Positions 1 to 64,000 of a stretch of 64,000 bases of DNA are shown piece by piece (the stretch's first letter is position 1; every line of letters starts with the position of its first letter). Origin of the DNA: a virus (lineage: Duplodnaviria > Caudoviricetes). Position numbers and translations under genes: made by a program. The notes beneath the pieces were generated by a model. That model had not been told where the DNA came from. It saw only the letters and a program-made list of their open reading frames with translations, and ran no database searches. Where the stretch lies: positions 591 to 64,590 of IMG/VR virus record IMGVR_UViG_2846797076_000002; one strand, given 5' to 3'.

Positions 1-596
1 TCGATGCCGTGAGTGTTGCGGATCTCCGTATCAGGTCGACCGCACCCCGCCTCGCTCTCATGCGATCCCGCAATGCCGCCACGACCGATAAGCTGCCAGA
101 CCACGCCACCGAGCTTGCGAACCTCATCCGCTTCATTCGGGAATCGGCAGTCATCGACAACGACGAGGCCGCCTGCGGCGATGATGAGATTTACACGGCG
201 CACCCACAACTCAATCCAGAAGGACGGCCCAATGCAGGCGCGCCCCCATTGTGTGCCCAAGGTCTGCATTGCGTGACGTGGCGTGGCTCCTTGTAGCCAT
301 TCACATGGCTCTTCCTTGAGCCTGCCTTCAATCTGCTCCTCACTTAGGCCGATCGCCCGCAGCATATCTTTCAACGGTCCTGCGAACTTGACCAGCTGAT
401 AGCCGTGCTTCTCGACCAGGTACTTGCTGGCCGTGGACTTGCCGCTTCCAGCAAGGCCGGTCAGTGCGATGACTGGCGGCAGGATGGCTGTGCTGGCCTT
501 CCCAATTGCCGCGCCGAGTGCGCGCAGCTCGGCAGGAACGTTATCATTCGCCGGTACGGCTGTGAGGCAGCCGGTGTCTTTGGATGTAATGGTCAT
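1..596 (-). CDS. Deoxynucleoside monophosphate kinase (T4 gp1-like), 3' end cut by window edge; not in ORF track
   Basis: Manual translation MTITSKDTGCLTAVPANDNVPAE...VIALTGLAGSGKST...FAGPLKDML...TPRHAMQTLGTQWGR...VVVDDCRFPNE; ATG overlaps stop of upstream gene. Confidence 0.85.
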   Translation of the reverse strand, partial: MTITSKDTGCLTAVPANDNVPAELRALGAAIGKASTAILPPVIALTGLAGSGKSTASKYLVEKHGYQLVKFAGPLKDMLRAIGLSEEQIEGRLKEEPCEWLQGATPRHAMQTLGTQWGRACIGPSFWIELWVRRVNLIIAAGGLVVVDDCRFPNEADEVRKLGGVVWQLIGRGGIAGSHESEAGCGRPDTEIRNTHGI

Positions 597-1018
597 TCGC
601 CGGTCTCCTCGATGATCGCCATGGCTTTGCGGTACTTTTCCAAGCGCGCTCGGTTCTTTTCATCGTCAGGCAGCGCCCGCGAAACATCCATGTTGTCGCG
701 CAGGTCGGCGATCTTCACCTGTCGCGCGATCGGGTTGGAAATCGCTCGACGCACGAAATCGAAGTAGTCCTCACCTTCCTGCCGAGAGATAGCGAAGACA
801 GCAGCATGCACTTCCTCACCGAATATCGCCAGGATGTCGTCGTGGCTGATGCCGCTATCCTCGACGACGTCATGAAGAACACCGACAATTCGAGCAGTCT
901 CGTTATCCTGTGCGAACATCACGCGAAGCGGGTGCAGGATATATGGCAGTCCTGCCTTATCGGTCTGCCCCTCATGTGCGTCGACCGCGAATTTGATTGC
1001 TGTGTCTAAGTCGCTCAT
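593..1018 (-). CDS. HD-domain protein, small alarmone hydrolase / RelA-SpoT hydrolase-like
   Basis: AHEGQTDKAGLPYILHP, LHDVVED, VKIADLRDN motifs. Confidence 0.8.
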   Translation of the reverse strand: MSDLDTAIKFAVDAHEGQTDKAGLPYILHPLRVMFAQDNETARIVGVLHDVVEDSGISHDDILAIFGEEVHAAVFAISRQEGEDYFDFVRRAISNPIARQVKIADLRDNMDVSRALPDDEKNRARLEKYRKAMAIIEETGE

Positions 1019-1293
1019 ACCGTCTCCTCAACCTCCTTCTTGCTTTCCTCCGCAGGCTTCACGACCGGCTTAAACCGACGCAGTGCAAAGGGTGGATCTT
1101 CAGTGCCGAACTGCGGGCACACTCCGCGGTTCACGCCCGCCAAGCGAATGCCAGCGTAGTCGCCGGCGAGATATGTGCGGCACATCCCGACCCACGTTGC
1201 TGTGTAGGTCTCCCCGGCACGAATGCCGAGGTATTGCTCCAGAAGGGTGGAATCATCCACGCATATGACTTCGTCGCCGGGTTTGATGGTCAT
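1015..1293 (-). CDS. Hypothetical phage protein
   Basis: Coupled by ATGA overlaps in operon. Confidence 0.6.
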   Translation of the reverse strand: MTIKPGDEVICVDDSTLLEQYLGIRAGETYTATWVGMCRTYLAGDYAGIRLAGVNRGVCPQFGTEDPPFALRRFKPVVKPAEESKKEVEETV

Positions 1294-1496
1294 GTGGCCT
1301 CCGTTCCGAATTCAAAGTTAACAACAGCATGGGGCTCGCCAGTCGCTCGCCGCAATCGGCATTGCATTTCTACGCGTAGTGCCTCCCACAAACGAGGCTC
1401 CAAGCGATTGCCGTTATGGAGGTAGGCTGGCCCAGCCGCTATCTGTACGCTGGCATTTTCGCCAATCTCGACAAGCTTCTGCATTGTCAGGGTCAT
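1290..1496 (-). CDS. Hypothetical phage protein
   Basis: ATGA overlap with neighbours. Confidence 0.5.
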   Translation of the reverse strand: MTLTMQKLVEIGENASVQIAAGPAYLHNGNRLEPRLWEALRVEMQCRLRRATGEPHAVVNFEFGTEAT

Positions 1497-1678
1497 GCCA
1501 GCCACACCCCCAACCAGATGAGACCAGAGGCGGGCCAGAGGGCCGCAACGCCCATTCCAAAAATGACCGCAATCGGTCCCTTGGCAGCGAAAGTGCCGAC
1601 GAAGTATCCGAGCGCAACCAAAGCCACAGCAATATAGGCCAGCCAGAAAGCCGCAACCTTCGTGTCTTCGCTCATCAC
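1493..1678 (-). CDS. Small two-TM membrane protein
   Basis: Two hydrophobic stretches; coupled overlaps. Confidence 0.6.
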   Translation of the reverse strand: MMSEDTKVAAFWLAYIAVALVALGYFVGTFAAKGPIAVIFGMGVAALWPASGLIWLGVWLA

Positions 1679-2331
1679 GCCCTCCCCGCCATCAACGCAT
1701 CAAACGTAGCCAAGAACTCGAGATCCGCCTCCTCCGGCGACCAATACCGCAGCTTCACGCCAAGCGGCTTGTCGTGCCTAGAGTGCCAAGGCATCTCGCG
1801 CAGGTTGACCAGCTCGTCGGCGATGATCCGGTTGTCAGCATCGTGCACCGCCCTCGGCAACTCCTTCGGCAAACCAAACCGAGCCGCGATAGCGAGCCAA
1901 TTGTCTTGCTCGATTGCCCGGTAGTTCGTCAGGTAGGGCTTCAGCGGGCGCGGAATGTCCACGCAGTACGCCTCCGGTGCATCGTGCAGAAGGCCGGCGA
2001 GTGCGACCTCTGGCGCGTGCTTGGCTGCGAGGTGACGGGCGATTAAGACGGAATGTTCGGCGACGCTGTAGAACTTGATGCAGTGACCAGCGTAGCGCGC
2101 CTGCATGGCGAGGGAGTGCGCGATGTCCTCGATGTGGACTTCGTGCGGGCGCGGGTCCATCGGCCAATATTTGCGGCCGGAGAAAACTTGCATGAAGTCG
2201 CCAGTGCGGGGTGGCACGTTGTCGTTGGCGGCCACGTACTTGTCGAGAGGGCCGAAGGTGGTGGTGGTGAGGTCTGTGGCTGGCGCTGGGCCGACCTGTC
2301 TCGCGCCGTACATGTGAACGTAATTGCTCAT
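1675..2331 (-). CDS. HD-superfamily phosphohydrolase (YfbR/5'-deoxynucleotidase-like)
   Basis: IEDIAHSL..RYAGH..FYSVAEHSV, LLHDAPEAY..DIPRPLK. Confidence 0.85.
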   Translation of the reverse strand: MSNYVHMYGARQVGPAPATDLTTTTFGPLDKYVAANDNVPPRTGDFMQVFSGRKYWPMDPRPHEVHIEDIAHSLAMQARYAGHCIKFYSVAEHSVLIARHLAAKHAPEVALAGLLHDAPEAYCVDIPRPLKPYLTNYRAIEQDNWLAIAARFGLPKELPRAVHDADNRIIADELVNLREMPWHSRHDKPLGVKLRYWSPEEADLEFLATFDALMAGRA

Positions 2332-2900
2332 GCCGCCACCAAACGGGTGCGAAGCCCGACCTTCTCGCTAGTTGCGTTGAATTTGGCGCGCACAGCATCA
2401 TCGAGATCGATACCGTATTCTTGCGCTAGAAGATCGGCGCAGATGACGATGTCCGCCAATTCCTCGGACAGCTGCTGAACGGTGGCGCGTGATCCGCGGA
2501 TTCCAAGCTCTTCCCGCACCAGCTTCTTTACGACGTTGCTTGCCTCGCCGCACTCTCCTGACAATTCGTTTGCGCGCCAAAGTTTGCCAAGCGGACCGCT
2601 GATCTTGCTATCGGCGTCCCATTCTTTTTGACGCGCAATGTTCGCAGCACGCAGGACGGAGAAATTGTCGTTGGCCGCGACGGGGCCATGGCCTGCCGCC
2701 CACGTCTCCACCTTGTAGGCGCTGAAACGCGTCCGGAACTGGTCGCCTTCCTCGCTCATGATGGCGCTGGTGGTGATCCAGTCTCCGTCGAGGAACCGAC
2801 CTTTGGTGTCGCCGAAAACTTGCCCGTACAGGCAAGGCGCACGATGATCTTGGCTCTTCGACAATCTCTGCGCGTTTCGCAGTGTCCCTACGATTTCCAT
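2328..2900 (-). CDS. MazG-like NTP pyrophosphohydrolase with extra N-terminal domain
   Basis: ELSGECGEASNVVKK...EELADIVI...KFN motif. Confidence 0.8.
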   Translation of the reverse strand: MEIVGTLRNAQRLSKSQDHRAPCLYGQVFGDTKGRFLDGDWITTSAIMSEEGDQFRTRFSAYKVETWAAGHGPVAANDNFSVLRAANIARQKEWDADSKISGPLGKLWRANELSGECGEASNVVKKLVREELGIRGSRATVQQLSEELADIVICADLLAQEYGIDLDDAVRAKFNATSEKVGLRTRLVAA

Positions 2901-2904
2901 TTCC

Positions 2905-2950
2905 GTCTCCTCAGTGGTGTGGTGGTTGACCGCCAGTTGGTGACTGGCGG
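2905..2950 (-). repeat. ACCA-hairpin/CACCAC/GAGGAGA leader copy
   Basis: mRNA: CCGCCAGU-CACCA-ACUGGCGG..CCACCACACCACUGAGGAGAC before ATG 2900. Confidence 0.8.
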
Positions 2951-3004
2951 GTTTGCTTTGGTTGAACTACAATTCAGATTAGACCGAACTGCAGGATATG
3001 ATTG

Positions 3005-3361
3005 ATGCGGATAACCATTGCTCTAGTGACGCTTATTTCTCTGAGTTCCGCTGCTTTTGCGGGACAAGTTACTGTTCAAAGCTCCATAGATTGTGCTCAG
3101 TGGGAGATATCAAGGAAATCCAACCGTTCGGCTGTTTTTGAATATTTTTTTATAGGGCTCATTAATGGCCTATCTGTTGGATCCGGTACCGAATTTTGGA
3201 AAGCCGAACCTGGAGAGCTAACACGAGATCAGGCTTTGCTATGGCTCGACAAGTACTGCGACAAAAACCCTCTTTCTGACATTTATCGCGGCACCATCTC
3301 CCTGATTAACGAGCATACGGGTGGAAGTTACGAACGACGGGTGTCCAGGCAATCCAACTAA
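3005..3361 (+). CDS. Secreted/periplasmic small protein (moron, HdeA/Rap1a-like Cys pair)
   Basis: Signal peptide ending AFA, two Cys, AT-richer, opposite strand to the operon. Confidence 0.65.
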   Translation: MRITIALVTLISLSSAAFAGQVTVQSSIDCAQWEISRKSNRSAVFEYFFIGLINGLSVGSGTEFWKAEPGELTRDQALLWLDKYCDKNPLSDIYRGTISLINEHTGGSYERRVSRQSN

Positions 3362-4611
3362 GCCACCGCCCTCGCCGGCTCATTGTCATTCGCGGCCGAA
3401 TACCGCCCGGCGACCATCTCCGGCCGCAGCGTGGCGCGAGCCACTTCGCCATACCTGCGCGAATATGTGATGACCTTGGCAGATCGACCAGAAAGCCAAC
3501 CTCCGCCAGCAGCATATGCATCAGGCGCGGCAAGCGTCTCATGGCGCTCGACATACATCAGCGCCGACTTGCGGCCTTCATCGCTGTGCAGGTGGCCGAC
3601 GTGGGCGAAGGCGTATTTCGAGCCGCCGAACATCTCACGGAACATGCCTGCGAGCGTCGCGTCGACCTGGGCCACGCCGCGCTTATGGCCGTGATGATAG
3701 AACAGCGCCGTGTCTCCCCACTTGTAGGCGTAGTAGAGCATCGGGCTGGTATCGACCGATACGCGCGGTTCATTCTCATAGATCGTCGCCAGAAGCTCGC
3801 GCACCCAGACAGATGAGGCTGGATCGTGGTTGCCCGAGGCCATAACGACATGAACGTGCTTGTGCTTCTGTAGCAGCATGTCGACGACACGGCGCAACGT
3901 GCGGATGACGACACGAACCACCTTATGCAGTCGGGAATCAGCATCGAGAACGTGCTTATGTGCCGGCGTGACGCTCTCAAGGGCGTCGTGGTGCAACAGG
4001 TCTCCGAGCTGCGCGAGAACGGCGGTGTGCGCCTGCGGAGCGCCAGCTACAGCGGCAGCAAACCAATCCAGCAGCAACTGCTCGGCAAGTCGGAGATCAT
4101 AGTCAGCGCCCGTCTCCTCGCGGTGAGCGAGCATTCCGAAATGGCTGTCGGTCACAACGAACTGGTTTAGCAGATCTTCCTCAACGTGTTGCGGCGCCGG
4201 CATGATGGTGATGCGCGGCAGGTCTTCTTTGAGGCTTTCGACCATTGCGCGAAAAGCCGCAAGCTGGCCTTCCGCTTCCACCGCAGTCTTCTGCCACTGC
4301 TGGATAACGCGCCCCTCGCCATCGACGAGAGCAGACACGCCTTTGACGACGTGCCCGGTCGGGACTTGAAACCGATCGCCGCGCTCCGGAACCTGCTGAA
4401 TGAAGGTGCCGCTCGGCGTGTTGCTGATGCGGTTGATGCGGAATCCTGGGAGGACAGGATCTGTGCCAAGCAGGCCAGCCTCAGCTGCCCGTTTGAGGCT
4501 TTCAGCAAGCGCCGACTTGCCGATACCAAGTGCTGCGGCTGCTTTGATCAGCGTGCCGTGCTCTCGATAGGCGTCGGCTCTTCGACGTAGTTCTTCGATG
4601 GGTAGAGGCAT
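3358..4611 (-). CDS. Calcineurin-like metallophosphoesterase with N-terminal HTH
   Basis: TDSHFG, LGDLLH, GNHD, HHGH, GHLH motifs; ends AANDNEPARAVA. Confidence 0.75.
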   Translation of the reverse strand: MPLPIEELRRRADAYREHGTLIKAAAALGIGKSALAESLKRAAEAGLLGTDPVLPGFRINRISNTPSGTFIQQVPERGDRFQVPTGHVVKGVSALVDGEGRVIQQWQKTAVEAEGQLAAFRAMVESLKEDLPRITIMPAPQHVEEDLLNQFVVTDSHFGMLAHREETGADYDLRLAEQLLLDWFAAAVAGAPQAHTAVLAQLGDLLHHDALESVTPAHKHVLDADSRLHKVVRVVIRTLRRVVDMLLQKHKHVHVVMASGNHDPASSVWVRELLATIYENEPRVSVDTSPMLYYAYKWGDTALFYHHGHKRGVAQVDATLAGMFREMFGGSKYAFAHVGHLHSDEGRKSALMYVERHETLAAPDAYAAGGGWLSGRSAKVITYSRRYGEVARATLRPEMVAGRYSAANDNEPARAVA

Positions 4612-4614
4612 GCA

Positions 4615-4657
4615 GTCTCCTCGATGTGGTGGTTAAGGCCGCTTGGTGGGCGGCCTT
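4615..4657 (-). repeat. ACCA-hairpin/CACCAC/GAGGAGA leader copy
   Basis: AAGGCCGC-CCACCAA-GCGGCCUU..CCACCACAUCGAGGAGAC. Confidence 0.8.
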
Positions 4658-4661
4658 GGTT

Positions 4662-4901
4662 TTAGCGGTGAGGGATGGGTCCGTGTTCACTGGGATAAGC
4701 AGTTTTCCCAAATACCCAGAATCCGATGAACCATTTGAGCTTGAAAGAAACACCGTACCAACGAGCTATCTCGTGGTCGGCGTAATCGTTCCGACCTTCT
4801 GTACTACTCCCCTTCGAAAGGAGCGTGCCAGTGTAGGCTCGGATCTTGGTTGGATTGTCCGGCGAGCCTTTGTGTATTCGAAGCCCTAGAAAGCTCATCA
4901 C
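4662..4901 (-). CDS. Hypothetical protein
   Basis: Overlaps stop of the protease gene. Confidence 0.5.
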   Translation of the reverse strand: MMSFLGLRIHKGSPDNPTKIRAYTGTLLSKGSSTEGRNDYADHEIARWYGVSFKLKWFIGFWVFGKTAYPSEHGPIPHR

Positions 4902-5560
4902 CCCACCCTCCCCAGCAACTCGCAGACCGCTGTCGAAGGCACAACAAAGCCATACCCGACAAGCGAGCCAGAGAAGCCAATCGGCGCAGCCATCACGCCG
5001 ACAGTTATGCCGATCAGGTCGCCGTTGTCCGCGTAGACTGGACCGCCGCTCTGGCCCATCACAGTCGTGATGTCGGTTACGTAGACGGACTTCCAGGGGC
5101 CTGTTTCGCGAGGATCGCCGGCAATCTTGCCGTAGGCCGCAACGAATTCGATTTTCAGGGGATTGCCGTAAGCGACGATAGGGTCGCCAGCCTTCACAGC
5201 GCGGCAGGCAAGCTTTGCAGATCCAAGGCCCACCGACGACGTGCGCAGCAGTGCAATGTCATTGGCCTTATTGACCCAAAGCACATCCGCCTTGCGGAAC
5301 TCGCCGCCCTTGGCTTTTACCTGGACGTCCTTAGCATCGCCGACGACGTGCGCAGCAGTGACGATGAAACCATCGCCGATATGAACGCCGGAGCCGTGGC
5401 CGTTTTCGAGCTGGATCTTAACGGTAGCCGTTTCGGTGGCTGGCAATGCTGGTGGAGGAAGGAGCGCGTAGGCGGCCGCAGAGGTCGCGGCGACAACAAG
5501 AAATAAAGCAACGAGGAATGCGCGTGGCGATACAATACGCCGCAGGAATCGTCTGAGCAT
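4898..5560 (-). CDS. Trypsin-like serine protease with signal anchor
   Basis: TAAHV, NDIALL, GQSGGP catalytic triad motifs. Confidence 0.9.
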   Translation of the reverse strand: MLRRFLRRIVSPRAFLVALFLVVAATSAAAYALLPPPALPATETATVKIQLENGHGSGVHIGDGFIVTAAHVVGDAKDVQVKAKGGEFRKADVLWVNKANDIALLRTSSVGLGSAKLACRAVKAGDPIVAYGNPLKIEFVAAYGKIAGDPRETGPWKSVYVTDITTVMGQSGGPVYADNGDLIGITVGVMAAPIGFSGSLVGYGFVVPSTAVCELLGRVG

Positions 5561-5566
5561 GATATC

Positions 5567-5632
5567 CCCTCTTTCTGGCGTCTTGCGCCAATGTGGTGGT
5601 CCCGGTTGGTTGCCGAGCGGCTGGTTAGGCCG
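5567..5632 (-). repeat. Variant leader copy (two AACCA-loop hairpins, CACCACA, AGAGGGGA)
   Basis: CGGC-CUAACCA-GCCG, CGG-CAACCAA-CCG, then CACCACA. Confidence 0.55.
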
Positions 5633-5638
5633 ATAATC

Positions 5639-5667
5639 AAGCTAAACTATTTTTACAAATTTGTCAA
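5639..5667 (-). promoter_or_regulatory. Sigma70-type promoter with ACAAATTTGT operator
   Basis: TTGACA-17bp-TAGCTT; palindrome at 5655-5664; near-identical copies at 48510 and 58809. Confidence 0.8.
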
Positions 5668-5703
5668 GATTTGAAGACTCCGCTTGACTCTCCCCAATAA
5701 TGA

Positions 5704-5718
5704 GAACATTTGTAGAAC
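5704..5718 (+). promoter_or_regulatory. Alphaproteobacterial LexA box
   Basis: GAAC-ATTTGTA-GAAC (GAAC-N7-GAAC) downstream of TTGACT at 5684, upstream of an operon containing SRAP. Confidence 0.7.
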
Positions 5719-5736
5719 AAACTTGGAGTAAGTAAG

Positions 5737-5976
5737 ATGGCAGACGCTGAGAAAATCATTGTCGTGCAGTTCAAAAACAGCCGTGGCGGTGTTGTTCCGG
5801 GTGAAATGCGGCAGGCTTCCAATCAAGCATCCGCAGAGAAGATGGCGAGCGCCATGGCGTCGCGTCACGTCGGCGTTGCTGCCTATGCTGTTACCGTAGA
5901 CGAGGAAAGCGGCAGTATGGCAAACCCGCGTCTTCTGGTGGCGCACGGGCAGATTGCCGACTTGATGCCAGACTAA
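5737..5976 (+). CDS. Hypothetical protein, first gene of putative SOS operon
   Basis: GGAG SD, ORF track. Confidence 0.7.
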   Translation: MADAEKIIVVQFKNSRGGVVPGEMRQASNQASAEKMASAMASRHVGVAAYAVTVDEESGSMANPRLLVAHGQIADLMPD

Positions 5977-6049
5977 GTTCCTGGCGCGGGGGCGCGCGCC
6001 TTTCAAAGACAGGGAAAGATTTTTGGCTCTGAGACAGGAGAACGAGAAC

Positions 6050-6256
6050 GTGCGCCCAAACCCTAGAGAACCACAAGCCGATCCGGTCGACCACATCATC
6101 GCCTGGCACGACGGAGATAGCCGGGCGGCCATCGAAACGCTGATGGAAGACATCCAACATCTGCGGTTGCAGCTCGCATTGGCGACTGCCGCAATGGGCA
6201 AGGGATTTACACGAGGCTGGCTACCGAATGAAACCCGGGATGACAGCAAACGATAA
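6050..6256 (+). CDS. Small helical hypothetical protein
   Basis: AGGAG SD before GTG 6050; DPVDHIIAWHDGDSRAAI. Confidence 0.6.
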   Translation: MRPNPREPQADPVDHIIAWHDGDSRAAIETLMEDIQHLRLQLALATAAMGKGFTRGWLPNETRDDSKR

Positions 6257-6719
6257 CGGATACGAGTACACGGAACTCGAACGGGAAAGAATATGGGTCA
6301 TCTGCGAGGATTGCGAGCTTCTTCGGTCGTTCGATGGCAACGCGGTGAAGGTGGAATTTATTGCGGCACCAGCTCCAAGCCCGCTTCGAATGATTGCGCA
6401 GAGGCTTATTGGATGTCCAAAATCGAAGGAAGATTTCGGCCCGCGATGCAGGTTGAGCTATTACTGGACCTTCGAGGAACGAACATCAAAAGCGGCGAAA
6501 GAAGAAACCTCCGGCGCGCGGGTGTTCGATCTACGCTCCTGGGAAGTCGTTGTGGCCGGGTGTGGATCGTGCAAGCATGTGACGGAGTTACCACGCTGGA
6601 AGCTATTGAAGATGGTCGGCGGTAACACGACCCTCAAAGAATTGCAGCCACGCCTGAAATGCCGGAAGTGCGGCGAAAAGGGCGGATCCTTTATCACGAT
6701 TGCAAAATTGCCGAGGTGA
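6240..6719 (+). CDS. Double zinc-ribbon-like protein
   Basis: CEDC, CGSC, CRKC motifs; starts MTANDNG. Confidence 0.65.
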   Translation: MTANDNGYEYTELERERIWVICEDCELLRSFDGNAVKVEFIAAPAPSPLRMIAQRLIGCPKSKEDFGPRCRLSYYWTFEERTSKAAKEETSGARVFDLRSWEVVVAGCGSCKHVTELPRWKLLKMVGGNTTLKELQPRLKCRKCGEKGGSFITIAKLPR

Positions 6720-6721
6720 GC

Positions 6722-7384
6722 ATGTGTAATCTGTACCGCGTGAAGACCAATCAGGAATCGATCCGCGACATTGCGGGCATCATGCAAGAGCGTCTTAACC
6801 TGGAGCCGGATGTGGAAGTCTATCCAGATCGGCCAGCGCCAGTGGTTCGCAATGGTGAGACCGGTCGGGAGCTGGTCGGGCTGACGTGGGGAATGCCGTC
6901 GCCTCAGTTCGTCACGCAAGGCAAGCCTGATACTGGCGTGACCAACATCCGCAATGTCACCTCACCGCATTGGCGGCGGTGGCTTCGGGTAGAGAACCGC
7001 TGCGTCGTGCCGTGGACGACATTTTGCGAGTGGGAAGACACAAAGCCGAGGAAGACCAAGCGCTGGTTTGCGCTAAACGAGGAAACGCCCCTCGCCTTCT
7101 TCGCCGGTATCTGGACGGACTGGCACGGCGTTCGCGGATCGATGAAAAACCCGCGTGATGGTGACCACCAGCTTTTTGCGTTCCTGACGACGGAGCCGAA
7201 CGGCATTGTGAAGCCGATCCATCCAAAGGCGATGCCGGTCATTCTGACAAGTAAGGATGAGGTGGAGATGTGGCTTACGGCGCCATGGGAGGAAGCGAAA
7301 GCGCTTCAGCGTCCGTTGCCCGATGACGGGCTTGTGCTGCTGCCCGTCGAAGATGAGACCAAGACGGCCGATCTATTCGGATAG
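6722..7384 (+). CDS. SOS response-associated peptidase (SRAP/YedK/HMCES family, abasic-site protection)
   Basis: N-terminal MCNLY, RCVVP..FCEW, FAGIW, IHPKAMPVIL. Confidence 0.9.
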   Translation: MCNLYRVKTNQESIRDIAGIMQERLNLEPDVEVYPDRPAPVVRNGETGRELVGLTWGMPSPQFVTQGKPDTGVTNIRNVTSPHWRRWLRVENRCVVPWTTFCEWEDTKPRKTKRWFALNEETPLAFFAGIWTDWHGVRGSMKNPRDGDHQLFAFLTTEPNGIVKPIHPKAMPVILTSKDEVEMWLTAPWEEAKALQRPLPDDGLVLLPVEDETKTADLFG

Positions 7385-7393
7385 GAGACGAAT

Positions 7394-7807
7394 ATGCATA
7401 TCCGTCCTTACATTCTGGAAAAACACGGTGTCTACCCCAAGGGGCTACTGGAAGATGGTGACTTCTTCGGGGTGCAGAAAGCCATTCACGAGGACATAGA
7501 TCCGCGCCTGCTAGCGGAAGTGGATCGGGAATCTGACCTCACCGCTTATTCCGGATATGTCGCCATGGAGCTCTGGGCCGATGACGACGATATACCGACC
7601 GGTGCGAAGATGGAGATGTTGTTCAGCGAACGAAAAAGCGTTGCTGCCCTTCTCTACGACCACCCCAAGATTTCCGACGCGTTCATAGAGTGGGTGTTTT
7701 GCACATCACCCGACGATGCTTTGATCGAGTGGAAGAGGAAGGTTCGCTGGCCGCTGATTGAAACGTCGCGGGGACCAGTGGAGATTATCGGGGAGGCCCA
7801 CACATGA
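7394..7807 (+). CDS. Hypothetical protein
   Basis: AGGAG SD, acidic 137 aa. Confidence 0.6.
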   Translation: MHIRPYILEKHGVYPKGLLEDGDFFGVQKAIHEDIDPRLLAEVDRESDLTAYSGYVAMELWADDDDIPTGAKMEMLFSERKSVAALLYDHPKISDAFIEWVFCTSPDDALIEWKRKVRWPLIETSRGPVEIIGEAHT

Positions 7808-7968
7808 GCGACCAGTCCGACAAGGCCGGCGATGGCATCCATGAGAACCACTGGTGCGAGCATCCCGGCTGCCGTAAATGGGGAGGCTTCGGGTATTCCC
7901 GATCGAAGGCCGAAAAGTCATCGTGGCATTGCTGGGAGCATTATCCGTTTAAGGAGCCGTCACGGTGA
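7804..7968 (+). CDS. 54-aa Cys/His protein (not in ORF track)
   Basis: MSDQ...HWCEHPGCRKWGGFG...WHCWEH; ATGA overlap, GGAGG SD. Confidence 0.6.
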   Translation: MSDQSDKAGDGIHENHWCEHPGCRKWGGFGYSRSKAEKSSWHCWEHYPFKEPSR

Positions 7969-8032
7969 TGGTGAACTCAAGACGTTCAGAGCGGAGGGTG
8001 CGCCGGCGGTTTTGCGGGCGGTGGAGACTGGG

Positions 8033-8377
8033 TCACCCACCACTGAGCCGGGATGTCGCGATCCCAAACGCACCAAATAAAGCACCTAATATCGCTCCGA
8101 TGATCATGAGGAGTGTCCCGACGAGAAACGTCGTCATCATCTGTCGCGCATTCATCTTGAATGCCATCCCGCAGATCGCGAAAATCGCGACATTCAAGAC
8201 TAGCGAAAAGACTATACCATTCCGTCCAAGCCCCATTATCGCGAGTGCGGTCAAAAGATATGACCCAACCATGGCGGTACTGCCGCGCCACCAATCAGAT
8301 CCAGATTTGTACGCGCCATACGCCCCGCCAACCGCAAAAGTTAGCACAATCAGAATGAATTGATCGGTTTCGCTCAT
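8033..8377 (-). CDS. Four-TM membrane protein (moron)
   Basis: Hydrophobic segments, GAGGGG SD. Confidence 0.65.
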   Translation of the reverse strand: MSETDQFILIVLTFAVGGAYGAYKSGSDWWRGSTAMVGSYLLTALAIMGLGRNGIVFSLVLNVAIFAICGMAFKMNARQMMTTFLVGTLLMIIGAILGALFGAFGIATSRLSGG

Positions 8378-8633
8378 TTTTGCGCCCCCTCGCCACGGCG
8401 CATGGAAACCAGATGGCGCTGCAGCTGTCGAGTCCTCAATTTTACGGTGAGGTTTGTATATCCCGAATAACGTTTGAGACGGTCGGGCGCTGCTTTTTTT
8501 GAATTACCATGCCCACTGGTTTGAGATGGGTGGTGCTATACGCATTGGCACTATTATCTTCCCTAATAAAAATTCTAGTTGAGTAGACTCGACTCCAATC
8601 TCTCTGCGTGTTTCTGTAATCACGGGGACGTTA

Positions 8634-9068
8634 TTGGGGGCTTTTTTGACAATTGTTTATTTGAGGGTGCTCGGCACCCTGCTCATTTCGTGCGCCTTGA
8701 GCGCATGCACCACTTCGCGTGAAGCATTTAATGCTAATCCGAAGTCGATCGATAAGCCAACGCTCTGTCGCACATACTTGCAGAGCCAAGATCCAGCATT
8801 CCAGCAGGACCTTGCCAAAGAACTCAGCCGGCGGGGCGTAGAGTTCTATCAATGTCCGGAGATGGTGAGGAACCAGGATGCTGCGGCTGCAGCTTTGGTT
8901 GCTGTCGCTCTGGTCGGGACCGCAGTCGCCGTGTGTGCGAACAACAATTGCGGGGGCGGCTACCCGACAAGAAACTACCCCGGCAATTGTTACTCCTACT
9001 ACGACCGAGCGGCCGATGGCAGCCTGTGTGGCCATCGAAGTGCGATGTCGCGGCCTGGCGGCTGGTAA
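8634..9068 (+). CDS. Cys-rich putative lipoprotein (moron)
   Basis: ALSAC lipobox; C-terminal C..YDRAADGSLCG.RSA. Confidence 0.6.
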   Translation: MGAFLTIVYLRVLGTLLISCALSACTTSREAFNANPKSIDKPTLCRTYLQSQDPAFQQDLAKELSRRGVEFYQCPEMVRNQDAAAAALVAVALVGTAVAVCANNNCGGGYPTRNYPGNCYSYYDRAADGSLCGHRSAMSRPGGW

Positions 9069-9116
9069 AATCTGCTGCCGATCAAAAAAACAGCATCAAG
9101 CAAAAGGAATCACGAA

Positions 9117-9476
9117 ATGAACGATATGACGGCAATAACGCACACCCGCATCGCGCGGCTGAAGTGCTCTTTCAGCACGATCGAAGCGATCGGAACCGTA
9201 GTGCTGTGGGTCATCCTTACCGTCGTCACACTGGGTTTGGCGCTGCTGGTGTTCCCCTACTACCTGAATAAGGCTGTTCTCAACAAAACGGAAATTCTTG
9301 ACGCCTCCGGCAAGACGATCGGGCGCCTGAACTGCACCTTCAATATTGGGCACTCAATCGGCCACGTTATCGTCTGGGGCGTTTTGATCGTCATCACGCT
9401 TGGTCTTGCAAGCTTCCTGTACGTCTATCGGGTGCTGCGCGTCGTACTGAACGAGACGCGGATCGAATATTACTAA
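9117..9476 (+). CDS. Membrane protein with internal duplication (DUF898/DUF6693-like)
   Basis: Twice W.IL.V.TLGLA..Y..VLN.T.I. Confidence 0.7.
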   Translation: MNDMTAITHTRIARLKCSFSTIEAIGTVVLWVILTVVTLGLALLVFPYYLNKAVLNKTEILDASGKTIGRLNCTFNIGHSIGHVIVWGVLIVITLGLASFLYVYRVLRVVLNETRIEYY

Positions 9477-9520
9477 CAACCGTCATGTCGAAAACACCCG
9501 CAAGCGCTGATGGGGATTTT

Positions 9521-9754
9521 ATGAAGTACTTTTTTCTCGCTATTTCAGCCTTTGCGCTTACCGCTTGCCAACAAGGGCCGCTGGTGAAGTCGCCGCCGCT
9601 TGATGTTGAAAAGATGATTTCAGATAGTGCCAGGCGGCGCTGCGATGACAAGAAGGGCACTGGGCTTTATGCGAAGTGCTTTGACCGCGAAGTAGCCAAG
9701 GGCAGAAGCGATTTTAAAGTGATCGAGGCGCACTTCATGCCTAAAAAGCGCTGA
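9521..9754 (+). CDS. Small lipoprotein
   Basis: MKYFFLAISAFALTAC lipobox. Confidence 0.65.
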   Translation: MKYFFLAISAFALTACQQGPLVKSPPLDVEKMISDSARRRCDDKKGTGLYAKCFDREVAKGRSDFKVIEAHFMPKKR

Positions 9755-9817
9755 ACGGGTGAACGCCGCTTACCTGCTCCCGGTCGCAATGCGCCTAAGA
9801 TATTACAGGAGTCGAAA

Positions 9818-10189
9818 ATGGTATTTGTCGCCAGATGGATCCGGAATATCGTTGTGGGCTTCGCCATTTATGTGGCCGCCGTGGTGTCGACCGGGGCAGT
9901 AATGGCCTATGGCTGCATAAGCCGCATTGATGATACGCAGGTCCTCGCGGCAACGGAACGCGCATATTTCGAACGGGTAACCAACTCCCGACCTTCGGGT
10001 GATGACGGGCTACAGTTTGTCATTTGCGCCCAGCCCGAGTCGGTTGTTGACTACTTTTACGGCATACCGCTGGGGTGGGAGTGGCAAGCCCATTGTTCAT
10101 ATGAAAAGGCTGGCCAACTCATCGCAGAGCATATTTTTCACATCAATGAGTGCAGGACAACGCGCCTCTGGCAATCAAACATAAGTTAA
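9818..10189 (+). CDS. Membrane-anchored hypothetical protein
   Basis: N-terminal TM, AGGAG SD. Confidence 0.55.
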   Translation: MVFVARWIRNIVVGFAIYVAAVVSTGAVMAYGCISRIDDTQVLAATERAYFERVTNSRPSGDDGLQFVICAQPESVVDYFYGIPLGWEWQAHCSYEKAGQLIAEHIFHINECRTTRLWQSNIS

Positions 10190-10318
10190 AATCGCGATGT
10201 CGCGTCTTGGGAGATAAGGGGGACGGATACTGATAGTTCTCGTCTTTTCCTTCATTGGGGCACCAAATCGCGAAACACTGAATCGGGTTAACCTCATCCA
10301 GAGAAAGAAAGCCATCAC

Positions 10319-10909
10319 ATGAGAGAGTGGTTTAGCCACATAATAACTAAAGGAAAATCAAATTACTTTGACGAGAATGTTTTTGTATTGGAGAAATACT
10401 TTAACATCGCGTCCCTATCCATATTGGTCCCTATCTACTTTACCGACATATCGACTTGGGCCCTTAATATGGTTGAGCCGATAGGCGCTATTTCCAATAG
10501 CTTCCCTCCGCTGCGCAATCGGTATGAAGCACTTGAATCTGTTGAGCGCGGCAGCGGCGCGTTTTTTTTGGTCGCCAACGTTATCCTTCTCCTGGTCACC
10601 ACAGCTCTGGTAGTGCTAATCGCGTGGAGAATTAGTACACACAAGGCGGAGCTTCCAGCAAGATTAACCAAGTACAACGTTGCAATAATTCCTACATCCC
10701 TTGCCTTTATTTACCTATATTACACATTCTTATTATTTTCCGATGTAACATGCCGCGACTGCGGGAGAGTTTCGTACAAGGCCTTTAACTCCCCTCTGAT
10801 CATAGTTGTAATCGCCGCCTTTTATTCGATGACAATTTCAGTCTCCATTCAGTTATTCAGCGCTGTATCAGTCGCGTTCAGAGCGAAAGAAAACGAAAAT
10901 CGGCTTTGA
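10319..10909 (+). CDS. Multi-TM membrane protein (AT-rich moron)
   Basis: Four hydrophobic segments. Confidence 0.6.
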   Translation: MREWFSHIITKGKSNYFDENVFVLEKYFNIASLSILVPIYFTDISTWALNMVEPIGAISNSFPPLRNRYEALESVERGSGAFFLVANVILLLVTTALVVLIAWRISTHKAELPARLTKYNVAIIPTSLAFIYLYYTFLLFSDVTCRDCGRVSYKAFNSPLIIVVIAAFYSMTISVSIQLFSAVSVAFRAKENENRL

Positions 10910-11013
10910 ACATCGCACAAACGAAAAATCGAGCAGGCTAGGTCTCCACGCCGGCATCTTTTCTTATTTTGTCGCAACAAATAACCCGCCTACCTCTCGG
11001 CAAGCGGGTTAAC

Positions 11014-11358
11014 TCAGGAAGCTCGCGTCGTCCGCGGCTTTGATTGATTTTCCACGATGCGGTCGACGCGCAAAGTCATCTTATCGACGGCATCCTTCAC
11101 GGCGCCGATAGCGCCCATGATCTGCTCTGTCTGTTCGCGCATGCCAGCTTTTGTGATGTAGGTTTCAGCCACATGCAGCCGGTGCGCAGCGAGTTCTTCC
11201 CTTGCCAACGATGCCATGGCAGACGCCGCCGACGCAGCTGCGGATGCCTCTGTCTTTGCCGCGCTGATCTTCGCGTCGACGTACTTCCACAGGCCAAAGA
11301 AGAAGCCGAATAGCATCACGAAGAAGCCTGCAACCGCCATAATCTCCGCGCCGGTCAT
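11014..11358 (-). CDS. Holin-like / lysis-cassette membrane protein
   Basis: One N-terminal TM plus coiled coil; last gene of lysis cassette. Confidence 0.55.
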   Translation of the reverse strand: MTGAEIMAVAGFFVMLFGFFFGLWKYVDAKISAAKTEASAAASAASAMASLAREELAAHRLHVAETYITKAGMREQTEQIMGAIGAVKDAVDKMTLRVDRIVENQSKPRTTRAS

Positions 11359-11546
11359 GGCTTTACCCCACACAGCTTCTGCAGCTTCTCATTTTCAGTG
11401 AGGATTTGCCTCTTGGTTTCTAGCGTCATCTGGTCATCGACGGAAGGACGCACCGGCCGTGCGATATCGCAGTAGCTACCGCTTGTCGCGCATCCACTTG
11501 CCAAGAGCGTCATCAACGCCAGCGTCATCCAGATTCCTGATTTCAT
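11355..11546 (-). CDS. Putative o-spanin (Rz1-like lipoprotein)
   Basis: LLASGC lipobox, overlaps the preceding TM gene in another frame. Confidence 0.6.
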   Translation of the reverse strand: MKSGIWMTLALMTLLASGCATSGSYCDIARPVRPSVDDQMTLETKRQILTENEKLQKLCGVKP

Positions 11547-11715
11547 TTTCAACATCCCCGGCCTTCTTGATGGCCTTGGCATTCGCTGCGGCCTGTTCAT
11601 CTTTTGCCGCGGAGCGCCCTGCCCTCTGGCCATACAAAAAGACGCCCGCGAGGATCGCGAGCGCCGTACCGATTGCGGCTAGGTAGCCTTTGAGTTTCGC
11701 CCACAAGAGGATCAA
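11476..11715 (-). CDS. Putative i-spanin (Rz-like)
   Basis: N-terminal TM plus helical periplasmic part, follows endolysin. Confidence 0.6.
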   Translation of the reverse strand: MILLWAKLKGYLAAIGTALAILAGVFLYGQRAGRSAAKDEQAAANAKAIKKAGDVENEIRNLDDAGVDDALGKWMRDKR

Positions 11716-12638
11716 ACCTTCACCTCCTTGCCGCGCCAGCTATTCCACCGGCGGGCGATCACATCGCGATTGCGGTACGCGACATAGGCAACAGCAGCCA
11801 CAGCGACACCGGCAACAATCCACGCCCAAGGAAGGCCCGCCACGAAAGCGAGCAGGCCTGAGCTCGCAGCTGAGCCAACACCCTTAGTCACGGCTTCCCT
11901 CGCCGCCGAGGCGTCGCGCCGAAGCTGCGCAATCGTGGCGGGACCGATAATGCCGTCTGCTACGAGATGCGGGTGCGCCCTCTGATATGCAATGACAGCG
12001 GCCTTGGTCTTCTCACCCATCCAGCCGTCGATGGCACCGGGATTGAGGCCCGCCGCAGTCAGCAGCTCCTGAGCCTCCTTCACAACCGGATCCGGCTGTG
12101 CGGGCGGCTCGGCGGTAGCTTCTTTCGTTGCGCTGGCTACGCCGGTGTAGATGCCCTTCTCGAAGAGCAGGGCTTCTTCCTTGCGGCGGCGCACGAGGCC
12201 AGGCAGCTTCTTGCCTTTCGCGGTATTGTAGTTGCTGGCGAGATGAGCGGCGGCCTTCTTGATCTGGCCTTTGCGCCAGAACTCGGCCCACGTCCAGTTC
12301 ATGGCGCCGACGCCGAGATTGAACGTGACAGAAGCCGCTGCGTCAACCTCGTGCTGCTTGCGGTTGGCGGGAGAGCCGGCAACGACGGCGGGCACGTATT
12401 CAGCGGCAAGCACGGCATCCAGGATGGCATCGCTCTGCGCGACGGTGATCTTGGTCTTGCCCGGCACGAGCTTGGTGATGCCGATCCTGGCCAGTTCGCG
12501 GCGCACGGAATCGCTGCGCATGGTGAAGCCCGTACCGATCGTCGGAATACCGACGGGGTCGAGATACGCGGTTAGCGGATTGCCCTCGTGCAGGCGCACG
12601 AAAGCCCTCCCCTGGGTGGAGATTTTGGTGATTGGCAT
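11712..12638 (-). CDS. Endolysin: GH24 lysozyme + peptidoglycan-binding domain + C-terminal TM
   Basis: HEG..AYLDPVGIPTIGTG, LPGLVRRRKEE, IDGWMGEKT..YQ..L.ADGIIGPAT. Confidence 0.9.
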   Translation of the reverse strand: MPITKISTQGRAFVRLHEGNPLTAYLDPVGIPTIGTGFTMRSDSVRRELARIGITKLVPGKTKITVAQSDAILDAVLAAEYVPAVVAGSPANRKQHEVDAAASVTFNLGVGAMNWTWAEFWRKGQIKKAAAHLASNYNTAKGKKLPGLVRRRKEEALLFEKGIYTGVASATKEATAEPPAQPDPVVKEAQELLTAAGLNPGAIDGWMGEKTKAAVIAYQRAHPHLVADGIIGPATIAQLRRDASAAREAVTKGVGSAASSGLLAFVAGLPWAWIVAGVAVAAVAYVAYRNRDVIARRWNSWRGKEVKV

Positions 12639-13181
12639 TTTGGATTCCTGATTCTTAGGGGTCGTTTCTCGCCCACTGACCGGGCGCTTTGTTCATCTGG
12701 CGTTCACGCGCCAAAAGCCACCTTGCGCGTGGTCGCTCCGCCCAGCGACCTGACAGAGGCTCGCAGCTGCCCCCCCGGCCCTGCGGGCCTCTATTTTTTG
12801 GCGGCCCGGAAAAGGTGGACAATTTGTAAGTTGTGAACCCGCGCTTGCGGCTTTAAAAGCGGCGCCGTCGCGCGTCCCCTGAAACAGGCCGCGGCGTAGG
12901 GGTCCGCTGCTTGGCGGAGTGGCGGGCCTCTTCAAAGATTCTGGTAGCGCTTCTCAATCAACAGGACCACACTCGCGCCGCCGTGGCCATCCCAATCTCC
13001 ACGGTGTGGAGGTCTGGCGCTTGGGAGGAGCGACGGGCCTCCACCTCATGGAACTATTTCAGAGGTTATGCATTCTCTGCCGCCGTGTAGTGATTTGCAC
13101 ACAGCACCGAGGCTCGCACTCAATCCCCCCCGGTTCCCGTGCGAGCCTCATTTAGCGTCCCGCCATGAAGTGCCGGTTACG

Positions 13182-13367
13182 CTACGGGCCAATCGGAAGG
13201 TTTTCGTAGACGCGCATCAAGACACGCGCCCCGAACTCATTTCTTATGATGTCCGGCTCACTAAAAATAAGCCAAAAGAGATAGCTCAGGCCGCCCACAA
13301 ATGTAGCGCAGCCAACGGCCAAAACGGCGATGCCGAGATACAAGAGCGCCAAATGACCCGAGTTCAT
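13182..13367 (-). CDS. Small membrane protein
   Basis: Hydrophobic 61 aa ORF. Confidence 0.35.
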   Translation of the reverse strand: MNSGHLALLYLGIAVLAVGCATFVGGLSYLFWLIFSEPDIIRNEFGARVLMRVYENLPIGP

Positions 13368-13425
13368 CTTTATGCCGCTGATAGAGTTGGATAGCCGACA
13401 TATTACCTATAGCGACGATCGCTTT

Positions 13426-13824
13426 TCAAGATGTCAGCGGCCAAGCGATGGGGGCAATCTCGTCAAGGAACTGCTCGACGGTAGGCTGCTGGCGCTGACC
13501 AGCCTGCACCTTGGCCAGTTCGCCGTATGCGTAGAACCAGACGTTATCGCGCCATGCGACGAAGGCCTGAGCCTCTGCAGCCCATTTCGGCTTTGTTGAC
13601 GCCGTGTACGAAGCCAGCGTTACGCCGTCTCGAAACTGCTTTTCGCGCGCGGTGCTGTCGACAAGGTTCTGGATGGCGTTTTCGTAGTCGGTGATGGTGA
13701 CCAGGTTAAGGAACGCGATAACCTCCGGATTGTCTTCCGATAGTTCTTCTTCGGCTATTCCTTCTTGGAAGTTCGAATAAATGCCAACGACGTTCCCATC
13801 AGCGTCTCGCTGAACGTAGAGCAT
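13426..13824 (-). CDS. Tail fibre assembly-like protein
   Basis: AEAQAFVAWRDNVW, C-terminal PIAWP; follows fibre gene. Confidence 0.7.
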   Translation of the reverse strand: MLYVQRDADGNVVGIYSNFQEGIAEEELSEDNPEVIAFLNLVTITDYENAIQNLVDSTAREKQFRDGVTLASYTASTKPKWAAEAQAFVAWRDNVWFYAYGELAKVQAGQRQQPTVEQFLDEIAPIAWPLTS

Positions 13825-15059
13825 TACGCCCTCCCTCGTGAATCAATCCAGCCATAAAGACTGAGCGAATTGTTAGTCAGCGTTCCGGAATAGAGCATGG
13901 AAGCATATCGAATGCGGGACGATGTGTCGGTCGTGATCTCACCATTGATGAATGTGCCATCACGCTCACCAGCGATGGATGTGTAAACGAACGGAATCAA
14001 ATCCGCCCCCGGCGTTGATATCTGCGTCTGGACGTTGCCTGCTGCATTCTGCGACTGGTACGAATTCAGCTTTGGCTTGGTAACGATACCGAGCGGGCAA
14101 TTGATCGTAAGGAGTGTGTCCGTCTGCTGGGCTTGGCTCTGCCTCTCCAATATCGCAGTTACAAAAACGAAGTCGTCTTCATTCTGGAGAATCGGGTAAA
14201 AAGCCCCCGACCTTCTCAGCCAAGACGCAACCCTCCTGTAGTGCGTAAACCCGGTCGGATAGTTGGGCTGGGTCGTTGGGTCTAGCGACTTTGAATAGCC
14301 AGAACCAACAACCGTTCCGTTACTGATTACAAAGCAGTGCCACCATCCATCGCTGATAGCAGCGTCAAATCTGCCACCATTACCCGACCCGTAGACGTTG
14401 TTAAGCGATCGGAGGGTCGCTGGCGCGTGGTTCATCAATATGGGGCTTGCATTATCACTAGCCACAACCCCGACCGGAAAAGCCAGAGAATTGGATGGAT
14501 CGCTAAAGCTGTTGGTCAAATTGAAACCAGGAGATATGTATCCGGCAATAGGAACACCCGCCTCAGCAGGCGTGCTCGCTTTGATTAGCTTCCCGGTCGT
14601 GCCGTTGAATGTCGCGATCGCGTTATTGACGGCAATGGAAGGCCCCACAACATCTCCCGCGAGATCTTCCAGATCAATCACCGTCGCAGTGTTTGGCCCG
14701 GTGAAAAGCAGGAGAGTGTCTGCACTTGGCGTCACGCCGGCCGCCGCTGCCAGCGCTGGATTGTTGAGGCGCTGGATATAGGTCGCCAGCGCCTGCGCAT
14801 TGGTGACGGTCTGTTGGCCGTACGCCGTATCCCGCACGATGGCGTAGGAATACGTTCCGGTCGGGCCAGTCCAGTTTAAGGCAGCCGTTATTTCCGTGTC
14901 GCCGTTGACGGCGGCAATCGGCAGAGGATTGCCGCCGTCAAACTGAACATAAATCGTTCCGCCGATGATCAGGCTGATTTCCCAAGCCGTATCGGTTCCA
15001 ACCACAGTGGCGCTACCTGACACCAGATCAATGGTGCCAGCCGTATAAGGTGCTGTCAT
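13824..15059 (-). CDS. Tail fibre / receptor-binding protein
   Basis: YTAGTI..SG..V.GT.TAW anchor, beta-rich C-terminus. Confidence 0.75.
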   Translation of the reverse strand: MTAPYTAGTIDLVSGSATVVGTDTAWEISLIIGGTIYVQFDGGNPLPIAAVNGDTEITAALNWTGPTGTYSYAIVRDTAYGQQTVTNAQALATYIQRLNNPALAAAAGVTPSADTLLLFTGPNTATVIDLEDLAGDVVGPSIAVNNAIATFNGTTGKLIKASTPAEAGVPIAGYISPGFNLTNSFSDPSNSLAFPVGVVASDNASPILMNHAPATLRSLNNVYGSGNGGRFDAAISDGWWHCFVISNGTVVGSGYSKSLDPTTQPNYPTGFTHYRRVASWLRRSGAFYPILQNEDDFVFVTAILERQSQAQQTDTLLTINCPLGIVTKPKLNSYQSQNAAGNVQTQISTPGADLIPFVYTSIAGERDGTFINGEITTDTSSRIRYASMLYSGTLTNNSLSLYGWIDSRGRA

Positions 15060-15082
15060 TTCTTGTTTTCACCTGTTTTGGA

Positions 15083-18004
15083 TTAGCGCTTGAAGACCAG
15101 CGCCGTGATCTGGGAAATTCGGCTCCCACTCGTGAGCGCCCCGGACGGACCAGCGATGCTGTCCATGGTGAATGTCGTTTGCGTTCTGCCAGAAGGAGGT
15201 CGAAAATTGACGCTGGAGTTTACGTAAGCCGTGGCGCCGCTCTGGACTGACGAGCTGTGTGCAACATCAATGACATTCCCGCTCTCCAGGAGCCTCATGG
15301 TAGCTGTCGCCAAATCTGGTGGATTGACTGTCGTGCTCATAGTTCCGTTTGTTTTCCAGAGAAGCAGCACGTTTGGAGCGCCGGCACCATGGGTCACCGT
15401 AAAGCTTTCCCCGTTCACTACGGCCGTTGCAGTAATTGCGCCCGGTTCGATATTTGACGTGCCGACAATCAGATTGTTGATCTGCGCCATATCGATAAGC
15501 GCGTTGATGATTTTCACCACGCCGCCCTCAATGGCAAAGACCGCATATGCCGTCGCGCCATCAGATACCGAGAACTGGTCAACCTTGATCGCCATACGGG
15601 ATCGCTGGACACCGCCCGAGGTGTAAAGCTCCAGGAAGAAGCCGGTATCCTTGTAGGTCTGCCCGACCCCGCCCCTCAGGAGAACGGAGAAGCGGGCATC
15701 GACGCCGGATGGAGCGGCCACAGCCTGAAACTTCACAAGACCCTGCGCGAAACGGTCGCCGAGTTCAGCTGAAACACCGAGCAGGCTTTCCGACAGCGCC
15801 TCGTCTGCGCTGACGCGGGCCGTCTCTTCCGTGATGATTTTGGCGTTGGCGTCGTCTACGGACGCCGAGACCAAACCGACGCGTTGCGCCATGGCTTCGT
15901 TTTCGGTGACGCGTACTCGGCGTTCATCCGTGATTTCCGCTCGAGCGGTACCTAACTCGGCTCGGATCTCCTCGCGATCGACCTGCCCTACGGCGCCGAC
16001 GAGCGAGAATGCCGACAGGCCTTCTTCATATCGGCGATTGAAGTCGTCCATCTCCTGCTGCAATTCAGCGAAACGCTGACGCACTGCCGTTCCGATCGTC
16101 GTCAGATCGACAACGACATCGATGTCTTTTGCACCGAGCCGGACATTGGGCGTCGTGACGAGCATGTAGCCAGACCAAGTGGTCGGTCTGTCTCCACCAG
16201 GAATGTAGCGACCACGGACACCATAGGTCTCGTTCGGCAGAAGGCCGTGTGAGGCGATCAGCGAACCCGCTTGCGGCTGGTCGGTTCTTCCCTCGCTTAC
16301 CTTTTCAAGGCTCGATTGCAGCCGCACCTCGTACTCGACAGCGATAACGTCATCGAGGCGTCCGTCTGTGTTGTCCCAGGTGATACGGATCGCAGGACGT
16401 CTGGATTCTCCGAAACTGTCAGTCAGTATCCACGGCTCGACAAACCAGTCCACAATAGGCTGTGGTGTCGGACGAATGACGCCAAGCTGACCGTCGACAG
16501 GCGGCTTGAACTCGGTATCGCTGCTCCAGTCGTAATCGGACGGGTCAACCTCAGTGATGTCTATCATCACGTCGAGGTTGGCGCGATCGGCAACGCCGTC
16601 GATCCGCATCAGCTTTGCGATGTAGCCGTTGCGCTCTGACGTCCACGAAAACACCGTTCCCGGCGTCGCGTAGGCCCAGAACCTTGGCGGCAGGACAATC
16701 GTATGCCTGCGGAAGCGTCGAGCCTCCTCCAGCGCCGATTTCATCAAGCGCTGAACCTGCTCCGGATACGGAACGAAGTTCAGATCGACGTCAGCCATCA
16801 GGCGGCGGTTGCCGTCGATCGCTTCAAGGTCCGTCCGATAGAGCGGCGGCGCAGTCTTGGCGACCCAGCCATCTGTCGGCGAAGGATAGTTTGCCGAAAC
16901 CCCGTTGATGGTGTCCGCCAGCCCAAGGAACGGAGTGAACTCCTGCTCTTCCGTCGACAGAATATCGTCGTCGGTGAAGGCGATGACCGGGGCGTCAGGT
17001 GCACCGGAGTGCAGATAATAGACGCCTCCGACTTCCGAGATCCTGCCCTGGCAAGCCGTCAGCAATGCTTCGACAGCCGAGGTTAGAGGTGCATCAACCT
17101 GAATTTCGCCGCCGCTTCGATAGGTGTTCACCCAGCCCGTCGATTCCAGCGTACCAGCGCGATGCTTCTCGATCTGGGCGATCCACGCTGCGGCAGGCAG
17201 GCGGGAAGAGGACAAGTTCTGCAGGCCATAGAACCACTGGCCGTTATAAGTGATGCCGCGCAGCAGATTGTAGATCTGCACTGCCGGCAGGAAGTCGCCA
17301 TCTCCGCCCCACGTCGCCGGATCGGCAAAACGCTGCGGACCAACGCCGCCTTGAGTGCTGTCGCGCGAGATGTCGTAGAGGCGCAGCCCTTCGAGCACGA
17401 ACTTGAAGGACGGCACGCCCGAAAACATGTTCTTCGAGACGCGAGCCGTGACGATAGCATAAGCAACGCCACGTCCGATGCGATCCGGGTTCCACCACCT
17501 GTTGCCGTTCGAAACGGACGTGAATAGGAAGCTGTCAGCCGTCGTCTGCGTGCCGTCGTAGAACTTGACCCAGAGGCTGTCGGGATACTCGTTGACGGCA
17601 TATCCACGATCCGTAAGCCCGCCAAGCGTCGCGCGCTCGCCATTCACCCAGACTTCAGCAAGTCCGCGCACCGGCAGATCTGACAGCGCAATGACCTGCG
17701 TCAGGTAGGCGTTCGGCGTGTCACCGTCCTGCCCCCATGTGTTGACGAACACGAGTGAACCGGCTGTCGCGGTGCGGCCCAGAATGAAGGAGCGCGAGAT
17801 ATCGCCGCCGCCCTGTAGAGTGCCGTTGATGGAAAAGGTCGGGTCTTTTGGCTTGCCGGCAAGCGATTGGGCAAGGAGGCTAAGGCCGACGCCAACGGCG
17901 GTCTTCAGCAGAAAAGAGCCGACAATACCAAGGCCGCCAATGAAACCGGAGACAGCCGATACCACGCCGGATATCGCGGCTGCGATACCAGAAAAAATAG
18001 CCAT
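15083..18004 (-). CDS. Tail tip / central tail hub protein (lambda J-like)
   Basis: 973 aa, FN3-like and coiled-coil segments, position after minor tail genes. Confidence 0.85.
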   Translation of the reverse strand: MAIFSGIAAAISGVVSAVSGFIGGLGIVGSFLLKTAVGVGLSLLAQSLAGKPKDPTFSINGTLQGGGDISRSFILGRTATAGSLVFVNTWGQDGDTPNAYLTQVIALSDLPVRGLAEVWVNGERATLGGLTDRGYAVNEYPDSLWVKFYDGTQTTADSFLFTSVSNGNRWWNPDRIGRGVAYAIVTARVSKNMFSGVPSFKFVLEGLRLYDISRDSTQGGVGPQRFADPATWGGDGDFLPAVQIYNLLRGITYNGQWFYGLQNLSSSRLPAAAWIAQIEKHRAGTLESTGWVNTYRSGGEIQVDAPLTSAVEALLTACQGRISEVGGVYYLHSGAPDAPVIAFTDDDILSTEEQEFTPFLGLADTINGVSANYPSPTDGWVAKTAPPLYRTDLEAIDGNRRLMADVDLNFVPYPEQVQRLMKSALEEARRFRRHTIVLPPRFWAYATPGTVFSWTSERNGYIAKLMRIDGVADRANLDVMIDITEVDPSDYDWSSDTEFKPPVDGQLGVIRPTPQPIVDWFVEPWILTDSFGESRRPAIRITWDNTDGRLDDVIAVEYEVRLQSSLEKVSEGRTDQPQAGSLIASHGLLPNETYGVRGRYIPGGDRPTTWSGYMLVTTPNVRLGAKDIDVVVDLTTIGTAVRQRFAELQQEMDDFNRRYEEGLSAFSLVGAVGQVDREEIRAELGTARAEITDERRVRVTENEAMAQRVGLVSASVDDANAKIITEETARVSADEALSESLLGVSAELGDRFAQGLVKFQAVAAPSGVDARFSVLLRGGVGQTYKDTGFFLELYTSGGVQRSRMAIKVDQFSVSDGATAYAVFAIEGGVVKIINALIDMAQINNLIVGTSNIEPGAITATAVVNGESFTVTHGAGAPNVLLLWKTNGTMSTTVNPPDLATATMRLLESGNVIDVAHSSSVQSGATAYVNSSVNFRPPSGRTQTTFTMDSIAGPSGALTSGSRISQITALVFKR

Positions 18005-18048
18005 CGATTTTCCTTGGGATACGCTGCGCTATACGCGCGCGTCAGCCG

Positions 18049-18477
18049 CTAGAGCGGCTTCATGAAGTGTGTTTCGACAGCGCTGTAGCCGCGCCGCTCG
18101 TAGAGGCTGGAGACGTCATTGGTTGCCAGCGAAGCCATGCCGGCAGAGACACAGCCGACCGACCGCGCCCAAGCCTCGTAGGCATCAAGCATCTTGATGG
18201 CGCCTCTGCCTCTCGCTTCTGGCGTGACGTACCAGACCGTTTCCTTGGCAATCCTGCCAGCGCCGAAGGGGTGTTCGTAAGCAACCGCCATAAGCACGCC
18301 TTGCGCGGGATCGCCTGTTACGAGAACGCAGGCCTTGTCCGACGCCAGATGCTGCTGAAACAGACGATCAGCATATGCTGCCTGAAACGGAAAGGTGAAG
18401 CCGGCGGCCTCATGGCTTTCACGCAGGAGCACCACCACACGGTCGCGGTCTTCGGCAGTCGCGCAGCGAACATCCAT
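18049..18477 (-). CDS. GNAT acetyltransferase-fold protein
   Basis: VWYVTPEARGRG, LYERRGY. Confidence 0.8.
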   Translation of the reverse strand: MDVRCATAEDRDRVVVLLRESHEAAGFTFPFQAAYADRLFQQHLASDKACVLVTGDPAQGVLMAVAYEHPFGAGRIAKETVWYVTPEARGRGAIKMLDAYEAWARSVGCVSAGMASLATNDVSSLYERRGYSAVETHFMKPL

Positions 18478-19142
18478 CAGAATATCCCGAGAAACTTCTT
18501 GCGCTTTGGCTGCGTCGCGACCTTGCCCTTCTCAGAGCCCCAGAAGAACTCCCACTCGGACGAGGTGTCGGCATCGGTGAAGAATGCGTCACCGGCCTGT
18601 CGGAGCACCTGCGTCGCGTGACTGCGCGTCGACGGGTTGGAGCGCGTCATTTCCTGAGTGTGGCTGGCGCAAACCATCGTGACACTACCCTCTTCGTTTT
18701 CAGAAGGGGTGTTGATCGTGATGGTGTCGACAAACCCCACGAAGCGGCATTCGGCAGGCGCCACCATCTGGCGGCTGTCCGGGTCGAACAGGCCTCGGTA
18801 AATCTCGACGCGCGCCTGACGGCAATCGTATTGCCGCACCAGCGTCTGCACGTGCTCACTCACCTGAGAAAGACGTATGTTGACGTTCTGGACCGACAGA
18901 TTGGCGACGAGCGGAATGTCATCGATCTGCACTAAGGTGCCAGAGCCGTACCAGTCGCGCGTGACAGGCAAGCCTGTGTCCGGGTGCACAATGGCCGCAG
19001 ACACGTTGCCGACGTCCGACCACATGCCATCGGTGACCGGCGCACCAGTCGCCCGATCGCGCGCAACAAACCAGAGGAAGTCGCGCGCCACCAGCTGCCG
19101 CGCCTCAAGCGCAGCAAGGTTTTCTGCTGAGATGTTTCTCAT
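18477..19142 (-). CDS. Minor tail protein (hub/gpL-like)
   Basis: WYGSGTLVQI, RFVGFVD; synteny. Confidence 0.75.
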   Translation of the reverse strand: MRNISAENLAALEARQLVARDFLWFVARDRATGAPVTDGMWSDVGNVSAAIVHPDTGLPVTRDWYGSGTLVQIDDIPLVANLSVQNVNIRLSQVSEHVQTLVRQYDCRQARVEIYRGLFDPDSRQMVAPAECRFVGFVDTITINTPSENEEGSVTMVCASHTQEMTRSNPSTRSHATQVLRQAGDAFFTDADTSSEWEFFWGSEKGKVATQPKRKKFLGIF

Positions 19143-19169
19143 TGATTTCCTGTTCGGATGGTGCGCGCC

Positions 19170-19814
19170 TTAGCGCGCTTCAATCGCCTGAAACGTAACC
19201 GTGCCGCGACCCGTTGCCATGTCGGCGGTCGTCGAGATGGAGCCAGGCACGATCGCCATGATGCAGGAAGGTTTCACCAGCGTAGCAGCAACCGGCGCCA
19301 CTACGCCCGGCCATAGATGCGGGCGAACCTCAAACTGCGTTGTCACGCCGCTGCCACTGGCCGTCACAGGCTCCATAACCACATGAAGGTCTTTGTCGCC
19401 TATCTGGAGGTAATCGCCGACCGAAACCTTGTAGCCAGCAGGAAGGCCGGAGAGCGAGATAGCCTTGCGGTTGCTCGCAATCGTGGCCACCTGCCCTACC
19501 CCGGCGAATGCGCCGCCGGTTGGCCAACTGCCGTTCGGATATGCCACAGGGAAACAGCGAGACTTCGGGAATGCGCGAAATGTCTTGAGCCCGTTTTCCA
19601 AGCTGGTCAGGCGAGCACGCCAGTAATCCAGCTCGTTCGGCTTCATCGAGCGCGATTGCGCCGTCATCTGCCATAGCGGCGAGCCCATGTCCTTTACAAC
19701 TGTCTGGCCGCCTGCCGTGCGGGATTGCTCCTGCCGCCAAAGCAGATTGAACTCCGTCGACCATCCTGGGAACTCATCGAAAAACGAAGTTGGGAGCGGG
19801 TATGTGATTGTCAT
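19170..19814 (-). CDS. Distal tail-like protein
   Basis: MTITYP start, GSPLWQMT; synteny after tape measure. Confidence 0.75.
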   Translation of the reverse strand: MTITYPLPTSFFDEFPGWSTEFNLLWRQEQSRTAGGQTVVKDMGSPLWQMTAQSRSMKPNELDYWRARLTSLENGLKTFRAFPKSRCFPVAYPNGSWPTGGAFAGVGQVATIASNRKAISLSGLPAGYKVSVGDYLQIGDKDLHVVMEPVTASGSGVTTQFEVRPHLWPGVVAPVAATLVKPSCIMAIVPGSISTTADMATGRGTVTFQAIEAR

Positions 19815-19842
19815 TGTGTCTCCGCCGTTGAGTGGCCGCAAA

Positions 19843-19867
19843 GGAACAAAGCTCGCAACCGCGCATT
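19843..19867 (+). promoter_or_regulatory. EcfG/RpoE2-type general stress promoter
   Basis: GGAAC-N16-CATT upstream of yciF-like gene. Confidence 0.65.
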
Positions 19868-19901
19868 TCCCCCGGCGCAATCAACAACCGGAGGAAATCC
19901 C

Positions 19902-20396
19902 ATGAAATCGCTTGCAGACATTTTCGAGCACACGCTGCAGGACGTGTACTACGCAGAGAACGCCATTACGAAGGCGCTGCCGAAGGTAGCTAAGGCAGCC
20001 CAAAGCGCCGAATTGAGAAAGGCCGCAGAGGATCATCTCGCGGAGACAAAGGACCAGATCAAAAAACTCGATCAGGTCTTTAAATCCATTGGCAAGAAAG
20101 CCTCCGGCGAAAAGTGTGACGCGATTGAAGGCTTGATCAAGGAAGCCGACAGTCTCATGAAAGAGGCAGAAGGTACCGCGCTAGATGCTGGCCTTCTGGC
20201 TGCATGCCAAGCAGTCGAGCACTATGAAATCGCCCGTTACGGATCGCTGCGCGAATGGGCCAAGGATCTCGGCCACGACGAGGCGCACAAAATCCTGAGC
20301 GAAATCCTCGATCAGGAAAAGGCGACGAACAACAAGCTGACGAACCTCGCCGTTACGTCAATCAACAAGACGTCGGCTGCGAAGAAAGCTGCGTAA
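19902..20396 (+). CDS. yciF: Ferritin-like DUF892/YciF stress protein (moron)
   Basis: LQDVYYAE, HLAETKDQ, CDAIEGLI.E, QAVEHYEIARYGSL. Confidence 0.9.
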   Translation: MKSLADIFEHTLQDVYYAENAITKALPKVAKAAQSAELRKAAEDHLAETKDQIKKLDQVFKSIGKKASGEKCDAIEGLIKEADSLMKEAEGTALDAGLLAACQAVEHYEIARYGSLREWAKDLGHDEAHKILSEILDQEKATNNKLTNLAVTSINKTSAAKKAA

Positions 20397-20402
20397 GTAT
20401 AG

Positions 20403-20428
20403 AGGCCTCCCTAATCGGGAGGCCTTTT
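20403..20428 (+). terminator. Intrinsic terminator
   Basis: AGGCCTCCC-TAATC-GGGAGGCCT-TTT. Confidence 0.75.
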
Positions 20429-20457
20429 CTTCTAAGCTTTGCCTGCGCTACACGGCC

Positions 20458-20760
20458 TCAGCAGAGGTCCAAGAATTTCGCCAAAAGTGCCTTGACGCGG
20501 GCCCGGCCCATTTCGCTGATTTCCGTCAGAGATCTCTCGCTAAGGTCCTCGCCGCGCAATTGGATCACAATCTCTGCGGTTTCGTAGACATCGGCGTTTT
20601 CATCCAGAGCTCTCGCATCGAAAGTCAGGTGATACCAGTTCTCATCAACCTGCTCTATCGACTCAAATTTCACTCCGCTTTCGTCAACTGTATGCTGTTC
20701 GTCCATCATCATCTCCATGGGTGAGAATCGCATCACATTAGAGTTGTTCTCGACCATCAC
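20458..20760 (-). CDS. Hypothetical protein (start uncertain)
   Basis: ORF track; between tape measure and terminator. Confidence 0.5.
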   Translation of the reverse strand: MMVENNSNVMRFSPMEMMMDEQHTVDESGVKFESIEQVDENWYHLTFDARALDENADVYETAEIVIQLRGEDLSERSLTEISEMGRARVKALLAKFLDLC

Positions 20761-23114
20761 CGCAATTTAATGTTTTTACTTGGTGCATCGCGAACGGTGC
20801 TGAGGATGGTTGCCTTCAGGTCGCGTTGTGTTCGCTGAAGGCTCGCATCTATTCTCGCAACGGCCGCAGCGTCAGCACCTCGCGCATCAATAACTGGTGC
20901 GTAATTGATTACGGAAGCTTGGCTCGCCCCGCCGATCGACCGCAAACTCGGCACACTCGGAACCGAGATCCCGACCGGGCCGCCGTTGGCGTAGCCTTTG
21001 CGAAGTGCTTCAACTGCCCCTACTCCGCCAGCGCGCGCCACGTCTGCTTGCGACCAAACGACCTCGCCTTTGTGAACGATGCCGGCAGGCTGGTATTTGC
21101 CGCCCGGACCAGTGAACCCGCCTTCCGAGAAGAGGCCGCCAGAAATCGCTCCGGATTGAATGCCAGACCACTGTGAGCCGCCACCGAACAGGCCGAGAAG
21201 CCCACTCAATAGACCGCCACTGCCTCCAGCCGCGCTGTTGACCTTAAAGATGCTGTTCAGCACATCGTCCAGAAGGGCATCTGCAATGCGGCTTAGCGCG
21301 CCAGCAAATGCATCCGCGGCGCTCTCGCCATGGATCAAATCGTCGATGAAGCCGCGCGTTGCGTCTCTCGCGACGTTGTTCCACTCATTCAGCTTCTGCT
21401 GTTCCTCTTGCGCCTTCCTAAGCGCCTCAGATTGCCGAGCATATGCAGCAGACTCCTGCTCGATTGCAGCAATCTTGTCGGGCGAAAGCTTGATGCTTTC
21501 GAGATCTTTTTCGCCCTTCTTGCGAGCCTCTTCGCGCAGGTCGGCGAGCGCCTTCTGTTCCAGGTCTAGCGCTGTACGGCGCTTGACTTGAGCCTCATTG
21601 GACAAGCCAATAAGGTTCATTTCCTGGCGCAGCGCCTCAGTTCTATCTCGAACAGCCTGAAGATCTTCGGCGAAGCGGTCAGATGCGGTCTTTTGTGGAG
21701 CCCTTGACCGCTTCGGCGCACCAAAACCCCTGTTCTTGTCTGTGTCCAGATCAGATGGCCGGCGATCTGGTGTGGGGCCGCTATCCGGTAGGGGAAACTG
21801 CGTTCCTTGGATTGTGGCGTCAGCTCCGAATTGGGAATTCTGCTGGCCTGCTCCGCGCCACGTTCTCGGATCATTGATCCTGGAGGTCGCGACGGAGGTT
21901 ACCTCATTGACCTTTTGAACGCTATCCGCGGCCGTCAGCGCTGCCGTCGACAGTGTGGAGAAGTATTTGGCGAATTCAGCGAGTGCAGGAATGCCGGTGC
22001 TGTTTATCGCCGCACTTAGAGCGGCCTGCACACGGTCGACATCTTCGGTCTGCGCCTTGCCTTCTTCAGCCGCCTTCGCAAAGTCATTGAATGCTGACTG
22101 GAGGTTCTTGATAACGTCCGCTTCTTCACCTGCAGACTGAAGTTGCGAGACCAGATCGGCAATGGTGGCGCGTGTACTCTCGACCTCTTTGCGGACGTCA
22201 GCGAGCGTGTTGGTATTTACAATGTCGGCGCCTTTGGTGAGGTCGGCATTGTCCTGCGCACGCTTGAGCTGATCGGCGTAGTCACGCAAAGCAGGAACAG
22301 CATCGCCCCAGCGTTCGGCGACGGCAGCAATCAGCGCAGCCTGCTCTTTGAGCACTTCGGCGGACTTATCGCCTTCGCTCATTATTGTCGAAAAGTACTG
22401 AAATGCCGCTGTGCCTGCGGCGATGACGCCAATCGTTACCAGCGACAACGGAGAAATCACGGACGCGAAAGCAGCCGCAAGACCTTGACCGACGCCCTGC
22501 CCGTTATCTTTTATCTGCTGCAGGACGGCCGAAAGCTGCGTGCCCTGTTGCAAAGCGATCTGGATGGGAGACATCCCCATCGCTGCGGTCACGCCGATGT
22601 CCTGGAACTGAGCGGCAATGTTTGCAGTATTGAAGCTGTTTCCGCTACTCGTCGTGACCGTAGCCTTCAGCGCGGCGTTGCGCCCCTTGATGGCTGCGGT
22701 CGATGCGAGCGCCGCCTGTCGCTCCCGCTGAATCGCCGCCGCCATCTCGTTGGCAGAAATCGCGCCGGCGGCATGGGCCTGCCGAATCTCGGCGACCGCG
22801 TTCTTGTAATTCGAAATTGTTGCGAACAACGGGCTGTATTTGGCCCGGAGGCGATCAAGCTCTTTCTGCTGATCAGCGAGAACCCCGTTCCATTCTTTTG
22901 CTGCCGTCGTACCGATGCCCACCATGCTGTTGATGCGATCCTGCATCGAAGTGGTGAGCGAATTGTTGATCGACTTTCCAGTTGCGGCAAAACGTTTCTC
23001 GATGCCACTGGATGCCGCGCCTACGTCCGACACCAGCCGATTTAGCGCACGCTTTACGGTTGCAAGGTCGGTGCTGATTGAGATAATCAGATCATCACTG
23101 TTGTTACCGGCCAA
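20757..23114 (-). CDS. Tail tape measure protein
   Basis: NIAAQFQDIGV..G.SP..IALQQG.Q lambda-type TMP motif, GGFTGPGGKYQPAGIVHKGE. Confidence 0.93.
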   Translation of the reverse strand: MAGNNSDDLIISISTDLATVKRALNRLVSDVGAASSGIEKRFAATGKSINNSLTTSMQDRINSMVGIGTTAAKEWNGVLADQQKELDRLRAKYSPLFATISNYKNAVAEIRQAHAAGAISANEMAAAIQRERQAALASTAAIKGRNAALKATVTTSSGNSFNTANIAAQFQDIGVTAAMGMSPIQIALQQGTQLSAVLQQIKDNGQGVGQGLAAAFASVISPLSLVTIGVIAAGTAAFQYFSTIMSEGDKSAEVLKEQAALIAAVAERWGDAVPALRDYADQLKRAQDNADLTKGADIVNTNTLADVRKEVESTRATIADLVSQLQSAGEEADVIKNLQSAFNDFAKAAEEGKAQTEDVDRVQAALSAAINSTGIPALAEFAKYFSTLSTAALTAADSVQKVNEVTSVATSRINDPRTWRGAGQQNSQFGADATIQGTQFPLPDSGPTPDRRPSDLDTDKNRGFGAPKRSRAPQKTASDRFAEDLQAVRDRTEALRQEMNLIGLSNEAQVKRRTALDLEQKALADLREEARKKGEKDLESIKLSPDKIAAIEQESAAYARQSEALRKAQEEQQKLNEWNNVARDATRGFIDDLIHGESAADAFAGALSRIADALLDDVLNSIFKVNSAAGGSGGLLSGLLGLFGGGSQWSGIQSGAISGGLFSEGGFTGPGGKYQPAGIVHKGEVVWSQADVARAGGVGAVEALRKGYANGGPVGISVPSVPSLRSIGGASQASVINYAPVIDARGADAAAVARIDASLQRTQRDLKATILSTVRDAPSKNIKLR

Positions 23115-23128
23115 GTCGGTGTCCTAAC

Positions 23129-23614
23129 GTGAAAAAGCCCGCCGTTGGCGAGCCGAAAAGGATGGATATGCCCAAGTGCAAACGATGCGGTTCGGACTAT
23201 TATCTGGGTGGGAAGGACGGCCACTGCGTTGATTGCGAGGAAGCGGTCGCGAAGAGCGACGGCGATGCCAAAAAGCAATCGATCATCATGACGACTTCGA
23301 TTGATGTGCCCAACCGTGAAGTTGAGAGCGTCATATCGATCGTCGCGTCCGAAGCTGCCCTCGGCATGAACATTTTCAAAGACGTGGCCAACAACTGGCG
23401 GGACTTCGTGGGCGGCCGGGCAAATGCTTCGCAAGCCTCCCTCAAGGAGGCCCGTCTCGCGTGTTTGGATGGCCTCAGGTCAGAAGCTCACGCGGTCGGT
23501 GCCGACGCCGTGATTTCAGTCGACTTGGATTACAATCAACTGGCTACCGGCGGCACCGGAGGCATACTCTTTGTGGCGGCGACGGGTACGGCGGTTAAGC
23601 TGAAGCCAGCCTAA
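23129..23614 (+). CDS. YbjQ/UPF0145 family protein with N-terminal Zn-ribbon (moron)
   Basis: GMNIFKD..RDFVGGR, GADAVISVDLDY, ATGTAV; CKRC/CVDC. Confidence 0.8.
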   Translation: MKKPAVGEPKRMDMPKCKRCGSDYYLGGKDGHCVDCEEAVAKSDGDAKKQSIIMTTSIDVPNREVESVISIVASEAALGMNIFKDVANNWRDFVGGRANASQASLKEARLACLDGLRSEAHAVGADAVISVDLDYNQLATGGTGGILFVAATGTAVKLKPA

Positions 23615-23630
23615 TATCTTTGGGGGTACC

Positions 23631-23963
23631 ATGAAAATAGCGGTGGCAATTGCGGCTTCATTGATCGCAGTCCTTACGGGCTGCACCAAAATGGAGCAGT
23701 ACTATCCAAACGGACAAGTCGTTGAGATCGACGGTATTGAATTTTCCGTCTCTCCTATGGGCAACAAGGCTGGCTCTTACAAGGCGATACCGAACAATCC
23801 AAAAGACCAGTCATTTCTGATGCTCGATCCGATGGTTTGGGTTCGGAACACTAAAGCGATCGAAAAGGCTACCGGATGCAGCGTCTACCGCGAAAGCGTA
23901 AAGAATCATGAGAACACGACGTTCGCCGCGGTAGACTGCTCAGCTAAGCCGAACCCGGCTTAG
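23631..23963 (+). CDS. Lipoprotein (moron, possible superinfection exclusion)
   Basis: VLTGC lipobox, AIEKATGC..AVDC. Confidence 0.7.
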   Translation: MKIAVAIAASLIAVLTGCTKMEQYYPNGQVVEIDGIEFSVSPMGNKAGSYKAIPNNPKDQSFLMLDPMVWVRNTKAIEKATGCSVYRESVKNHENTTFAAVDCSAKPNPA

Positions 23964-24197
23964 CTAACCGCCATACCTCTTAATTAGCTCATCCATCTCT
24001 TCGTCAGATGGTGGAGCGACAGACTTTTTGGCGCCGTTCGCTTCAGCCTTGCCCTTCACCGCAAGGGTGAACTCGGTCAAGCTGGACGCCCAGAATATTG
24101 CCGGCGTCCAGCCAAGGCCCCCGAATGCAATCTTTTGCCAGTCGCGCCAAGGAAACGGTTCTCCTATGCCGCCTTTTGAGCGGCTTCCCCGTTTCCC
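23964..24197 (-). CDS. -1 frameshift extension of tail assembly chaperone (GT-like)
   Basis: Slippery G GGA AAC at 24197-24191; -1 frame reads GEPFPWRDWQKIAFGGLGWTPAIFWASSLTEF...RYGG*. Confidence 0.8.
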   Translation of the reverse strand, partial: GKRGSRSKGGIGEPFPWRDWQKIAFGGLGWTPAIFWASSLTEFTLAVKGKAEANGAKKSVAPPSDEEMDELIKRYGG

Positions 24198-24523
24198 TCG
24201 TCTTCCTCGTCAAAATGATGGGACAAAGCCTCTGAGATCGCCTTGGCAACGGCGCCAAAGTGCTTGAGCTTTAGTGCGCCGATGGCTTTGACCTTGTCGC
24301 CCCGCACGGTAAGCAGATCGAGCGCGGCTACGGTAGCGGCCGGCTCGACGCCGGAAAGGCGAAGGAACAAATCGGACATGCTTTTGCACGACAAGCGCGT
24401 AGACACGGCAGCAAGTCCACCCATCTCCGCGACGATGACCAGCGGTTCCTTGCCGACCCATAGGCCAACCTCCCCGCGAGCTCCGTTCACTTCCAACGGA
24501 AAAGGCTTTTCAGCATCAGCCAA
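24164..24523 (-). CDS. Tail assembly chaperone (G-like)
   Basis: NGARGEV motif, GGAGG SD before TTG 24523. Confidence 0.75.
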   Translation of the reverse strand: MADAEKPFPLEVNGARGEVGLWVGKEPLVIVAEMGGLAAVSTRLSCKSMSDLFLRLSGVEPAATVAALDLLTVRGDKVKAIGALKLKHFGAVAKAISEALSHHFDEEDEGNGEAAQKAA

Positions 24524-24524
24524 A

Positions 24525-24956
24525 CTACACCTCCGCAACAAACGTCAGAACGCCAGCGGCGACGAACGTGGCCGTGAATTCCATGTTGCCTTCCATTTCG
24601 CCGCTGAACTCGAATTCAGAAACGAACCAAGGGCCGGTGTAAGTACCGAGGCCAGGCACGATCACCTTGGCATTGAACTTGGTGGCATCGTTGACGTGCG
24701 TCATGAACGCGGTGTTCGAAGCGCTCTTAACGAATTTACCGGAACCAGAGAACGTGCGATTCTTGATACCCGGCTCTGCTGTTTTCTGCGGCGTGTTCTC
24801 CGGGTTCACGCAGTCCGTGATGGTGGTGTCGACCTCATTGGCGGACATATTGAAACTGCGGGTCGTGAGACCGCACAGATTCGAAAAGACTTCAGGAGTT
24901 TCGCCGTCACCAATCTGGATGAGCAGCGTACGACCAATCTGTTGACCGTCGGCCAT
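24525..24956 (-). CDS. Major tail tube protein
   Basis: GRTLLIQIGDG, SGSGKF, PGLGTYTGPW, AAGVLTF. Confidence 0.9.
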   Translation of the reverse strand: MADGQQIGRTLLIQIGDGETPEVFSNLCGLTTRSFNMSANEVDTTITDCVNPENTPQKTAEPGIKNRTFSGSGKFVKSASNTAFMTHVNDATKFNAKVIVPGLGTYTGPWFVSEFEFSGEMEGNMEFTATFVAAGVLTFVAEV

Positions 24957-24990
24957 TTGTAAACCTCAAAAACTGTGGGTTGGTGGCCAA

Positions 24991-25401
24991 TCAGGCCGGT
25001 GTCTCGACGCGCGCGACAAATTCGACGACACCGTGGGTCGTGACTTCGTCCGGGTCTTTGAAATGACGGGTGTCTGTGCGCGTGATCGATATCAATCGAT
25101 GCGAGGGCAGCATTAAGGGCGCCTCATCCAGAGCCTCGACGACCTCGTGAATGATTTCCTTGAGCTCCTTGAAGCCGCCTGAGTATTGCGACCAAACGTG
25201 GATCGTCACATAGATGAGGTTCGACTTCAGACAGTCGACATCATCCCTGATGACTTGGCTTTCGCCGTATTCGATGTATGGAAACGGTGCATTGGTCGGC
25301 GGTCTGTCATAAATCCTTTGGGCCACCTTCGCCGTCAGACCGGCTCGCGCCTTCAGCCTGGCAACGATGGCGCCCTGCAATTCGAGATCTGGGTTAGCCA
25401 T
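24991..25401 (-). CDS. Tail terminator (DUF3168)
   Basis: LQGAIVARL, RIYDRPP..APFPYI, TIHVWS. Confidence 0.85.
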   Translation of the reverse strand: MANPDLELQGAIVARLKARAGLTAKVAQRIYDRPPTNAPFPYIEYGESQVIRDDVDCLKSNLIYVTIHVWSQYSGGFKELKEIIHEVVEALDEAPLMLPSHRLISITRTDTRHFKDPDEVTTHGVVEFVARVETPA

Positions 25402-25895
25402 TACTTTTTCATGGCCTCCCTCACCCCTCGCCAGACGGCGTCGTTGATGCGCTTCTTCGCTTTTGCCCTAAATGCTCGCCATGTCGGAAAAATATGCGGT
25501 TGCGCCCGCGTGCCAGGGTGCATCTTTGCGCCGGCCGCCTGTTTCTTACCGGCAACCGTACCGCCACCTTTTGCGACGTTATGCGGTCGTGTGCCGAACT
25601 CCAAAAAGTGCCAAATCCACGCCGCGAAGACGCCCGTTGCATCCGGATCTTTGCTGGCCGTTGCACCGACTAGCGCCTTTGCGCTCGGCCTGTCAGAAAT
25701 CTTGCCGCCCTGTATCGAGGCAGCGTAGTCGCCAGCCGTTGCGCTGTTACTTATCGGCGCCCGGTCAGAGATTTTGTCGGCGGCTTCGGTAGCGATCTGT
25801 AGCTTCGCTTCGGCGGCGTATTTGTTGGCGAGCGGAGCGACCTGATTGAGCTTTTTCGTTAGCGCCTCGCGGCCCAGAACCTTTGCCTTGATCAC
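25401..25895 (-). CDS. HK97 gp10-like tail completion protein
   Basis: HFLEFGT, HPGTRAQP. Confidence 0.85.
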   Translation of the reverse strand: MIKAKVLGREALTKKLNQVAPLANKYAAEAKLQIATEAADKISDRAPISNSATAGDYAASIQGGKISDRPSAKALVGATASKDPDATGVFAAWIWHFLEFGTRPHNVAKGGGTVAGKKQAAGAKMHPGTRAQPHIFPTWRAFRAKAKKRINDAVWRGVREAMKK

Positions 25896-26248
25896 GACGC
25901 CACCCCCTCGACCACCAGTAGTTCAATCCACTGGTTGCGTTCGTCGATGTTGACCGCAGCCTTGATTGCGTAGAGCACACCAGACCGCTTATTCCGCGCT
26001 CGCCACGCTGGCGTAATGGTGCGTGTGCGTTCGTTGCTGCGGACACTCATGGTGAACGGCTGGATGCCTTGCAGGCGGCTGGCAATGACAGGCTCACTAC
26101 CGATGCGCGGTTCTAGTCTGGCAGGCTCCACGAATTGCTCCGCAAAGCCGTCCACAACGCCACCATACCCATCGTCACCCTCGACCTCAGCCTCGAACCC
26201 GATCTTCTCCGACAGCGATCCCGCTCCGGATCTCTTGCGTTTTGGCAT
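25892..26248 (-). CDS. Head closure / head-tail adaptor
   Basis: AGSLSEKI, DDGYGG, ITPAWR. Confidence 0.8.
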   Translation of the reverse strand: MPKRKRSGAGSLSEKIGFEAEVEGDDGYGGVVDGFAEQFVEPARLEPRIGSEPVIASRLQGIQPFTMSVRSNERTRTITPAWRARNKRSGVLYAIKAAVNIDERNQWIELLVVEGVAS

Positions 26249-26393
26249 TCGGTCGATCCTTGGTGGGTTCGGCAGCTTTGGCCGCTATCGCAGCCTCGGC
26301 GCACTTGCGCGTGACGTTATAGAGGCCGGGCGGATAGGCGATTGTGAAACCTGGCTGGCGCCAGTCGAACGGTTCATGGAATCGGAGCCACAT
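26187..26393 (-). CDS. Small virion-module hypothetical protein
   Basis: MWLRFHEPFDWRQPG...CAEAAIAAKAA. Confidence 0.55.
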   Translation of the reverse strand: MWLRFHEPFDWRQPGFTIAYPPGLYNVTRKCAEAAIAAKAAEPTKDRPNAKTQEIRSGIAVGEDRVRG

Positions 26394-26721
26394 AGTCGTC
26401 TGCCACTGTTCGCCAGACACGCCACGGTGCCAAAAGCATCCGCACTGCGCGCGGAAGCACCGCATCGCCAGTTGCCTTCGGGTCGGGCTCGCGCACCTCG
26501 TAGAGGTCACCAGTCACGAGAAGGATCGCTGAGACGATAGCAGGCGTTGCAGCGATGCTGTCGGCGGCTGTGGGCGTTTCACCGGCAGCTACGATTTCGC
26601 GATCTAGATGCTGCGCAACGATGCTCTCAGCGGCGTCGCGATAGAGGCCGATCTCCGTATCTTCATCTTCATGGAAGACACGGAGATGCTTCTTTACGGT
26701 TTCGAGATCGACGATCGGCAT
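26374..26721 (-). CDS. Head-tail connector (HK97 gp6-like)
   Basis: LETVKKHLRV, AILLVTGDLYEVRE, LLAPWR. Confidence 0.85.
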   Translation of the reverse strand: MPIVDLETVKKHLRVFHEDEDTEIGLYRDAAESIVAQHLDREIVAAGETPTAADSIAATPAIVSAILLVTGDLYEVREPDPKATGDAVLPRAVRMLLAPWRVWRTVADDYVAPIP

Positions 26722-26722
26722 A

Positions 26723-27064
26723 TCAGGCCGCCACTACTGCCGCCGTCGGCGCGCTTGCGACGGGCACGCTGCCCTTGTCGTTCGTGGCCGTGACGCGGAC
26801 CGTGATGGCCTTACCAATATCGCCAGCGACTGGAACATAGGTGGCCGCAGTAGCTCCAGAAATCGCGACGCCAGCGGCAAACCACTGCCGTGTGTAGGTC
26901 GGCGAGCCGGACCATGTGCCCATGGTCGATGTCAGCGTCTGGCCGACCTGCGCCGTGCCCGTGATGGCAGGTGGAACAGAATTCACCGGCGAGCCGATAC
27001 CGTTGACGATACCGGCGCCGATATAGGACGCGACCCTGCGCTTACGAACCTTCGTTGACAGCAT
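26723..27064 (-). CDS. Ig-like virion decoration protein
   Basis: PAITGTAQVGQTLT..GTWSG..Y..QW..GATAATY. Confidence 0.7.
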   Translation of the reverse strand: MLSTKVRKRRVASYIGAGIVNGIGSPVNSVPPAITGTAQVGQTLTSTMGTWSGSPTYTRQWFAAGVAISGATAATYVPVAGDIGKAITVRVTATNDKGSVPVASAPTAAVVAA

Positions 27065-27302
27065 CGGGTTTGTCCTTCTTCTTCGTCGAGCGAGCAGAGG
27101 AGATCACCGGCTTGTCATCGGCTTCATCCGCGTCGCCGTCGTCAACGGCTGCCTGCGCCTCGCCCAAAATCTCGACTAGGCCTAGCTCATCAAGCTGCTT
27201 CGCCTCGCCAGCCTCGACCTTGAACGGATCGCTCTTTTTGGTCTTCAGTTCTTTGCCAACAGCAAAAGTGCGCTTGGCCTTCACTTCCAGAAAATCGGTC
27301 AT
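27042..27302 (-). CDS. Small head-module protein
   Basis: Follows capsid gene, AGGGAG SD. Confidence 0.65.
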   Translation of the reverse strand: MTDFLEVKAKRTFAVGKELKTKKSDPFKVEAGEAKQLDELGLVEILGEAQAAVDDGDADEADDKPVISSARSTKKKDKPDAVNEGS

Positions 27303-27320
27303 GTTCACTCCCTTTCAAGG

Positions 27321-27342
27321 AAGGGGAGCCGAAGCTCCCCTT
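27321..27342 (-). terminator. Hairpin after major capsid gene
   Basis: AAGGGGAGC-TTCG-GCTCCCCTT. Confidence 0.6.
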
Positions 27343-27349
27343 AGGTCAA

Positions 27350-28558
27350 TCAGGCGCCTTCGACATCGCCAGTCACAAAGGACTCAGGGCGATAGACTGC
27401 GAACGCCAGGCGCTCTTCAGCGCGGATCGTGAACATGTTCTTCTCGAAGTCGTCGACGTTCTCGCTGGACAACAGAACCTCGATTTCCATGCGGTCGAAG
27501 ATCTGGGCTGCGAAGCTGAACGCGCCGGTGAGGAACTCGCCTGCGGCCATTGCCTGCGTCGAAACAACCGGCAGATTCCAGAGCGTCGGAGTGAGCGAAC
27601 CCTGCGGATTGCCAATGATGTAATTGCCGCCGGCGTCCTTGGTCAGCTCGATCTTCGCCCAGTCGATCGGGTTCAGAACGAACGCGGTAGCCGGATACTC
27701 AGCGAGAACGACCTGCAGAACAGCCAGACGGAGACGGTCGATGCCCGTTTCATCAGCGGCGGCAAATGCCGGGTTGAACGCGGTGGCCTGCGGAACAAGA
27801 CCGTGGATGTTCTGGCCGGTGCCAGAGCCATTCAGCAGCTGATTTTCTTCGGCGAAGCGCAGACCGTAGCGAGCGCGGCCGTCGATGTAGGAGCGAAGGG
27901 CGGGCGCGTCGTCCAGGATCTGGCGGGAGGCCTTGAACAGGTGCGCGATGGTGCGAACCGGCGCGGACGTCATGTCGAACGTCAGATCCGAATAAGGCTT
28001 CGCAGTCGTTTCAGCGACTGGTGCAGCGTTGTTCGTGTAGCCGGTTTCCTTGACGTACTCGATCGAGCTCGAAGCAGTCTGACCAGGCAGAACGAGGTCG
28101 CGGATCGTCAGCTGGCGCTCAGGCAGGCCAAAGATGCCGGGAACGCGCGCGCCGGGAACCAGAGAGGTGCCCTGAGAGCGGCCAGCGCCGACAGTGGTAT
28201 TGGCAGAGGTAATGGCAGCGCGATCAGCCTTCACGCGGATTGAGCCGCGAGATGCACCGGTGAGAATGCCAGCCTTGAACTCGGCAGAGTCGATGACGAG
28301 GTCACCAAGCGACTTCTGCTCATTTTCGCCGATTTCGTTTTCGCGAGCGGCGCGCTTTTCAAGGTCGCCGAGACGAGTCGTAACGTCGCCGAGTTCGGAA
28401 AGTGCCTTGTCGGTCTTTTCCTTCAGTTCAGCGGAAACTTCTCCGTTCGCGGCAAGCTTCGACGTAAAGTCGGTAGCGAGATTGCCTACCTGCTCCTTGA
28501 TGGACGCAAGCGAAGTACCGAGCTCGCCGATCTTATCGGCAAGTTGATTATCAGCCAT
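27350..28558 (-). CDS. Major capsid protein, HK97 fold
   Basis: TIAHLFKASRQILDD, EENQLLNGSG, IRAEERLA. Confidence 0.95.
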   Translation of the reverse strand: MADNQLADKIGELGTSLASIKEQVGNLATDFTSKLAANGEVSAELKEKTDKALSELGDVTTRLGDLEKRAARENEIGENEQKSLGDLVIDSAEFKAGILTGASRGSIRVKADRAAITSANTTVGAGRSQGTSLVPGARVPGIFGLPERQLTIRDLVLPGQTASSSIEYVKETGYTNNAAPVAETTAKPYSDLTFDMTSAPVRTIAHLFKASRQILDDAPALRSYIDGRARYGLRFAEENQLLNGSGTGQNIHGLVPQATAFNPAFAAADETGIDRLRLAVLQVVLAEYPATAFVLNPIDWAKIELTKDAGGNYIIGNPQGSLTPTLWNLPVVSTQAMAAGEFLTGAFSFAAQIFDRMEIEVLLSSENVDDFEKNMFTIRAEERLAFAVYRPESFVTGDVEGA

Positions 28559-28570
28559 TAGTGGCTCCCT

Positions 28571-29689
28571 TTATCGAATGAGTGGTGATTTTGCTTCGGC
28601 GATAAGCCGGTTGAGGGCTGCCAAAGCAGCAGCATCCGCATCGACGTCAGGAGCCCCCTGACCATCCTTGAGGTAGAGCCGAGCGGCCCGCTCTGCCTCA
28701 GAGCCCGACAACCCCATCAGTCCCCTGATGCCGTTTTCGAACTCGCGTTTTGTGATTTGTTCGCCGGCGGACATCTTCTCGACCAGCGTCTGCGCTGCAT
28801 CAGCCTTCGCAGTGTTGGCGGCCTTGATGCGCCTCACTGGCGCGGGCTCGACGTCAGCTCCGTAGCGGGCCAAAGTCTCATCAAGCGTCGCAATGCGGTC
28901 GACCATGCCGCGGTCCATGAGGGCTTCTGCGTAGAACACGCGGCCTTGGCCATAATTGTCTTCGACTTTGCTGACGGTCACGCCTCGCCCCTCGGCGACG
29001 GCTGCGACAAACCGATTGTATGAGCGGTTCACGCCATCCTGGACATGAGCTAGCGCTTCCTTGCCGAGCGGTTCGGCCTCGTTGCCTTCGACCTTGTGCT
29101 TGCCAGCAGAAATGTATGTGCGCTTGATGCCGCGCTGCTCAAGAGCGGCGGAAAGGTCATCGTGAGCTGTGTAAACGCCGATCGAACCGGCTCGTCCGGA
29201 AGGCGTGACGACAATTTCGTCAGTCGAAGCCGCAATCCAGTAAGCAGCGCTCGCGGCCAACGAATTTACCTGCGCAATGATCGGCTTTTCACCACCGCGT
29301 AGCTTGCGGATTTCGGTCGCAAGCTCGTCTGTGCCTGGCACTGTGCCGCCTGGGCTGTCGATATCGAGTACGACAGCCTTGATGTCTGCATTAGACAGCG
29401 CCTTGTGCAGTGCTTTCTTGATGCCGGCATAGGAGGTGCCCCCGCTCATCGCGGAAAATACATCCATTTTGTCGGCCAAGACCCCATAAACCGGGATTAC
29501 GGCGACGCTGCCGGTGGATTCAGCGATTTCCTTTGCGCGAGCGTCGTCAACAGCAGCTGCGAACTCGGACGAAAACAGCTTTTCGCCTTCGGCTCGCGCG
29601 ACCAAAACATCAGCCAAAACGCCCAGTTTTTCGCGCTGAATAGCCCAAGGTTCGGCCAAAAAGGCCGAAATCAGGTGTTCAAACTTCAT
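28571..29689 (-). CDS. Prohead protease, S49 family
   Basis: LDIDSPGG, AASAAYWIA, GSIGV. Confidence 0.92.
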   Translation of the reverse strand: MKFEHLISAFLAEPWAIQREKLGVLADVLVARAEGEKLFSSEFAAAVDDARAKEIAESTGSVAVIPVYGVLADKMDVFSAMSGGTSYAGIKKALHKALSNADIKAVVLDIDSPGGTVPGTDELATEIRKLRGGEKPIIAQVNSLAASAAYWIAASTDEIVVTPSGRAGSIGVYTAHDDLSAALEQRGIKRTYISAGKHKVEGNEAEPLGKEALAHVQDGVNRSYNRFVAAVAEGRGVTVSKVEDNYGQGRVFYAEALMDRGMVDRIATLDETLARYGADVEPAPVRRIKAANTAKADAAQTLVEKMSAGEQITKREFENGIRGLMGLSGSEAERAARLYLKDGQGAPDVDADAAALAALNRLIAEAKSPLIR

Positions 29690-29698
29690 GATTTTCCC

Positions 29699-30928
29699 TT
29701 ATGCAGCGCGCGCTGCTGGCGTTGGCGCCGGAGTTTCAGTCTTCCCGAGTGTATCGAGACGCGTCATCGTGCCATTCACGATCGCCTTGTCGCCCCCGTC
29801 CACTGGCGCCTTGTCTTCGTAAGAGCGAGCCTCATCGACGAGGTAGATGCCGTTCGTAACCATCTTCGACAGGAATTCTGCTCGCGCCGTGCTGTCGCCG
29901 CGCAAGAGTTCTTCCATGTTGAACTTCACCTTCGTGGTCTTTCTGGTCTTTGCGTCCAGCAGGTCACGATAGATTGCCGCTTCGATGCGCTTGAGCATCG
30001 GCCGCATGCAGGTCTTGGTGAATTGGAGGATCAACTGCTCGATGCCGCTGCCCCAAGTCGTGGTTCCGTTGGCTGCATGCCCGATCATAACTGGCGGCAC
30101 ACCGAAGATGCGGCAAATCTGCTCGACGCTGTACTGTCTGGCCTCAAGGAATTGAGCATCCTTGGGGTTGATCGACATTGGATAAGGCTTGAAGCCGGCC
30201 TCCAGTACCGTTACCCCGCCAGCCTTCTCGGCACCGGCGAACTGCGTCAGCGTGTCGGATATCTGCTTGCGCTGCTCAGGCTTCAGGATCTGATCCGAGC
30301 TAACAATGAGCGAAGAAAGCAAGCCGTTCTTGAACATTCGCCCGGCGACTTTTTCGCCTGCCAATGCACTCCCGACCGTATTGCGCACAACTGCGATCGG
30401 CGACATGCCACGATCGCAGCCCGGCAGCCGGACACCGCGGACGTGAAACATCTTGCCTTCTGGGACGCGGCGCTTTTTGCCGTCTTCCGTCACCTCGTAG
30501 TAACGCGTGTTGCGACCGTCTTTCGACCGGCACACATCGACGCTCAGAGGGTGAAGAGGATTGAGCGCAACAAGACGCTCGCCGTTCATCTTCTTTTCCG
30601 CAAAGAAATTACCGTCGAGCAGCAAGCACATCGCTGCCATCGACCAGAACTCTGGCGCCGTGTCGTCCATGTTCGGCATGTCGTGCAGAAGCTCGTAAAG
30701 TGGAGCGTTCTTGTCGACCGTCACGCCGTCCTCGCCATAAACGATGCAAGGCAGTGTGCCGGCCGCGTTCTGCACGAGGTTGACGCATGCCCAAACCGCA
30801 TCAAGCGAAAGGGCACTCTCAATCGTGACCGTCTCCCCGGACGTGGTGCCGAGGCCAAAGAAGCCTCGCCAGAACTCGCCGTCGGTGAGCTTGATAGGCC
30901 TTCCGACCCATCTCTCAAAAAAGCCCAT
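29699..30928 (-). CDS. Portal protein, HK97 family
   Basis: AVWACV, GMSPI, DAQFLEAR, ICRIFGVPP. Confidence 0.95.
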   Translation of the reverse strand: MGFFERWVGRPIKLTDGEFWRGFFGLGTTSGETVTIESALSLDAVWACVNLVQNAAGTLPCIVYGEDGVTVDKNAPLYELLHDMPNMDDTAPEFWSMAAMCLLLDGNFFAEKKMNGERLVALNPLHPLSVDVCRSKDGRNTRYYEVTEDGKKRRVPEGKMFHVRGVRLPGCDRGMSPIAVVRNTVGSALAGEKVAGRMFKNGLLSSLIVSSDQILKPEQRKQISDTLTQFAGAEKAGGVTVLEAGFKPYPMSINPKDAQFLEARQYSVEQICRIFGVPPVMIGHAANGTTTWGSGIEQLILQFTKTCMRPMLKRIEAAIYRDLLDAKTRKTTKVKFNMEELLRGDSTARAEFLSKMVTNGIYLVDEARSYEDKAPVDGGDKAIVNGTMTRLDTLGKTETPAPTPAARAA

Positions 30929-30952
30929 CAGGCCTCACCACTAGGTTGCCCG

Positions 30953-32596
30953 TCACCAGGTGACAGAGATGATGTTGTTGACGAAGTCGTCGAGGTTGCC
31001 GCTATCGCCGCCCTCGTAGGTTCCGGCCATCGCCGTTGCCATTGCCAAGGCGACTGCGCCGTCGATGCGGCGTTCGCGGTTATGTTTGACGAGCTTTCGG
31101 TTGCCGGCAGGATCCGCCTTGACGGTGGCATTCATCATGCACATCGTAAGCACCGGATGATCGCCGTGGGCCATACTGCCGTTGAGGATGATGCTTTCTA
31201 GCTCGCGTAGGGCCGGCGACATCGACTGGAACCCCTGCCCAAAAGGCTGGAAAACAGCATCATCGCCTTCAAGCTGATCGTCGGTAAAACCAGCCTTCTG
31301 CAGCCACGGTTTCAGATGCCTGAAGTTCCATCGGTCGAACGCAATCTTGCGGATGTCCATCTCTTCGAACCGGTCGCGTAGGTAGTGCGCAACAAACTCG
31401 TAGTCGACGGTTCTGCCGGGAGCGGCTTCGAGATGCCCATCCTTGTGCCAGACATCGTACGGCACCCGGTCGGCCTTGGCTTTCGCGCGTATCCCGTCGC
31501 CGGGCAGCCAGAACGTCGGCTTTACGTGCCAGGTCGTTTTGCCTCCCTGCTCCTTCGGAGCCATCAGCACCAGAGCAGTCAGGTCGCTCACCTCAGAAAG
31601 GTCGAGCCCGCCAAAAACAGGCAGACCATCAAAGTCCACAACTCGAGCGTTGCACGCTCGCCAAATAGCCGGCGACACAAACGGAGCATTGGCATCGATC
31701 CTTTGGTTGAGATGCAGCCAGCGAAAACTGGCTTCTTCGGTCGGCATGCGTGATGCGCGTTCGGCGTCGTCGCGAACCGATGAAACGGACTTGAACTTGC
31801 CAAGCGCCGGGTTCGCAGCTTTCCACGCCTCCTCGTCCAGCACATCGCAATCCGGATCCGCAGTGTAGAGGTGCGAAACCGTGCGCGGTGCTTTCGATGT
31901 CTCGGCATCGTCCAGCCACCGCGAGAAAAGGTCGCCGTCAGTCGCTGCCTGCGTCGAAATGGCGAAGATCATCGCCTTGTCGCCGTAAGCGCCCTGCGAC
32001 GTCACGATCGCTTCGACGAAGTCGTCGTGCGGGCCTTTGATCTGGCCAACCTCGTCGAGGATGGCGACCAGTGGCGAACCACCGTGCGCACTCTTGGCTT
32101 CCGCCGAACTGGCGCGGTAAACGACATTCTTACGCAAGCCGACAATCATCTTGCCGGATGGAACGATGCGATACAGCCCCTTCAGGCGCGGCGACATCAT
32201 CAGCATCTTGCTGGCGTAGTTGAAGACCTCGGCAGCCTGGTCACGGGACCGCGCACCGGACATAATGCGGCTATTCGGAAACGCCTCTGGGCCGATGACG
32301 TGGCCAAGCAGAAGGCAAGCGATTGTCGCTGTCTTCGAATTCTTGCGCGCGATCGAGAGATAGGCGCGCGACGTGCCGTTCGGGTTGTCGTAAACGGAAA
32401 GGATGAATGCGACCTGGAAGTCCAGCAGCCTGATTGGCTGGCCGACGAGCGCGCCCTCTGGCACAACCAAATACTCTTCCACGAAGCGGCACATTTTCTC
32501 GCCGCGCGTCAGCTCCGACGTCGGTAGTCCGCGCCAGTCGCGCAGAACCGGGATCGGGCCGCACTTGATGGCGCCGACCACGGCCTCAGAAAGCAT
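30953..32596 (-). CDS. terL: Terminase large subunit
   Basis: IARKNSKT, AILDE, GGLDLS..DLTA, RIDGAVA. Confidence 0.95.
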   Translation of the reverse strand: MLSEAVVGAIKCGPIPVLRDWRGLPTSELTRGEKMCRFVEEYLVVPEGALVGQPIRLLDFQVAFILSVYDNPNGTSRAYLSIARKNSKTATIACLLLGHVIGPEAFPNSRIMSGARSRDQAAEVFNYASKMLMMSPRLKGLYRIVPSGKMIVGLRKNVVYRASSAEAKSAHGGSPLVAILDEVGQIKGPHDDFVEAIVTSQGAYGDKAMIFAISTQAATDGDLFSRWLDDAETSKAPRTVSHLYTADPDCDVLDEEAWKAANPALGKFKSVSSVRDDAERASRMPTEEASFRWLHLNQRIDANAPFVSPAIWRACNARVVDFDGLPVFGGLDLSEVSDLTALVLMAPKEQGGKTTWHVKPTFWLPGDGIRAKAKADRVPYDVWHKDGHLEAAPGRTVDYEFVAHYLRDRFEEMDIRKIAFDRWNFRHLKPWLQKAGFTDDQLEGDDAVFQPFGQGFQSMSPALRELESIILNGSMAHGDHPVLTMCMMNATVKADPAGNRKLVKHNRERRIDGAVALAMATAMAGTYEGGDSGNLDDFVNNIISVTW

Positions 32597-32608
32597 TCAC
32601 AACCTCAA

Positions 32609-33064
32609 TCAGGCTAGGAGTTCGTCGTCCACGCTTGCGCCCGCCTCGATTTCCTTGGCCTGGTCGCGGCGCTTAGCAGCGTCCCTCGCCTCGCCTTGTA
32701 CGGCGCGTGCGTGCAGCGCCAGCGATCTGCGAAACGAAAGGATGGAAGAAGCGTGCATCTGGACCACGGACTTGCGCGGGTTGGCGACGGGCGTCCCTTT
32801 TTCGGTGACTGCGACGGAACCCTCCGTGCGAAGCAGGTCTTGCTCCCTCACAAGGTCGGCCATCGTGCGGGCCAGCATCGCGGCAATCTCAAGCTGGTGC
32901 GCCGACCAGTCGGCGCGCGCATATTCGGCAATGACGTTCTTGAAAAATGGAACGTCGCCGTCGTCGAGCGGTACGTTTTCGGGAAACTGGATCTCCTCAG
33001 AAGCCGCCGAGGCAATCCTTACGGCCTCATCGACGCTGTCGACGCGGCTTTTCTTCTCAGACAT
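32609..33064 (-). CDS. terS: Terminase small subunit (P27-like)
   Basis: GTPVANP, immediately upstream of terL. Confidence 0.75.
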   Translation of the reverse strand: MSEKKSRVDSVDEAVRIASAASEEIQFPENVPLDDGDVPFFKNVIAEYARADWSAHQLEIAAMLARTMADLVREQDLLRTEGSVAVTEKGTPVANPRKSVVQMHASSILSFRRSLALHARAVQGEARDAAKRRDQAKEIEAGASVDDELLA

Positions 33065-33190
33065 GCGGAATCCCTTCGCGCACGCGCGCTTGCGCACGCG
33101 CTAGGCAAAAATCTGTGTTTGCACTTGAATTGCGTTACCTCACCGGTCCTGCGGTGGTCGGTCGGCCACTTTCGAGGCACCCCCGGAGGG

Positions 33191-33514
33191 TCACGCAGCC
33201 GCCGTCATGTCGGGGAACTGCATGTTGATGGCATCAACGAGATGTTGGACACGCGCCAGCAAGTGACGATCACTCGCCAACCACCAGAAAGCATGGTCTA
33301 CGAACGTTCGCATGCGCAGTCCCTGAAGGCGGTCAGCATCGCCTTGGCGCTCAATGCGCAACACCTTGCAGCGCTTCATCATGTCCCTGCCTCGCAAGTC
33401 ATAGATCATGCGCTCGACGTACCGGACCATGGCTGCGTTATGAACCACGATGCATGCGCCATCGGTGGGAAGCGCCATTACCATGGCCTTGGTCTTGCCA
33501 GTGCCTCGCATCAT
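33191..33514 (-). CDS. Hypothetical protein
   Basis: RGTGKT P-loop-like start; between HNH and terS. Confidence 0.55.
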   Translation of the reverse strand: MMRGTGKTKAMVMALPTDGACIVVHNAAMVRYVERMIYDLRGRDMMKRCKVLRIERQGDADRLQGLRMRTFVDHAFWWLASDRHLLARVQHLVDAINMQFPDMTAAA

Positions 33515-33831
33515 CAGCCCACCTCTATTGGATATCCATCAACGCCTATGACCACAGCCTGCTGGCCTTGCTCGATGCGAGCCTTCAGCTTGTCGTGGCA
33601 TGGAGCGCAAAGTGATTGCAGATTGTCAGGATCGTAGAACAACGCCTCGTCGCCCTTATGTGGCTTGATGTGGTCGCACGTCGTTGCCTCGGTCACATCC
33701 TCGATAGCTAAGCAGAAGCGACATAATGGCTCGGCGGCAAGCTGAGCCTCGCGCAATCGTTGCCATCGCGCAGTCTTGTAGAGGCGACGGTAGAGCACGG
33801 CATCGGCTGAGCGGCCGTAGGGTTTGGGCAT
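33514..33831 (-). CDS. HNH endonuclease (packaging-associated)
   Basis: PLCRFC, CDHIKPHKGD, NLQSLCAPCH. Confidence 0.92.
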   Translation of the reverse strand: MPKPYGRSADAVLYRRLYKTARWQRLREAQLAAEPLCRFCLAIEDVTEATTCDHIKPHKGDEALFYDPDNLQSLCAPCHDKLKARIEQGQQAVVIGVDGYPIEVG

Positions 33832-34166
33832 TGGTGTTGCCTCAGAAACAAAAGCGCCGGGCTCAACCACGATGGGGAACCCGGCGCACGATCACCATGC
33901 AAGCGGAGGAGAACGCGCATGGGATTGGTTGCGCCACGATAGCGCGTGATAGATACCCGCCCACCACTGCGCGTCCACAGCGGATGCCTGTCAATTCAGG
34001 GCCAAGCTTGCAAGCAGAGGGTTGGGACGGCGATAGTTACCCAAAGCTCAGAGGCTGCAACGAGTGCAGCATGGCGATGGGTCCGACGCATAGCGCTCGG
34101 AATGTGGTGAGGTTCGCAACTACGTTGCGCCACCCCTTCACATTACTCTCTCCGAGATCGCGGAAA

Positions 34167-35084
34167 TTAAAGGTTTGCCGAAATTTTATTTATCGCAGCC
34201 ATAAGATTGTCATTGGCAGCGATCAGGGCTCGCTTACCGCCGCCATCAAACTTGGCATATTTCGGGGATTGCCCGACAGACACCCCAACTTCCTCGTACG
34301 TCCGTGCGACGACCGCTGTTTCCAACACCTTCCTATCTTTCGGCTTCAACTCGTCGACAGCATCAAACCATTCCTTGCGATCAGCCATCGCAGTGACAAT
34401 GTCCTGCCACATCATTGAGCCGCCGCCAGCGCATGTGGTCTTTTGCATCCCGAGGAAACTATCTGCGATCCTGGCGGAGCCACACGGCAGTCCATCAGGG
34501 CAGCGGGTGAATGTAACCTTGCTCATGTCGGTGTTGGCATAAGCCCTGGCCAGTTCCGATCGGGCTTCGTCTGCCGTCATCCTCACGCGCGGGCCTTTGT
34601 GCTTCTTGCCGGTAAGGTATCTGGCCCTCTTGGTATCGAGCATGTCGGCGAAGTACTGATTGCTTTCGGTGACCTCTTGCGGATTGTCGTCTCCGCCTAA
34701 CGCAACGTCCACCTTGTCGCGAGATCCGAGCATGGCACCAGCCGGCATCCTTGCCGCGTACTCCTCGACGCCACCGTCAATTGTCATGCGAAGGGCTTTC
34801 TCAGTCTGGGTGCCGTCGCTGAACCGCAACCGTCCGATCCGGACCACCTGTCCTGCTTCGTTGCGCTCAACCTCGCCTGTTGCCACGTTCTTCATGATCT
34901 CGGCTACGGATGGGGTAACCAGCCTTTTGCGATCGTGTTTCAGGTCTTCGATTTCATCGGAGTTGTTGTCGTTTGCTGGGACGACAGACCAATTGGTCTG
35001 TAGCGGCTCGGGCTGATGATCCGGTTCGGTGGCGAAGCGTCGTACCGCTGCCAACTGCTCTGCAAGTGATCCATGTCTCGCCAT
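34167..35084 (-). CDS. Hypothetical protein, probable late transcription regulator
   Basis: C-terminal HTH-like segment (ARTYEEVGVSVG); position before late operon; two ANDN. Confidence 0.6.
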   Translation of the reverse strand: MARHGSLAEQLAAVRRFATEPDHQPEPLQTNWSVVPANDNNSDEIEDLKHDRKRLVTPSVAEIMKNVATGEVERNEAGQVVRIGRLRFSDGTQTEKALRMTIDGGVEEYAARMPAGAMLGSRDKVDVALGGDDNPQEVTESNQYFADMLDTKRARYLTGKKHKGPRVRMTADEARSELARAYANTDMSKVTFTRCPDGLPCGSARIADSFLGMQKTTCAGGGSMMWQDIVTAMADRKEWFDAVDELKPKDRKVLETAVVARTYEEVGVSVGQSPKYAKFDGGGKRALIAANDNLMAAINKISANL

Positions 35085-35087
35085 ATC

Positions 35088-35120
35088 GTCTCCCCTGTGG
35101 TGCTAGCGCTCGGTAGGCGC
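35088..35120 (-). repeat. Leader copy
   Basis: GCGC-CUACCGA-GCGC..CACCACAGGGGAGAC. Confidence 0.7.
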
Positions 35121-35122
35121 CG

Positions 35123-35593
35123 TTACTTTGTGTTGTCGTTATCGGCCAGCCAGCCTTTGACCAGTGCCACCGCCTTGCTGGCCGCTTCTGCCGTGGATGT
35201 GAACCGCACCACCTCGACTGGATGCCCTAGCCGAGCCAGCGAGGCGTGGCGCTCGACCTGCGCCGGAGATAGCCGGCCTTTACCAACCTTGTTCTCGATC
35301 ATCCGCAGCTTGCCGCCCTTGAGGTAAATCCGTAGATCGGCTTCGCCTGGCGTCAACCCGGTGGCTATAGCATCAGCTTGGGCACGTGGTCCGCGCTTGG
35401 CTGAATTCATGTCGCCAGCAAGCAGGAACTGGCGACCGTACTCCGGCAGCGACCGCAGGGTTCGCACTTGAGCCGCCTGCCCTTCGCTTTCCTTGATGGG
35501 TGCGTCAGCGACGCACACCTTGCCCTTGGCGCTCGTGCGGATGACGACGCGCTTGCCGTTGATGCGGGTGGTCTGGCTGGTGGCTTTGGGCAT
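35123..35593 (-). CDS. VRR-NUC domain nuclease
   Basis: GLTPGEADL, IENK..KGRLSPAQ. Confidence 0.8.
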   Translation of the reverse strand: MPKATSQTTRINGKRVVIRTSAKGKVCVADAPIKESEGQAAQVRTLRSLPEYGRQFLLAGDMNSAKRGPRAQADAIATGLTPGEADLRIYLKGGKLRMIENKVGKGRLSPAQVERHASLARLGHPVEVVRFTSTAEAASKAVALVKGWLADNDNTK

Positions 35594-35597
35594 GGCG

Positions 35598-35631
35598 GTC
35601 TCCTCGTGGTGCGGTGTCGTGGTGGCGACAC
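35598..35631 (-). repeat. Leader copy
   Basis: GUGUCG-CCACCA-CGACAC..CACCACGAGGAGAC. Confidence 0.8.
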
Positions 35632-35724
35632 ACATACTTTCCGAGAACGCGCCGAAAACGGGTAGTCGATTTGCGAAATATTTTTGGGCGTAAAAAAAGC
35701 CCCGCTTTCCGCGGGGCTGTGTAG

Positions 35725-36021
35725 CTAGCCAGTTGCGTGACGGCTGTGCTCGCGCATTGGGGCCGGACTTGCCAATACCATCGGCATTCCCGCCTCAAGG
35801 CAGGCCGCAATGAAAGCTTCACGGGCGACCTCGGATGGCACGGCCCATTCCAGAGCTGCCCTGCACCGGTTTACTGCCCTCTTGTAGCGATCTCCGCGTC
35901 GGAGCGGCCACTCTTCTTCCAAAAAATCCAGCGCATCATATACGCTGAGGAATGTTCTCTCGAGTCCGCATTGTAACCGGACGCGAACTGGTGCTCGAAA
36001 CAAAACGTCTTGGCTGTTCAT
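35725..36021 (-). CDS. DUF982 family protein (moron)
   Basis: SVYDALDFLEEEWP, AREAFIAACLEAG. Confidence 0.85.
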   Translation of the reverse strand: MNSQDVLFRAPVRVRLQCGLERTFLSVYDALDFLEEEWPLRRGDRYKRAVNRCRAALEWAVPSEVAREAFIAACLEAGMPMVLASPAPMREHSRHATG

Positions 36022-36122
36022 TTCTTACCTCCAATCCAAACAGAACAAGAAGCACGAAAGATATTGGTGGGAGCAAAGGCGGGTTCAAGACCGGAGCTGC
36101 AAAAAAGACCGGCTAAGCTCCG

Positions 36123-36290
36123 TCATCGGCGATCGTCCTCGTCCCGGTTCGGGCACCGCTTCATGAACTTGTCAATTTTTGACCGGTCGCCTCGAAAGTG
36201 TTCCAGGACCTCCACTGCCACATGCAGGCTTACGGCATATTTCTGCTGTAGCTGCTCGACGGTGTACGGCTGCAGTTCGTTCTCTGACAT
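36123..36290 (-). CDS. Small stress-type hypothetical protein
   Basis: GAGGAG SD, preceded by EcfG-type promoter. Confidence 0.55.
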   Translation of the reverse strand: MSENELQPYTVEQLQQKYAVSLHVAVEVLEHFRGDRSKIDKFMKRCPNRDEDDRR

Positions 36291-36312
36291 CTGCGTTCTC
36301 CTCATCTGCGAA

Positions 36313-36337
36313 AATGCGGATGGGTGATGTCGGTTCC
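36313..36337 (-). promoter_or_regulatory. EcfG/RpoE2-type promoter
   Basis: GGAAC-N16-CATT. Confidence 0.6.
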
Positions 36338-36367
36338 GGGTTGTAACGAATATGCCCTTCTGCCCGG

Positions 36368-36530
36368 TGCACGTTGCCCAGATAAATCATCTTGAGAACC
36401 GTGCGCGCGGCACACCGCCCTGCACGGTTGCACGTGTAGGGGTATATATAAATATATACCCTACTAAACGTGCACTAACCGGGCAGCGCCGTGCAGGTGT
36501 CTCCGCCCGGATGTGCACAGTTAGTGCACG
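36368..36530. repeat. TGCA(C) repeat cluster around an AT-rich inverted repeat; candidate replication origin
   Basis: GTAGGGGTATATAT-AA-ATATATACCCTAC flanked by about 7 (G)TGCA(C) copies. Confidence 0.5.
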
Positions 36531-36650
36531 GATAGAATTTTGGTATCCGGGCGGTATTAGAAGTTGAATTACAGATGACAATTTGGTTGTATTGGCGAGT
36601 TCGAAGTTTAGCTTTGGATATCGGTTGTACGCTTTTAATGGGATGAATAA

Positions 36651-37070
36651 ATGCGGGTTTGTGGGGTCGATATAAAATCAAAAGAAGCTATCGTCGTAAT
36701 CTGCGAGCCATCTTCGGGTGCTGCTAACGTGGTTGAGGCAAGTACAAAGCGAATAAAGTTGGATGACGGTGCTGATGGGCCTGCATTGAAGTCCATGAAG
36801 ATGGCTATAGACAGCTATTTACACGAGCAGAAGATTGACGTGGTGGTAATTAAGGAGCGAGCAACCGGGGCGATGGGTGCGTCGGGCGTCACATTTAAAA
36901 TTGAAGCCCTTTTTCAGATGTCTCACAACGATGTCGTGCTGGTCCACGGAAACACGCTCAGGAAGTTTGCAAAGAAGAACGTGGCGGGCGCCCCCGCCGG
37001 ATTAAACGCTTATCAGAAGGACGCGTTTACGTCTGCCGCTTGGCTCCTTAACGAAAAAGGACTCTTGTGA
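36651..37070 (+). CDS. DUF3010-like protein (RNase H-like fold predicted)
   Basis: MRVCGVDIKSKEAI, VVIKER..GASGVTFKIEALFQ. Confidence 0.75.
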   Translation: MRVCGVDIKSKEAIVVICEPSSGAANVVEASTKRIKLDDGADGPALKSMKMAIDSYLHEQKIDVVVIKERATGAMGASGVTFKIEALFQMSHNDVVLVHGNTLRKFAKKNVAGAPAGLNAYQKDAFTSAAWLLNEKGLL

Positions 37071-38143
37071 TTATCAATAGTCTGTCGGTCCCAGAGGACG
37101 TCAAGGTCGCACTTCGAGAGCTTGAGAAGCAAATTGAGTTTCATAAAGCCTCTGACAAGGGCCAGAATGGCCATGTTTTGTTTGGAACGAACCGAGTGCT
37201 CGGCCGACCAGACGTCGTTAAGCTGTACTACTGGGAGAGCGGCGACCACGCTGAACCAGAGTTGCTAGCAAAACTCGAACACCCTAACATTCTCAAAGTC
37301 TACCACGCCGCTTCGATTGATTTAGAATGGGCGTTCTTTACGACGAAGTTCTGTGACGGTGGTGATCTAGACACGGTTCTAGAAAAAGGCCCGCTTGGCT
37401 TGCGGGAGGCGGTTGACGCCGTCATGATGGTCGCAGCCGGTGTAAGTTATTTGCATGGGAATGGCTTCCTGCACCGAGATCTCAAGCTCGAAAATGTATA
37501 TCGAGACAACAATCAAATCGTAATAGGGGATTTTGGATCCGTCTCTCCATGCGACGCGCAGGGGCATTGCAAAACGTTAACCAGACACTCTCTGCTGTAC
37601 AGGCCACCCGAGGCTACGGTCACCAACGATTACTTTAAAGAAAGTGACGTTTACCAGTTGGGACTGATGCTCTTTCAGTTGTTAGGCGGATATCTGCCAT
37701 ATGATGAGCGCGACTGGCTGAGCAGCAAGCAGAAAACGGAATATGATGCCCTCAAGGGCACAATCGACAAAGGGGATTACGCCACCAAAATTATAGAAGA
37801 GAAGATCAACAAGGGGCGCCTTTTAGAAATGGACACTCTTCCTGCTTACGTGCCCAAACCCTTAGTCTCATTCATTAGAACGGCAACCCGCGTTGACAGA
37901 AACGGAAGGCATAAATCTGTCTCGGATTTCATAGCAGCACTAAATAATATGCAGCGCAAGATCCCCGATTGGAGACCTGAAGGCGATCATATCGTACTTC
38001 ACAGACCCAAAAAACGCATACGCGTAACATCTGGTGGCAGTAATTTCTCAATAGAAAAAGACGTCGGTAACGGCTGGAAGAGACAGCATAGCCTGAAGCC
38101 AACTACGATGGGCGCCGCCGTGGTCATGGCGGAAATGGTTTAA
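37067..38143 (+). CDS. Hanks-type Ser/Thr protein kinase
   Basis: VVKLY, HPNILKV, LHRDLKLEN, IGDFG, YRPPE, SDVYQLG. Confidence 0.92.
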   Translation: MIINSLSVPEDVKVALRELEKQIEFHKASDKGQNGHVLFGTNRVLGRPDVVKLYYWESGDHAEPELLAKLEHPNILKVYHAASIDLEWAFFTTKFCDGGDLDTVLEKGPLGLREAVDAVMMVAAGVSYLHGNGFLHRDLKLENVYRDNNQIVIGDFGSVSPCDAQGHCKTLTRHSLLYRPPEATVTNDYFKESDVYQLGLMLFQLLGGYLPYDERDWLSSKQKTEYDALKGTIDKGDYATKIIEEKINKGRLLEMDTLPAYVPKPLVSFIRTATRVDRNGRHKSVSDFIAALNNMQRKIPDWRPEGDHIVLHRPKKRIRVTSGGSNFSIEKDVGNGWKRQHSLKPTTMGAAVVMAEMV

Positions 38144-38228
38144 CAAAAAAGGCCGGTGCATCTCTGCCCCAGCCTTCCTGTAGCTATCGCGATCTGCCAG
38201 TACATCCGTGGTCAGCGCGCAAAGCTAT

Positions 38229-39305
38229 CTACTTCCGATACGCTAGACCGCCCCAGACGCGGCCCTCGTCCCGATGACGACCACCGTGGACTGCGCCGAT
38301 ATAGGCCGCAGCGGCGGATACAAGAGCCGAGGCAGCCAAGAGGAATGCGGTCAAGATTCCGGCAACCCGCGCCTTTTCAGCAGCATCAACGGCTTTTGCC
38401 TTAGCATCCTCCAGAGCTTTCTCAGTCTCAGCCCTGAGATCGTCGATTTTCTTTTGCGCTTCGTCGACCTTCTGCTGCGCCTGCGTTCGAACAGCCTGCA
38501 CCCTGTCTACCGTCTGGTTGACGCGTGTCTGCGCGTCAGGTTGGCTAATGCCGGTACGAGCTGCGACCTGATTAGTAAGCCAGGTACGATCAGCGTCGGA
38601 AATCTCTCCAGTCGAAAGAAGGTTGCTCAGAATCCCACCGGCTTGTCGCTGAAAATCTGCGCCGTTTTGATCGCCGTTAACCGCAGGCGTATCGGTTCGC
38701 AACAGAGTGTCGGTGAAATAGTCGATCGGATTTGCCTTCAACCCTTGCGGAAGAGCTTCCTCAATGCTGGGAGCCGCTGCCTGGCCGGCGCCTTGAGCGA
38801 CGCCACCAATAGCGTTACCGGCACCAGACACCACCCCACCGGCCAATTGGCCAACACCCTGGGCAGCTCCTCCGACCGCAGAGCCAGTCGCCTCGACGGC
38901 AGACTGCGCTACGCTTCCAACGGCCCTCGCGCCGCCGGACACCACGCTGAGAGCAAGAAATGCTGAAATGACGGTTCCAAGACCCCAAACAACGAGACCG
39001 TTGATGCCGTCGCGTGTCGTGAGCTCGTTACGGTCCGCCGATCCAGCTGGGCGCCGCATACGACCCGTAATGTAGCCGCCCAACATATAAGAGCCAACCA
39101 TCGAGATAACGACGAACAATCCTGTGATGATTAGCCAGATCACGCTTATATCACCGCCATCATCGGCCGATATGGAACTCAGCCCCAGACCTCCGGCAAA
39201 CGCGGTGAGGATGGCAACTGCGCCAGATGCTATGACGGTGCCCGCGAAAATGGCTGGCCAATCGACATAGCTGCGATTTGTTTCAGTACCGATAGGATCG
39301 ACCAT
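38229..39305 (-). CDS. Membrane protein with Ala/Gly/Gln-rich helical region (stress-type moron)
   Basis: SYVDWPAIFAG, GGYITGRMR, DGINGLVVWG. Confidence 0.75.
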   Translation of the reverse strand: MVDPIGTETNRSYVDWPAIFAGTVIASGAVAILTAFAGGLGLSSISADDGGDISVIWLIITGLFVVISMVGSYMLGGYITGRMRRPAGSADRNELTTRDGINGLVVWGLGTVISAFLALSVVSGGARAVGSVAQSAVEATGSAVGGAAQGVGQLAGGVVSGAGNAIGGVAQGAGQAAAPSIEEALPQGLKANPIDYFTDTLLRTDTPAVNGDQNGADFQRQAGGILSNLLSTGEISDADRTWLTNQVAARTGISQPDAQTRVNQTVDRVQAVRTQAQQKVDEAQKKIDDLRAETEKALEDAKAKAVDAAEKARVAGILTAFLLAASALVSAAAAYIGAVHGGRHRDEGRVWGGLAYRK

Positions 39306-39572
39306 TAGCGTAACCCCAAAAATGAGAGAATGAACAGGACGATTACGACTAGCCCAACGAGATAAATGATAGAGTTCATGGTGCGTCTCCTCCGGAGGGA
39401 CAAAGTTCCGCTTGGCGGGTGATTTTATTTTGCGAGAAACCAGAACTGGTTGCTCTAAGGCCAAACTCCGCGAGACTGGAAAAGTTTCACGAACAGAGAT
39501 TCCCCGCGCCAACGGCTTCGATTGCGCAAAAAAAGACCGCCAGCCATTACTGACCGGCGGCCTTTCATTGCA

Positions 39573-39776
39573 TTACCAACCCTGACGACCATACCAGTCG
39601 TCGACGTCTTTTTTGGCCTGGTCCTTCGCATAGCCATAGCGCTCCTGGATTTTGCCTTCCAGCTGCTCGCGCTTGCCATTGATGACGTCAAGGTCGTCGT
39701 CAGTGAGTTTGCCCCACTGCTCCTTGACCTTGCCCTTCATCTGCTTCCAGTTACCTTCTACGCGGTTCCAATCCAT
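39573..39776 (-). CDS. csbD: CsbD/YjbJ general stress protein
   Basis: MDWNRVEGNWKQMKGKVKEQWGKLTDDDL..GKIQERYG. Confidence 0.95.
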   Translation of the reverse strand: MDWNRVEGNWKQMKGKVKEQWGKLTDDDLDVINGKREQLEGKIQERYGYAKDQAKKDVDDWYGRQGW

Positions 39777-39808
39777 TGATATATCTCCTCTTTGTTGTCT
39801 GAGGAGAA

Positions 39809-39833
39809 AACGCGGTGGCAGCTGCTTGGTTCC
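39809..39833 (-). promoter_or_regulatory. EcfG/RpoE2-type promoter
   Basis: GGAAC-N16-CGTT, consensus match. Confidence 0.75.
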
Positions 39834-42077
39834 CTAAGCCGCCCTAACAAACACCGCCAACTCCCTCCGAACTGGATCCCGTTCCTCCCGCTCGATGAGC
39901 GCACCTTCACGCATCAGCGCATTCACAAGGCTGGACGCCCGCTTGCGCTGCACGTTGTCGTCCAGATCCAGCCCCACAGCGTACGCTACAGCGGTTCCGA
40001 CCCAGTTCTTGGCCTTGGGTGACTTCTTGTAGTCGGACGCGCTCACAGCCGCCAGGATCGACGCACGCTGGTCCTCCGTGAGGTCTCCCGCTACTTCCTC
40101 CGCACTCGGCCAATGCCATTCCGTCACGACCGGGGCAAAGTCCTGCGGCTGAGCAAGGCCGGTCCCGTTGCCAAGCGGTGTCGAGACGAGATGGCGCCAT
40201 TCTGCCTTGTGCGAAAGCGGCGTCAGGTTCGACTTGCCGTAGGTGGTGTAGAAGTAGCCGAACCGGTCAGCCTTATCGATGCCAGCCTCTCCTGCCTGCT
40301 CTTCCGACATGCGGTTGAGAACGCGCACGGAACGCGCCGCACCAATCAGTGATACGGCACCTCGGGCATCCTCAACGGTTGCCTCCCGGTCTGCCACCTT
40401 GCGCAAATGGTGCACGATGTCGATCGAACAATTGGTGTAGTCGGCGATCTGCGCCCAGAGCTTCGCCACCTTGTCGATCGCACCGTTGTCGTTCTCGTTC
40501 ACGCCGTGCGTGGACACGAATGGATCCACGATCATAACATCGATGCCATATCGCTCGATCTGCTCGACCACCGCCTCAACAATCGGCTGCTGGATGCGAA
40601 CGCCAGCCTTCTTGTCTTCGATGGCGACGACCAGCTCCTGTTCGCGGCCGCTATCCAGGAAGAGATGTCCCTCGAGGTCGGCAGGCTTCAGCTTGTAGTG
40701 GATGCAAGCCGCCATGATGCGCCGCTCCATTTCGTCGCGCGGGTCTTCGGCATTAAATATCCACGTCCGCAAGCGCTTGGGCGGCTTAATGCCGAGCAGC
40801 GCCCTGCCCGACACCATAGCAAGGCCCTCAGCGATGCTGGCCGACGTCTTACCGAGGCCGCCCGGCGATACCGTGACGGACACATACTTGCGGATGAAGT
40901 GCGAGCCGTAGGCAAACTCACGGCGCGGCAATGTCTTGGGATCGATCCACTTGAATGCCGTGGCGACGATCGGTGATTGCTGCTCTGTGGGCTGAGGCGT
41001 GTTGTCGTTTGCGGGAAGATCGCCGGGGTGGCCAGCAAACTCCTGCTCACGGTCCTCTTGCAGGTCACCGACTGGCGACAGCCTCTCTGTCACAACATCC
41101 ACTTCCAACGCAGCCGCCTGCTCGCGCAGCCTGCCCTTCTCAAGCCCGCGCTGGATCATGCGTGTGATGTCCACGAGGCGGGTGTTATCGTGCGCAGGGA
41201 AGTCAGACTCCGGAATGTGGCGTGGGTTCTGGATGCCAGCCTTCAGGCCGTTCTCGATCGTCTTGCAGCAGCGCGACCAGTCCCTGCCCCATCCGCGCGC
41301 AACGTCCTGCAGCAGTGCTCGTGCCTCGGCTTCGCTAAGTGCACCGGCGCCGACGATAGTGCCGATTGAGAACGCGGCGTCGTTCAGCGCGTTGTTGCGG
41401 GTGCCCATCGGCGCGCCAGCAAGGTCTGCCAGTTCACGGTCGACGGCAGCATCGACGTAGGCGTTGTTGGTCGCAGCCGACAGGCTGTACTGAGTGTGAG
41501 CGGGAGCAGACTTCGGCAGCAGCAGATCTAGCAGCCAAGCTGGCGCGTCAGCGATCTCACGCGTGTCCGTTTCCCACTTGTAGGAGCGGCCGTTAGCCAT
41601 AGTGCTGCCGGCGGCCAGCACGTAGCCGCCCTCGGACCGGATATCCACGCCAGCGCCAAGAGCGCCGCGGTTGCGAGTTCCCACGACGTACTTGAAGTAG
41701 ATGTGGAGACCGCCATTCGGGCTCGTCACGCGTGCCGTGTCTGGCAGTGGGCCGTGCTCGGCCTCCATCTCGGCCAGCCAGTCGAAGCCGTTGGCACCGC
41801 CAGGCTTGTTGTCGATGTCGAGCGCGAAGAAGCCTGTCTTCTCGCCCGTCGGCAAGCCAACGGCAGCATCCGGCCAGTCCGACCACCATCTCTCGATGAT
41901 GCGCGGAAAGCGCGTTGCGCCCTTGAAGCCATTGGGGGTCAAAGGCGTCTTTTCGCCGAGCGTGACGATCTCGCCGGTGGCTTGGTCGACGAGTTCCTCA
42001 GCGTGCGAGCGGCATGGAAATACGGGCCAGCCTTGACCGACGTAGTGTTGCGCTAGTTCAAGCGGCGTTTGCATCAT
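39834..42077 (-). CDS. Bifunctional primase-polymerase fused to AAA_25 (RecA-like) helicase
   Basis: GWPVFPC, ALDID, GGLHIYF, DIRSEGGYV, SPGGLGKT, IVDPF, VHHLRK. Confidence 0.92.
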   Translation of the reverse strand: MMQTPLELAQHYVGQGWPVFPCRSHAEELVDQATGEIVTLGEKTPLTPNGFKGATRFPRIIERWWSDWPDAAVGLPTGEKTGFFALDIDNKPGGANGFDWLAEMEAEHGPLPDTARVTSPNGGLHIYFKYVVGTRNRGALGAGVDIRSEGGYVLAAGSTMANGRSYKWETDTREIADAPAWLLDLLLPKSAPAHTQYSLSAATNNAYVDAAVDRELADLAGAPMGTRNNALNDAAFSIGTIVGAGALSEAEARALLQDVARGWGRDWSRCCKTIENGLKAGIQNPRHIPESDFPAHDNTRLVDITRMIQRGLEKGRLREQAAALEVDVVTERLSPVGDLQEDREQEFAGHPGDLPANDNTPQPTEQQSPIVATAFKWIDPKTLPRREFAYGSHFIRKYVSVTVSPGGLGKTSASIAEGLAMVSGRALLGIKPPKRLRTWIFNAEDPRDEMERRIMAACIHYKLKPADLEGHLFLDSGREQELVVAIEDKKAGVRIQQPIVEAVVEQIERYGIDVMIVDPFVSTHGVNENDNGAIDKVAKLWAQIADYTNCSIDIVHHLRKVADREATVEDARGAVSLIGAARSVRVLNRMSEEQAGEAGIDKADRFGYFYTTYGKSNLTPLSHKAEWRHLVSTPLGNGTGLAQPQDFAPVVTEWHWPSAEEVAGDLTEDQRASILAAVSASDYKKSPKAKNWVGTAVAYAVGLDLDDNVQRKRASSLVNALMREGALIEREERDPVRRELAVFVRAA

Positions 42078-42316
42078 GCTGCGTCCTTTTCAATGGCCGT
42101 GAAATACCATCCCCAAAGCCAGTCATCAAATCTGGCCCATGTCTTTCCAAGCATCCGGCGCTGCGTTCGACGCCGTATGAGCCACAGCAGAAATCGCGGC
42201 CACGCTGGCATTGGTGGTTCTGTCTTGCTGGCCCACCATAGCTTGCCGACTGGTTCTTTTGGCCTGGTTGGGTAGCTGTTTGCGGCAATAATTGCGGCCC
42301 AAAGTGCTGGGTTCAT
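42074..42316 (-). CDS. Trp-rich hypothetical protein
   Basis: Coupled overlaps on both sides. Confidence 0.45.
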   Translation of the reverse strand: MNPALWAAIIAANSYPTRPKEPVGKLWWASKTEPPMPAWPRFLLWLIRRRTQRRMLGKTWARFDDWLWGWYFTAIEKDAA

Positions 42317-43944
42317 TAGGCTGCATCCTTAAAATCAATAACGGCCATAGATGGCATGAACTGCGCGATACGCTGACCGAGCCAGACGAATTTCGGCACG
42401 GCCCAGCTGTTACCGAGAGACTTGTAGCGAGGGCCGTCTGGAGAGTTCTGTTTGCCGCGCCACGGGATGTCGGTGTAGTCGTCAGGAAAGCCCTGAAGGC
42501 GTTCGCATTCAAGGGGAGTTAGGCGTCGGACGGCACTCGTAAGCACCGCCGGCATCACGCCTGCATTGGCATGGCTGTTGGTGTGGCCACCGGTGCGAAG
42601 TGTTGGGGCCAAGTCAAAGGATGCGTCGGCGCCGTAGTCCTTTGACGAGAAGCACACAATCGGCGTCCCCCGCCCCGTTCCATCCTCGCTCGCGTCCGCA
42701 CCTTCAGCTTTGAGCGTGTGGGCGACTTCGCCAGTGACGCAGACTGCCTGAACTTCAGCGCGAGACTCAAGTGTATAGGCAACACCCTCCTGAACACCGA
42801 CGCCGTCTGGCCCGCTATTCGGATTTGTGCGTAGCGCGCCTGCTTGAATTGCGTGGGTAACGAAATGCCCCGCGGCAGCGCCCTCTGGTCGTCCACCCAT
42901 CCCGCCGCTGAAACTGTCTTTGCAAAGAGTTCCGACGACAGCAACCATCGTTGTAGTTTCAAAATCCTGCGAGGACCCTTCGCGTGTTGCGACGCAACGC
43001 GCTATTTCAGGGATATATGTCTCTTTCGTTGCATCATGGCTGCTGTTGCCCTTGGCCAGCAGCGGATTGGCCGCCTCCACCAACCCACCATCTAGATCGA
43101 AGTCTGTTCCGAGCCCGCCGCCGCCTTTAGTGCGTGCGCTAATTGTGGGGGCAACGTCTTTCCCCTTTTCTCGGCTCGGCGGAGTATCCCTGAACATGCT
43201 TTCGGGCTCAAAAAGAACCGCTGCGGGATCTGCCCCGTTTCCAAAATCTTCGACAACGAGCACACGACGGCGTCGTTGGGCCACTCCGAAAAATTGCCCA
43301 TCTTTGACAGCCCACGCGGCCCGTCCTTTAGGTCCAGTGACCATACCGTGACGCGCCCACTTTCCTCTTCTCGGTGGTTCGATGTGGGAATCTGCACCCA
43401 CAAGTCCGGCGAGGAAGCAGCCGAAGGCGTTGTCTTTGGTGCTGAGAACGCCGACAACGTTTTCCCAGACGACGTTCCGAAGTCCATTGTTAGCTGCAAG
43501 CTCATGCGCAAGCCTCACGAATTCGAGTGACAAGTTTCCTCGCGCATCGGCGAGAGATTGACGAAGGCCAGCCACACTGAACGCCTGGCAAGGCGTGCCG
43601 CCTGCGAGAATGTCGACGCGACCAAGCGTCTTGGTGTCGATCTTGGTGAAGTCGCCCCAGTTGGTCAGAACCGACTCGACCGGCAACCGTGACACTGCCT
43701 TGAGGGCAGTTTTTCGCGAACGCTGATCCTTCAGCTTGATGCCCGGTTCTCCGGGGTTCGGCATGTGCTTAGGGCGCCCTGCACCATAGTGGTGCGCTAG
43801 CACGAAAGCAGGGAAGGGTTCGATTTCGGCCACGCCGATGCATTGCCACCCGAGTGGATGCCAAGCGACCGAGGCCGCTTCAATGCCAGAGCATACCGAC
43901 AAGAAGCGTAGGCCGGTGTGGTTGTCATTTGCCGCTATGGGCAT
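42316..43944 (-). CDS. C5 cytosine DNA methyltransferase
   Basis: SVCSGIEAA, GGTPCQAFS, WENV, QRRRR, RRLTPLECERLQGFP, LGNS. Confidence 0.93.
   Translation of the reverse strand: MPIAANDNHTGLRFLSVCSGIEAASVAWHPLGWQCIGVAEIEPFPAFVLAHHYGAGRPKHMPNPGEPGIKLKDQRSRKTALKAVSRLPVESVLTNWGDFTKIDTKTLGRVDILAGGTPCQAFSVAGLRQSLADARGNLSLEFVRLAHELAANNGLRNVVWENVVGVLSTKDNAFGCFLAGLVGADSHIEPPRRGKWARHGMVTGPKGRAAWAVKDGQFFGVAQRRRRVLVVEDFGNGADPAAVLFEPESMFRDTPPSREKGKDVAPTISARTKGGGGLGTDFDLDGGLVEAANPLLAKGNSSHDATKETYIPEIARCVATREGSSQDFETTTMVAVVGTLCKDSFSGGMGGRPEGAAAGHFVTHAIQAGALRTNPNSGPDGVGVQEGVAYTLESRAEVQAVCVTGEVAHTLKAEGADASEDGTGRGTPIVCFSSKDYGADASFDLAPTLRTGGHTNSHANAGVMPAVLTSAVRRLTPLECERLQGFPDDYTDIPWRGKQNSPDGPRYKSLGNSWAVPKFVWLGQRIAQFMPSMAVIDFKDAA
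43092..43511 (-). CDS. Nested alternative-frame ORF inside the C5 MTase (beta-polypeptide-like)
   Basis: CSLSKILETGQIPQRFFLSPKACSGILRRAEKRGKTLPPQL reads as a protein-like block in a second frame. Confidence 0.6.
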   Translation of the reverse strand: MRMSLQLTMDFGTSSGKTLSAFSAPKTTPSAASSPDLWVQIPTSNHREEESGRVTVWSLDLKDGPRGLSKMGNFSEWPNDAVVCSLSKILETGQIPQRFFLSPKACSGILRRAEKRGKTLPPQLAHALKAAAGSEQTSI

Positions 43945-43952
43945 GAGTTTTC

Positions 43953-43997
43953 TCTCCTCTGTGGTGGTGAGCCAGCGCCGATTGGTGGTCGACGCTG
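43953..43997 (-). repeat. Leader copy
   Basis: CAGCGUCGA-CCACCAA-UCGGCGCUG..CACCACCACAGAGGAGA. Confidence 0.8.
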
Positions 43998-44005
43998 TAT
44001 GCTGT

Positions 44006-44890
44006 TTAAATATCGGCGAAGAACTCCTTCACCACACTGACTTTCTCGACCATCTCGGTTTTCACGCCTAGGCCGATATCTTTCAAAAGGGCGGCAAATG
44101 CTTCGCCGTCGATCAGGTCAATTGCAGGCACGCCGTCACGAGTTGCCTCTTTCTTCGCCTCACCGGTAAAGCGGCCCGTTGTAACGAACAGAGCCTTGTC
44201 GGTGCGGCCAGACATGGCGCCTCGGAAGTCTCGCACGTCACTGGGACCAACCGTTAGCTTGTAGCGCTTGCACTGCACCAACACCTTGAATGAAAGAACA
44301 CTGTTGACTTTAACCTGACCAATCACGTCGATCCCGCCGTCGCCGCTGCGACCGACTACCTCAACATGAGAAAATCCCAGTTGGAGCAATAGAAGGCGAG
44401 TTAGCCGCTCAAATGCATCTGCTGGCATTGCTTTGAGGGTGGCGATGAGATCGGTTTGCCATGTCGTCTCCTCCTCCAACTCTTCTACCAAATCGTTTGC
44501 TTCCGCTTCGATCTGAGCTTCATCTGCTGCGGCCCGGCTAGCCTTCGCCTTAGCGCTGTTGATGTATCTACGGTCGATGAGAACTTGTTCAACTTCTTCC
44601 CTGGTTGCTGCTCGACCGAGCATGTTCAAAACCCAAACTCCGCGCTTGGGGTTATCCATCATGCCTCCCGCCTTCAGCCAAGACTGAACCCAGCCGACTC
44701 GATAAGCCAGTTCCGTGCCTGGACCATCCTTATGAAGCACCGATGTAACTTCGTCTGATAGACCCATAAGCTCAGCAACTTTTTCAAGCAGCTGCTCTTT
44801 GTCGGCAGACCCTCCAAGCTCCTTAAAAGCCTGCACGACAGGCCAAAAAAGCTGCGAGTGACTCGGTACTTTCGTAAATTTCTTCAGCAT
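44006..44890 (-). CDS. mrr: Mrr-family (type IV) restriction endonuclease
   Basis: Mrr N-terminal wHTH (RVGWVQSWLK..G..NPKRGVW), AFERL, SGDGGIDV, VQCKRY, FVTTGRFT, IDLIDGE. Confidence 0.9.
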   Translation of the reverse strand: MLKKFTKVPSHSQLFWPVVQAFKELGGSADKEQLLEKVAELMGLSDEVTSVLHKDGPGTELAYRVGWVQSWLKAGGMMDNPKRGVWVLNMLGRAATREEVEQVLIDRRYINSAKAKASRAAADEAQIEAEANDLVEELEEETTWQTDLIATLKAMPADAFERLTRLLLLQLGFSHVEVVGRSGDGGIDVIGQVKVNSVLSFKVLVQCKRYKLTVGPSDVRDFRGAMSGRTDKALFVTTGRFTGEAKKEATRDGVPAIDLIDGEAFAALLKDIGLGVKTEMVEKVSVVKEFFADI

Positions 44891-44953
44891 CCCCATACCC
44901 TTACTAGTTGATGGGAGGGATGCTCGCATTCTGGAGATGCGTTTTCAATGGGG

Positions 44954-45343
44954 TTAGAATGGCGCGTCTTTCAGTGCCTCGCGAACTCCGCGGGCGCAAC
45001 CCTCCCAAGCTGCTCGTACCAGCAGCTTCTGCATTAGCTCGTCGTAATGGGACAATTCGGTGATGCCACCGTTTGCTGCGATCCATTCACCGACAGCTTC
45101 GACACCGGATTCAAGCGCCTTAACCTCGTACAATGAAACTCTGTCCAACTTCGTCAAATCTCCGATTGAAATCATACAGGCCTTGCACATAAATCCAGGG
45201 TCAGGTGGTCTGTGCCGGTCGCTGGGGTCTGACCTTCCTACCCCTATCGCAAGCATCCCGCAGCACTTGCACACGGTGGGTGACCCGTTCTCGTCTTGCG
45301 TCGGACTAAATGGAATGATCGGCTTGCCGGGAAGCTTGGTCAT
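44954..45343 (-). CDS. Zn-finger hypothetical protein
   Basis: CKCC and CKAC; ATGA overlap. Confidence 0.6.
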   Translation of the reverse strand: MTKLPGKPIIPFSPTQDENGSPTVCKCCGMLAIGVGRSDPSDRHRPPDPGFMCKACMISIGDLTKLDRVSLYEVKALESGVEAVGEWIAANGGITELSHYDELMQKLLVRAAWEGCARGVREALKDAPF

Positions 45344-46950
45344 GCTGCCACCCCAAACAAGTCGGCAGGACGGTTATCGTTTGCCGGTACCGTACCAGTC
45401 TCGACGACTTCTTTGCTTGTCGCGCCAATCGCCCACGCAATCCGGGCCGCAGCGATAGGCATGTATTCGTCCTCGCGCTCGCAACCGACGAACTGGAAAC
45501 CTTCGAGAAGGGCCGCCTTGCCTGTGCTGCCCGAGCCCATGAACGGATCCAGGATAATACCACCCGGTGGCGTGATGAGGCGGCAAAGCCACTGCATGAG
45601 GGTTGTTGGCTTAACGGTTGGGTGAACATTGCGGCGGTTGGCCTTCAAGGCGCCGTATGCGTCAGATATTTCGCTGCTGGTTCCACCGCCGCCAGATACG
45701 GTAACCTCCGGGAACGCCTCCAGCCCAGCATCACGGTCAGCACGGCTGGCTTTGGCGCAGTAGAAGAAGCGAGCGGCTGAAGTTTCCGCCTCGACGCGCG
45801 GATGACTATCAGGCCGCGCACCAAAGTCACCATAGATGCCCTTGCTTAGGCGCTCACCGTGCTTCGGCCCAACATATCCCTGCTGGCCTTTTGCATTAGG
45901 AAACGCCGCCAGCACCTCTTCGCTGCCGTCGTGGAGGATGTTGGCTGGCCAGCGGCCAAGGTCTTGTTCATTGCCACCCGGGGCACGAGAGCCGTCAATG
46001 TTGATGGCTCCAGTGCCGTGTTCAAGAACGTTTTCGGCAACTGTCCCTATCAGGGGCTTTCGCGCAAGGCAGATGGGCTCCCACGCCGGCTTAAGTGCGG
46101 TTCCCCACCCTTGCCACGCAGACGCCTCCTCATCCAAGCTGCGGATGGTCCTGTCGCCTTCAAATCGAAGGTCACCAAAGCCAGCGGGCGTCGAAGCTAC
46201 TTCGCCGATAATCTCTGCTTCAGCCCAACGCTCGCCGTGCGTGCCCTTGCGACCATTAAGGCGTGAAACCTCGATCGAGATAAACTCAAATCCATCTCTG
46301 CCCGACAAAGATAGAGCGTCAACAAGTCCATCCCACTGCTCATTGGTTGGCAGAGCAGGCTGGGAGTCGGTGTCACGCGCTGCCCAATGGTCGATGAGAC
46401 GCGGATTGCAGTCGCCAAAATGCTGAGTGAGGTCTTTCGACTTCAGACCTGCCTCATCCATTGCAGCACGAATGAACCGGCAAACGACTCGCACCGGCTC
46501 AACGTCTTCGACGCGACGCTTGGCAATCCCCTTGCTGACATCATGGCTCTTCGGAAACCCTGAACCGTAAACCCAACCAAGCTGATCGCGGATCTCAAAT
46601 CCAGCATCTTCGATCGCAACAGCCATGCGGTGATAGGTTCGCGTTCCAGAGAACGCGACAACGTGGCCGCCTGGCTTCAGGACGCGCAGAACTTCGGCCC
46701 AGAACTCTTCGGAGAATGCTACTTCGCCGGTGTCCCAGCTTTTCCCCATAAAACCAGCGGCGCCGCGACCATAAACGTCTTTGGCCGGGGCAGATCCCGG
46801 CTTTCCGAAACGCTTCTGAATCGAGACCAGCGCATAAGGCGGGTCGGTCACGACGCTGTCGATCGAGTTGTCGGCAAGGCCGCGCAACACGTCACGGCAA
46901 TCGTTTTGATGCAGCACGACTCTTCCGTCGTGCATCGATGTGATGCTCAC
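45340..46950 (-). CDS. N6-adenine/N4-cytosine DNA methyltransferase with internal HTH-like insert
   Basis: VTDPPY, HPTVKP, LDPFMGSGSTG; ends ANDNRPADLFGVAA. Confidence 0.92.
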   Translation of the reverse strand: MSITSMHDGRVVLHQNDCRDVLRGLADNSIDSVVTDPPYALVSIQKRFGKPGSAPAKDVYGRGAAGFMGKSWDTGEVAFSEEFWAEVLRVLKPGGHVVAFSGTRTYHRMAVAIEDAGFEIRDQLGWVYGSGFPKSHDVSKGIAKRRVEDVEPVRVVCRFIRAAMDEAGLKSKDLTQHFGDCNPRLIDHWAARDTDSQPALPTNEQWDGLVDALSLSGRDGFEFISIEVSRLNGRKGTHGERWAEAEIIGEVASTPAGFGDLRFEGDRTIRSLDEEASAWQGWGTALKPAWEPICLARKPLIGTVAENVLEHGTGAINIDGSRAPGGNEQDLGRWPANILHDGSEEVLAAFPNAKGQQGYVGPKHGERLSKGIYGDFGARPDSHPRVEAETSAARFFYCAKASRADRDAGLEAFPEVTVSGGGGTSSEISDAYGALKANRRNVHPTVKPTTLMQWLCRLITPPGGIILDPFMGSGSTGKAALLEGFQFVGCEREDEYMPIAAARIAWAIGATSKEVVETGTVPANDNRPADLFGVAA

Positions 46951-46958
46951 GTTGTTTT

Positions 46959-47026
46959 GTCTCCTCAGACTGTGGTGTTCCCGCCGAAGCGGGACGCCGC
47001 GTTGGTGGCGCGGCGGGTGGTGTGGT
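46959..47026 (-). repeat. Leader copy
   Basis: CGCCGCG-CCACCAA-CGCGGCG..CACCACAGUCUGAGGAGAC. Confidence 0.8.
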
Positions 47027-47054
47027 AGTTATGTCTCTGATTTACGGAGGTCGC

Positions 47055-47330
47055 ATGTTACTCAAGAAGTCATTTGTTTACCGCAACAGCGCACATTCTG
47101 GCTCAACAAGCGAGATCGACGCAAATTGGGCGCTACCTCCGACTGGGATCAGAGACAGCGGTATAGAGCTTCGTTTCGACATGGGTACGGAAGGCAAGAA
47201 AGAGCGGCTTGCCATCCATATCCATAGAAGCGATTTTGCGTTAATCGCCTCGATTATGATGGAGGCAGATCGGGAGGTCGCTATCAAAGCGTTCGGTAAG
47301 GCCTTGGCGAAGTCGAAACCACAAGACTAA
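47055..47330 (+). CDS. Hypothetical protein (moron)
   Basis: GGAGG SD; opposite strand. Confidence 0.55.
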   Translation: MLLKKSFVYRNSAHSGSTSEIDANWALPPTGIRDSGIELRFDMGTEGKKERLAIHIHRSDFALIASIMMEADREVAIKAFGKALAKSKPQD

Positions 47331-47848
47331 GCCACCCTCACGCTGAGCTGCTCACCCGCGTCACCCATCTTTGCCCCAGGCACGTCTGTGCCTGCCTTGA
47401 GAAGGTCAGCGATTGCCTTCTTGTCCGGCGCGGTGGTGATCTTCACGACGTTTGTGGGCAGCAACGCCTCATCCACAATCTCAACAGTCGCAGCTTTCTT
47501 GCCGATGGAGATGGTCGCCTCAGCCAGCGGCACACGCGGCACGCCGGCTGCTTTCAACAGCTTGAACATCAGAGTGCGCATGGCTTCCTTGCGGCGCTCG
47601 GCCCGCGACTTGCGTGCTTGCAGGTCTGATATACGGCCAGCCACGGCCTTGGCCAGGCTGTCGGCGTCACGCTCACCGTTAACGAGACGCGTCAGGACGG
47701 CGTGGAAGTTCGTCTCTCCTTCGAGCATATCCGCGCGCAGTTCTTCGTCCGCTTCCAGTTCTGGATAGGCGGCGAGCATATCAGCGAAAAGGGCTTCTAG
47801 GTTGGCCACGTCGGCGGCCAAAAAGTTGTCGTTGGCTGGTTTGGTCAT
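47327..47848 (-). CDS. Siphovirus Gp157 family protein
   Basis: ADMLEGET, IVDEALLP, PDKKAI..LKAG.DVPGA. Confidence 0.85.
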   Translation of the reverse strand: MTKPANDNFLAADVANLEALFADMLAAYPELEADEELRADMLEGETNFHAVLTRLVNGERDADSLAKAVAGRISDLQARKSRAERRKEAMRTLMFKLLKAAGVPRVPLAEATISIGKKAATVEIVDEALLPTNVVKITTAPDKKAIADLLKAGTDVPGAKMGDAGEQLSVRVA

Positions 47849-48462
47849 GCGGACACCGCCTTTTCCGCCTGCGCGAGTTTATGGTGCGCAACGCTTAACT
47901 CCCATTCCTCCTTGAGAATGGGTCTCGCACCATCGAACTCGGGCTTGAAGTTTCTGCAGTCCTCGCCAACCGAGTATCCTAGCGCTTCATACTCCGCGAC
48001 GATCGGCTCGATATCCGGAACATAAAGGGCAAAAGGTCCGTCCTCAGAGAGATAGAGCAGCCCGACGCCTGAACTGAAACCGTGAGATATCACAGCGTTA
48101 CCGTGGCTGGTTTCATTCTTGTAGGAGATAGTGGTCGGCACGCCGAGTGCTCTCGCCAACTCGTAACCGCGCGCATCGTAGCCGTCGATATCCAACAGGC
48201 GCTTCTCCCAATCACTTCCCTTTTTGGGATATGACACGCCGCGCTTGTTTGGCTTCTTGAAATCGCCGTTGATAGCGCCGTCGAACATCACGCCGCTAAT
48301 TGTGCCCTTACTGATATCAACAACGTATTTTTGCGCGCCAAGCTCTTTTGCAAGTTCGTTGTTTTTCTTAATGACTGCGACGCGCTTGGCTACGTGCGCC
48401 AGCGCCAATTCCAGCGTTTTTCCGCCCTCTACTGAAAAATAGAGGTCTCTTCTTTCGCTCAT
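47845..48462 (-). CDS. Hypothetical phage protein
   Basis: Leader/SD at 48468-48474. Confidence 0.7.
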   Translation of the reverse strand: MSERRDLYFSVEGGKTLELALAHVAKRVAVIKKNNELAKELGAQKYVVDISKGTISGVMFDGAINGDFKKPNKRGVSYPKKGSDWEKRLLDIDGYDARGYELARALGVPTTISYKNETSHGNAVISHGFSSGVGLLYLSEDGPFALYVPDIEPIVAEYEALGYSVGEDCRNFKPEFDGARPILKEEWELSVAHHKLAQAEKAVSA

Positions 48463-48467
48463 TCTCA

Positions 48468-48500
48468 TCTCCTCAATGTGGTGACGCCATTGGTCTGGCG
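48468..48500 (-). repeat. Leader copy
   Basis: CGCCA-GACCAA-UGGCG-U-CACCACAUUGAGGAGA. Confidence 0.75.
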
Positions 48501-48509
48501 CAGAACATA

Positions 48510-48538
48510 AAGCTAAACCGTTTTTACAAATTTGTCAA
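48510..48538 (-). promoter_or_regulatory. Sigma70-type promoter with ACAAATTTGT operator
   Basis: TTGACA-17bp-TAGCTT. Confidence 0.8.
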
Positions 48539-48540
48539 GA

Positions 48541-50295
48541 TTAGAACGGCACGTCGTCGTCCATCAGCACCCGCCAATCCTCTTCTTCCCGCGCATTGTC
48601 ATTCACCGGTGACACCCGATTGTCATTCGCAGCACCGACCACATGGCCCACAACGTCCCAGTATTTCTGGCGCGGCTTAACCGTGATCTCGACGGTGTCG
48701 GCCAACTCCGCCTGACGCTCGATCCATTCCAGAACGGTCTTTGGAAACGGCATCTTGCCGCCATGCGCGCGCCAATAGCGGTCTGCCTTCGACTTGGGGA
48801 AGCCTTGGTGTTGCGGGCAAATCCACTCATTGATCGCCGTCATGCCGGACATGTAGCTGACCTTCACCGACGGCGGCTTATCGCCTTTGCCTTCATGGTA
48901 GTAGAAGCTGCGGGATGTGACGGTGCGGGGTTCCGGTTCTGCCGTCGACATGATCGGCGTATCAGCAGCTGTGGCCGTAATCTTCGGACTGTCGTCGATG
49001 TCGAACTCATACCCGCAGCAAGAGCAGGTACGCGCGGAGGCATGCACCTTTTCTCCACAGCCGAAGCGACCATTCTTATCTTCGACGTCGAACGGGCAGA
49101 CCTTTACAGGCGCTTCGCCGTCACCCTTGCCAGGAACCTTTGGCTGCACCATGTCGACCGGCCCGTGCTTGTCGACGAGACCGGCGAAGTCCAGCACAAG
49201 GCAGGATGGCTTCGGGCCGGCCTTGATCGCAGCGATGCGCTCCTCAGGCGTCTCAAGAGGCATGCCGGACGCGTATATGACGCGAGTGCCGCGGCCCATC
49301 ATCTGCACATAGAGCGATACCGACAACGTCGGACGCAATGCTGCGATCAGGTCGACGCCCTTGTGATTGAAGCCGGTAGTGAGTACCGAGTTGTTGGTGA
49401 GTGCGCGGATCTTGTAGGACTTGAAGTCCTCGATGATGCGACGGCGCTCGTCCTTCGGGGTTTCGCCGCTGATCATTTCGCAGGAGATGCCGCGCGAACG
49501 GATCTCATCACGCACGTGCTCGGCGTGCTCAACTCCCGAACAAAAGCAGAGCCACGATTTGCGGTCGGCGCCTTTCGCAACGATTTCATCAACGGCGGAG
49601 CACGTGACGTCCATCTTATCCACGGCAGCCTGCAACGCGGACTGCTTGTAATCGCCTCCCTGCCTGCCGACGCCTTTCATGTCGAAGGTGGTTGCCGTTG
49701 CCTTGGACGAAAGCGGCGCGAGATATCCGTCGCCGACACCGTCAGCGATGCCGTAGGTGTAGACGATCTGGTCGAACAGACGATCGTCGCCCTCATCCAG
49801 CCGGCCTGTGTCCAGCCGGTAAGGCGTGGCGGTGAGCCCCAAGATCTTCATGTCTGGATTGATGGCACGCAGCGCCGCGATGAAGCGGCCGTACATCGTG
49901 TTGCTGTTGGCAGGGATCAAATGGCACTCGTCGACCATCAGCACGTCGATGTGGCCGATGAGCGCGGCCTTGCTGTGCACAGTCTGGATGCCCGCAAAGA
50001 TGATCTGGCTACGCGCGTCACGGCGACCAAGGCCAGCAGAGAAAATCCCCGCCGGCGCAAAAGGCCAGATTCCAAGCAGCTCAAGGTAATTTTGCTCGAT
50101 CAGTTCGGCGACATGGGTAGCCACGAGTATGCGCATGTCCGGCCAGCCTTCGACCAGCCTCTTGATGAGCGATGCCATGAGCAGCGACTTGCCGCAGCCG
50201 GTCGCAAGATCGACCAGCGGATTGCCGGCCGTCGTTGACCAATAGTCGAAAACGGCGTTTTCTGCTTCTTCCTGGTAGTGGCGCAGTTGGAGCAT
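48541..50295 (-). CDS. SF2 DExH helicase (RadD/YejH-like)
   Basis: LRHYQ, ATGCGKS, VDECH, GLTATP, QMMGRGTR, Zn finger. Confidence 0.92.
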   Translation of the reverse strand: MLQLRHYQEEAENAVFDYWSTTAGNPLVDLATGCGKSLLMASLIKRLVEGWPDMRILVATHVAELIEQNYLELLGIWPFAPAGIFSAGLGRRDARSQIIFAGIQTVHSKAALIGHIDVLMVDECHLIPANSNTMYGRFIAALRAINPDMKILGLTATPYRLDTGRLDEGDDRLFDQIVYTYGIADGVGDGYLAPLSSKATATTFDMKGVGRQGGDYKQSALQAAVDKMDVTCSAVDEIVAKGADRKSWLCFCSGVEHAEHVRDEIRSRGISCEMISGETPKDERRRIIEDFKSYKIRALTNNSVLTTGFNHKGVDLIAALRPTLSVSLYVQMMGRGTRVIYASGMPLETPEERIAAIKAGPKPSCLVLDFAGLVDKHGPVDMVQPKVPGKGDGEAPVKVCPFDVEDKNGRFGCGEKVHASARTCSCCGYEFDIDDSPKITATAADTPIMSTAEPEPRTVTSRSFYYHEGKGDKPPSVKVSYMSGMTAINEWICPQHQGFPKSKADRYWRAHGGKMPFPKTVLEWIERQAELADTVEITVKPRQKYWDVVGHVVGAANDNRVSPVNDNAREEEDWRVLMDDDVPF

Positions 50296-50303
50296 GTTTC
50301 CTC

Positions 50304-50582
50304 ATGGACCTTTCTTGGTGGGCAGACTTTTTTGCGGTGATTGGGCTAGCGCTGACGGCTATTGGCGCAGGCTTGACCGCTAGATCGGTCATTCTTACCG
50401 AAGCAGAAGCAGCAACTATTGGCGTGTCTCGATATGCGCCCGAGACGCACGAGCAGGCATTGCAACTCCCGCACGTCCAGTCGTTACTTAAGTCATCGCG
50501 GGGCGCAAAACGGGGCCTAGTCATTGTGTCGGTTGGTACGGTCCTACAGATCGCCGTACCTTTCTTCAGGCTATTTCTCTAA
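50304..50582 (+). CDS. Small two-TM protein (moron)
   Basis: Hydrophobic termini; opposite strand. Confidence 0.5.
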   Translation: MDLSWWADFFAVIGLALTAIGAGLTARSVILTEAEAATIGVSRYAPETHEQALQLPHVQSLLKSSRGAKRGLVIVSVGTVLQIAVPFFRLFL

Positions 50583-51115
50583 CTAGCCTCCCGTAGCAGC
50601 CCAAGCACCCTCGCCCGCTCCTTAATAACGATCTGGCGCACGCGCTCCTTTGTGAGGCCGTGGTCGTTGCCAATGGCTTCCAGCGTCTCGCCCATCGCCC
50701 TGCGCATCAACATCGCGCCATTGCGGCCTTCCAGCAAAGAGACAACACGAGTCAAGTCGGTGCCCTCCTCCTGATGCGGATCGGTAGAGCCCGGCATCTC
50801 GTCGAATGCCGAGAGACTGCAAATTTCGGCAGAGCGCGACTTCGTGGAATTGGTGCGGACAAATTCCTGAGCAGTGCCTCGAACGCAAAGGACGGCCCAC
50901 GTCCAGAAGGTCTCAAGGCGACATTCGCGGTGCCGGCGCAACATGACGACCATCGCTGACTGAAACAGCTCGTCGGCCGCGTCCTCGTTCTTGGTGATCT
51001 TTCGCGCCAGTCTTCGCAAGGCCGGCTCGTAGGCCAGAAGCTTGCGGTCGAACTCGGGACTGCGCGGATTGTTGTCGTTGGCAGCGACAAGCGGCGTGCG
51101 TGCTACAAGCGGCAT
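50579..51115 (-). CDS. ECF-like sigma factor / sigma70 region 2+4 protein
   Basis: LRRLARKIT.NEDAADELFQ, GETLEAIG...LTKERVRQI. Confidence 0.8.
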   Translation of the reverse strand: MPLVARTPLVAANDNNPRSPEFDRKLLAYEPALRRLARKITKNEDAADELFQSAMVVMLRRHRECRLETFWTWAVLCVRGTAQEFVRTNSTKSRSAEICSLSAFDEMPGSTDPHQEEGTDLTRVVSLLEGRNGAMLMRRAMGETLEAIGNDHGLTKERVRQIVIKERARVLGLLREAS

Positions 51116-51119
51116 GATG

Positions 51120-51156
51120 GTCTCCTCATGTGGTGTGGTCAGGCGTTGGTGGCGCC
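51120..51156 (-). repeat. Leader copy
   Basis: GGCG-CCACCAA-CGCC..ACCACACCACAUGAGGAGAC. Confidence 0.8.
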
Positions 51157-52068
51157 ATCAATCCATGTCGTGCCGTCCCGCAGCACGTAAGTGATTGTCT
51201 CGTCCTCTTCCGAAAAGTCCGTCTGTTCGCCAGGCACGAGAGCCGGGATCGTGAGATGCGTAGGACAACCCTCCTTCTGCTCGTCGAACGAAATCGGCTT
51301 AGCCCATCGTGCGCAGGACCAATGACCATCGCCGCCCATCTCTGGTGACGAGTGGATGCAAGACCGGCAGGTGACGCGCGGCCAAGCGCTCTCCTTGCAG
51401 ACAGGCTTGTGTTTGCAGAAGGTGCATTCAAACCAGTCTACGGCCTCATTGATGCGCGATGGCGGCTCAGGCGAATTTATGACGCGCTCTAACCGCGCCA
51501 GCAGGCGCAGGCAGAATTCCGGATCGTGTTCGATGCGCTCGGCATAGAGCGTGTCGTCATCTTTGCAACTGACGAGGTAAAGGCATCGCGACAGACCGAA
51601 GGTGTGCATTCCGAGCTGACACTGGCCGTAGTGAAGCGGCTTGGCTTCCTTGCAGCCCTTCTTGATGATCTCTTTCATGCCCTTGGCGTTGCTCGACTTG
51701 AATTCTAGCAGGTGCTCAGTCTTCGGTGCCTCAACGACTCCCATGGCTTTGCCGTCGCATTTACCGCGGACGTGCCCCTGCACCAGCCTGATCTTGTCCT
51801 GCTGGCCATAAACATCCACGCCGATGCGCTCGAGATCAGCAACAAGGCGGTCTTCTTCGAAGTTGCCGGTTTCGAACAGACGCAGCTGGCGGCCGTGATG
51901 CTTTTCGAGTGGCGAGGCCCATCGGAAGGCATACCAGAGTGCGCGGTCGCATGGATTATTGGCTTCGCCTACGGAGATGCCGAGGCTATCCCATGACGAG
52001 GCTGCGGCTTCATAGGCAGCATAGATGGCGCGAACGGTGCTAGATTCTGCGCGAGGTAATGGGGCCAT
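51139..52068 (-). CDS. Cas4-like PD-(D/E)XK exonuclease
   Basis: CDRALWY, GKCDG, LEFKS, HYGQCQ, C..C...C Fe-S-type cysteines. Confidence 0.85.
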   Translation of the reverse strand: MAPLPRAESSTVRAIYAAYEAAASSWDSLGISVGEANNPCDRALWYAFRWASPLEKHHGRQLRLFETGNFEEDRLVADLERIGVDVYGQQDKIRLVQGHVRGKCDGKAMGVVEAPKTEHLLEFKSSNAKGMKEIIKKGCKEAKPLHYGQCQLGMHTFGLSRCLYLVSCKDDDTLYAERIEHDPEFCLRLLARLERVINSPEPPSRINEAVDWFECTFCKHKPVCKESAWPRVTCRSCIHSSPEMGGDGHWSCARWAKPISFDEQKEGCPTHLTIPALVPGEQTDFSEEDETITYVLRDGTTWIDGATNA

Positions 52069-52355
52069 TATGACCCCACCCCAGAAGCGAATAGCGGCGA
52101 TGACGACAAAGCAGATTGGTGCCCGCGCTGATCACTCGTCTGGACGTACGTGCTCCAGATTTCCTTGCCATCGCGAGTGACTGGATGCAGTTCCGACACG
52201 CTGAAGTCGACAATCTCCAACTCGTCAGCATCAGGTTCGTAATCGTCACGATTGATCTTTGCTTCAACCGATGCTTCCGCGGCTTCCAGCGATTCTGCCT
52301 CGATCGTCTCGCAACCACGACCGCTGAAGGTATAATTCACCATGAACTTGGCCAT
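52068..52355 (-). CDS. Hypothetical protein
   Basis: ORF in operon; IEAESLEAA. Confidence 0.6.
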   Translation of the reverse strand: MAKFMVNYTFSGRGCETIEAESLEAAEASVEAKINRDDYEPDADELEIVDFSVSELHPVTRDGKEIWSTYVQTSDQRGHQSALSSSPLFASGVGS

Positions 52356-52358
52356 CGG

Positions 52359-53411
52359 CTATACCCTCATCGGCATGCAAACGAGCGTCAGCCCCTCGAA
52401 GCCGTCGGACGTGATCAGCCCAGGCGTGCCGCCGTCCTGCAAGGCCAGCTTGACCGGACCAGCTGGCAACACATTCAGCACGTCACGGACGTAGGCGGCG
52501 TTGAAACCGATATCCATCGGCTCGCCGCTGTATTCCGCCTCGACTTCATCATTCGCCGACGCCTCGCCAGCCGCCACAGCAAGCGCGATACTGCCGGGCG
52601 CGATGCTGAACTTCACGGCACGGCCACGCTCAGACGACACGGTCGACACGCGATCCGACGCCTTCATCAGTGCATCGCGATCGACAGTCACGACGCGTTC
52701 GTTGCTTTTCGGAATGACGCGTTCGTAATCTGGGAACGTGCCGTCGATCAGCTTTGAGGTAATGCGCACGTCGTCCGACACGATGCGGATTTTCTGCTGG
52801 CTGACCGACACACGCACCTCCCCCTTCGGAAGCAGGCCGACCGTTTTGCGCGGAACGATAATGCCTTCGAAGGCTGGCAGCTCCGGGCCGTAGTGGCGAC
52901 CGAGACGATGACCGTCGGTGGCGACGGCTTCCGACTTGCTGCCGCCCTTGAAGAACACGCCGTTGAGGTAATAGCGCGTTTCCTCCGTCGAGATTGCAAA
53001 CGACACCGGCGCAAAAAGCGCAGCAAGGTCGATTTCGAATTCAGCGTCGAACCTGTCTTCGCCGAGCGTTGGGAAGTCTTCTGCAGAGAGCGTGGCGAGC
53101 GAGAACCGCGAGCGTCCGGACTTCACCGAAAGCTTGTCTCCATCCAGAGACATGGTGATGTCTCCCGTTGCCTTGCGGGCGATGTCGTTGAGTAGCTTGG
53201 CGCTGACGCAGATATTTCCGGGCTTGCTGACCTCTGCGGACACGCCTGCCGTGGCGCTGATATCGAGGTCGGTGGCGGTGATGGCCAGACCGTCGCCTGC
53301 GGCAGCAAGCTGGACGCTCGACAGGATGGGGATGCTAACTCTGCTCTCGACGACCTTTGTCGTGGCTGCAAGCGCACGTGTCAGGTCTTCCTTGTGAATG
53401 ACAAGGTGCAT
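52359..53411 (-). CDS. dnaN: DNA polymerase III beta sliding clamp (phage copy)
   Basis: ATDLDI, ETRYYLNGV, VATDGHRL, SKLIDGTFPDYERVIP, GFNAAY, MPMRV. Confidence 0.93.
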   Translation of the reverse strand: MHLVIHKEDLTRALAATTKVVESRVSIPILSSVQLAAAGDGLAITATDLDISATAGVSAEVSKPGNICVSAKLLNDIARKATGDITMSLDGDKLSVKSGRSRFSLATLSAEDFPTLGEDRFDAEFEIDLAALFAPVSFAISTEETRYYLNGVFFKGGSKSEAVATDGHRLGRHYGPELPAFEGIIVPRKTVGLLPKGEVRVSVSQQKIRIVSDDVRITSKLIDGTFPDYERVIPKSNERVVTVDRDALMKASDRVSTVSSERGRAVKFSIAPGSIALAVAAGEASANDEVEAEYSGEPMDIGFNAAYVRDVLNVLPAGPVKLALQDGGTPGLITSDGFEGLTLVCMPMRV

Positions 53412-53415
53412 GGGC

Positions 53416-53469
53416 GTCTCCTTGGCGATGTGTGGTGGTGCCTGCCGTGGTGAGCGGCAGGCGGTGGTG
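53416..53469 (-). repeat. Leader copy
   Basis: CACCACC-GCCUGCCG-CUCACCA-CGGCAGG-CACCACCACAC..AAGGAGAC. Confidence 0.75.
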
Positions 53470-54306
53470 TTAGGCTGCGAAAGAGAACGGCGACTGCTTC
53501 TTGGGCGGCTCGTAGCCGATCGGATAGCCGCAGCCATCCTCGCCTTCATCGTAACGGGTCGCGTCGAACGGCTGGCCCTTCAGCTCAGCAATCTTCTTGA
53601 ACAGACCAATAGCGCTGCCTGGCTGATCCTCGTTGTCGTTTGCGACCCACGATTCCTTGCCTTCGTCGTCGACAGTCAGTGCAGCGATTGCCGCGTCCAG
53701 AGAGAAAGGCGTGCCTTCTGTGCCGAGAACGACCTTCTCGCCATAAGCGCCGCCGATCTGGTCTTTCAGCTCTTCCCACGTGTCGATTTTCACCTTGCGG
53801 CCAGCCAACACAATCTTGAGAATGTCGCCCTTACCGATCGTATAGCCGCGATCCTGATACTTGAGAACGCGCGTTGCCGACGCCAGCGGGTAACGGGTAC
53901 CTGGATGGAATCGCAGGAAGCGCTGGGAGTTGTGTTTCAGGAAGTCGTTGTGGAATGAGAATTCATCGGTGTCGAAGTCCAGTGCGCCCATAACGACAGT
54001 GAAGTCGAACGCGTCGAAGATGTCCTGTGCTGTCGGGAAGTAGTCGAAGTGCATGAACTGGATTGGCGTTCCGCCACTCTCAGCAAATGTCACGGCACGC
54101 TTTGTCGTGGAAACGCACCAGAACCCATCCTCATACGCCTGCGCCACGGCATATTCGAAAGCCTCCCGGCTCTTGAAGTAGACGTCTACGTCGTTGATGT
54201 CTCGATTGGTGAAGACGCTCGTCACCGCTCCGCCAGCCGCGAATGCGCCGGGGATCGGGTAGCATTTCTCCGTAATCTTTCTGGCTTCCGCCTTGTAGTT
54301 CGTCAT
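53470..54306 (-). CDS. Pol-beta-superfamily nucleotidyltransferase-like protein
   Basis: AAGGAV....DINDVDVYF, FDFTVVMGA, RVLKYQDRGY. Confidence 0.7.
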   Translation of the reverse strand: MTNYKAEARKITEKCYPIPGAFAAGGAVTSVFTNRDINDVDVYFKSREAFEYAVAQAYEDGFWCVSTTKRAVTFAESGGTPIQFMHFDYFPTAQDIFDAFDFTVVMGALDFDTDEFSFHNDFLKHNSQRFLRFHPGTRYPLASATRVLKYQDRGYTIGKGDILKIVLAGRKVKIDTWEELKDQIGGAYGEKVVLGTEGTPFSLDAAIAALTVDDEGKESWVANDNEDQPGSAIGLFKKIAELKGQPFDATRYDEGEDGCGYPIGYEPPKKQSPFSFAA

Positions 54307-54311
54307 GCAAA

Positions 54312-54358
54312 TCTCCTCAAACGTGGTGATATAGCGGGCCGCTGGTGAGGCAGCCCGC
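54312..54358 (-). repeat. Leader copy
   Basis: GCGGGCUGC-CUCACCA-GCGGCCCGC..CACCACGUUUGAGGAGA. Confidence 0.8.
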
Positions 54359-54369
54359 GTTGGTGTGGG

Positions 54370-54948
54370 TTACTTGCTGCCCCAGGGCCGGCGCGTCGTG
54401 CCAGCGGCCGCAGCGGCAGGCTTGTTGTCGTTGCTGGCTGCGGTGCGGCGATTGTCGTTGGCTGCGGCTGGCGCAGCATCGACCTTCGGCTCAGGCAGGT
54501 TGCCCTCATCAGGGTAATAGTACTTCTTCAACTCGTTGCGCGCCGCGTACTTCGGGGTACCGTCGGCGTTTTTCTCCTTGCTGTCCTTGCCCATGCCGAT
54601 GCGGGCAAAGAACGAGATGAAATGCAATTCATCAGAATCTTCTGGCGCCTCGTCGTGGCCGAGTGAGCGCAGTAGGCAGGCAAATTGGCGCTGGCCGATC
54701 TCCTGCGTCTGAGGATTTGGATGCTGCAGATTGTAGTTGTTGAAGACCTTGCGGCCTTTGAGTTCCTCGGGAGCAAGGACGTCGATTGTCACGCTCAGAT
54801 TGATGGCGTGGTCGCGGGTATCCTTGTTCTTTTCCTTGATCTCGGACGCGCTGATCTCAAGCTGGTAGTCGCCATTCGGCAGGTTGGTGAAATCGCGCTG
54901 CTGGGTGTTCTCTTCGGTCGCTTCAACTCTGACGCCAATCTTGGCCAT
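54370..54948 (-). CDS. ssDNA-binding protein, DUF669-like
   Basis: LPNGDY, GRKVFNNYNL, C-terminal RPW; follows Sak4-like ATPase. Confidence 0.8.
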   Translation of the reverse strand: MAKIGVRVEATEENTQQRDFTNLPNGDYQLEISASEIKEKNKDTRDHAINLSVTIDVLAPEELKGRKVFNNYNLQHPNPQTQEIGQRQFACLLRSLGHDEAPEDSDELHFISFFARIGMGKDSKEKNADGTPKYAARNELKKYYYPDEGNLPEPKVDAAPAAANDNRRTAASNDNKPAAAAAGTTRRPWGSK

Positions 54949-54953
54949 GCGTA

Positions 54954-54978
54954 GTCTCCTTGTGGTGTGATTTGGTGG
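54954..54978 (-). repeat. Leader copy (no ACCA-loop hairpin seen)
   Basis: CCACCAAAUCACACCACAAGGAGAC. Confidence 0.7.
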
Positions 54979-55130
54979 TTAGCGGAGGTAATAGCGGAAA
55001 GGTCCGCTACCGAATTGCGTCGATGCCTGATCGCGCCAGACATGAGTAAGCCAAACCCAAATGAGTTGGCCGGAGCGGGTGCGGGCTTTTACCGGGTGCC
55101 ACGCGAACCACGATTCGCCTCGGAACATGG

Positions 55131-55904
55131 TCACGCCGCAACTCCCGTCGGCGCCGGGAAGTGCTTCGCCAGTTCGGCATAGCCCTGCCCTTTTCGGTAA
55201 GGCACTGCATCAGGCATGCTGTAGCGGTTCTTCGCATTGAAGCCGGCGCCTTCCGACAGATGCACCTGACGTTCCTTGCCGCCTTCAGCATGAGCGACCT
55301 TCGTCTGGCGCGCGACTTCCTTCTCCTTGATGGAGATGCGGTAGTTCATGAAGGCGACGATGTCCGACTTCTCGCGAACAAGGGCGTTGGCGCGCTTGTG
55401 CAGCTTCGGCTGATAGCGGCTGTACGGATCCGTGACAGGACTGTCGAAGCGGACGATTTCAGGGTGAGCCAGCATCACAACGCAGATGCCGCGTTGAGCG
55501 AGGGCGGAAACCGCCGCCATGAGCTCATTCCATTCGCTATCGGCTTCAACGTAACCTTTGCCGAAGCCAGCCTCTTCGATCGAGGCGACGCCGATGCGGC
55601 GGCAGGTTGCGGCCCAGACCAGCGGCTCCAGCCCGTCGAGGCTGTCGAGAATAACCGTCTTGCGGTCGTGCTCCTCAGTGAGCAATTCGCCGAACACATC
55701 TAGAAGCTCGTCGAAGCTCTCGATGGTGCCAGGCGTGACCAGTTCAACGTCAGACGGTGTGCGCTCGCCTTCTGTCGGCAGATAGAGCGCGTCTGGGAAT
55801 TCTGCGGCGAGGCTGGTTTTGCCGATACCGTCGACGCCGTAGAGCAAAATGACAGGTGGGTCCGCTCTCTTCGTCGACTTCAGGGACGAAAGTGAAATAG
55901 CCAT
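55131..55904 (-). CDS. Sak4-like AAA_24 ATPase (recombination)
   Basis: YGVDGIGKT, VILDSLD, AKNRY. Confidence 0.88.
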   Translation of the reverse strand: MAISLSSLKSTKRADPPVILLYGVDGIGKTSLAAEFPDALYLPTEGERTPSDVELVTPGTIESFDELLDVFGELLTEEHDRKTVILDSLDGLEPLVWAATCRRIGVASIEEAGFGKGYVEADSEWNELMAAVSALAQRGICVVMLAHPEIVRFDSPVTDPYSRYQPKLHKRANALVREKSDIVAFMNYRISIKEKEVARQTKVAHAEGGKERQVHLSEGAGFNAKNRYSMPDAVPYRKGQGYAELAKHFPAPTGVAA

Positions 55905-55908
55905 AAGG

Positions 55909-55927
55909 CCTCCTCAGTGTGGTGGTG
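55909..55927 (-). repeat. Leader copy (no hairpin seen)
   Basis: CACCACCACACUGAGGAGG. Confidence 0.65.
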
Positions 55928-55993
55928 CGGTGAGAATGATGGCGGCGATGTAGGCGGCGGCTACAATGACGATCAGCCACCGCCAGTTTCTGA

Positions 55994-56221
55994 TCAGCGC
56001 GCGAACAGACGGCAAAACAGCCACCAGAAGGAGCCAAGCACGACAATCGCAACGACTGCGAACGGAAACAGCGTAATCAGGCCTATGCCCGCTGCTGCGG
56101 TGAGTGCAGCAATTGCGGCACGCTTCAGGCCGCGTCGGACGTACTTGCGTGGCGTCGGCGTGACCGGCACGTGGTCGAGCGGTGGTGCCGTGGTGGATTC
56201 GGTGTACCAGGGGGACGTCAT
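55994..56221 (-). CDS. Small membrane protein
   Basis: MTSPWY start, C-terminal TM. Confidence 0.5.
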   Translation of the reverse strand: MTSPWYTESTTAPPLDHVPVTPTPRKYVRRGLKRAAIAALTAAAGIGLITLFPFAVVAIVVLGSFWWLFCRLFAR

Positions 56222-56360
56222 GCCAGAGCCCCCAAGAAATAGAGAACGCCAACGGAAGGCAGGACAGCCAGCCATAGTATCAGAAGCGCAAACGCCGTTA
56301 AGGTTAGCGCAGCCTCAGAGAAGACATGCCAGAAGGCTGGCCAGTTCGTCGCGGGTCGGC

Positions 56361-56672
56361 TCATGCCGCAACCCTCACTTCATCAGCCAAGGCCCGACGA
56401 CGAGCAGCGCTATGCATGAACATTGGTAGGCGTTCCTCGCTCACCTTTGCGTTGGCCGCCGCGCGTAAAGCTCGTTTCCGGTCACCGCGAGTTGTGCCGT
56501 CAGCAAATTTGCGCGTCTCTTTCGGCATCTTGCTCCAGCCATTGCCGCCAGTAAGGGACGACATAAGATGCATGCGCCGGTCAAAGTGAGCGCAGTCGGT
56601 TGATGGAAGGCCGAGCTTGGTGTCGTTCTCATGCTCGCGCTGCGCAAGCTTCTCGAATACGTTCTTGGACAT
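56361..56672 (-). CDS. Hypothetical basic protein
   Basis: Leader/SD upstream; ends RVAA. Confidence 0.65.
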   Translation of the reverse strand: MSKNVFEKLAQREHENDTKLGLPSTDCAHFDRRMHLMSSLTGGNGWSKMPKETRKFADGTTRGDRKRALRAAANAKVSEERLPMFMHSAARRRALADEVRVAA

Positions 56673-56676
56673 TTGT

Positions 56677-56724
56677 GTCTCCTCAATGATGTGGTGAAGA
56701 GCGGCTGGTTGGTAGCCAGCCGCT
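56677..56724 (-). repeat. Leader copy
   Basis: AGCGGCUGG-CUACCAA-CCAGCCGCU..CACCACAUCAUUGAGGAGAC. Confidence 0.8.
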
Positions 56725-56732
56725 AGCGCTGC

Positions 56733-57884
56733 TTAGGCGGCGTTCTCATATTCGATCCACGCCTCGACGGCGTCTTTGGCGCCCCTCAACGTAAGACCAG
56801 CCACAGCGCGCAGCTCCTTGATCGCGTCGATCTTGAGGCCCAGCGCTGCCATGTTCTGCCACTTGTGGTCATAGACCGGCGCGGCTTCTTCGTGCGTCGT
56901 GGTCAGCGTAAACACGCCGAACTGCTTGCCTTTGTATTTTGCCGCGAGGCGCTTGGCTTCCTTTTCAGCCGCGCCGGCAGACGTATGGACGTGCGGCGTT
57001 GAGGATGGCTTGGGCTGGCCGTTTTCGATGGGGGCGACGATGGCGATGGCGGTGGGTGATGTGATGTTCGCCAGTTCCAAATCTTGGGCGGGCCACCAGT
57101 AAGGATTTTCTTCCGACGGTCCAGACCATCCAGTATTATTTGGACCATCCTTGGTTTTTATCGTGAAGAAACTTCCGATGCTTTTATCAAGGTAGCTCTC
57201 GCGTGAGTTAGACACGATTTTCACTCGATCACCAACCTTGAACTTCGGCTGCGAGTTGTCGTTGCTCGGATTGGCCTTTGCTTCGGGCGCGTCGATCCAT
57301 TCGGCGACGATGTCGTTATCCTTCAGGCTCGTCTGGTCGCCTCGGTACGATGAGCGACCGTCATCCGACCAAACAGCGCTAGCATGATTGCTTCTGCTGC
57401 CGAACGTAGCGATGTTTCCAGAGACGAAGGCTGGCCCGACCTTCCGGCCATCGCGCGTCTTGTAGAACTTGCCTTCCTCGATCTTGATGGTGGCGGGCTG
57501 TTCTGGCGTTGCGGGGGCGAGGATCGGTTCGAGCTCATCAGCGCGCCAAACATAGCCACCCGCGTTGTCTCCACCCCATGTCTGCACACCGTTCCCTACC
57601 TTGTAGGCCTCTTTGATCACAGTGAACTCAAGACCAATGGCTGCGGACTTGTGTTGAAGTTCGGCCCGCGCGACCCGCACCCGCTCGCCGACGCGCGGCT
57701 GCCAGGGTTCGTAGTTCTCGATGAGACCAGCGTGACCATTGGTGAATACGATATCAGTTGTGAAGCCCTTTACGATGTCGGCGATTTGGCCAACAAAGCC
57801 AGCCCCGTGGCGTCCAGCGTTCGTTGTCAAAGACTCGCCGGTTGTTCTGCGCACAAAATCACCCTTCTTAAACTCACCCATCAC
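56733..57884 (-). CDS. Polyvalent protein: SH3/KOW-like repeats + C-terminal ribosomal bL12 (L7/L12)-like domain
   Basis: FKKGDFV, VGERVRV, FKVGDRVKI repeats; KIDAIKELRAVAGLTLRGAKDAVE. Confidence 0.75.
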   Translation of the reverse strand: MMGEFKKGDFVRRTTGESLTTNAGRHGAGFVGQIADIVKGFTTDIVFTNGHAGLIENYEPWQPRVGERVRVARAELQHKSAAIGLEFTVIKEAYKVGNGVQTWGGDNAGGYVWRADELEPILAPATPEQPATIKIEEGKFYKTRDGRKVGPAFVSGNIATFGSRSNHASAVWSDDGRSSYRGDQTSLKDNDIVAEWIDAPEAKANPSNDNSQPKFKVGDRVKIVSNSRESYLDKSIGSFFTIKTKDGPNNTGWSGPSEENPYWWPAQDLELANITSPTAIAIVAPIENGQPKPSSTPHVHTSAGAAEKEAKRLAAKYKGKQFGVFTLTTTHEEAAPVYDHKWQNMAALGLKIDAIKELRAVAGLTLRGAKDAVEAWIEYENAA

Positions 57885-58162
57885 GCTGCTCCTTCCGTGG
57901 TTGTCTCGGCGGTCATCGCGCGCCGTTGTGTAAAGTCGACCTTGACGACGTTCGTGTCGTTATCTTCTTTCGCGAGTGGCTGGCCTTCCTGATCGTGTTC
58001 GATCTCGATGCCGTGCCACCAGATCGTGGTCGCGCCGTCCGCGAGGCGCACGAGGTACTCACTGCCCCAGTTTCGGTCGCCGATAACGACGCCTGTCAGA
58101 TGCGGATTTTGCTTGTTGCGGACCTCGTCGCCGAAGTTGAAGAATTCGCAGTCGCAGGTCAT
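57881..58162 (-). CDS. SH3-like small protein
   Basis: FNFGDEVR; GGAGG SD. Confidence 0.6.
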   Translation of the reverse strand: MTCDCEFFNFGDEVRNKQNPHLTGVVIGDRNWGSEYLVRLADGATTIWWHGIEIEHDQEGQPLAKEDNDTNVVKVDFTQRRAMTAETTTEGAA

Positions 58163-58407
58163 TCGAGACCCTCCGGCTTGATCATCCGTGGATATGCAAA
58201 GGGATGAGCGCAATTGTCGTCAGGGATGATGATTACAAACATATCATCACCAAGAGTGCTGATACCTGGCATGCCGCCGTTCTCAGCAACGATGTGCTCG
58301 CGCTGGATAGTGAAAACGTCAGCCGTAGGAAAGAACCCGCGGCCTTCGTATTTCCACTTCCCGCTCTCCTTGAAATACAGGTACGTGCAGTCCTCTTGCC
58401 GGGTCAT
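58159..58407 (-). CDS. Hypothetical protein
   Basis: YFKESGKWKYEG; ATGA overlaps. Confidence 0.6.
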   Translation of the reverse strand: MTRQEDCTYLYFKESGKWKYEGRGFFPTADVFTIQREHIVAENGGMPGISTLGDDMFVIIIPDDNCAHPFAYPRMIKPEGLE

Positions 58408-58754
58408 GCTGTCACCCCACGCAGTGCGTAGTCGTTGACCGCCTGCCCGGCCTGCAAGTCAGCATCGTCGATGTTGTCATTTGCGGCGGTAAGAACGCGC
58501 GGCAGCGAAACCGGCATGAGGCCAGAAAGTGTGGAGCAGCCGCCGTTGTGCGGCGCCAAGTGCGTCGTGCGGTCTGTATTGTTGTCATTGGCTGGGATGA
58601 AGGCGCGCTGCTTGTGCAGGCCGTATGCGCGCCGCAGCCGCTGGTATGCGGCCATTGGCTTGACGTTGTGTCTGGCGGCAATATCTGCGACGCTCTCACC
58701 GTTTTCACGGCGCGCGTGCATATCCGCCAGCATAGTGCTGGTGATAAGCGTCAT
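58404..58754 (-). CDS. HTH-containing small protein with two ANDN motifs
   Basis: GESVADIAARHNV; first gene after promoter 58837. Confidence 0.65.
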   Translation of the reverse strand: MTLITSTMLADMHARRENGESVADIAARHNVKPMAAYQRLRRAYGLHKQRAFIPANDNNTDRTTHLAPHNGGCSTLSGLMPVSLPRVLTAANDNIDDADLQAGQAVNDYALRGVTA

Positions 58755-58757
58755 GTC

Positions 58758-58799
58758 GTCTCCTCTGAGTGGTGGCCGCCTCGTGGTTGACAAAGCGAC
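58758..58799 (-). repeat. Leader copy
   Basis: GUCGCUUUG-UCAACCA-CGAGGCGGC (G-U pairs only on mRNA strand)-CACCACUCAGAGGAGAC. Confidence 0.75.
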
Positions 58800-58808
58800 A
58801 GGGTTGTG

Positions 58809-58837
58809 AAACTAAACTATTTTTACAAATTTGTCAA
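58809..58837 (-). promoter_or_regulatory. Sigma70-type promoter with ACAAATTTGT operator
   Basis: TTGACA-17bp-TAGTTT. Confidence 0.8.
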
Positions 58838-58860
58838 GATTTCCTCCGGAGTTACAGGGT

Positions 58861-59463
58861 ATGCCTGAGATTAAATCGCGCCTCCTGCAGTCGATCTTGA
58901 AAGAGCAAAAGCGTAGAGCCGTAAAGGATCGCGCTGTGTACGAAGAGCTAGGCGTGCCTCAGCAGACCTACAGCACCTGGAAGGCTGGCGTCATCCCAAG
59001 ACCTAGGCAATTCCCGGCGATTGCCGCCTTCCTGGGTGTCTCCGAAGATGACGTGGCAGAGATGGCTCGCGAGGCGGCAGAAACCGCTCCTTCCATCACG
59101 CCTATTACGGTTGCCCGCACCTATGGCAAAATCTCCGACCGCAAGGCTGGCAAGTTCAAATTCGAGCCCATCAACGACGGCCGCAAACGCATTCCCGAAG
59201 GCCGTTACGCCATCGTCATCGACACGAAGGTGATGGAGCCCGTCTTCCACGTCGGCGTGAAAGCGTGGCTTGACCCTTCCCGCTGGCCAGCCGTTGGTGA
59301 CGACGTGCTCGCGCATTCGGGCGGATTCGCTTGGATCGGACGATTTGAAGGAATGAGCAACGGCGCTGTTCAGCTTAGCCGCTACGATGGATCGCAGCTT
59401 GAAGTGAAGAACGTGGAAGCTGTTCATGTCATCGTCCTTTCGGAGCGGGTGGCTACGGCGTAG
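58861..59463 (+). CDS. XRE-family HTH regulator with degenerate S24-like C-terminal domain
   Basis: ELGVPQQTYSTWKAG, IAAFLGVS; MEPVF..G...WLDP without a clear catalytic Ser/Lys. Confidence 0.75.
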   Translation: MPEIKSRLLQSILKEQKRRAVKDRAVYEELGVPQQTYSTWKAGVIPRPRQFPAIAAFLGVSEDDVAEMAREAAETAPSITPITVARTYGKISDRKAGKFKFEPINDGRKRIPEGRYAIVIDTKVMEPVFHVGVKAWLDPSRWPAVGDDVLAHSGGFAWIGRFEGMSNGAVQLSRYDGSQLEVKNVEAVHVIVLSERVATA

Positions 59464-59487
59464 CAGGTTGGTTGCCTGCATTGGCAC

Positions 59488-59516
59488 TTGACAATTCCTA
59501 CAAATTTGTGTAGGAA
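59488..59516 (+). promoter_or_regulatory. Sigma70-type promoter with ACAAATTTGT in spacer, driving predicted sRNA
   Basis: TTGACA-17bp-TAGGAA; palindrome 59500-59509. Confidence 0.65.
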
Positions 59517-59522
59517 ACTGAC

Positions 59523-59653
59523 TGTCCGATGTGGTGTCGGATATGGAACACGCGCTTTGATCCCGCCTTACGGCGAAGGTCTCCTCGGCGTGTTAGTACG
59601 GAGAAGGGGCGGAGTTACGGGTGGTGCCGGCTCATTACGCCCCTTTTCGTTTT
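59523..59653 (+). ncRNA. Predicted three-hairpin antisense sRNA complementary to the repeated leaders
   Basis: UGUCCGA-UGUGGUG-UCGGAUA; AACACGC...GGUCUCCUCG-GCGUGUU; GAGAAGGGGCG..CGG-GUGGUG-CCG..CGCCCCUUUUC + U tail; G-U pairs favour + strand. Confidence 0.65.
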
Positions 59654-59737
59654 ATGCTGCATGCACGACAACGCCGGCAGAGCTTCATGCTCCACCGGCG
59701 CTAAGTTTTGGAAGTCATTATTTGCGGTCTTTCTCAT
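59615..59737 (-). CDS. 40-aa hypothetical peptide
   Basis: GGGGAGAC SD, MRKTANNDFQN; 3' end antisense to the predicted sRNA. Confidence 0.45.
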   Translation of the reverse strand: MRKTANNDFQNLAPVEHEALPALSCMQHKTKRGVMSRHHP

Positions 59738-59793
59738 AGTCGTCTCCCCTTCTGGCATTATTGATTTTGTTATCGCCAGTTGGTTTCTGGCGC

Positions 59794-59919
59794 TTACGGC
59801 GGCCCGGTCACTGGCCGCCATCTTCTTCTGCGCTCGGGCGCCTCATGCACCCATCTTCTTCTCGCGGTCATCGCTTGGGTCGTTGACCGTCTTCTTTCGG
59901 AGTCTTTCATCACGCGCAT
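59794..59919 (-). CDS. 41-aa Arg-rich peptide (not in ORF track)
   Basis: MRVMKDSERRRSTTQAMTARRRWVHEAPERRRRWRPVTGPP; first plausible ORF after the leftward promoter. Confidence 0.3.
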   Translation of the reverse strand: MRVMKDSERRRSTTQAMTARRRWVHEAPERRRRWRPVTGPP

Positions 59920-59990
59920 TTCCCTTTCATTTGCAGTTTCGTCTTTCGGGTCTTTTGCCCTGCCGGCTTCTGTCTGGCCGCTGTTGATTC

Positions 59991-60034
59991 ACAAACTAAC
60001 ACAAACAAATTTTAGGTCAATAAGTTTGTTTGTG
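59991..60034 (-). promoter_or_regulatory. Leftward early promoter/operator region divergent from cI
   Basis: TTGACC-16bp-TAGTTT; inverted CACAAACAAA...TTTGTTTGTG. Confidence 0.65.
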
Positions 60035-60055
60035 CAAATGCGTTATTTTTGCTAA

Positions 60056-60871
60056 ATGATTGTGGAAACTAGGGATAAAGTGATGGAAACGGCCCTTACA
60101 CGCCTCCTCAACGAAAAACTTCGTGAAAAGTTTGACGGCAACGCCAGCGAGCTCGCTCGAGTCGTGGGGACCAGTCAGCAGAACATCAGCAACTGGTTGA
60201 ATGGGGATGTTATCAAACCTTCCTATTGGAAAGTGGCGGCGCGTGCTCTTGGTCTGCGAGAAATAGAACTCGACTCAATTATGCTGGCGGTTCGAAGGGA
60301 TGCAGGACCCGATCTCCCCGCGGAGGCATGGGTACGAGATCTGGGCTTTCGAAAAATGCCACACACTGAGGAGGAAGTCCCCGATTCCGATGATCGGATC
60401 CCTCTGCTGCGGCCCACTCGGCAGGCGCCAAACGCCACCGTTGCGCCCCGCCAACAGATTGTAACAACGAACAAAATGCTTCCCGTTCTTGGCATGGCCG
60501 TCGGGGGTGAGGATGGCCGTTACATATTCAATGGTAGTGTGATCGACTATGTTGTCTGCCCTCCGTCTTTAGAGAACGTAGCGGGAGCCTATGCGGTCTA
60601 TATTGATGGCGAGTCGATGTATCCTCGATTTAAGGCTGGCGAGACCGTGTGGGTCCACCCAGGTAAGCCAGCTCGTCGAGGCGACGACGTGATTGTGCAG
60701 CTCAAACCTATAGAAGACGACGGCTCTCCCCCTTGGGGCTACGTCAAAGAGTACGTCGGCAGGCAGGGCAACAACCTGGTTCTCCGGCAGTACAATCCAC
60801 CAATCGAGATCCAGTTTGACGTCAACGAGGTTCTGACGACTCACCCGATCGTACTGGCCGGAAAATACTAA
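60056..60871 (+). CDS. CI-like repressor (HTH + S24 autopeptidase)
   Basis: SELARVVGTSQQNISNW, AVGG, GESMYP, YVKEY. Confidence 0.9.
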   Translation: MIVETRDKVMETALTRLLNEKLREKFDGNASELARVVGTSQQNISNWLNGDVIKPSYWKVAARALGLREIELDSIMLAVRRDAGPDLPAEAWVRDLGFRKMPHTEEEVPDSDDRIPLLRPTRQAPNATVAPRQQIVTTNKMLPVLGMAVGGEDGRYIFNGSVIDYVVCPPSLENVAGAYAVYIDGESMYPRFKAGETVWVHPGKPARRGDDVIVQLKPIEDDGSPPWGYVKEYVGRQGNNLVLRQYNPPIEIQFDVNEVLTTHPIVLAGKY

Positions 60872-60872
60872 A

Positions 60873-60926
60873 AATCACAAATTTACAAACTTTGTGATTG
60901 ACGCTCAAAGTTTGTAGGTCTATATC
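60873..60926 (+). promoter_or_regulatory. Rightward promoter/operator
   Basis: AATCACAAA..TTTGTGATT inverted repeat, TTGACG-17bp-TATATC, ACAAA/TTTGT half-sites. Confidence 0.7.
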
Positions 60927-60931
60927 TCCTC

Positions 60932-60971
60932 TTGCAACCAGCAAACCCAGCTGGCCACCACAAGAGGAGAC
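60932..60971 (+). repeat. Leader copy on + strand
   Basis: UUGC-AACCA-GCAA..CCACCACAAGAGGAGAC. Confidence 0.75.
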
Positions 60972-60976
60972 TACCA

Positions 60977-61330
60977 ATGTACAGACCACGTCCTGAAGAG
61001 TTTGACGACGTCGCCGTTGCCGCCCAGTCCGATGAGCCTATGAAGCGCCCGGACCACAAGGCCAAGAAGCACGGCAAGCCCAAGACGAAATATGAGTACA
61101 TGCGCCGCTTCCCCAAGAAGACGCGTAACGGCGAGGAAGTCGGCGGCGGCCACTTCGTATTCCGCCGTGGCGACAGCACTGGACGCATTCGTCCCTGCAT
61201 GTGGCCCTTCGAGCACCCCTCCTATGATTCTGCGCTGGTCGAAGCCGCGCGCCTGCACTCTGAGTACGGCGGCACCTTTGAAGTCTTCGTTCGCGTCGGC
61301 AGCGTCGAGGCGCTTGAGGCCGGCGAATGA
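60977..61330 (+). CDS. Hypothetical basic protein
   Basis: Leader/SD; PFEHPSYDSALVEAARL. Confidence 0.7.
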   Translation: MYRPRPEEFDDVAVAAQSDEPMKRPDHKAKKHGKPKTKYEYMRRFPKKTRNGEEVGGGHFVFRRGDSTGRIRPCMWPFEHPSYDSALVEAARLHSEYGGTFEVFVRVGSVEALEAGE

Positions 61331-61467
61331 GCGCGGCAGCGTTGACGCGCAATAAGCTAAGCGTCCAGCAGATCATACTTTCCGAACACGCAGGGCTTCT
61401 GAAGGACATCGCCGGTTTTCTGGCGCTGTCGCTCTTCATCGCGGCTCTGCTCATCTGGGCTTACTGA
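61327..61467 (+). CDS. 46-aa membrane peptide
   Basis: ATGA overlap, C-terminal TM. Confidence 0.45.
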   Translation: MSAAALTRNKLSVQQIILSEHAGLLKDIAGFLALSLFIAALLIWAY

Positions 61468-61468
61468 G

Positions 61469-61759
61469 ATGTCGACCGCTGTTAAGCCGCCCTTCATGGG
61501 CGAAGCGATGCAGGAGTTCGTCTTCTGCATCGAGAAGTACGGCGAATACACTTTCGACAACGACCATCGCGCTCGTCTGATTGCCGAAAGCAAATCATTT
61601 GAAGAGTTGCGCGCCCTTCTCTCAGCTTTCGAAAACCTGGTCGATGGCGAGGCTAAGGAAGAGACGTTGGACGATCTCGCTCGCCACCTTGGCACTCCAG
61701 TACCTCGGCTAGATCGCATGATGCGCTGGCCGTGGGACGAAGAATTCGAGCCAAACTGA
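61469..61759 (+). CDS. Hypothetical protein
   Basis: ORF track, operon position. Confidence 0.55.
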   Translation: MSTAVKPPFMGEAMQEFVFCIEKYGEYTFDNDHRARLIAESKSFEELRALLSAFENLVDGEAKEETLDDLARHLGTPVPRLDRMMRWPWDEEFEPN

Positions 61760-61761
61760 AA

Positions 61762-61793
61762 CACCACCCACCACCACACCACATCGAGGAGAC
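61762..61793 (+). repeat. Leader copy on + strand with tandem CACCAC
   Basis: CACCACCCACCACCACACCACAUCGAGGAGAC. Confidence 0.8.
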
Positions 61794-61797
61794 AATC

Positions 61798-62010
61798 ATG
61801 TCCAGAAGACGCGACACCACCTACACCCCTGCCCCGTATGCCGGCGACGGTCTTGAAGTCGTAGCCAACCTTTCATCCGGAACCGCACCGACGGCCGTTC
61901 TCATCGCAGTCGCCAAATGGCATGAGCGCAAAAAGGACGGCCGCAACCGCGTCATCGCCTCCAAGCTGCGTGAACTCGTCGCGGCGAATGACAATCGAAG
62001 GAGAGGATGA
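61798..62010 (+). CDS. Hypothetical protein ending AANDNRRRG
   Basis: Leader/SD. Confidence 0.65.
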   Translation: MSRRRDTTYTPAPYAGDGLEVVANLSSGTAPTAVLIAVAKWHERKKDGRNRVIASKLRELVAANDNRRRG

Positions 62011-62534
62011 TGGGCGTGGAGGAAACTGGTAATGCGGGCTTTGAGCCCGCCCTGTCCGCTGTGGAGCCGGTGAAGGTGCTGCATGAAAACGACACTGTTT
62101 GGGCGCGCTTCTATCGCGACGGTAAAAACCTAGGAGAGATTTGCGCCGAGTTTAATTGTGGCGTCTATGACTTGTCTCCATGGCTTACTGCGCCATTGAT
62201 GCGCTCGGCCCCCGCGCAATCCGTGGCCGTGAAGGCTTTGCAGGATCATGTGCTGGCGGATTTCACGCACCTGACAGAGCACCAATCCCTGTCAGGCCCA
62301 TATCTCGTCAAGCGCATCAAAGAGCGCTTCGCATCGTTCGCCCTCTCCGCACAGGTGCAGGACGGGGCGGGGTGGCAGCGTCTTGATAACGCGTTTTCCA
62401 ATTTCATCAACGGTTACGGCGATCCCTACGAGCCGAAGGAAGCGCATGAAGCCGAAACAGCGCGAAACCTGAAAGAGCTTTACGACGCATTCCAAGCTTA
62501 CCGAGCCACAGCACCCGCAAAGCAGGAGGGCTGA
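62007..62534 (+). CDS. Hypothetical protein
   Basis: ATGA overlap; ALSAQVQD. Confidence 0.6.
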   Translation: MMGVEETGNAGFEPALSAVEPVKVLHENDTVWARFYRDGKNLGEICAEFNCGVYDLSPWLTAPLMRSAPAQSVAVKALQDHVLADFTHLTEHQSLSGPYLVKRIKERFASFALSAQVQDGAGWQRLDNAFSNFINGYGDPYEPKEAHEAETARNLKELYDAFQAYRATAPAKQEG

Positions 62535-62697
62535 GACGTGAGCGACGACTTGACACCAGAGATGATCGATACGGCGGAAGCAAACATCCGGGGTGATCAT
62601 CGGTCTGGAAAGATATCGACAGAGCAGTTTCATAAGGAAATGCTGATTGTCGCAAGGGCGAGGCGATATGCGCTTGCTGAATCGCGGGAGGCCAGCC

Positions 62698-62967
62698 ATG
62701 TCACCAGCCAATGACAACACCCCTCGCCTCATGGGTAGAAGAGAAGCCGCCGCCTATCTCGGCATAGGGCAGTCAACATTCTCGCTGTGGGTATCGACCC
62801 ACAAGATGCCGGCAGCTATTGCCGGCACTCGCAAGTGGGACAAGCGAGCGATTGACGCTAAACTCGATGAGATAAGCGGCCTCCTGCCGGCGAACGACAA
62901 TACCGAGGATGAATTCGAACGATGGGAGCGCGAGCAGAATGCGCGAAAAGCTCAAGGGTCTAGCTAG
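62698..62967 (+). CDS. xis: Excisionase-like HTH protein
   Basis: PRLMGRREAAAYLGIG, RKWDKRAID; overlaps int; two ANDN. Confidence 0.8.
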   Translation: MSPANDNTPRLMGRREAAAYLGIGQSTFSLWVSTHKMPAAIAGTRKWDKRAIDAKLDEISGLLPANDNTEDEFERWEREQNARKAQGSS

Positions 62968-64000
62968 GGTCAAGAAGCGGCTCGCAAGCGGCAAGACCAT
63001 CACATACTGCTACGCTTGGCGCGGCGGCCCGCTCTTGAAGGACAAGGCGGGCCGCCCGCTGCAACCGGGCGATCCGCTACTCATGCGGGCTTTCGTTGAA
63101 GCCACCAAAGATCGTTTCGTCGACCAGACCGACAACATGAATCGGCTGATTACCGAGTACAAATCATCGACGGACTTCACCGGCCTTTCTCCGAAATCGC
63201 AGAAGGAATACAGCCGATACATCGACAAGGTGCGCGATGCTTTCGGTACGATGAGCCTTGTCGCTATCCAGGACAAGCGCGCTCGAGGCAAGTTCAAGGA
63301 GTGGCGTGACGGTATGGCCGACAAGCCTCGTAGCGCCGACTTCGCCTGGATGGTGCTTGCACGCATTTTGTCGGTGGCAAAGGACCGTGGCCGGATCTCG
63401 ATCAACCAGGCAGAACGCGGCGGTCGCATTTACAGCGTCGATCGTAACGAAAACATCTGGACCGATGAAACACTGGCGCGCCTATTCGCCGTAGCGTCGG
63501 AGGAAATCAAAGCCGCAGTCATCATGGCACTCTGGACCGGCCAACGTAAGGGAGACATCCTCAAGGCTCCGTGGAGCGACTATGACGGCTCACACATCAA
63601 GGTGAAGCAGGGCAAGACCGGCGCCCGCGTAAAGATACCGGCCGGCGCAGAACTGCGCGAGTTGCTGGATAGCATGCTGAGGATTTCGCCCACTATCCTC
63701 ACCAATAAGCGCGACAAGCGACCTTGGACCTCTGACGGGTTCAACACCAGCTGGACGAAAGCAAAGGCCAAGGCCAACATCACTGATCTAACCTTCCATG
63801 ACCTCCGCGGCACGGCAGTCACCCGTTTGGCAATCGCGGGGTGCTCAGTGGCGCAGATCGCAGCGATCACCGGCCACAGCCTCAAAGACGTCGAAGGCAT
63901 TCTCGATGCCCACTACCTCGGCGGCAAGGCCGCCCTCGCCGAGGAAGCGATAAAGAAGCTCGAAGATTATCGCGCAACGCCAAATAAGAAGCCCGCTTAA
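62939..64000 (+). CDS. int: Tyrosine integrase
   Basis: TGQRKGD, KTG, FHDLRGT, ITGHS, HY catalytic residues. Confidence 0.95.
   Translation: MREKLKGLARVKKRLASGKTITYCYAWRGGPLLKDKAGRPLQPGDPLLMRAFVEATKDRFVDQTDNMNRLITEYKSSTDFTGLSPKSQKEYSRYIDKVRDAFGTMSLVAIQDKRARGKFKEWRDGMADKPRSADFAWMVLARILSVAKDRGRISINQAERGGRIYSVDRNENIWTDETLARLFAVASEEIKAAVIMALWTGQRKGDILKAPWSDYDGSHIKVKQGKTGARVKIPAGAELRELLDSMLRISPTILTNKRDKRPWTSDGFNTSWTKAKAKANITDLTFHDLRGTAVTRLAIAGCSVAQIAAITGHSLKDVEGILDAHYLGGKAALAEEAIKKLEDYRATPNKKPA

Follow-up and report, generated by a model that had tools for sequence, protein, structure and literature searches.

A conserved RNA gene of 16-3-like temperate rhizobiophages has loops complementary to early-gene leaders and probably represses the early set in trans

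The window analysed here is the whole 64,000-nt stretch of viral DNA (positions 591 to 64,590 of IMG/VR record IMGVR_UViG_2846797076_000002). Its plus strand carries, at 59488-59655, a small RNA (sRNA) locus in which three hairpins are preceded by a -35/-10 pair and closed by a U-tailed terminator. The predicted RNA extends from 59523 to about 59650-59655 (+), ~128 nt, its 3' end being placed with some probability by the U-rich tail. The locus and its surroundings comprise the following elements.

58861-59463, + strand: HTH_3 gene, 200 aa, homologue of 16-3 p070 by synteny, immediately 5' of the RNA (Pfam HTH_3 E 2e-4, below the curated cut-off)
59464-59480, + strand: hairpin GCAGG-UUGGUUG-CCUGC, just past the HTH stop codon and upstream of the RNA promoter (from the sequence)
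59488-59493, + strand: -35 hexamer TTGACA of the RNA promoter, exactly where conservation among ~20 near-identical proviral copies starts
59495-59516, + strand: perfect palindrome TTCCTACA-N6-TGTAGGAA, core ACAAATTTGT, in the promoter spacer and including the -10; single copy in the window
59511-59516, + strand: -10 TAGGAA, 17-nt spacer from TTGACA
59523-59543, + strand: predicted hairpin 1, loop UGUGGUG at 59530-59536; stem covaries (CG:21/UA:17, CG:24/AU:9/UA:2)
59547-59594, + strand: predicted hairpin 2 with an inner hairpin; anti-Shine-Dalgarno site 2, GUCUCCUC, at 59579-59586
59601-59648, + strand: predicted hairpin 3, which forms the terminator stem and encloses CGG-GUGGUG-CCG as an inner hairpin (loop 59621-59626); covarying pairs of the inner stem are GC:33/AU:5 and GC:30/AU:6/CG:1
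59649-59655, + strand: U-rich tail GUUUUAU, probable RNA 3' end; in the copy L023, similarity to other copies stops right past it
59615-59737, - strand: 40-codon ORF preceded by a leader of the family type (hairpin with an ACCAA loop, GGGGAGAC); the final codons run antisense to hairpin 3
59976-60020, - strand: PR-like leftward promoter TTGACC-N17-TAGTTT aimed at the RNA gene; the annotated PR of 16-3 has the same place and orientation
60056-60871, + strand: HTH_3 + Peptidase_S24 repressor gene (Pfam), positional counterpart of the 16-3 C repressor by synteny with the annotated c gene

The promoter TTGACA-17-TAGGAA, the loop positions, GUCUCCUC and the U-rich tail all lie where a preliminary description of this DNA had put them. 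Distant homologues have TTGACA or TTGCAA at an equal distance, and in the lytic Agrobacterium phages 7-7-1 and Milano each copy has a terminator and, equally spaced, a -35/-10 pair of its own. Between the -35 hexamer and the U-tail, approximately 20 proviral copies hardly differ, while both flanks diverge. A consensus promoter and terminator scan of the window lists neither element, the promoter because TAGGAA is without the final T and the terminator because its branched stem falls outside the scan's rule. Fold and tail together nonetheless make an intrinsic terminator with a U-tail; the tail reads CGCCCCUUUUCGUUUUAU, ending at ~59655, and in the larger subgroup of the family a U-tailed hairpin lies ~50 nt further downstream. 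The palindrome of the promoter spacer, which does not figure in the preliminary description, has a core, CAAATTTG, common to the RNA promoter and three early promoters, and resembles an operator that a repressor may bind.

Folding of 59518-59655 as plus-strand RNA with RNAfold gives three hairpins (-56.5 kcal/mol, z -2.48; 2 of 200 shuffles are as stable), in agreement with the three hairpins and ~130 nt proposed earlier. The minus strand of the same locus folds at -44.3 kcal/mol (z -2.76; 1 of 200 shuffles as stable); since z is comparable on both strands, a single-sequence fold cannot pick the strand by this score. The plus strand is probably the functional one, as had been proposed: G-U pairs and the family folds, better for the plus strand in 22 of 23 members (mean -58.4 vs -47.5 kcal/mol), point to it, whereas the single-sequence z-score does not. 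The motifs are mostly unpaired, in line with the earlier description: in the MFE fold, G79-U80-C81 of GUCUCCUC are paired and the UCCUC of site 2 is free; in 7-7-1 and Milano, the site occupies an apical loop. Opening is predicted to cost 2.0 kcal/mol at loop 1, 5.0 at site 2 and 0.04 at loop 3, compared to 16.7 for a stem control. The seeds are short, 6-8 nt. Two plus-strand ORFs across the RNA (83 and 152 aa) were considered as coding and rejected: most relatives have CUG in place of the AUG at loop 1, and no frame survives the indels of hairpin 2.

The RNA is a real, structured and conserved gene of an undescribed family. Among 38 distinct family sequences, 15 of 19 stem pairs have changed on both sides, 90.3% of cells are paired vs 73.2% in shuffles, and the covariation score is 0.478 vs 0.200 shuffled (0/500 reach 0.478; slid controls stay at or below 0.127); compensatory pairs in A1 number 9 of 40. 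The exposed motifs stay put as the stems turn over: loop 1 UGUGGUG is present in 35 of the 38, a hairpin with a GUGGUG loop (loop 3) in 37, GUCUCCUC in 33 and its CUCCUC in 35. The comparison with Rfam and relatives that had been suggested thus finds covarying stems, invariant loops and no Rfam match: cmscan of the whole window against Rfam 15 at the gathering score has no match at the RNA locus, and over 59300-60100 at E up to 10 it gives 6 weak matches, none overlapping 59518-59655 and none to C4. Identity with alpha-r35 (RF02346) was rejected, the ar35 match sitting at 38142-38239 (-), 45.3 bits, away from the RNA locus. A plasmid collection has no match to the RNA, and a loop-free pattern scan of genome contigs, discarded as chance-like, returned 7 matches, all in unrelated phyla. 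Neither Rfam 15 nor full-text literature searches yielded a description of the RNA; in phage 16-3, the family member is unannotated, with no feature on record between p069 and p070, the RNA's position.

When loci were picked via the neighbouring HTH protein alone, 61 of 67 had the RNA signature within 420 nt downstream, and 3 of the 6 misses were contig ends. This position 3' of the HTH gene, together with the identity of hairpin 3 as a terminator, would also fit a very improbable reading in which the RNA is only the 3' UTR and terminator of that gene and its complementarity is a functionless relic of an inverted leader copy. The hairpin at 59464-59480, past the stop codon, also has a UGGU-type loop; its relatives have stems CGAG/CUCG and AUAAGG/CCUUAU and loops GUGGUGG or UUUGGUGAAA, and it possibly presents a fourth anti-ACCA loop in the HTH gene 3' UTR. 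However, the spacing of the -35/-10 pair is constant throughout the lineages, also in 7-7-1 and Milano, where it has no such HTH gene ahead of it; conservation begins with the -35 hexamer rather than with the stop codon; and a relic would not be expected to keep three loops invariant despite stem turnover or to co-vary with leaders. No homology was detected between the HTH protein of the window and 7-7-1 gp68.

The layout on the other side of the RNA bears on a second reading, rated improbable, in which the main job is cis-antisense or collision control of a head-on PR-like transcript and the leader complementarity is secondary: the opposing leader transcript would be halted by the sRNA with its strong hairpins or would pair with it. 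The minus-strand TTGACC-N17-TAGTTT at 60020 is aimed at the RNA, the annotated PR of 16-3 is arranged alike, and the 40-codon minus-strand ORF overlaps hairpin 3 in the window. By contrast, the 7-7-1 and Milano copies lie among co-directional genes with no convergent promoter annotated; the 16-3 ORF after PR ends ~160 nt short of the RNA; the 40-codon ORF is absent from most family members, in which varying cargo occupies the region 3' of the RNA. A perfect partner needs no invariant loops with freely covarying stems, and the change shared by site 2 and a dozen scattered leaders of the divergent provirus G049, described below, would be unexplained. Cis-antisense and leader-targeting roles are compatible, and the former may be added to the latter.

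An antitermination RNA of the HK022 put type, which heads an operon read on by the same polymerase, was rejected for this locus: the terminator ends the RNA, and what follows is varying cargo or, in the window, a convergent ORF and 400 nt without a co-directional gene. L164, with a Shine-Dalgarno sequence and ATG ~35 nt downstream of the RNA, is an exception among the members. A type I toxin-antitoxin RNA was set aside as well, the 40-codon ORF being not hydrophobic by eye and absent from most members. Coverage of the locus was taken from 4 of 22 listed RNA-library runs as assembled, unstranded Logan contigs. In the soil metatranscriptome X9, such contigs cover 59494-59643 and none lie on the near flanks, a lack that is uninformative because the flanks differ among relatives; in the isolate RNA-seq runs X1 and X3, unstranded contigs span 59200-59865.

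The sequences complementary to the loops are over-represented in the window. CACCACA occurs 21 times in the window vs 6.4 expected and GAGGAGAC 15 times vs 1.95 expected, counts that 0/100 shuffles reach in either case. Ranked by observed over expected complementary sites in the window, the top 3 of 124 RNA 7-mers are GGUGGUG, UGUGGUG and UCUCCUC, and the excess falls on the coding strand. A regex of the form CACCAC-N-GGAG-N-start finds 16 credible leaders dispersed over 2.9-61.8 kb of the window (minus strand, 14; plus strand, 2), with 2 more doubtful; the statement of the preliminary description that ~16 leaders on both arms carry the complement of the loops is borne out. The 16 leaders, all found by regex, are these.

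58752-58774, - strand: leader CACCACUCAGAGGAGACGACAUG of the first left-arm gene (HTH-like, 116 aa)
56670-56696, - strand: leader of a 103-aa gene
55902-55927, - strand: leader, GAGGAGGC variant, of an AAA_24 gene
54946-54967, - strand: leader, AAGGAGAC, of a DUF669 gene
54305-54328, - strand: leader of a small gene
53409-53437, - strand: leader of a DNA polymerase III beta clamp gene
51113-51135, - strand: leader CACCACAUGAGGAGACC of a sigma-70-family factor gene
48460-48483, - strand: leader downstream of the early promoter at 48538
46948-46977, - strand: leader of an N6/N4 DNA methylase gene
43942-43969, - strand: leader of a C5 DNA methylase gene
35591-35611, - strand: leader of a 156-aa gene
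35082-35102, - strand: leader, GGGGAGAC variant, of a 305-aa gene
4609-4631, - strand: leader of a 417-aa gene
2898-2924, - strand: leader of a MazG-like gene
60956-60979, + strand: right-arm leader of a 117-aa gene
61772-61800, + strand: right-arm leader of a 70-aa gene

The signature is a property of the phage group. Five of five relatives have 10-14 leaders each and 5 further phages 1-10; the 197 kb around 21 RNA loci contain 133 leaders vs 1 with a reversed-order control, and host DNA, sampled as one replicon of one species (1.68 Mb S. meliloti pSymB), contains 3. In GAGGAGAC, the AC is not part of the GGAGG-type core that pairs with 16S rRNA; it pairs with GU of the RNA. The temperate relatives tested all have RNA and leaders together, and L273 has neither, although common descent by itself would lead one to expect such co-occurrence within a single phage lineage. 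The case that the preliminary description had named as counting against its proposal, loss of the loops in relatives that retain the leaders, was looked for and did not turn up.

A conserved unpaired seed whose targets change alongside it is found in one lineage, G049. In this provirus, site 2 of the RNA is GUCUCUCC and the leaders have GGAGAGAC in place of GAGGAGAC: there are 14 GGAGAGAC vs 2 GAGGAGAC, whereas the window, 16-3 and G008 contain 3, 1 and 1 GGAGAGAC vs 15, 14 and 17 GAGGAGAC. At 12 of the 14 sites, a start codon comes 2-5 nt further on, and CACCAC precedes 9 of these 12. G049 contains 22 GAGGAG overall; GAGGAG is therefore not generally avoided, which rules out restriction-site avoidance behind the switch. 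A second variant lineage did not emerge from a viral scan and a metagenome scan (2 matches), both of which gave the standard site 2 only, and a scan for GTCTCTCC before loop 3 returned 2 chance matches in coding DNA; G049 itself fits the GTCTCTCC pattern yet was not returned, so the variant scans are not exhaustive. At the last base of site 2 there is no co-variation: 16-3-type RNAs have CUCCUG and their leaders stay GAGGAG, with 12 and 10 GAGGAG leaders vs 1 and 2 CAGGAG in phages with the CUCCUG RNA. L268 likewise combines an RNA with GCCUCCUC and leaders with GAGGAGAA/GAGGAGAC, without co-variation. Joint absence in L275 speaks for leader targeting: its RNA is without site 2, and its phage has 1 GAGGAGAC and 0 GGAGAGAC.

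In the lytic phages 7-7-1 and Milano, the RNA is present, and no such leaders were found; both are without the tag and nearly without GAGGAG, which occurs once and three times in ~69 kb of 7-7-1 and Milano. TTACCAG, the complement of the 7-7-1 RNA's own loop 1, is not enriched in 7-7-1 (3 and 4 copies). The RNA being kept there without leaders, its loops must matter in these phages beyond the carrier's own leaders. Retention of loop 3 and CUCCUC under these circumstances would also suit a model, judged rather unlikely, in which the RNA binds or titrates a host RNA or an RNA-binding protein, CsrB-like, and its resemblance to leaders is incidental. In many members, GUGGUG or GGUGGUG occurs two to four times in the RNA, and the conserved single-stranded linkers AUAUGGAA/AUAUCGAA and UAGUACGA/UAGUAGGA are unrelated to the leaders, so that leader pairing offers no explanation for them. 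But no partner protein is present in all carriers, and a relative of the HTH protein was not detected beside the 7-7-1 copy; a protein sponge predicts the target sequence itself, not its complement; the tag is rare in the host replicon examined; and the co-variation in G049 indicates RNA-RNA pairing. The multi-target RNA put forward earlier is partly supported: the structured gene, the invariant loops, the leader complementarity, the co-occurrence and the joint change in G049 speak for it, and 7-7-1 and Milano and the 16-3-type CUCCUG complicate it.

The favoured interpretation, which we consider probable, is that the ~128-nt RNA is a trans-acting sRNA in the immunity region of 16-3-like temperate rhizobiophages that pairs with the leader tag to repress the early set; its loops mirror the leader signature of ~16 early genes, so the RNA probably switches them off together. 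The RNA would be transcribed from its own sigma-70-type promoter with an operator-like palindrome and would end at the intrinsic terminator. UGUGGUG, GUCUCCUC and GUGGUG would pair with a bipartite tag, 5'-CACCAC(A)-N1-6-GAGGAGAC-3', on ~16 genes of replication, recombination, methylase, nucleotide-metabolism and sigma-factor functions. The CUCCUC-then-GUGGUG order on the RNA would suit, antiparallel, CACCAC-then-GAGGAG on the mRNA. With the Shine-Dalgarno sequence covered, initiation would be blocked, perhaps with mRNA decay, across the whole early set at once. We infer that the plus strand is transcribed, that pairing takes place in vivo and that its effect is repressive, not activating; the timing is likewise deduced. 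Here, expression together with the early genes (as a delayed shut-off or threshold) is slightly favoured over constitutive lysogenic immunity, because the RNA promoter shares the ACAAATTTGT box with three early promoters.

A more ambitious joint reading, which is doubtful as a whole, combines a phage-private regulon, i.e., a master sRNA with a co-evolving tag, with capture of the RNA by 7-7-1 and Milano as a weapon. The tag CACCAC + GAGGAGAC on ~15 early mRNAs, including that of the phage's own sigma factor, would provide an RNA layer of the lysis-lysogeny or early-late switch across the 16-3 supergroup. In 7-7-1 and Milano, the RNA would silence early genes of resident or co-infecting 16-3-like phages, and their own messages would be invisible to it.

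If the favoured model of trans-acting repression holds, one sRNA and a sequence tag govern the early programme of a whole group of temperate phages of rhizobia and agrobacteria. Cellular sRNAs are known to address many targets in this manner, but to our knowledge no phage is known to do so with its own genes. The two variant pairs that occur in nature, GUCUCCUC/GAGGAGAC and GUCUCUCC/GGAGAGAC, make a ready orthogonality test, the system could yield a compact, portable translational off-switch for alphaproteobacteria, and the copies in lytic phages raise the possibility that phages interfere with one another by means of RNA.

For decades, phage 16-3 has served as a model of how repressors and operators exert control, with immX, avirT and ACAA-N-TTGT operators as its known elements. 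In other phages, antisense RNAs in or next to immunity regions, such as P22 sar (against ant) and lambda OOP (against cII), are read against an early transcript, are cis-encoded and act with full complementarity on one target. They share the head-on layout with the new RNA, in which, however, short conserved seeds match many distant sites. CsrB/RsmZ sponges have several hairpins with the same loop motif, which copies the motif of the mRNA target; the repeated loop motif is alike, but the new RNA carries the complement. T4 RegA, a protein that represses translation of many early mRNAs via their initiation regions, is a functional analogue, whereas the factor proposed here is an RNA and recognition would go through an explicit sequence tag.

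The c4 RNA of P1/P7 (immI) is released by processing of the operon transcript that also contains its target, and a single operon is under its control. Loop sequences of c4 pair near the ribosome-binding site and block translation, and a few loop bases set specificity, according to a source that also mentions sas and other P22 RNAs (PMC12197685). The two RNAs are alike in being phage immunity-region RNAs with short loop sequences complementary to ribosome-binding sites, a likeness of mechanism, not membership. Unlike c4, the new RNA has its own predicted promoter and terminator, with conservation bounded by both, matches ~16 dispersed tagged targets and has no Rfam C4 match. CcsR1-4 and RsaE/RoxS are multi-hairpin trans-acting RNAs with C/U-rich anti-Shine-Dalgarno loops; RNAs of the alpha-r14/cuckoo type are chromosomal and repeat one CCUCC-type motif, as in repeated CCUCCUCCC loops. 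The alpha-r14/cuckoo sRNAs (NfeR1, CcsR1-4) are like the new RNA in being trans-acting and multi-hairpin, with anti-Shine-Dalgarno loops, and in repressing many mRNAs at the ribosome-binding site. The new RNA differs from them in being phage-borne, in combining a single CUCCUC with two or more GUGGUG loops without an Rfam match, and in having targets with a second box, CACCAC, that is rare in host DNA.

The sequence that the preliminary description claimed at 59488-59655 is borne out on re-reading: a predicted small RNA gene (plus strand) with UGUGGUG in loop 1, GUCUCCUC at site 2 and GUGGUG in loop 3. RNAfold of 59518-59655 gives the three plus-strand hairpins proposed there, at -56.5 kcal/mol (z -2.48; 2 of 200 shuffles equally stable). 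The minus strand of this interval folds at -44.3 kcal/mol with z -2.76 (1 of 200 shuffles equal), so the single-sequence z-score gives no strand preference; the plus-strand fold is better in 22 of 23 family members, which supports the plus strand as functional. For a 130-nt RNA with its 5' end at 59523, opening costs 2.0 kcal/mol at loop 1 and 0.04 at loop 3, compared with 16.7 for a stem control; GUCUCCUC costs 5.0, its UCUCCUC part 2.4. The promoter and the terminator recognized by eye are both absent from the output of a consensus promoter/terminator scan, Rfam 15 has no match at the locus, and its RNA-library cover consists of unstranded contigs only. The sole Rfam match in the window, to the alphaproteobacterial sRNA ar35, lies within the prophage at 38142-38239 (minus strand), scoring 45.3 bits, just over the gathering score of 45.

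Promoters and genes around the RNA gene and ahead of leader-bearing genes
5642-5667, minus strand: early-type promoter TTGACAAATTTGTAAAAATAGTTTAG, palindrome ACAAATTTGT across the -35 edge
48513-48538, minus strand: early-type promoter TTGACAAATTTGTAAAAATAGTTTAG, palindrome ACAAATTTGT across the -35 edge
58812-58837, minus strand: early-type promoter TTGACAAATTTGTAAAAATAGTTTAG, palindrome ACAAATTTGT across the -35 edge
58861-59463: HTH_3 protein of 200 aa, flanking the RNA gene
60020, minus strand: PR-like promoter TTGACC-N17-TAGTTT, directed toward the RNA gene
60056-60871: HTH_3 + Peptidase_S24 repressor, flanking the RNA gene

The spacer of the RNA promoter is a perfect palindrome, TTCCTACA-N6-TGTAGGAA (59495-59516), with one copy in the window. 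Its core, CAAATTTG, also occurs in the three near-identical TTGACAAATTTGTAAAAATAGTTTAG promoters, each ahead of a leader-bearing gene run, which look like repressor-controlled early promoters of the phage. An inverted repeat, CACAAACAAA ... TTTGTTTGTG (59990-60040), lies between the PR-like promoter and the S24 repressor gene start and is probably the operator region of that repressor. A separate hairpin (59464-59480) directly follows the HTH gene stop codon and occupies the same place in loci L005-L024 of the family; its stems vary among relatives and its loops retain UGGU (UUGGUUG, GUGGUGG, UUUGGUGAAA), complementary to the ACCAA loops of leader hairpins.

The RNA belongs to a gene family. 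In blastn, its 3' half matched the lytic Agrobacterium phages 7-7-1 and Milano, where reading of the loci reveals a whole homologue with its own promoter (TTGCAA-17-TATAAA/GATAAA) and palindrome, a CUGGUAA loop in hairpin 1, CUCCUC in the apical loop of the next hairpin, and a terminator hairpin whose inner loop is GGUGGUG. Both phages have promoters that contain a palindrome, CTACAAAT-NN-TTTGTNTAG, resembling that of the window RNA promoter; it is found at L002 1589-1607, L003 2409-2427 and, in the 7-7-1 locus L025, 35650-35668 and 37797-37815, and one such 7-7-1 promoter immediately follows the RNA gene. Pattern scans of IMG/VR recovered some 20 proviral copies, which are almost the same between the -35 hexamer and the U-tail, both included, and differ in their flanks; at one locus (L023) the resemblance ends directly after the U-tail. 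Across 12 aligned sequences, 9 of 40 pairs have compensatory changes, and a model built from this alignment (R1) matched 7 of 48 records in a second sample, contigs picked by the leader pattern. A 12-mer of the loop-3 hairpin has a single occurrence in 19 of 34 records (8 matches for the reversed control), with the full RNA architecture at 16 of the 19 sites; two records without it, G002 and G010, have variant RNAs (loop-3 stem CAC/GUG; loop GGUGGUU).

A sample blind to the RNA was obtained by searching an alignment of 11 HTH proteins against IMG/VR, yielding 67 loci oriented by protein. The signature UGGU(G/A) ... CUCCU(C/G) ... GUGGU(G/U) lies within 420 nt downstream of the HTH gene in 61 of them; among the six others, three end at a contig edge after 3-73 nt, L273 lacks both RNA and leaders, and L275 and L276 have variant RNAs. 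Covariation was scored in 38 distinct sequences: 36 come from this protein-anchored sample and the window, and the other two are those of 7-7-1 and Milano. The structure scored comprised hairpin 1, both stems of hairpin 3 (outer and inner) and a UUCG hairpin; nine window-type and 7-7-1-type rows that misfit the outer-stem columns were counted there as gaps or breaks. Paired cells amount to 90.3%, compared with 73.2% for shuffles; both sides change in 15 of 19 pairs, and the covariation score is 0.478 against 0.200 for shuffles, of which 0 of 500 attain 0.478; sliding the partners by 1-3 columns leaves at most 0.127. The loops, whose conservation in leader-bearing relatives had been set as a test, are fixed: UGUGGUG in 35, the GUGGUG hairpin in 37, GUCUCCUC in 33 and CUCCUC in 35 of the 38.

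In all 12 mapped loci, the order is HTH gene, RNA, variable space, C-type repressor. The space is a cargo slot (L164, L169/L250, L259 and others), holding, e.g., a 262-aa protein beginning MTDWHYSDNGG in L169 and a 164-aa minus-strand ORF in L164. In temperate rhizobiophage 16-3, the RNA lies between p069 and p070 (about 36.88-37.02 kb, minus strand), where the record annotates no feature; PR and the C repressor are just past it. The same record (NC_011103.1, 37067-37693) annotates p070 (HTH) and p071 on opposite strands of the same DNA; p071 is probably not a gene because p070 relatives are conserved in the 67 loci. The locus in the window is, with near certainty, a real, structured, undescribed phage RNA gene. 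In agreement with the preliminary view, full-text literature searches and Rfam 15 gave no description, and neither did passages of a 2025 phage sRNA review (PMC12197685), where Rhizobium and Agrobacterium have 0 occurrences.

The putative targets are leaders with the layout [ACCA-loop hairpin]-CACCAC(A)-N-GAGGAGAC-N-start. In the window, CACCACA has 21 copies (6.4 expected) and GAGGAGAC 15 (1.95 expected), counts reached by 0 of 100 shuffles in each case. A regular expression finds 16 credible leaders, 14 minus and 2 plus, matching the earlier estimate for both arms; two further matches, at 30.8 and 28.6 kb, are doubtful. As a check free of motif choice, reverse complements of all 124 RNA 7-mers were counted in the window outside the RNA; the highest observed/expected ratios belonged to GGUGGUG (loop 3, 3.7x), UGUGGUG (loop 1, 3.3x) and UCUCCUC (site 2, 3.1x), upholding the proposed loop/leader complementarity; the surplus is on the left arm's coding strand. 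A Pfam scan took in 10 of the 16 leader-preceded genes and gave hits for 7; such genes include AAA_24, DUF669, beta clamp, a sigma-70-family factor, two DNA methylases and MazG. The sigma factor gene (regions 2 and 4; 50582-51115, minus strand) is behind CACCACAUGAGGAGACC, among the best-matching leaders; the proposed RNA could therefore gate genes that this factor activates.

RNA and leaders occur together. The pattern CACCAC-N0-8-GAGGAG, counted on both strands, gives 12, 10, 10, 14 and 11 leaders in five relatives (controls 0-1) and 4, 8, 1, 6 and 10 in five more; 21 loci found by the RNA, 197 kb together, have 133 (reversed-order control, 1), and the tag is nearly absent from host DNA (3 in 1.68 Mb of pSymB). 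Common descent alone could explain these data. Stronger support for the link comes from a joint change, seen by sequence comparison, in proviral record G049, whose RNA (L276) reads GUCUCUCC: the record has 14 GGAGAGAC and 2 GAGGAGAC, versus 3 and 15 in the window, 1 and 14 in 16-3, and 1 and 17 in G008. One of the 14 sites is the RNA gene; 12 have a start codon 2-5 nt downstream, and 9 of these are preceded by CACCAC. A two-base swap in the RNA is thus mirrored in a dozen leaders, with pairing kept at 8/8, and G049 is not avoiding GAGGAG generally because it has 22 copies. This is a single evolutionary event; non-exhaustive pattern scans of further viral and metagenome sequences found no second. 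In G050, the RNA (L275) is without site 2 and the record has 1 GAGGAGAC and 0 GGAGAGAC. The L275 RNA still has both GUGGUG loops, and a leader on the minus strand near 8504 has four tandem CACCAC boxes ahead of AGGAG.

Several results go against a simple leader-targeting model. RNAs of the 16-3 type have CUCCUG while their leaders remain GAGGAG, a loss of one terminal pair; the L268 RNA reads GCCUCCUC, which its leaders do not match; and conserved RNA linkers are unaccounted for. No leader was found in the 7-7-1 genome. Its plus strand has no GAGGAG and its minus strand a single copy, inside the RNA gene; about 10 would be expected per strand. Counting GAGGAG/CTCCTC, Milano has 3 copies and 7-7-1 has 1, with about 20 expected in genomes of about 69 kb; GGAGAC has 2 copies in 7-7-1 (about 27 expected). 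The depletion affects both strands and therefore looks DNA-level, which suggests restriction avoidance in the two phages.

On balance, the RNA probably targets the phage's own tagged leaders in trans, at a confidence of about two in three. The preliminary proposal of a multi-target trans-acting RNA is partly supported, by the tagged leaders and by the G049 joint change; the direction and timing of regulation we infer. CUCCUC lies 5' of GUGGUG in the RNA and CACCAC 5' of GAGGAG in the mRNA, orders compatible with antiparallel pairing at two sites, a clamp that would cover the Shine-Dalgarno sequence; pairing at these sites has nearest-neighbor energies of -12.8 and -7.8 to -9.4 kcal/mol, and opening them costs little. 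Such a clamp would be expected to repress initiation. Because the RNA promoter has a box in common with the early promoters, RNA and targets may be co-regulated, which would produce delayed shut-off or a threshold. It is equally possible that the RNA is made in the lysogen and confers immunity, or that it has an added cis-antisense role against a PR-type transcript: the promoter at 60020 reads first into a 40-codon ORF (59737-59615, minus strand) with a family-type leader, and the 3' end of this ORF overlaps hairpin 3. The closest known mechanism is that of the c4 RNA of P1/P7 (PMC12197685). The RNA described here falls outside the c4 family: it has no Rfam match, a putative transcription unit of its own and many dispersed targets.
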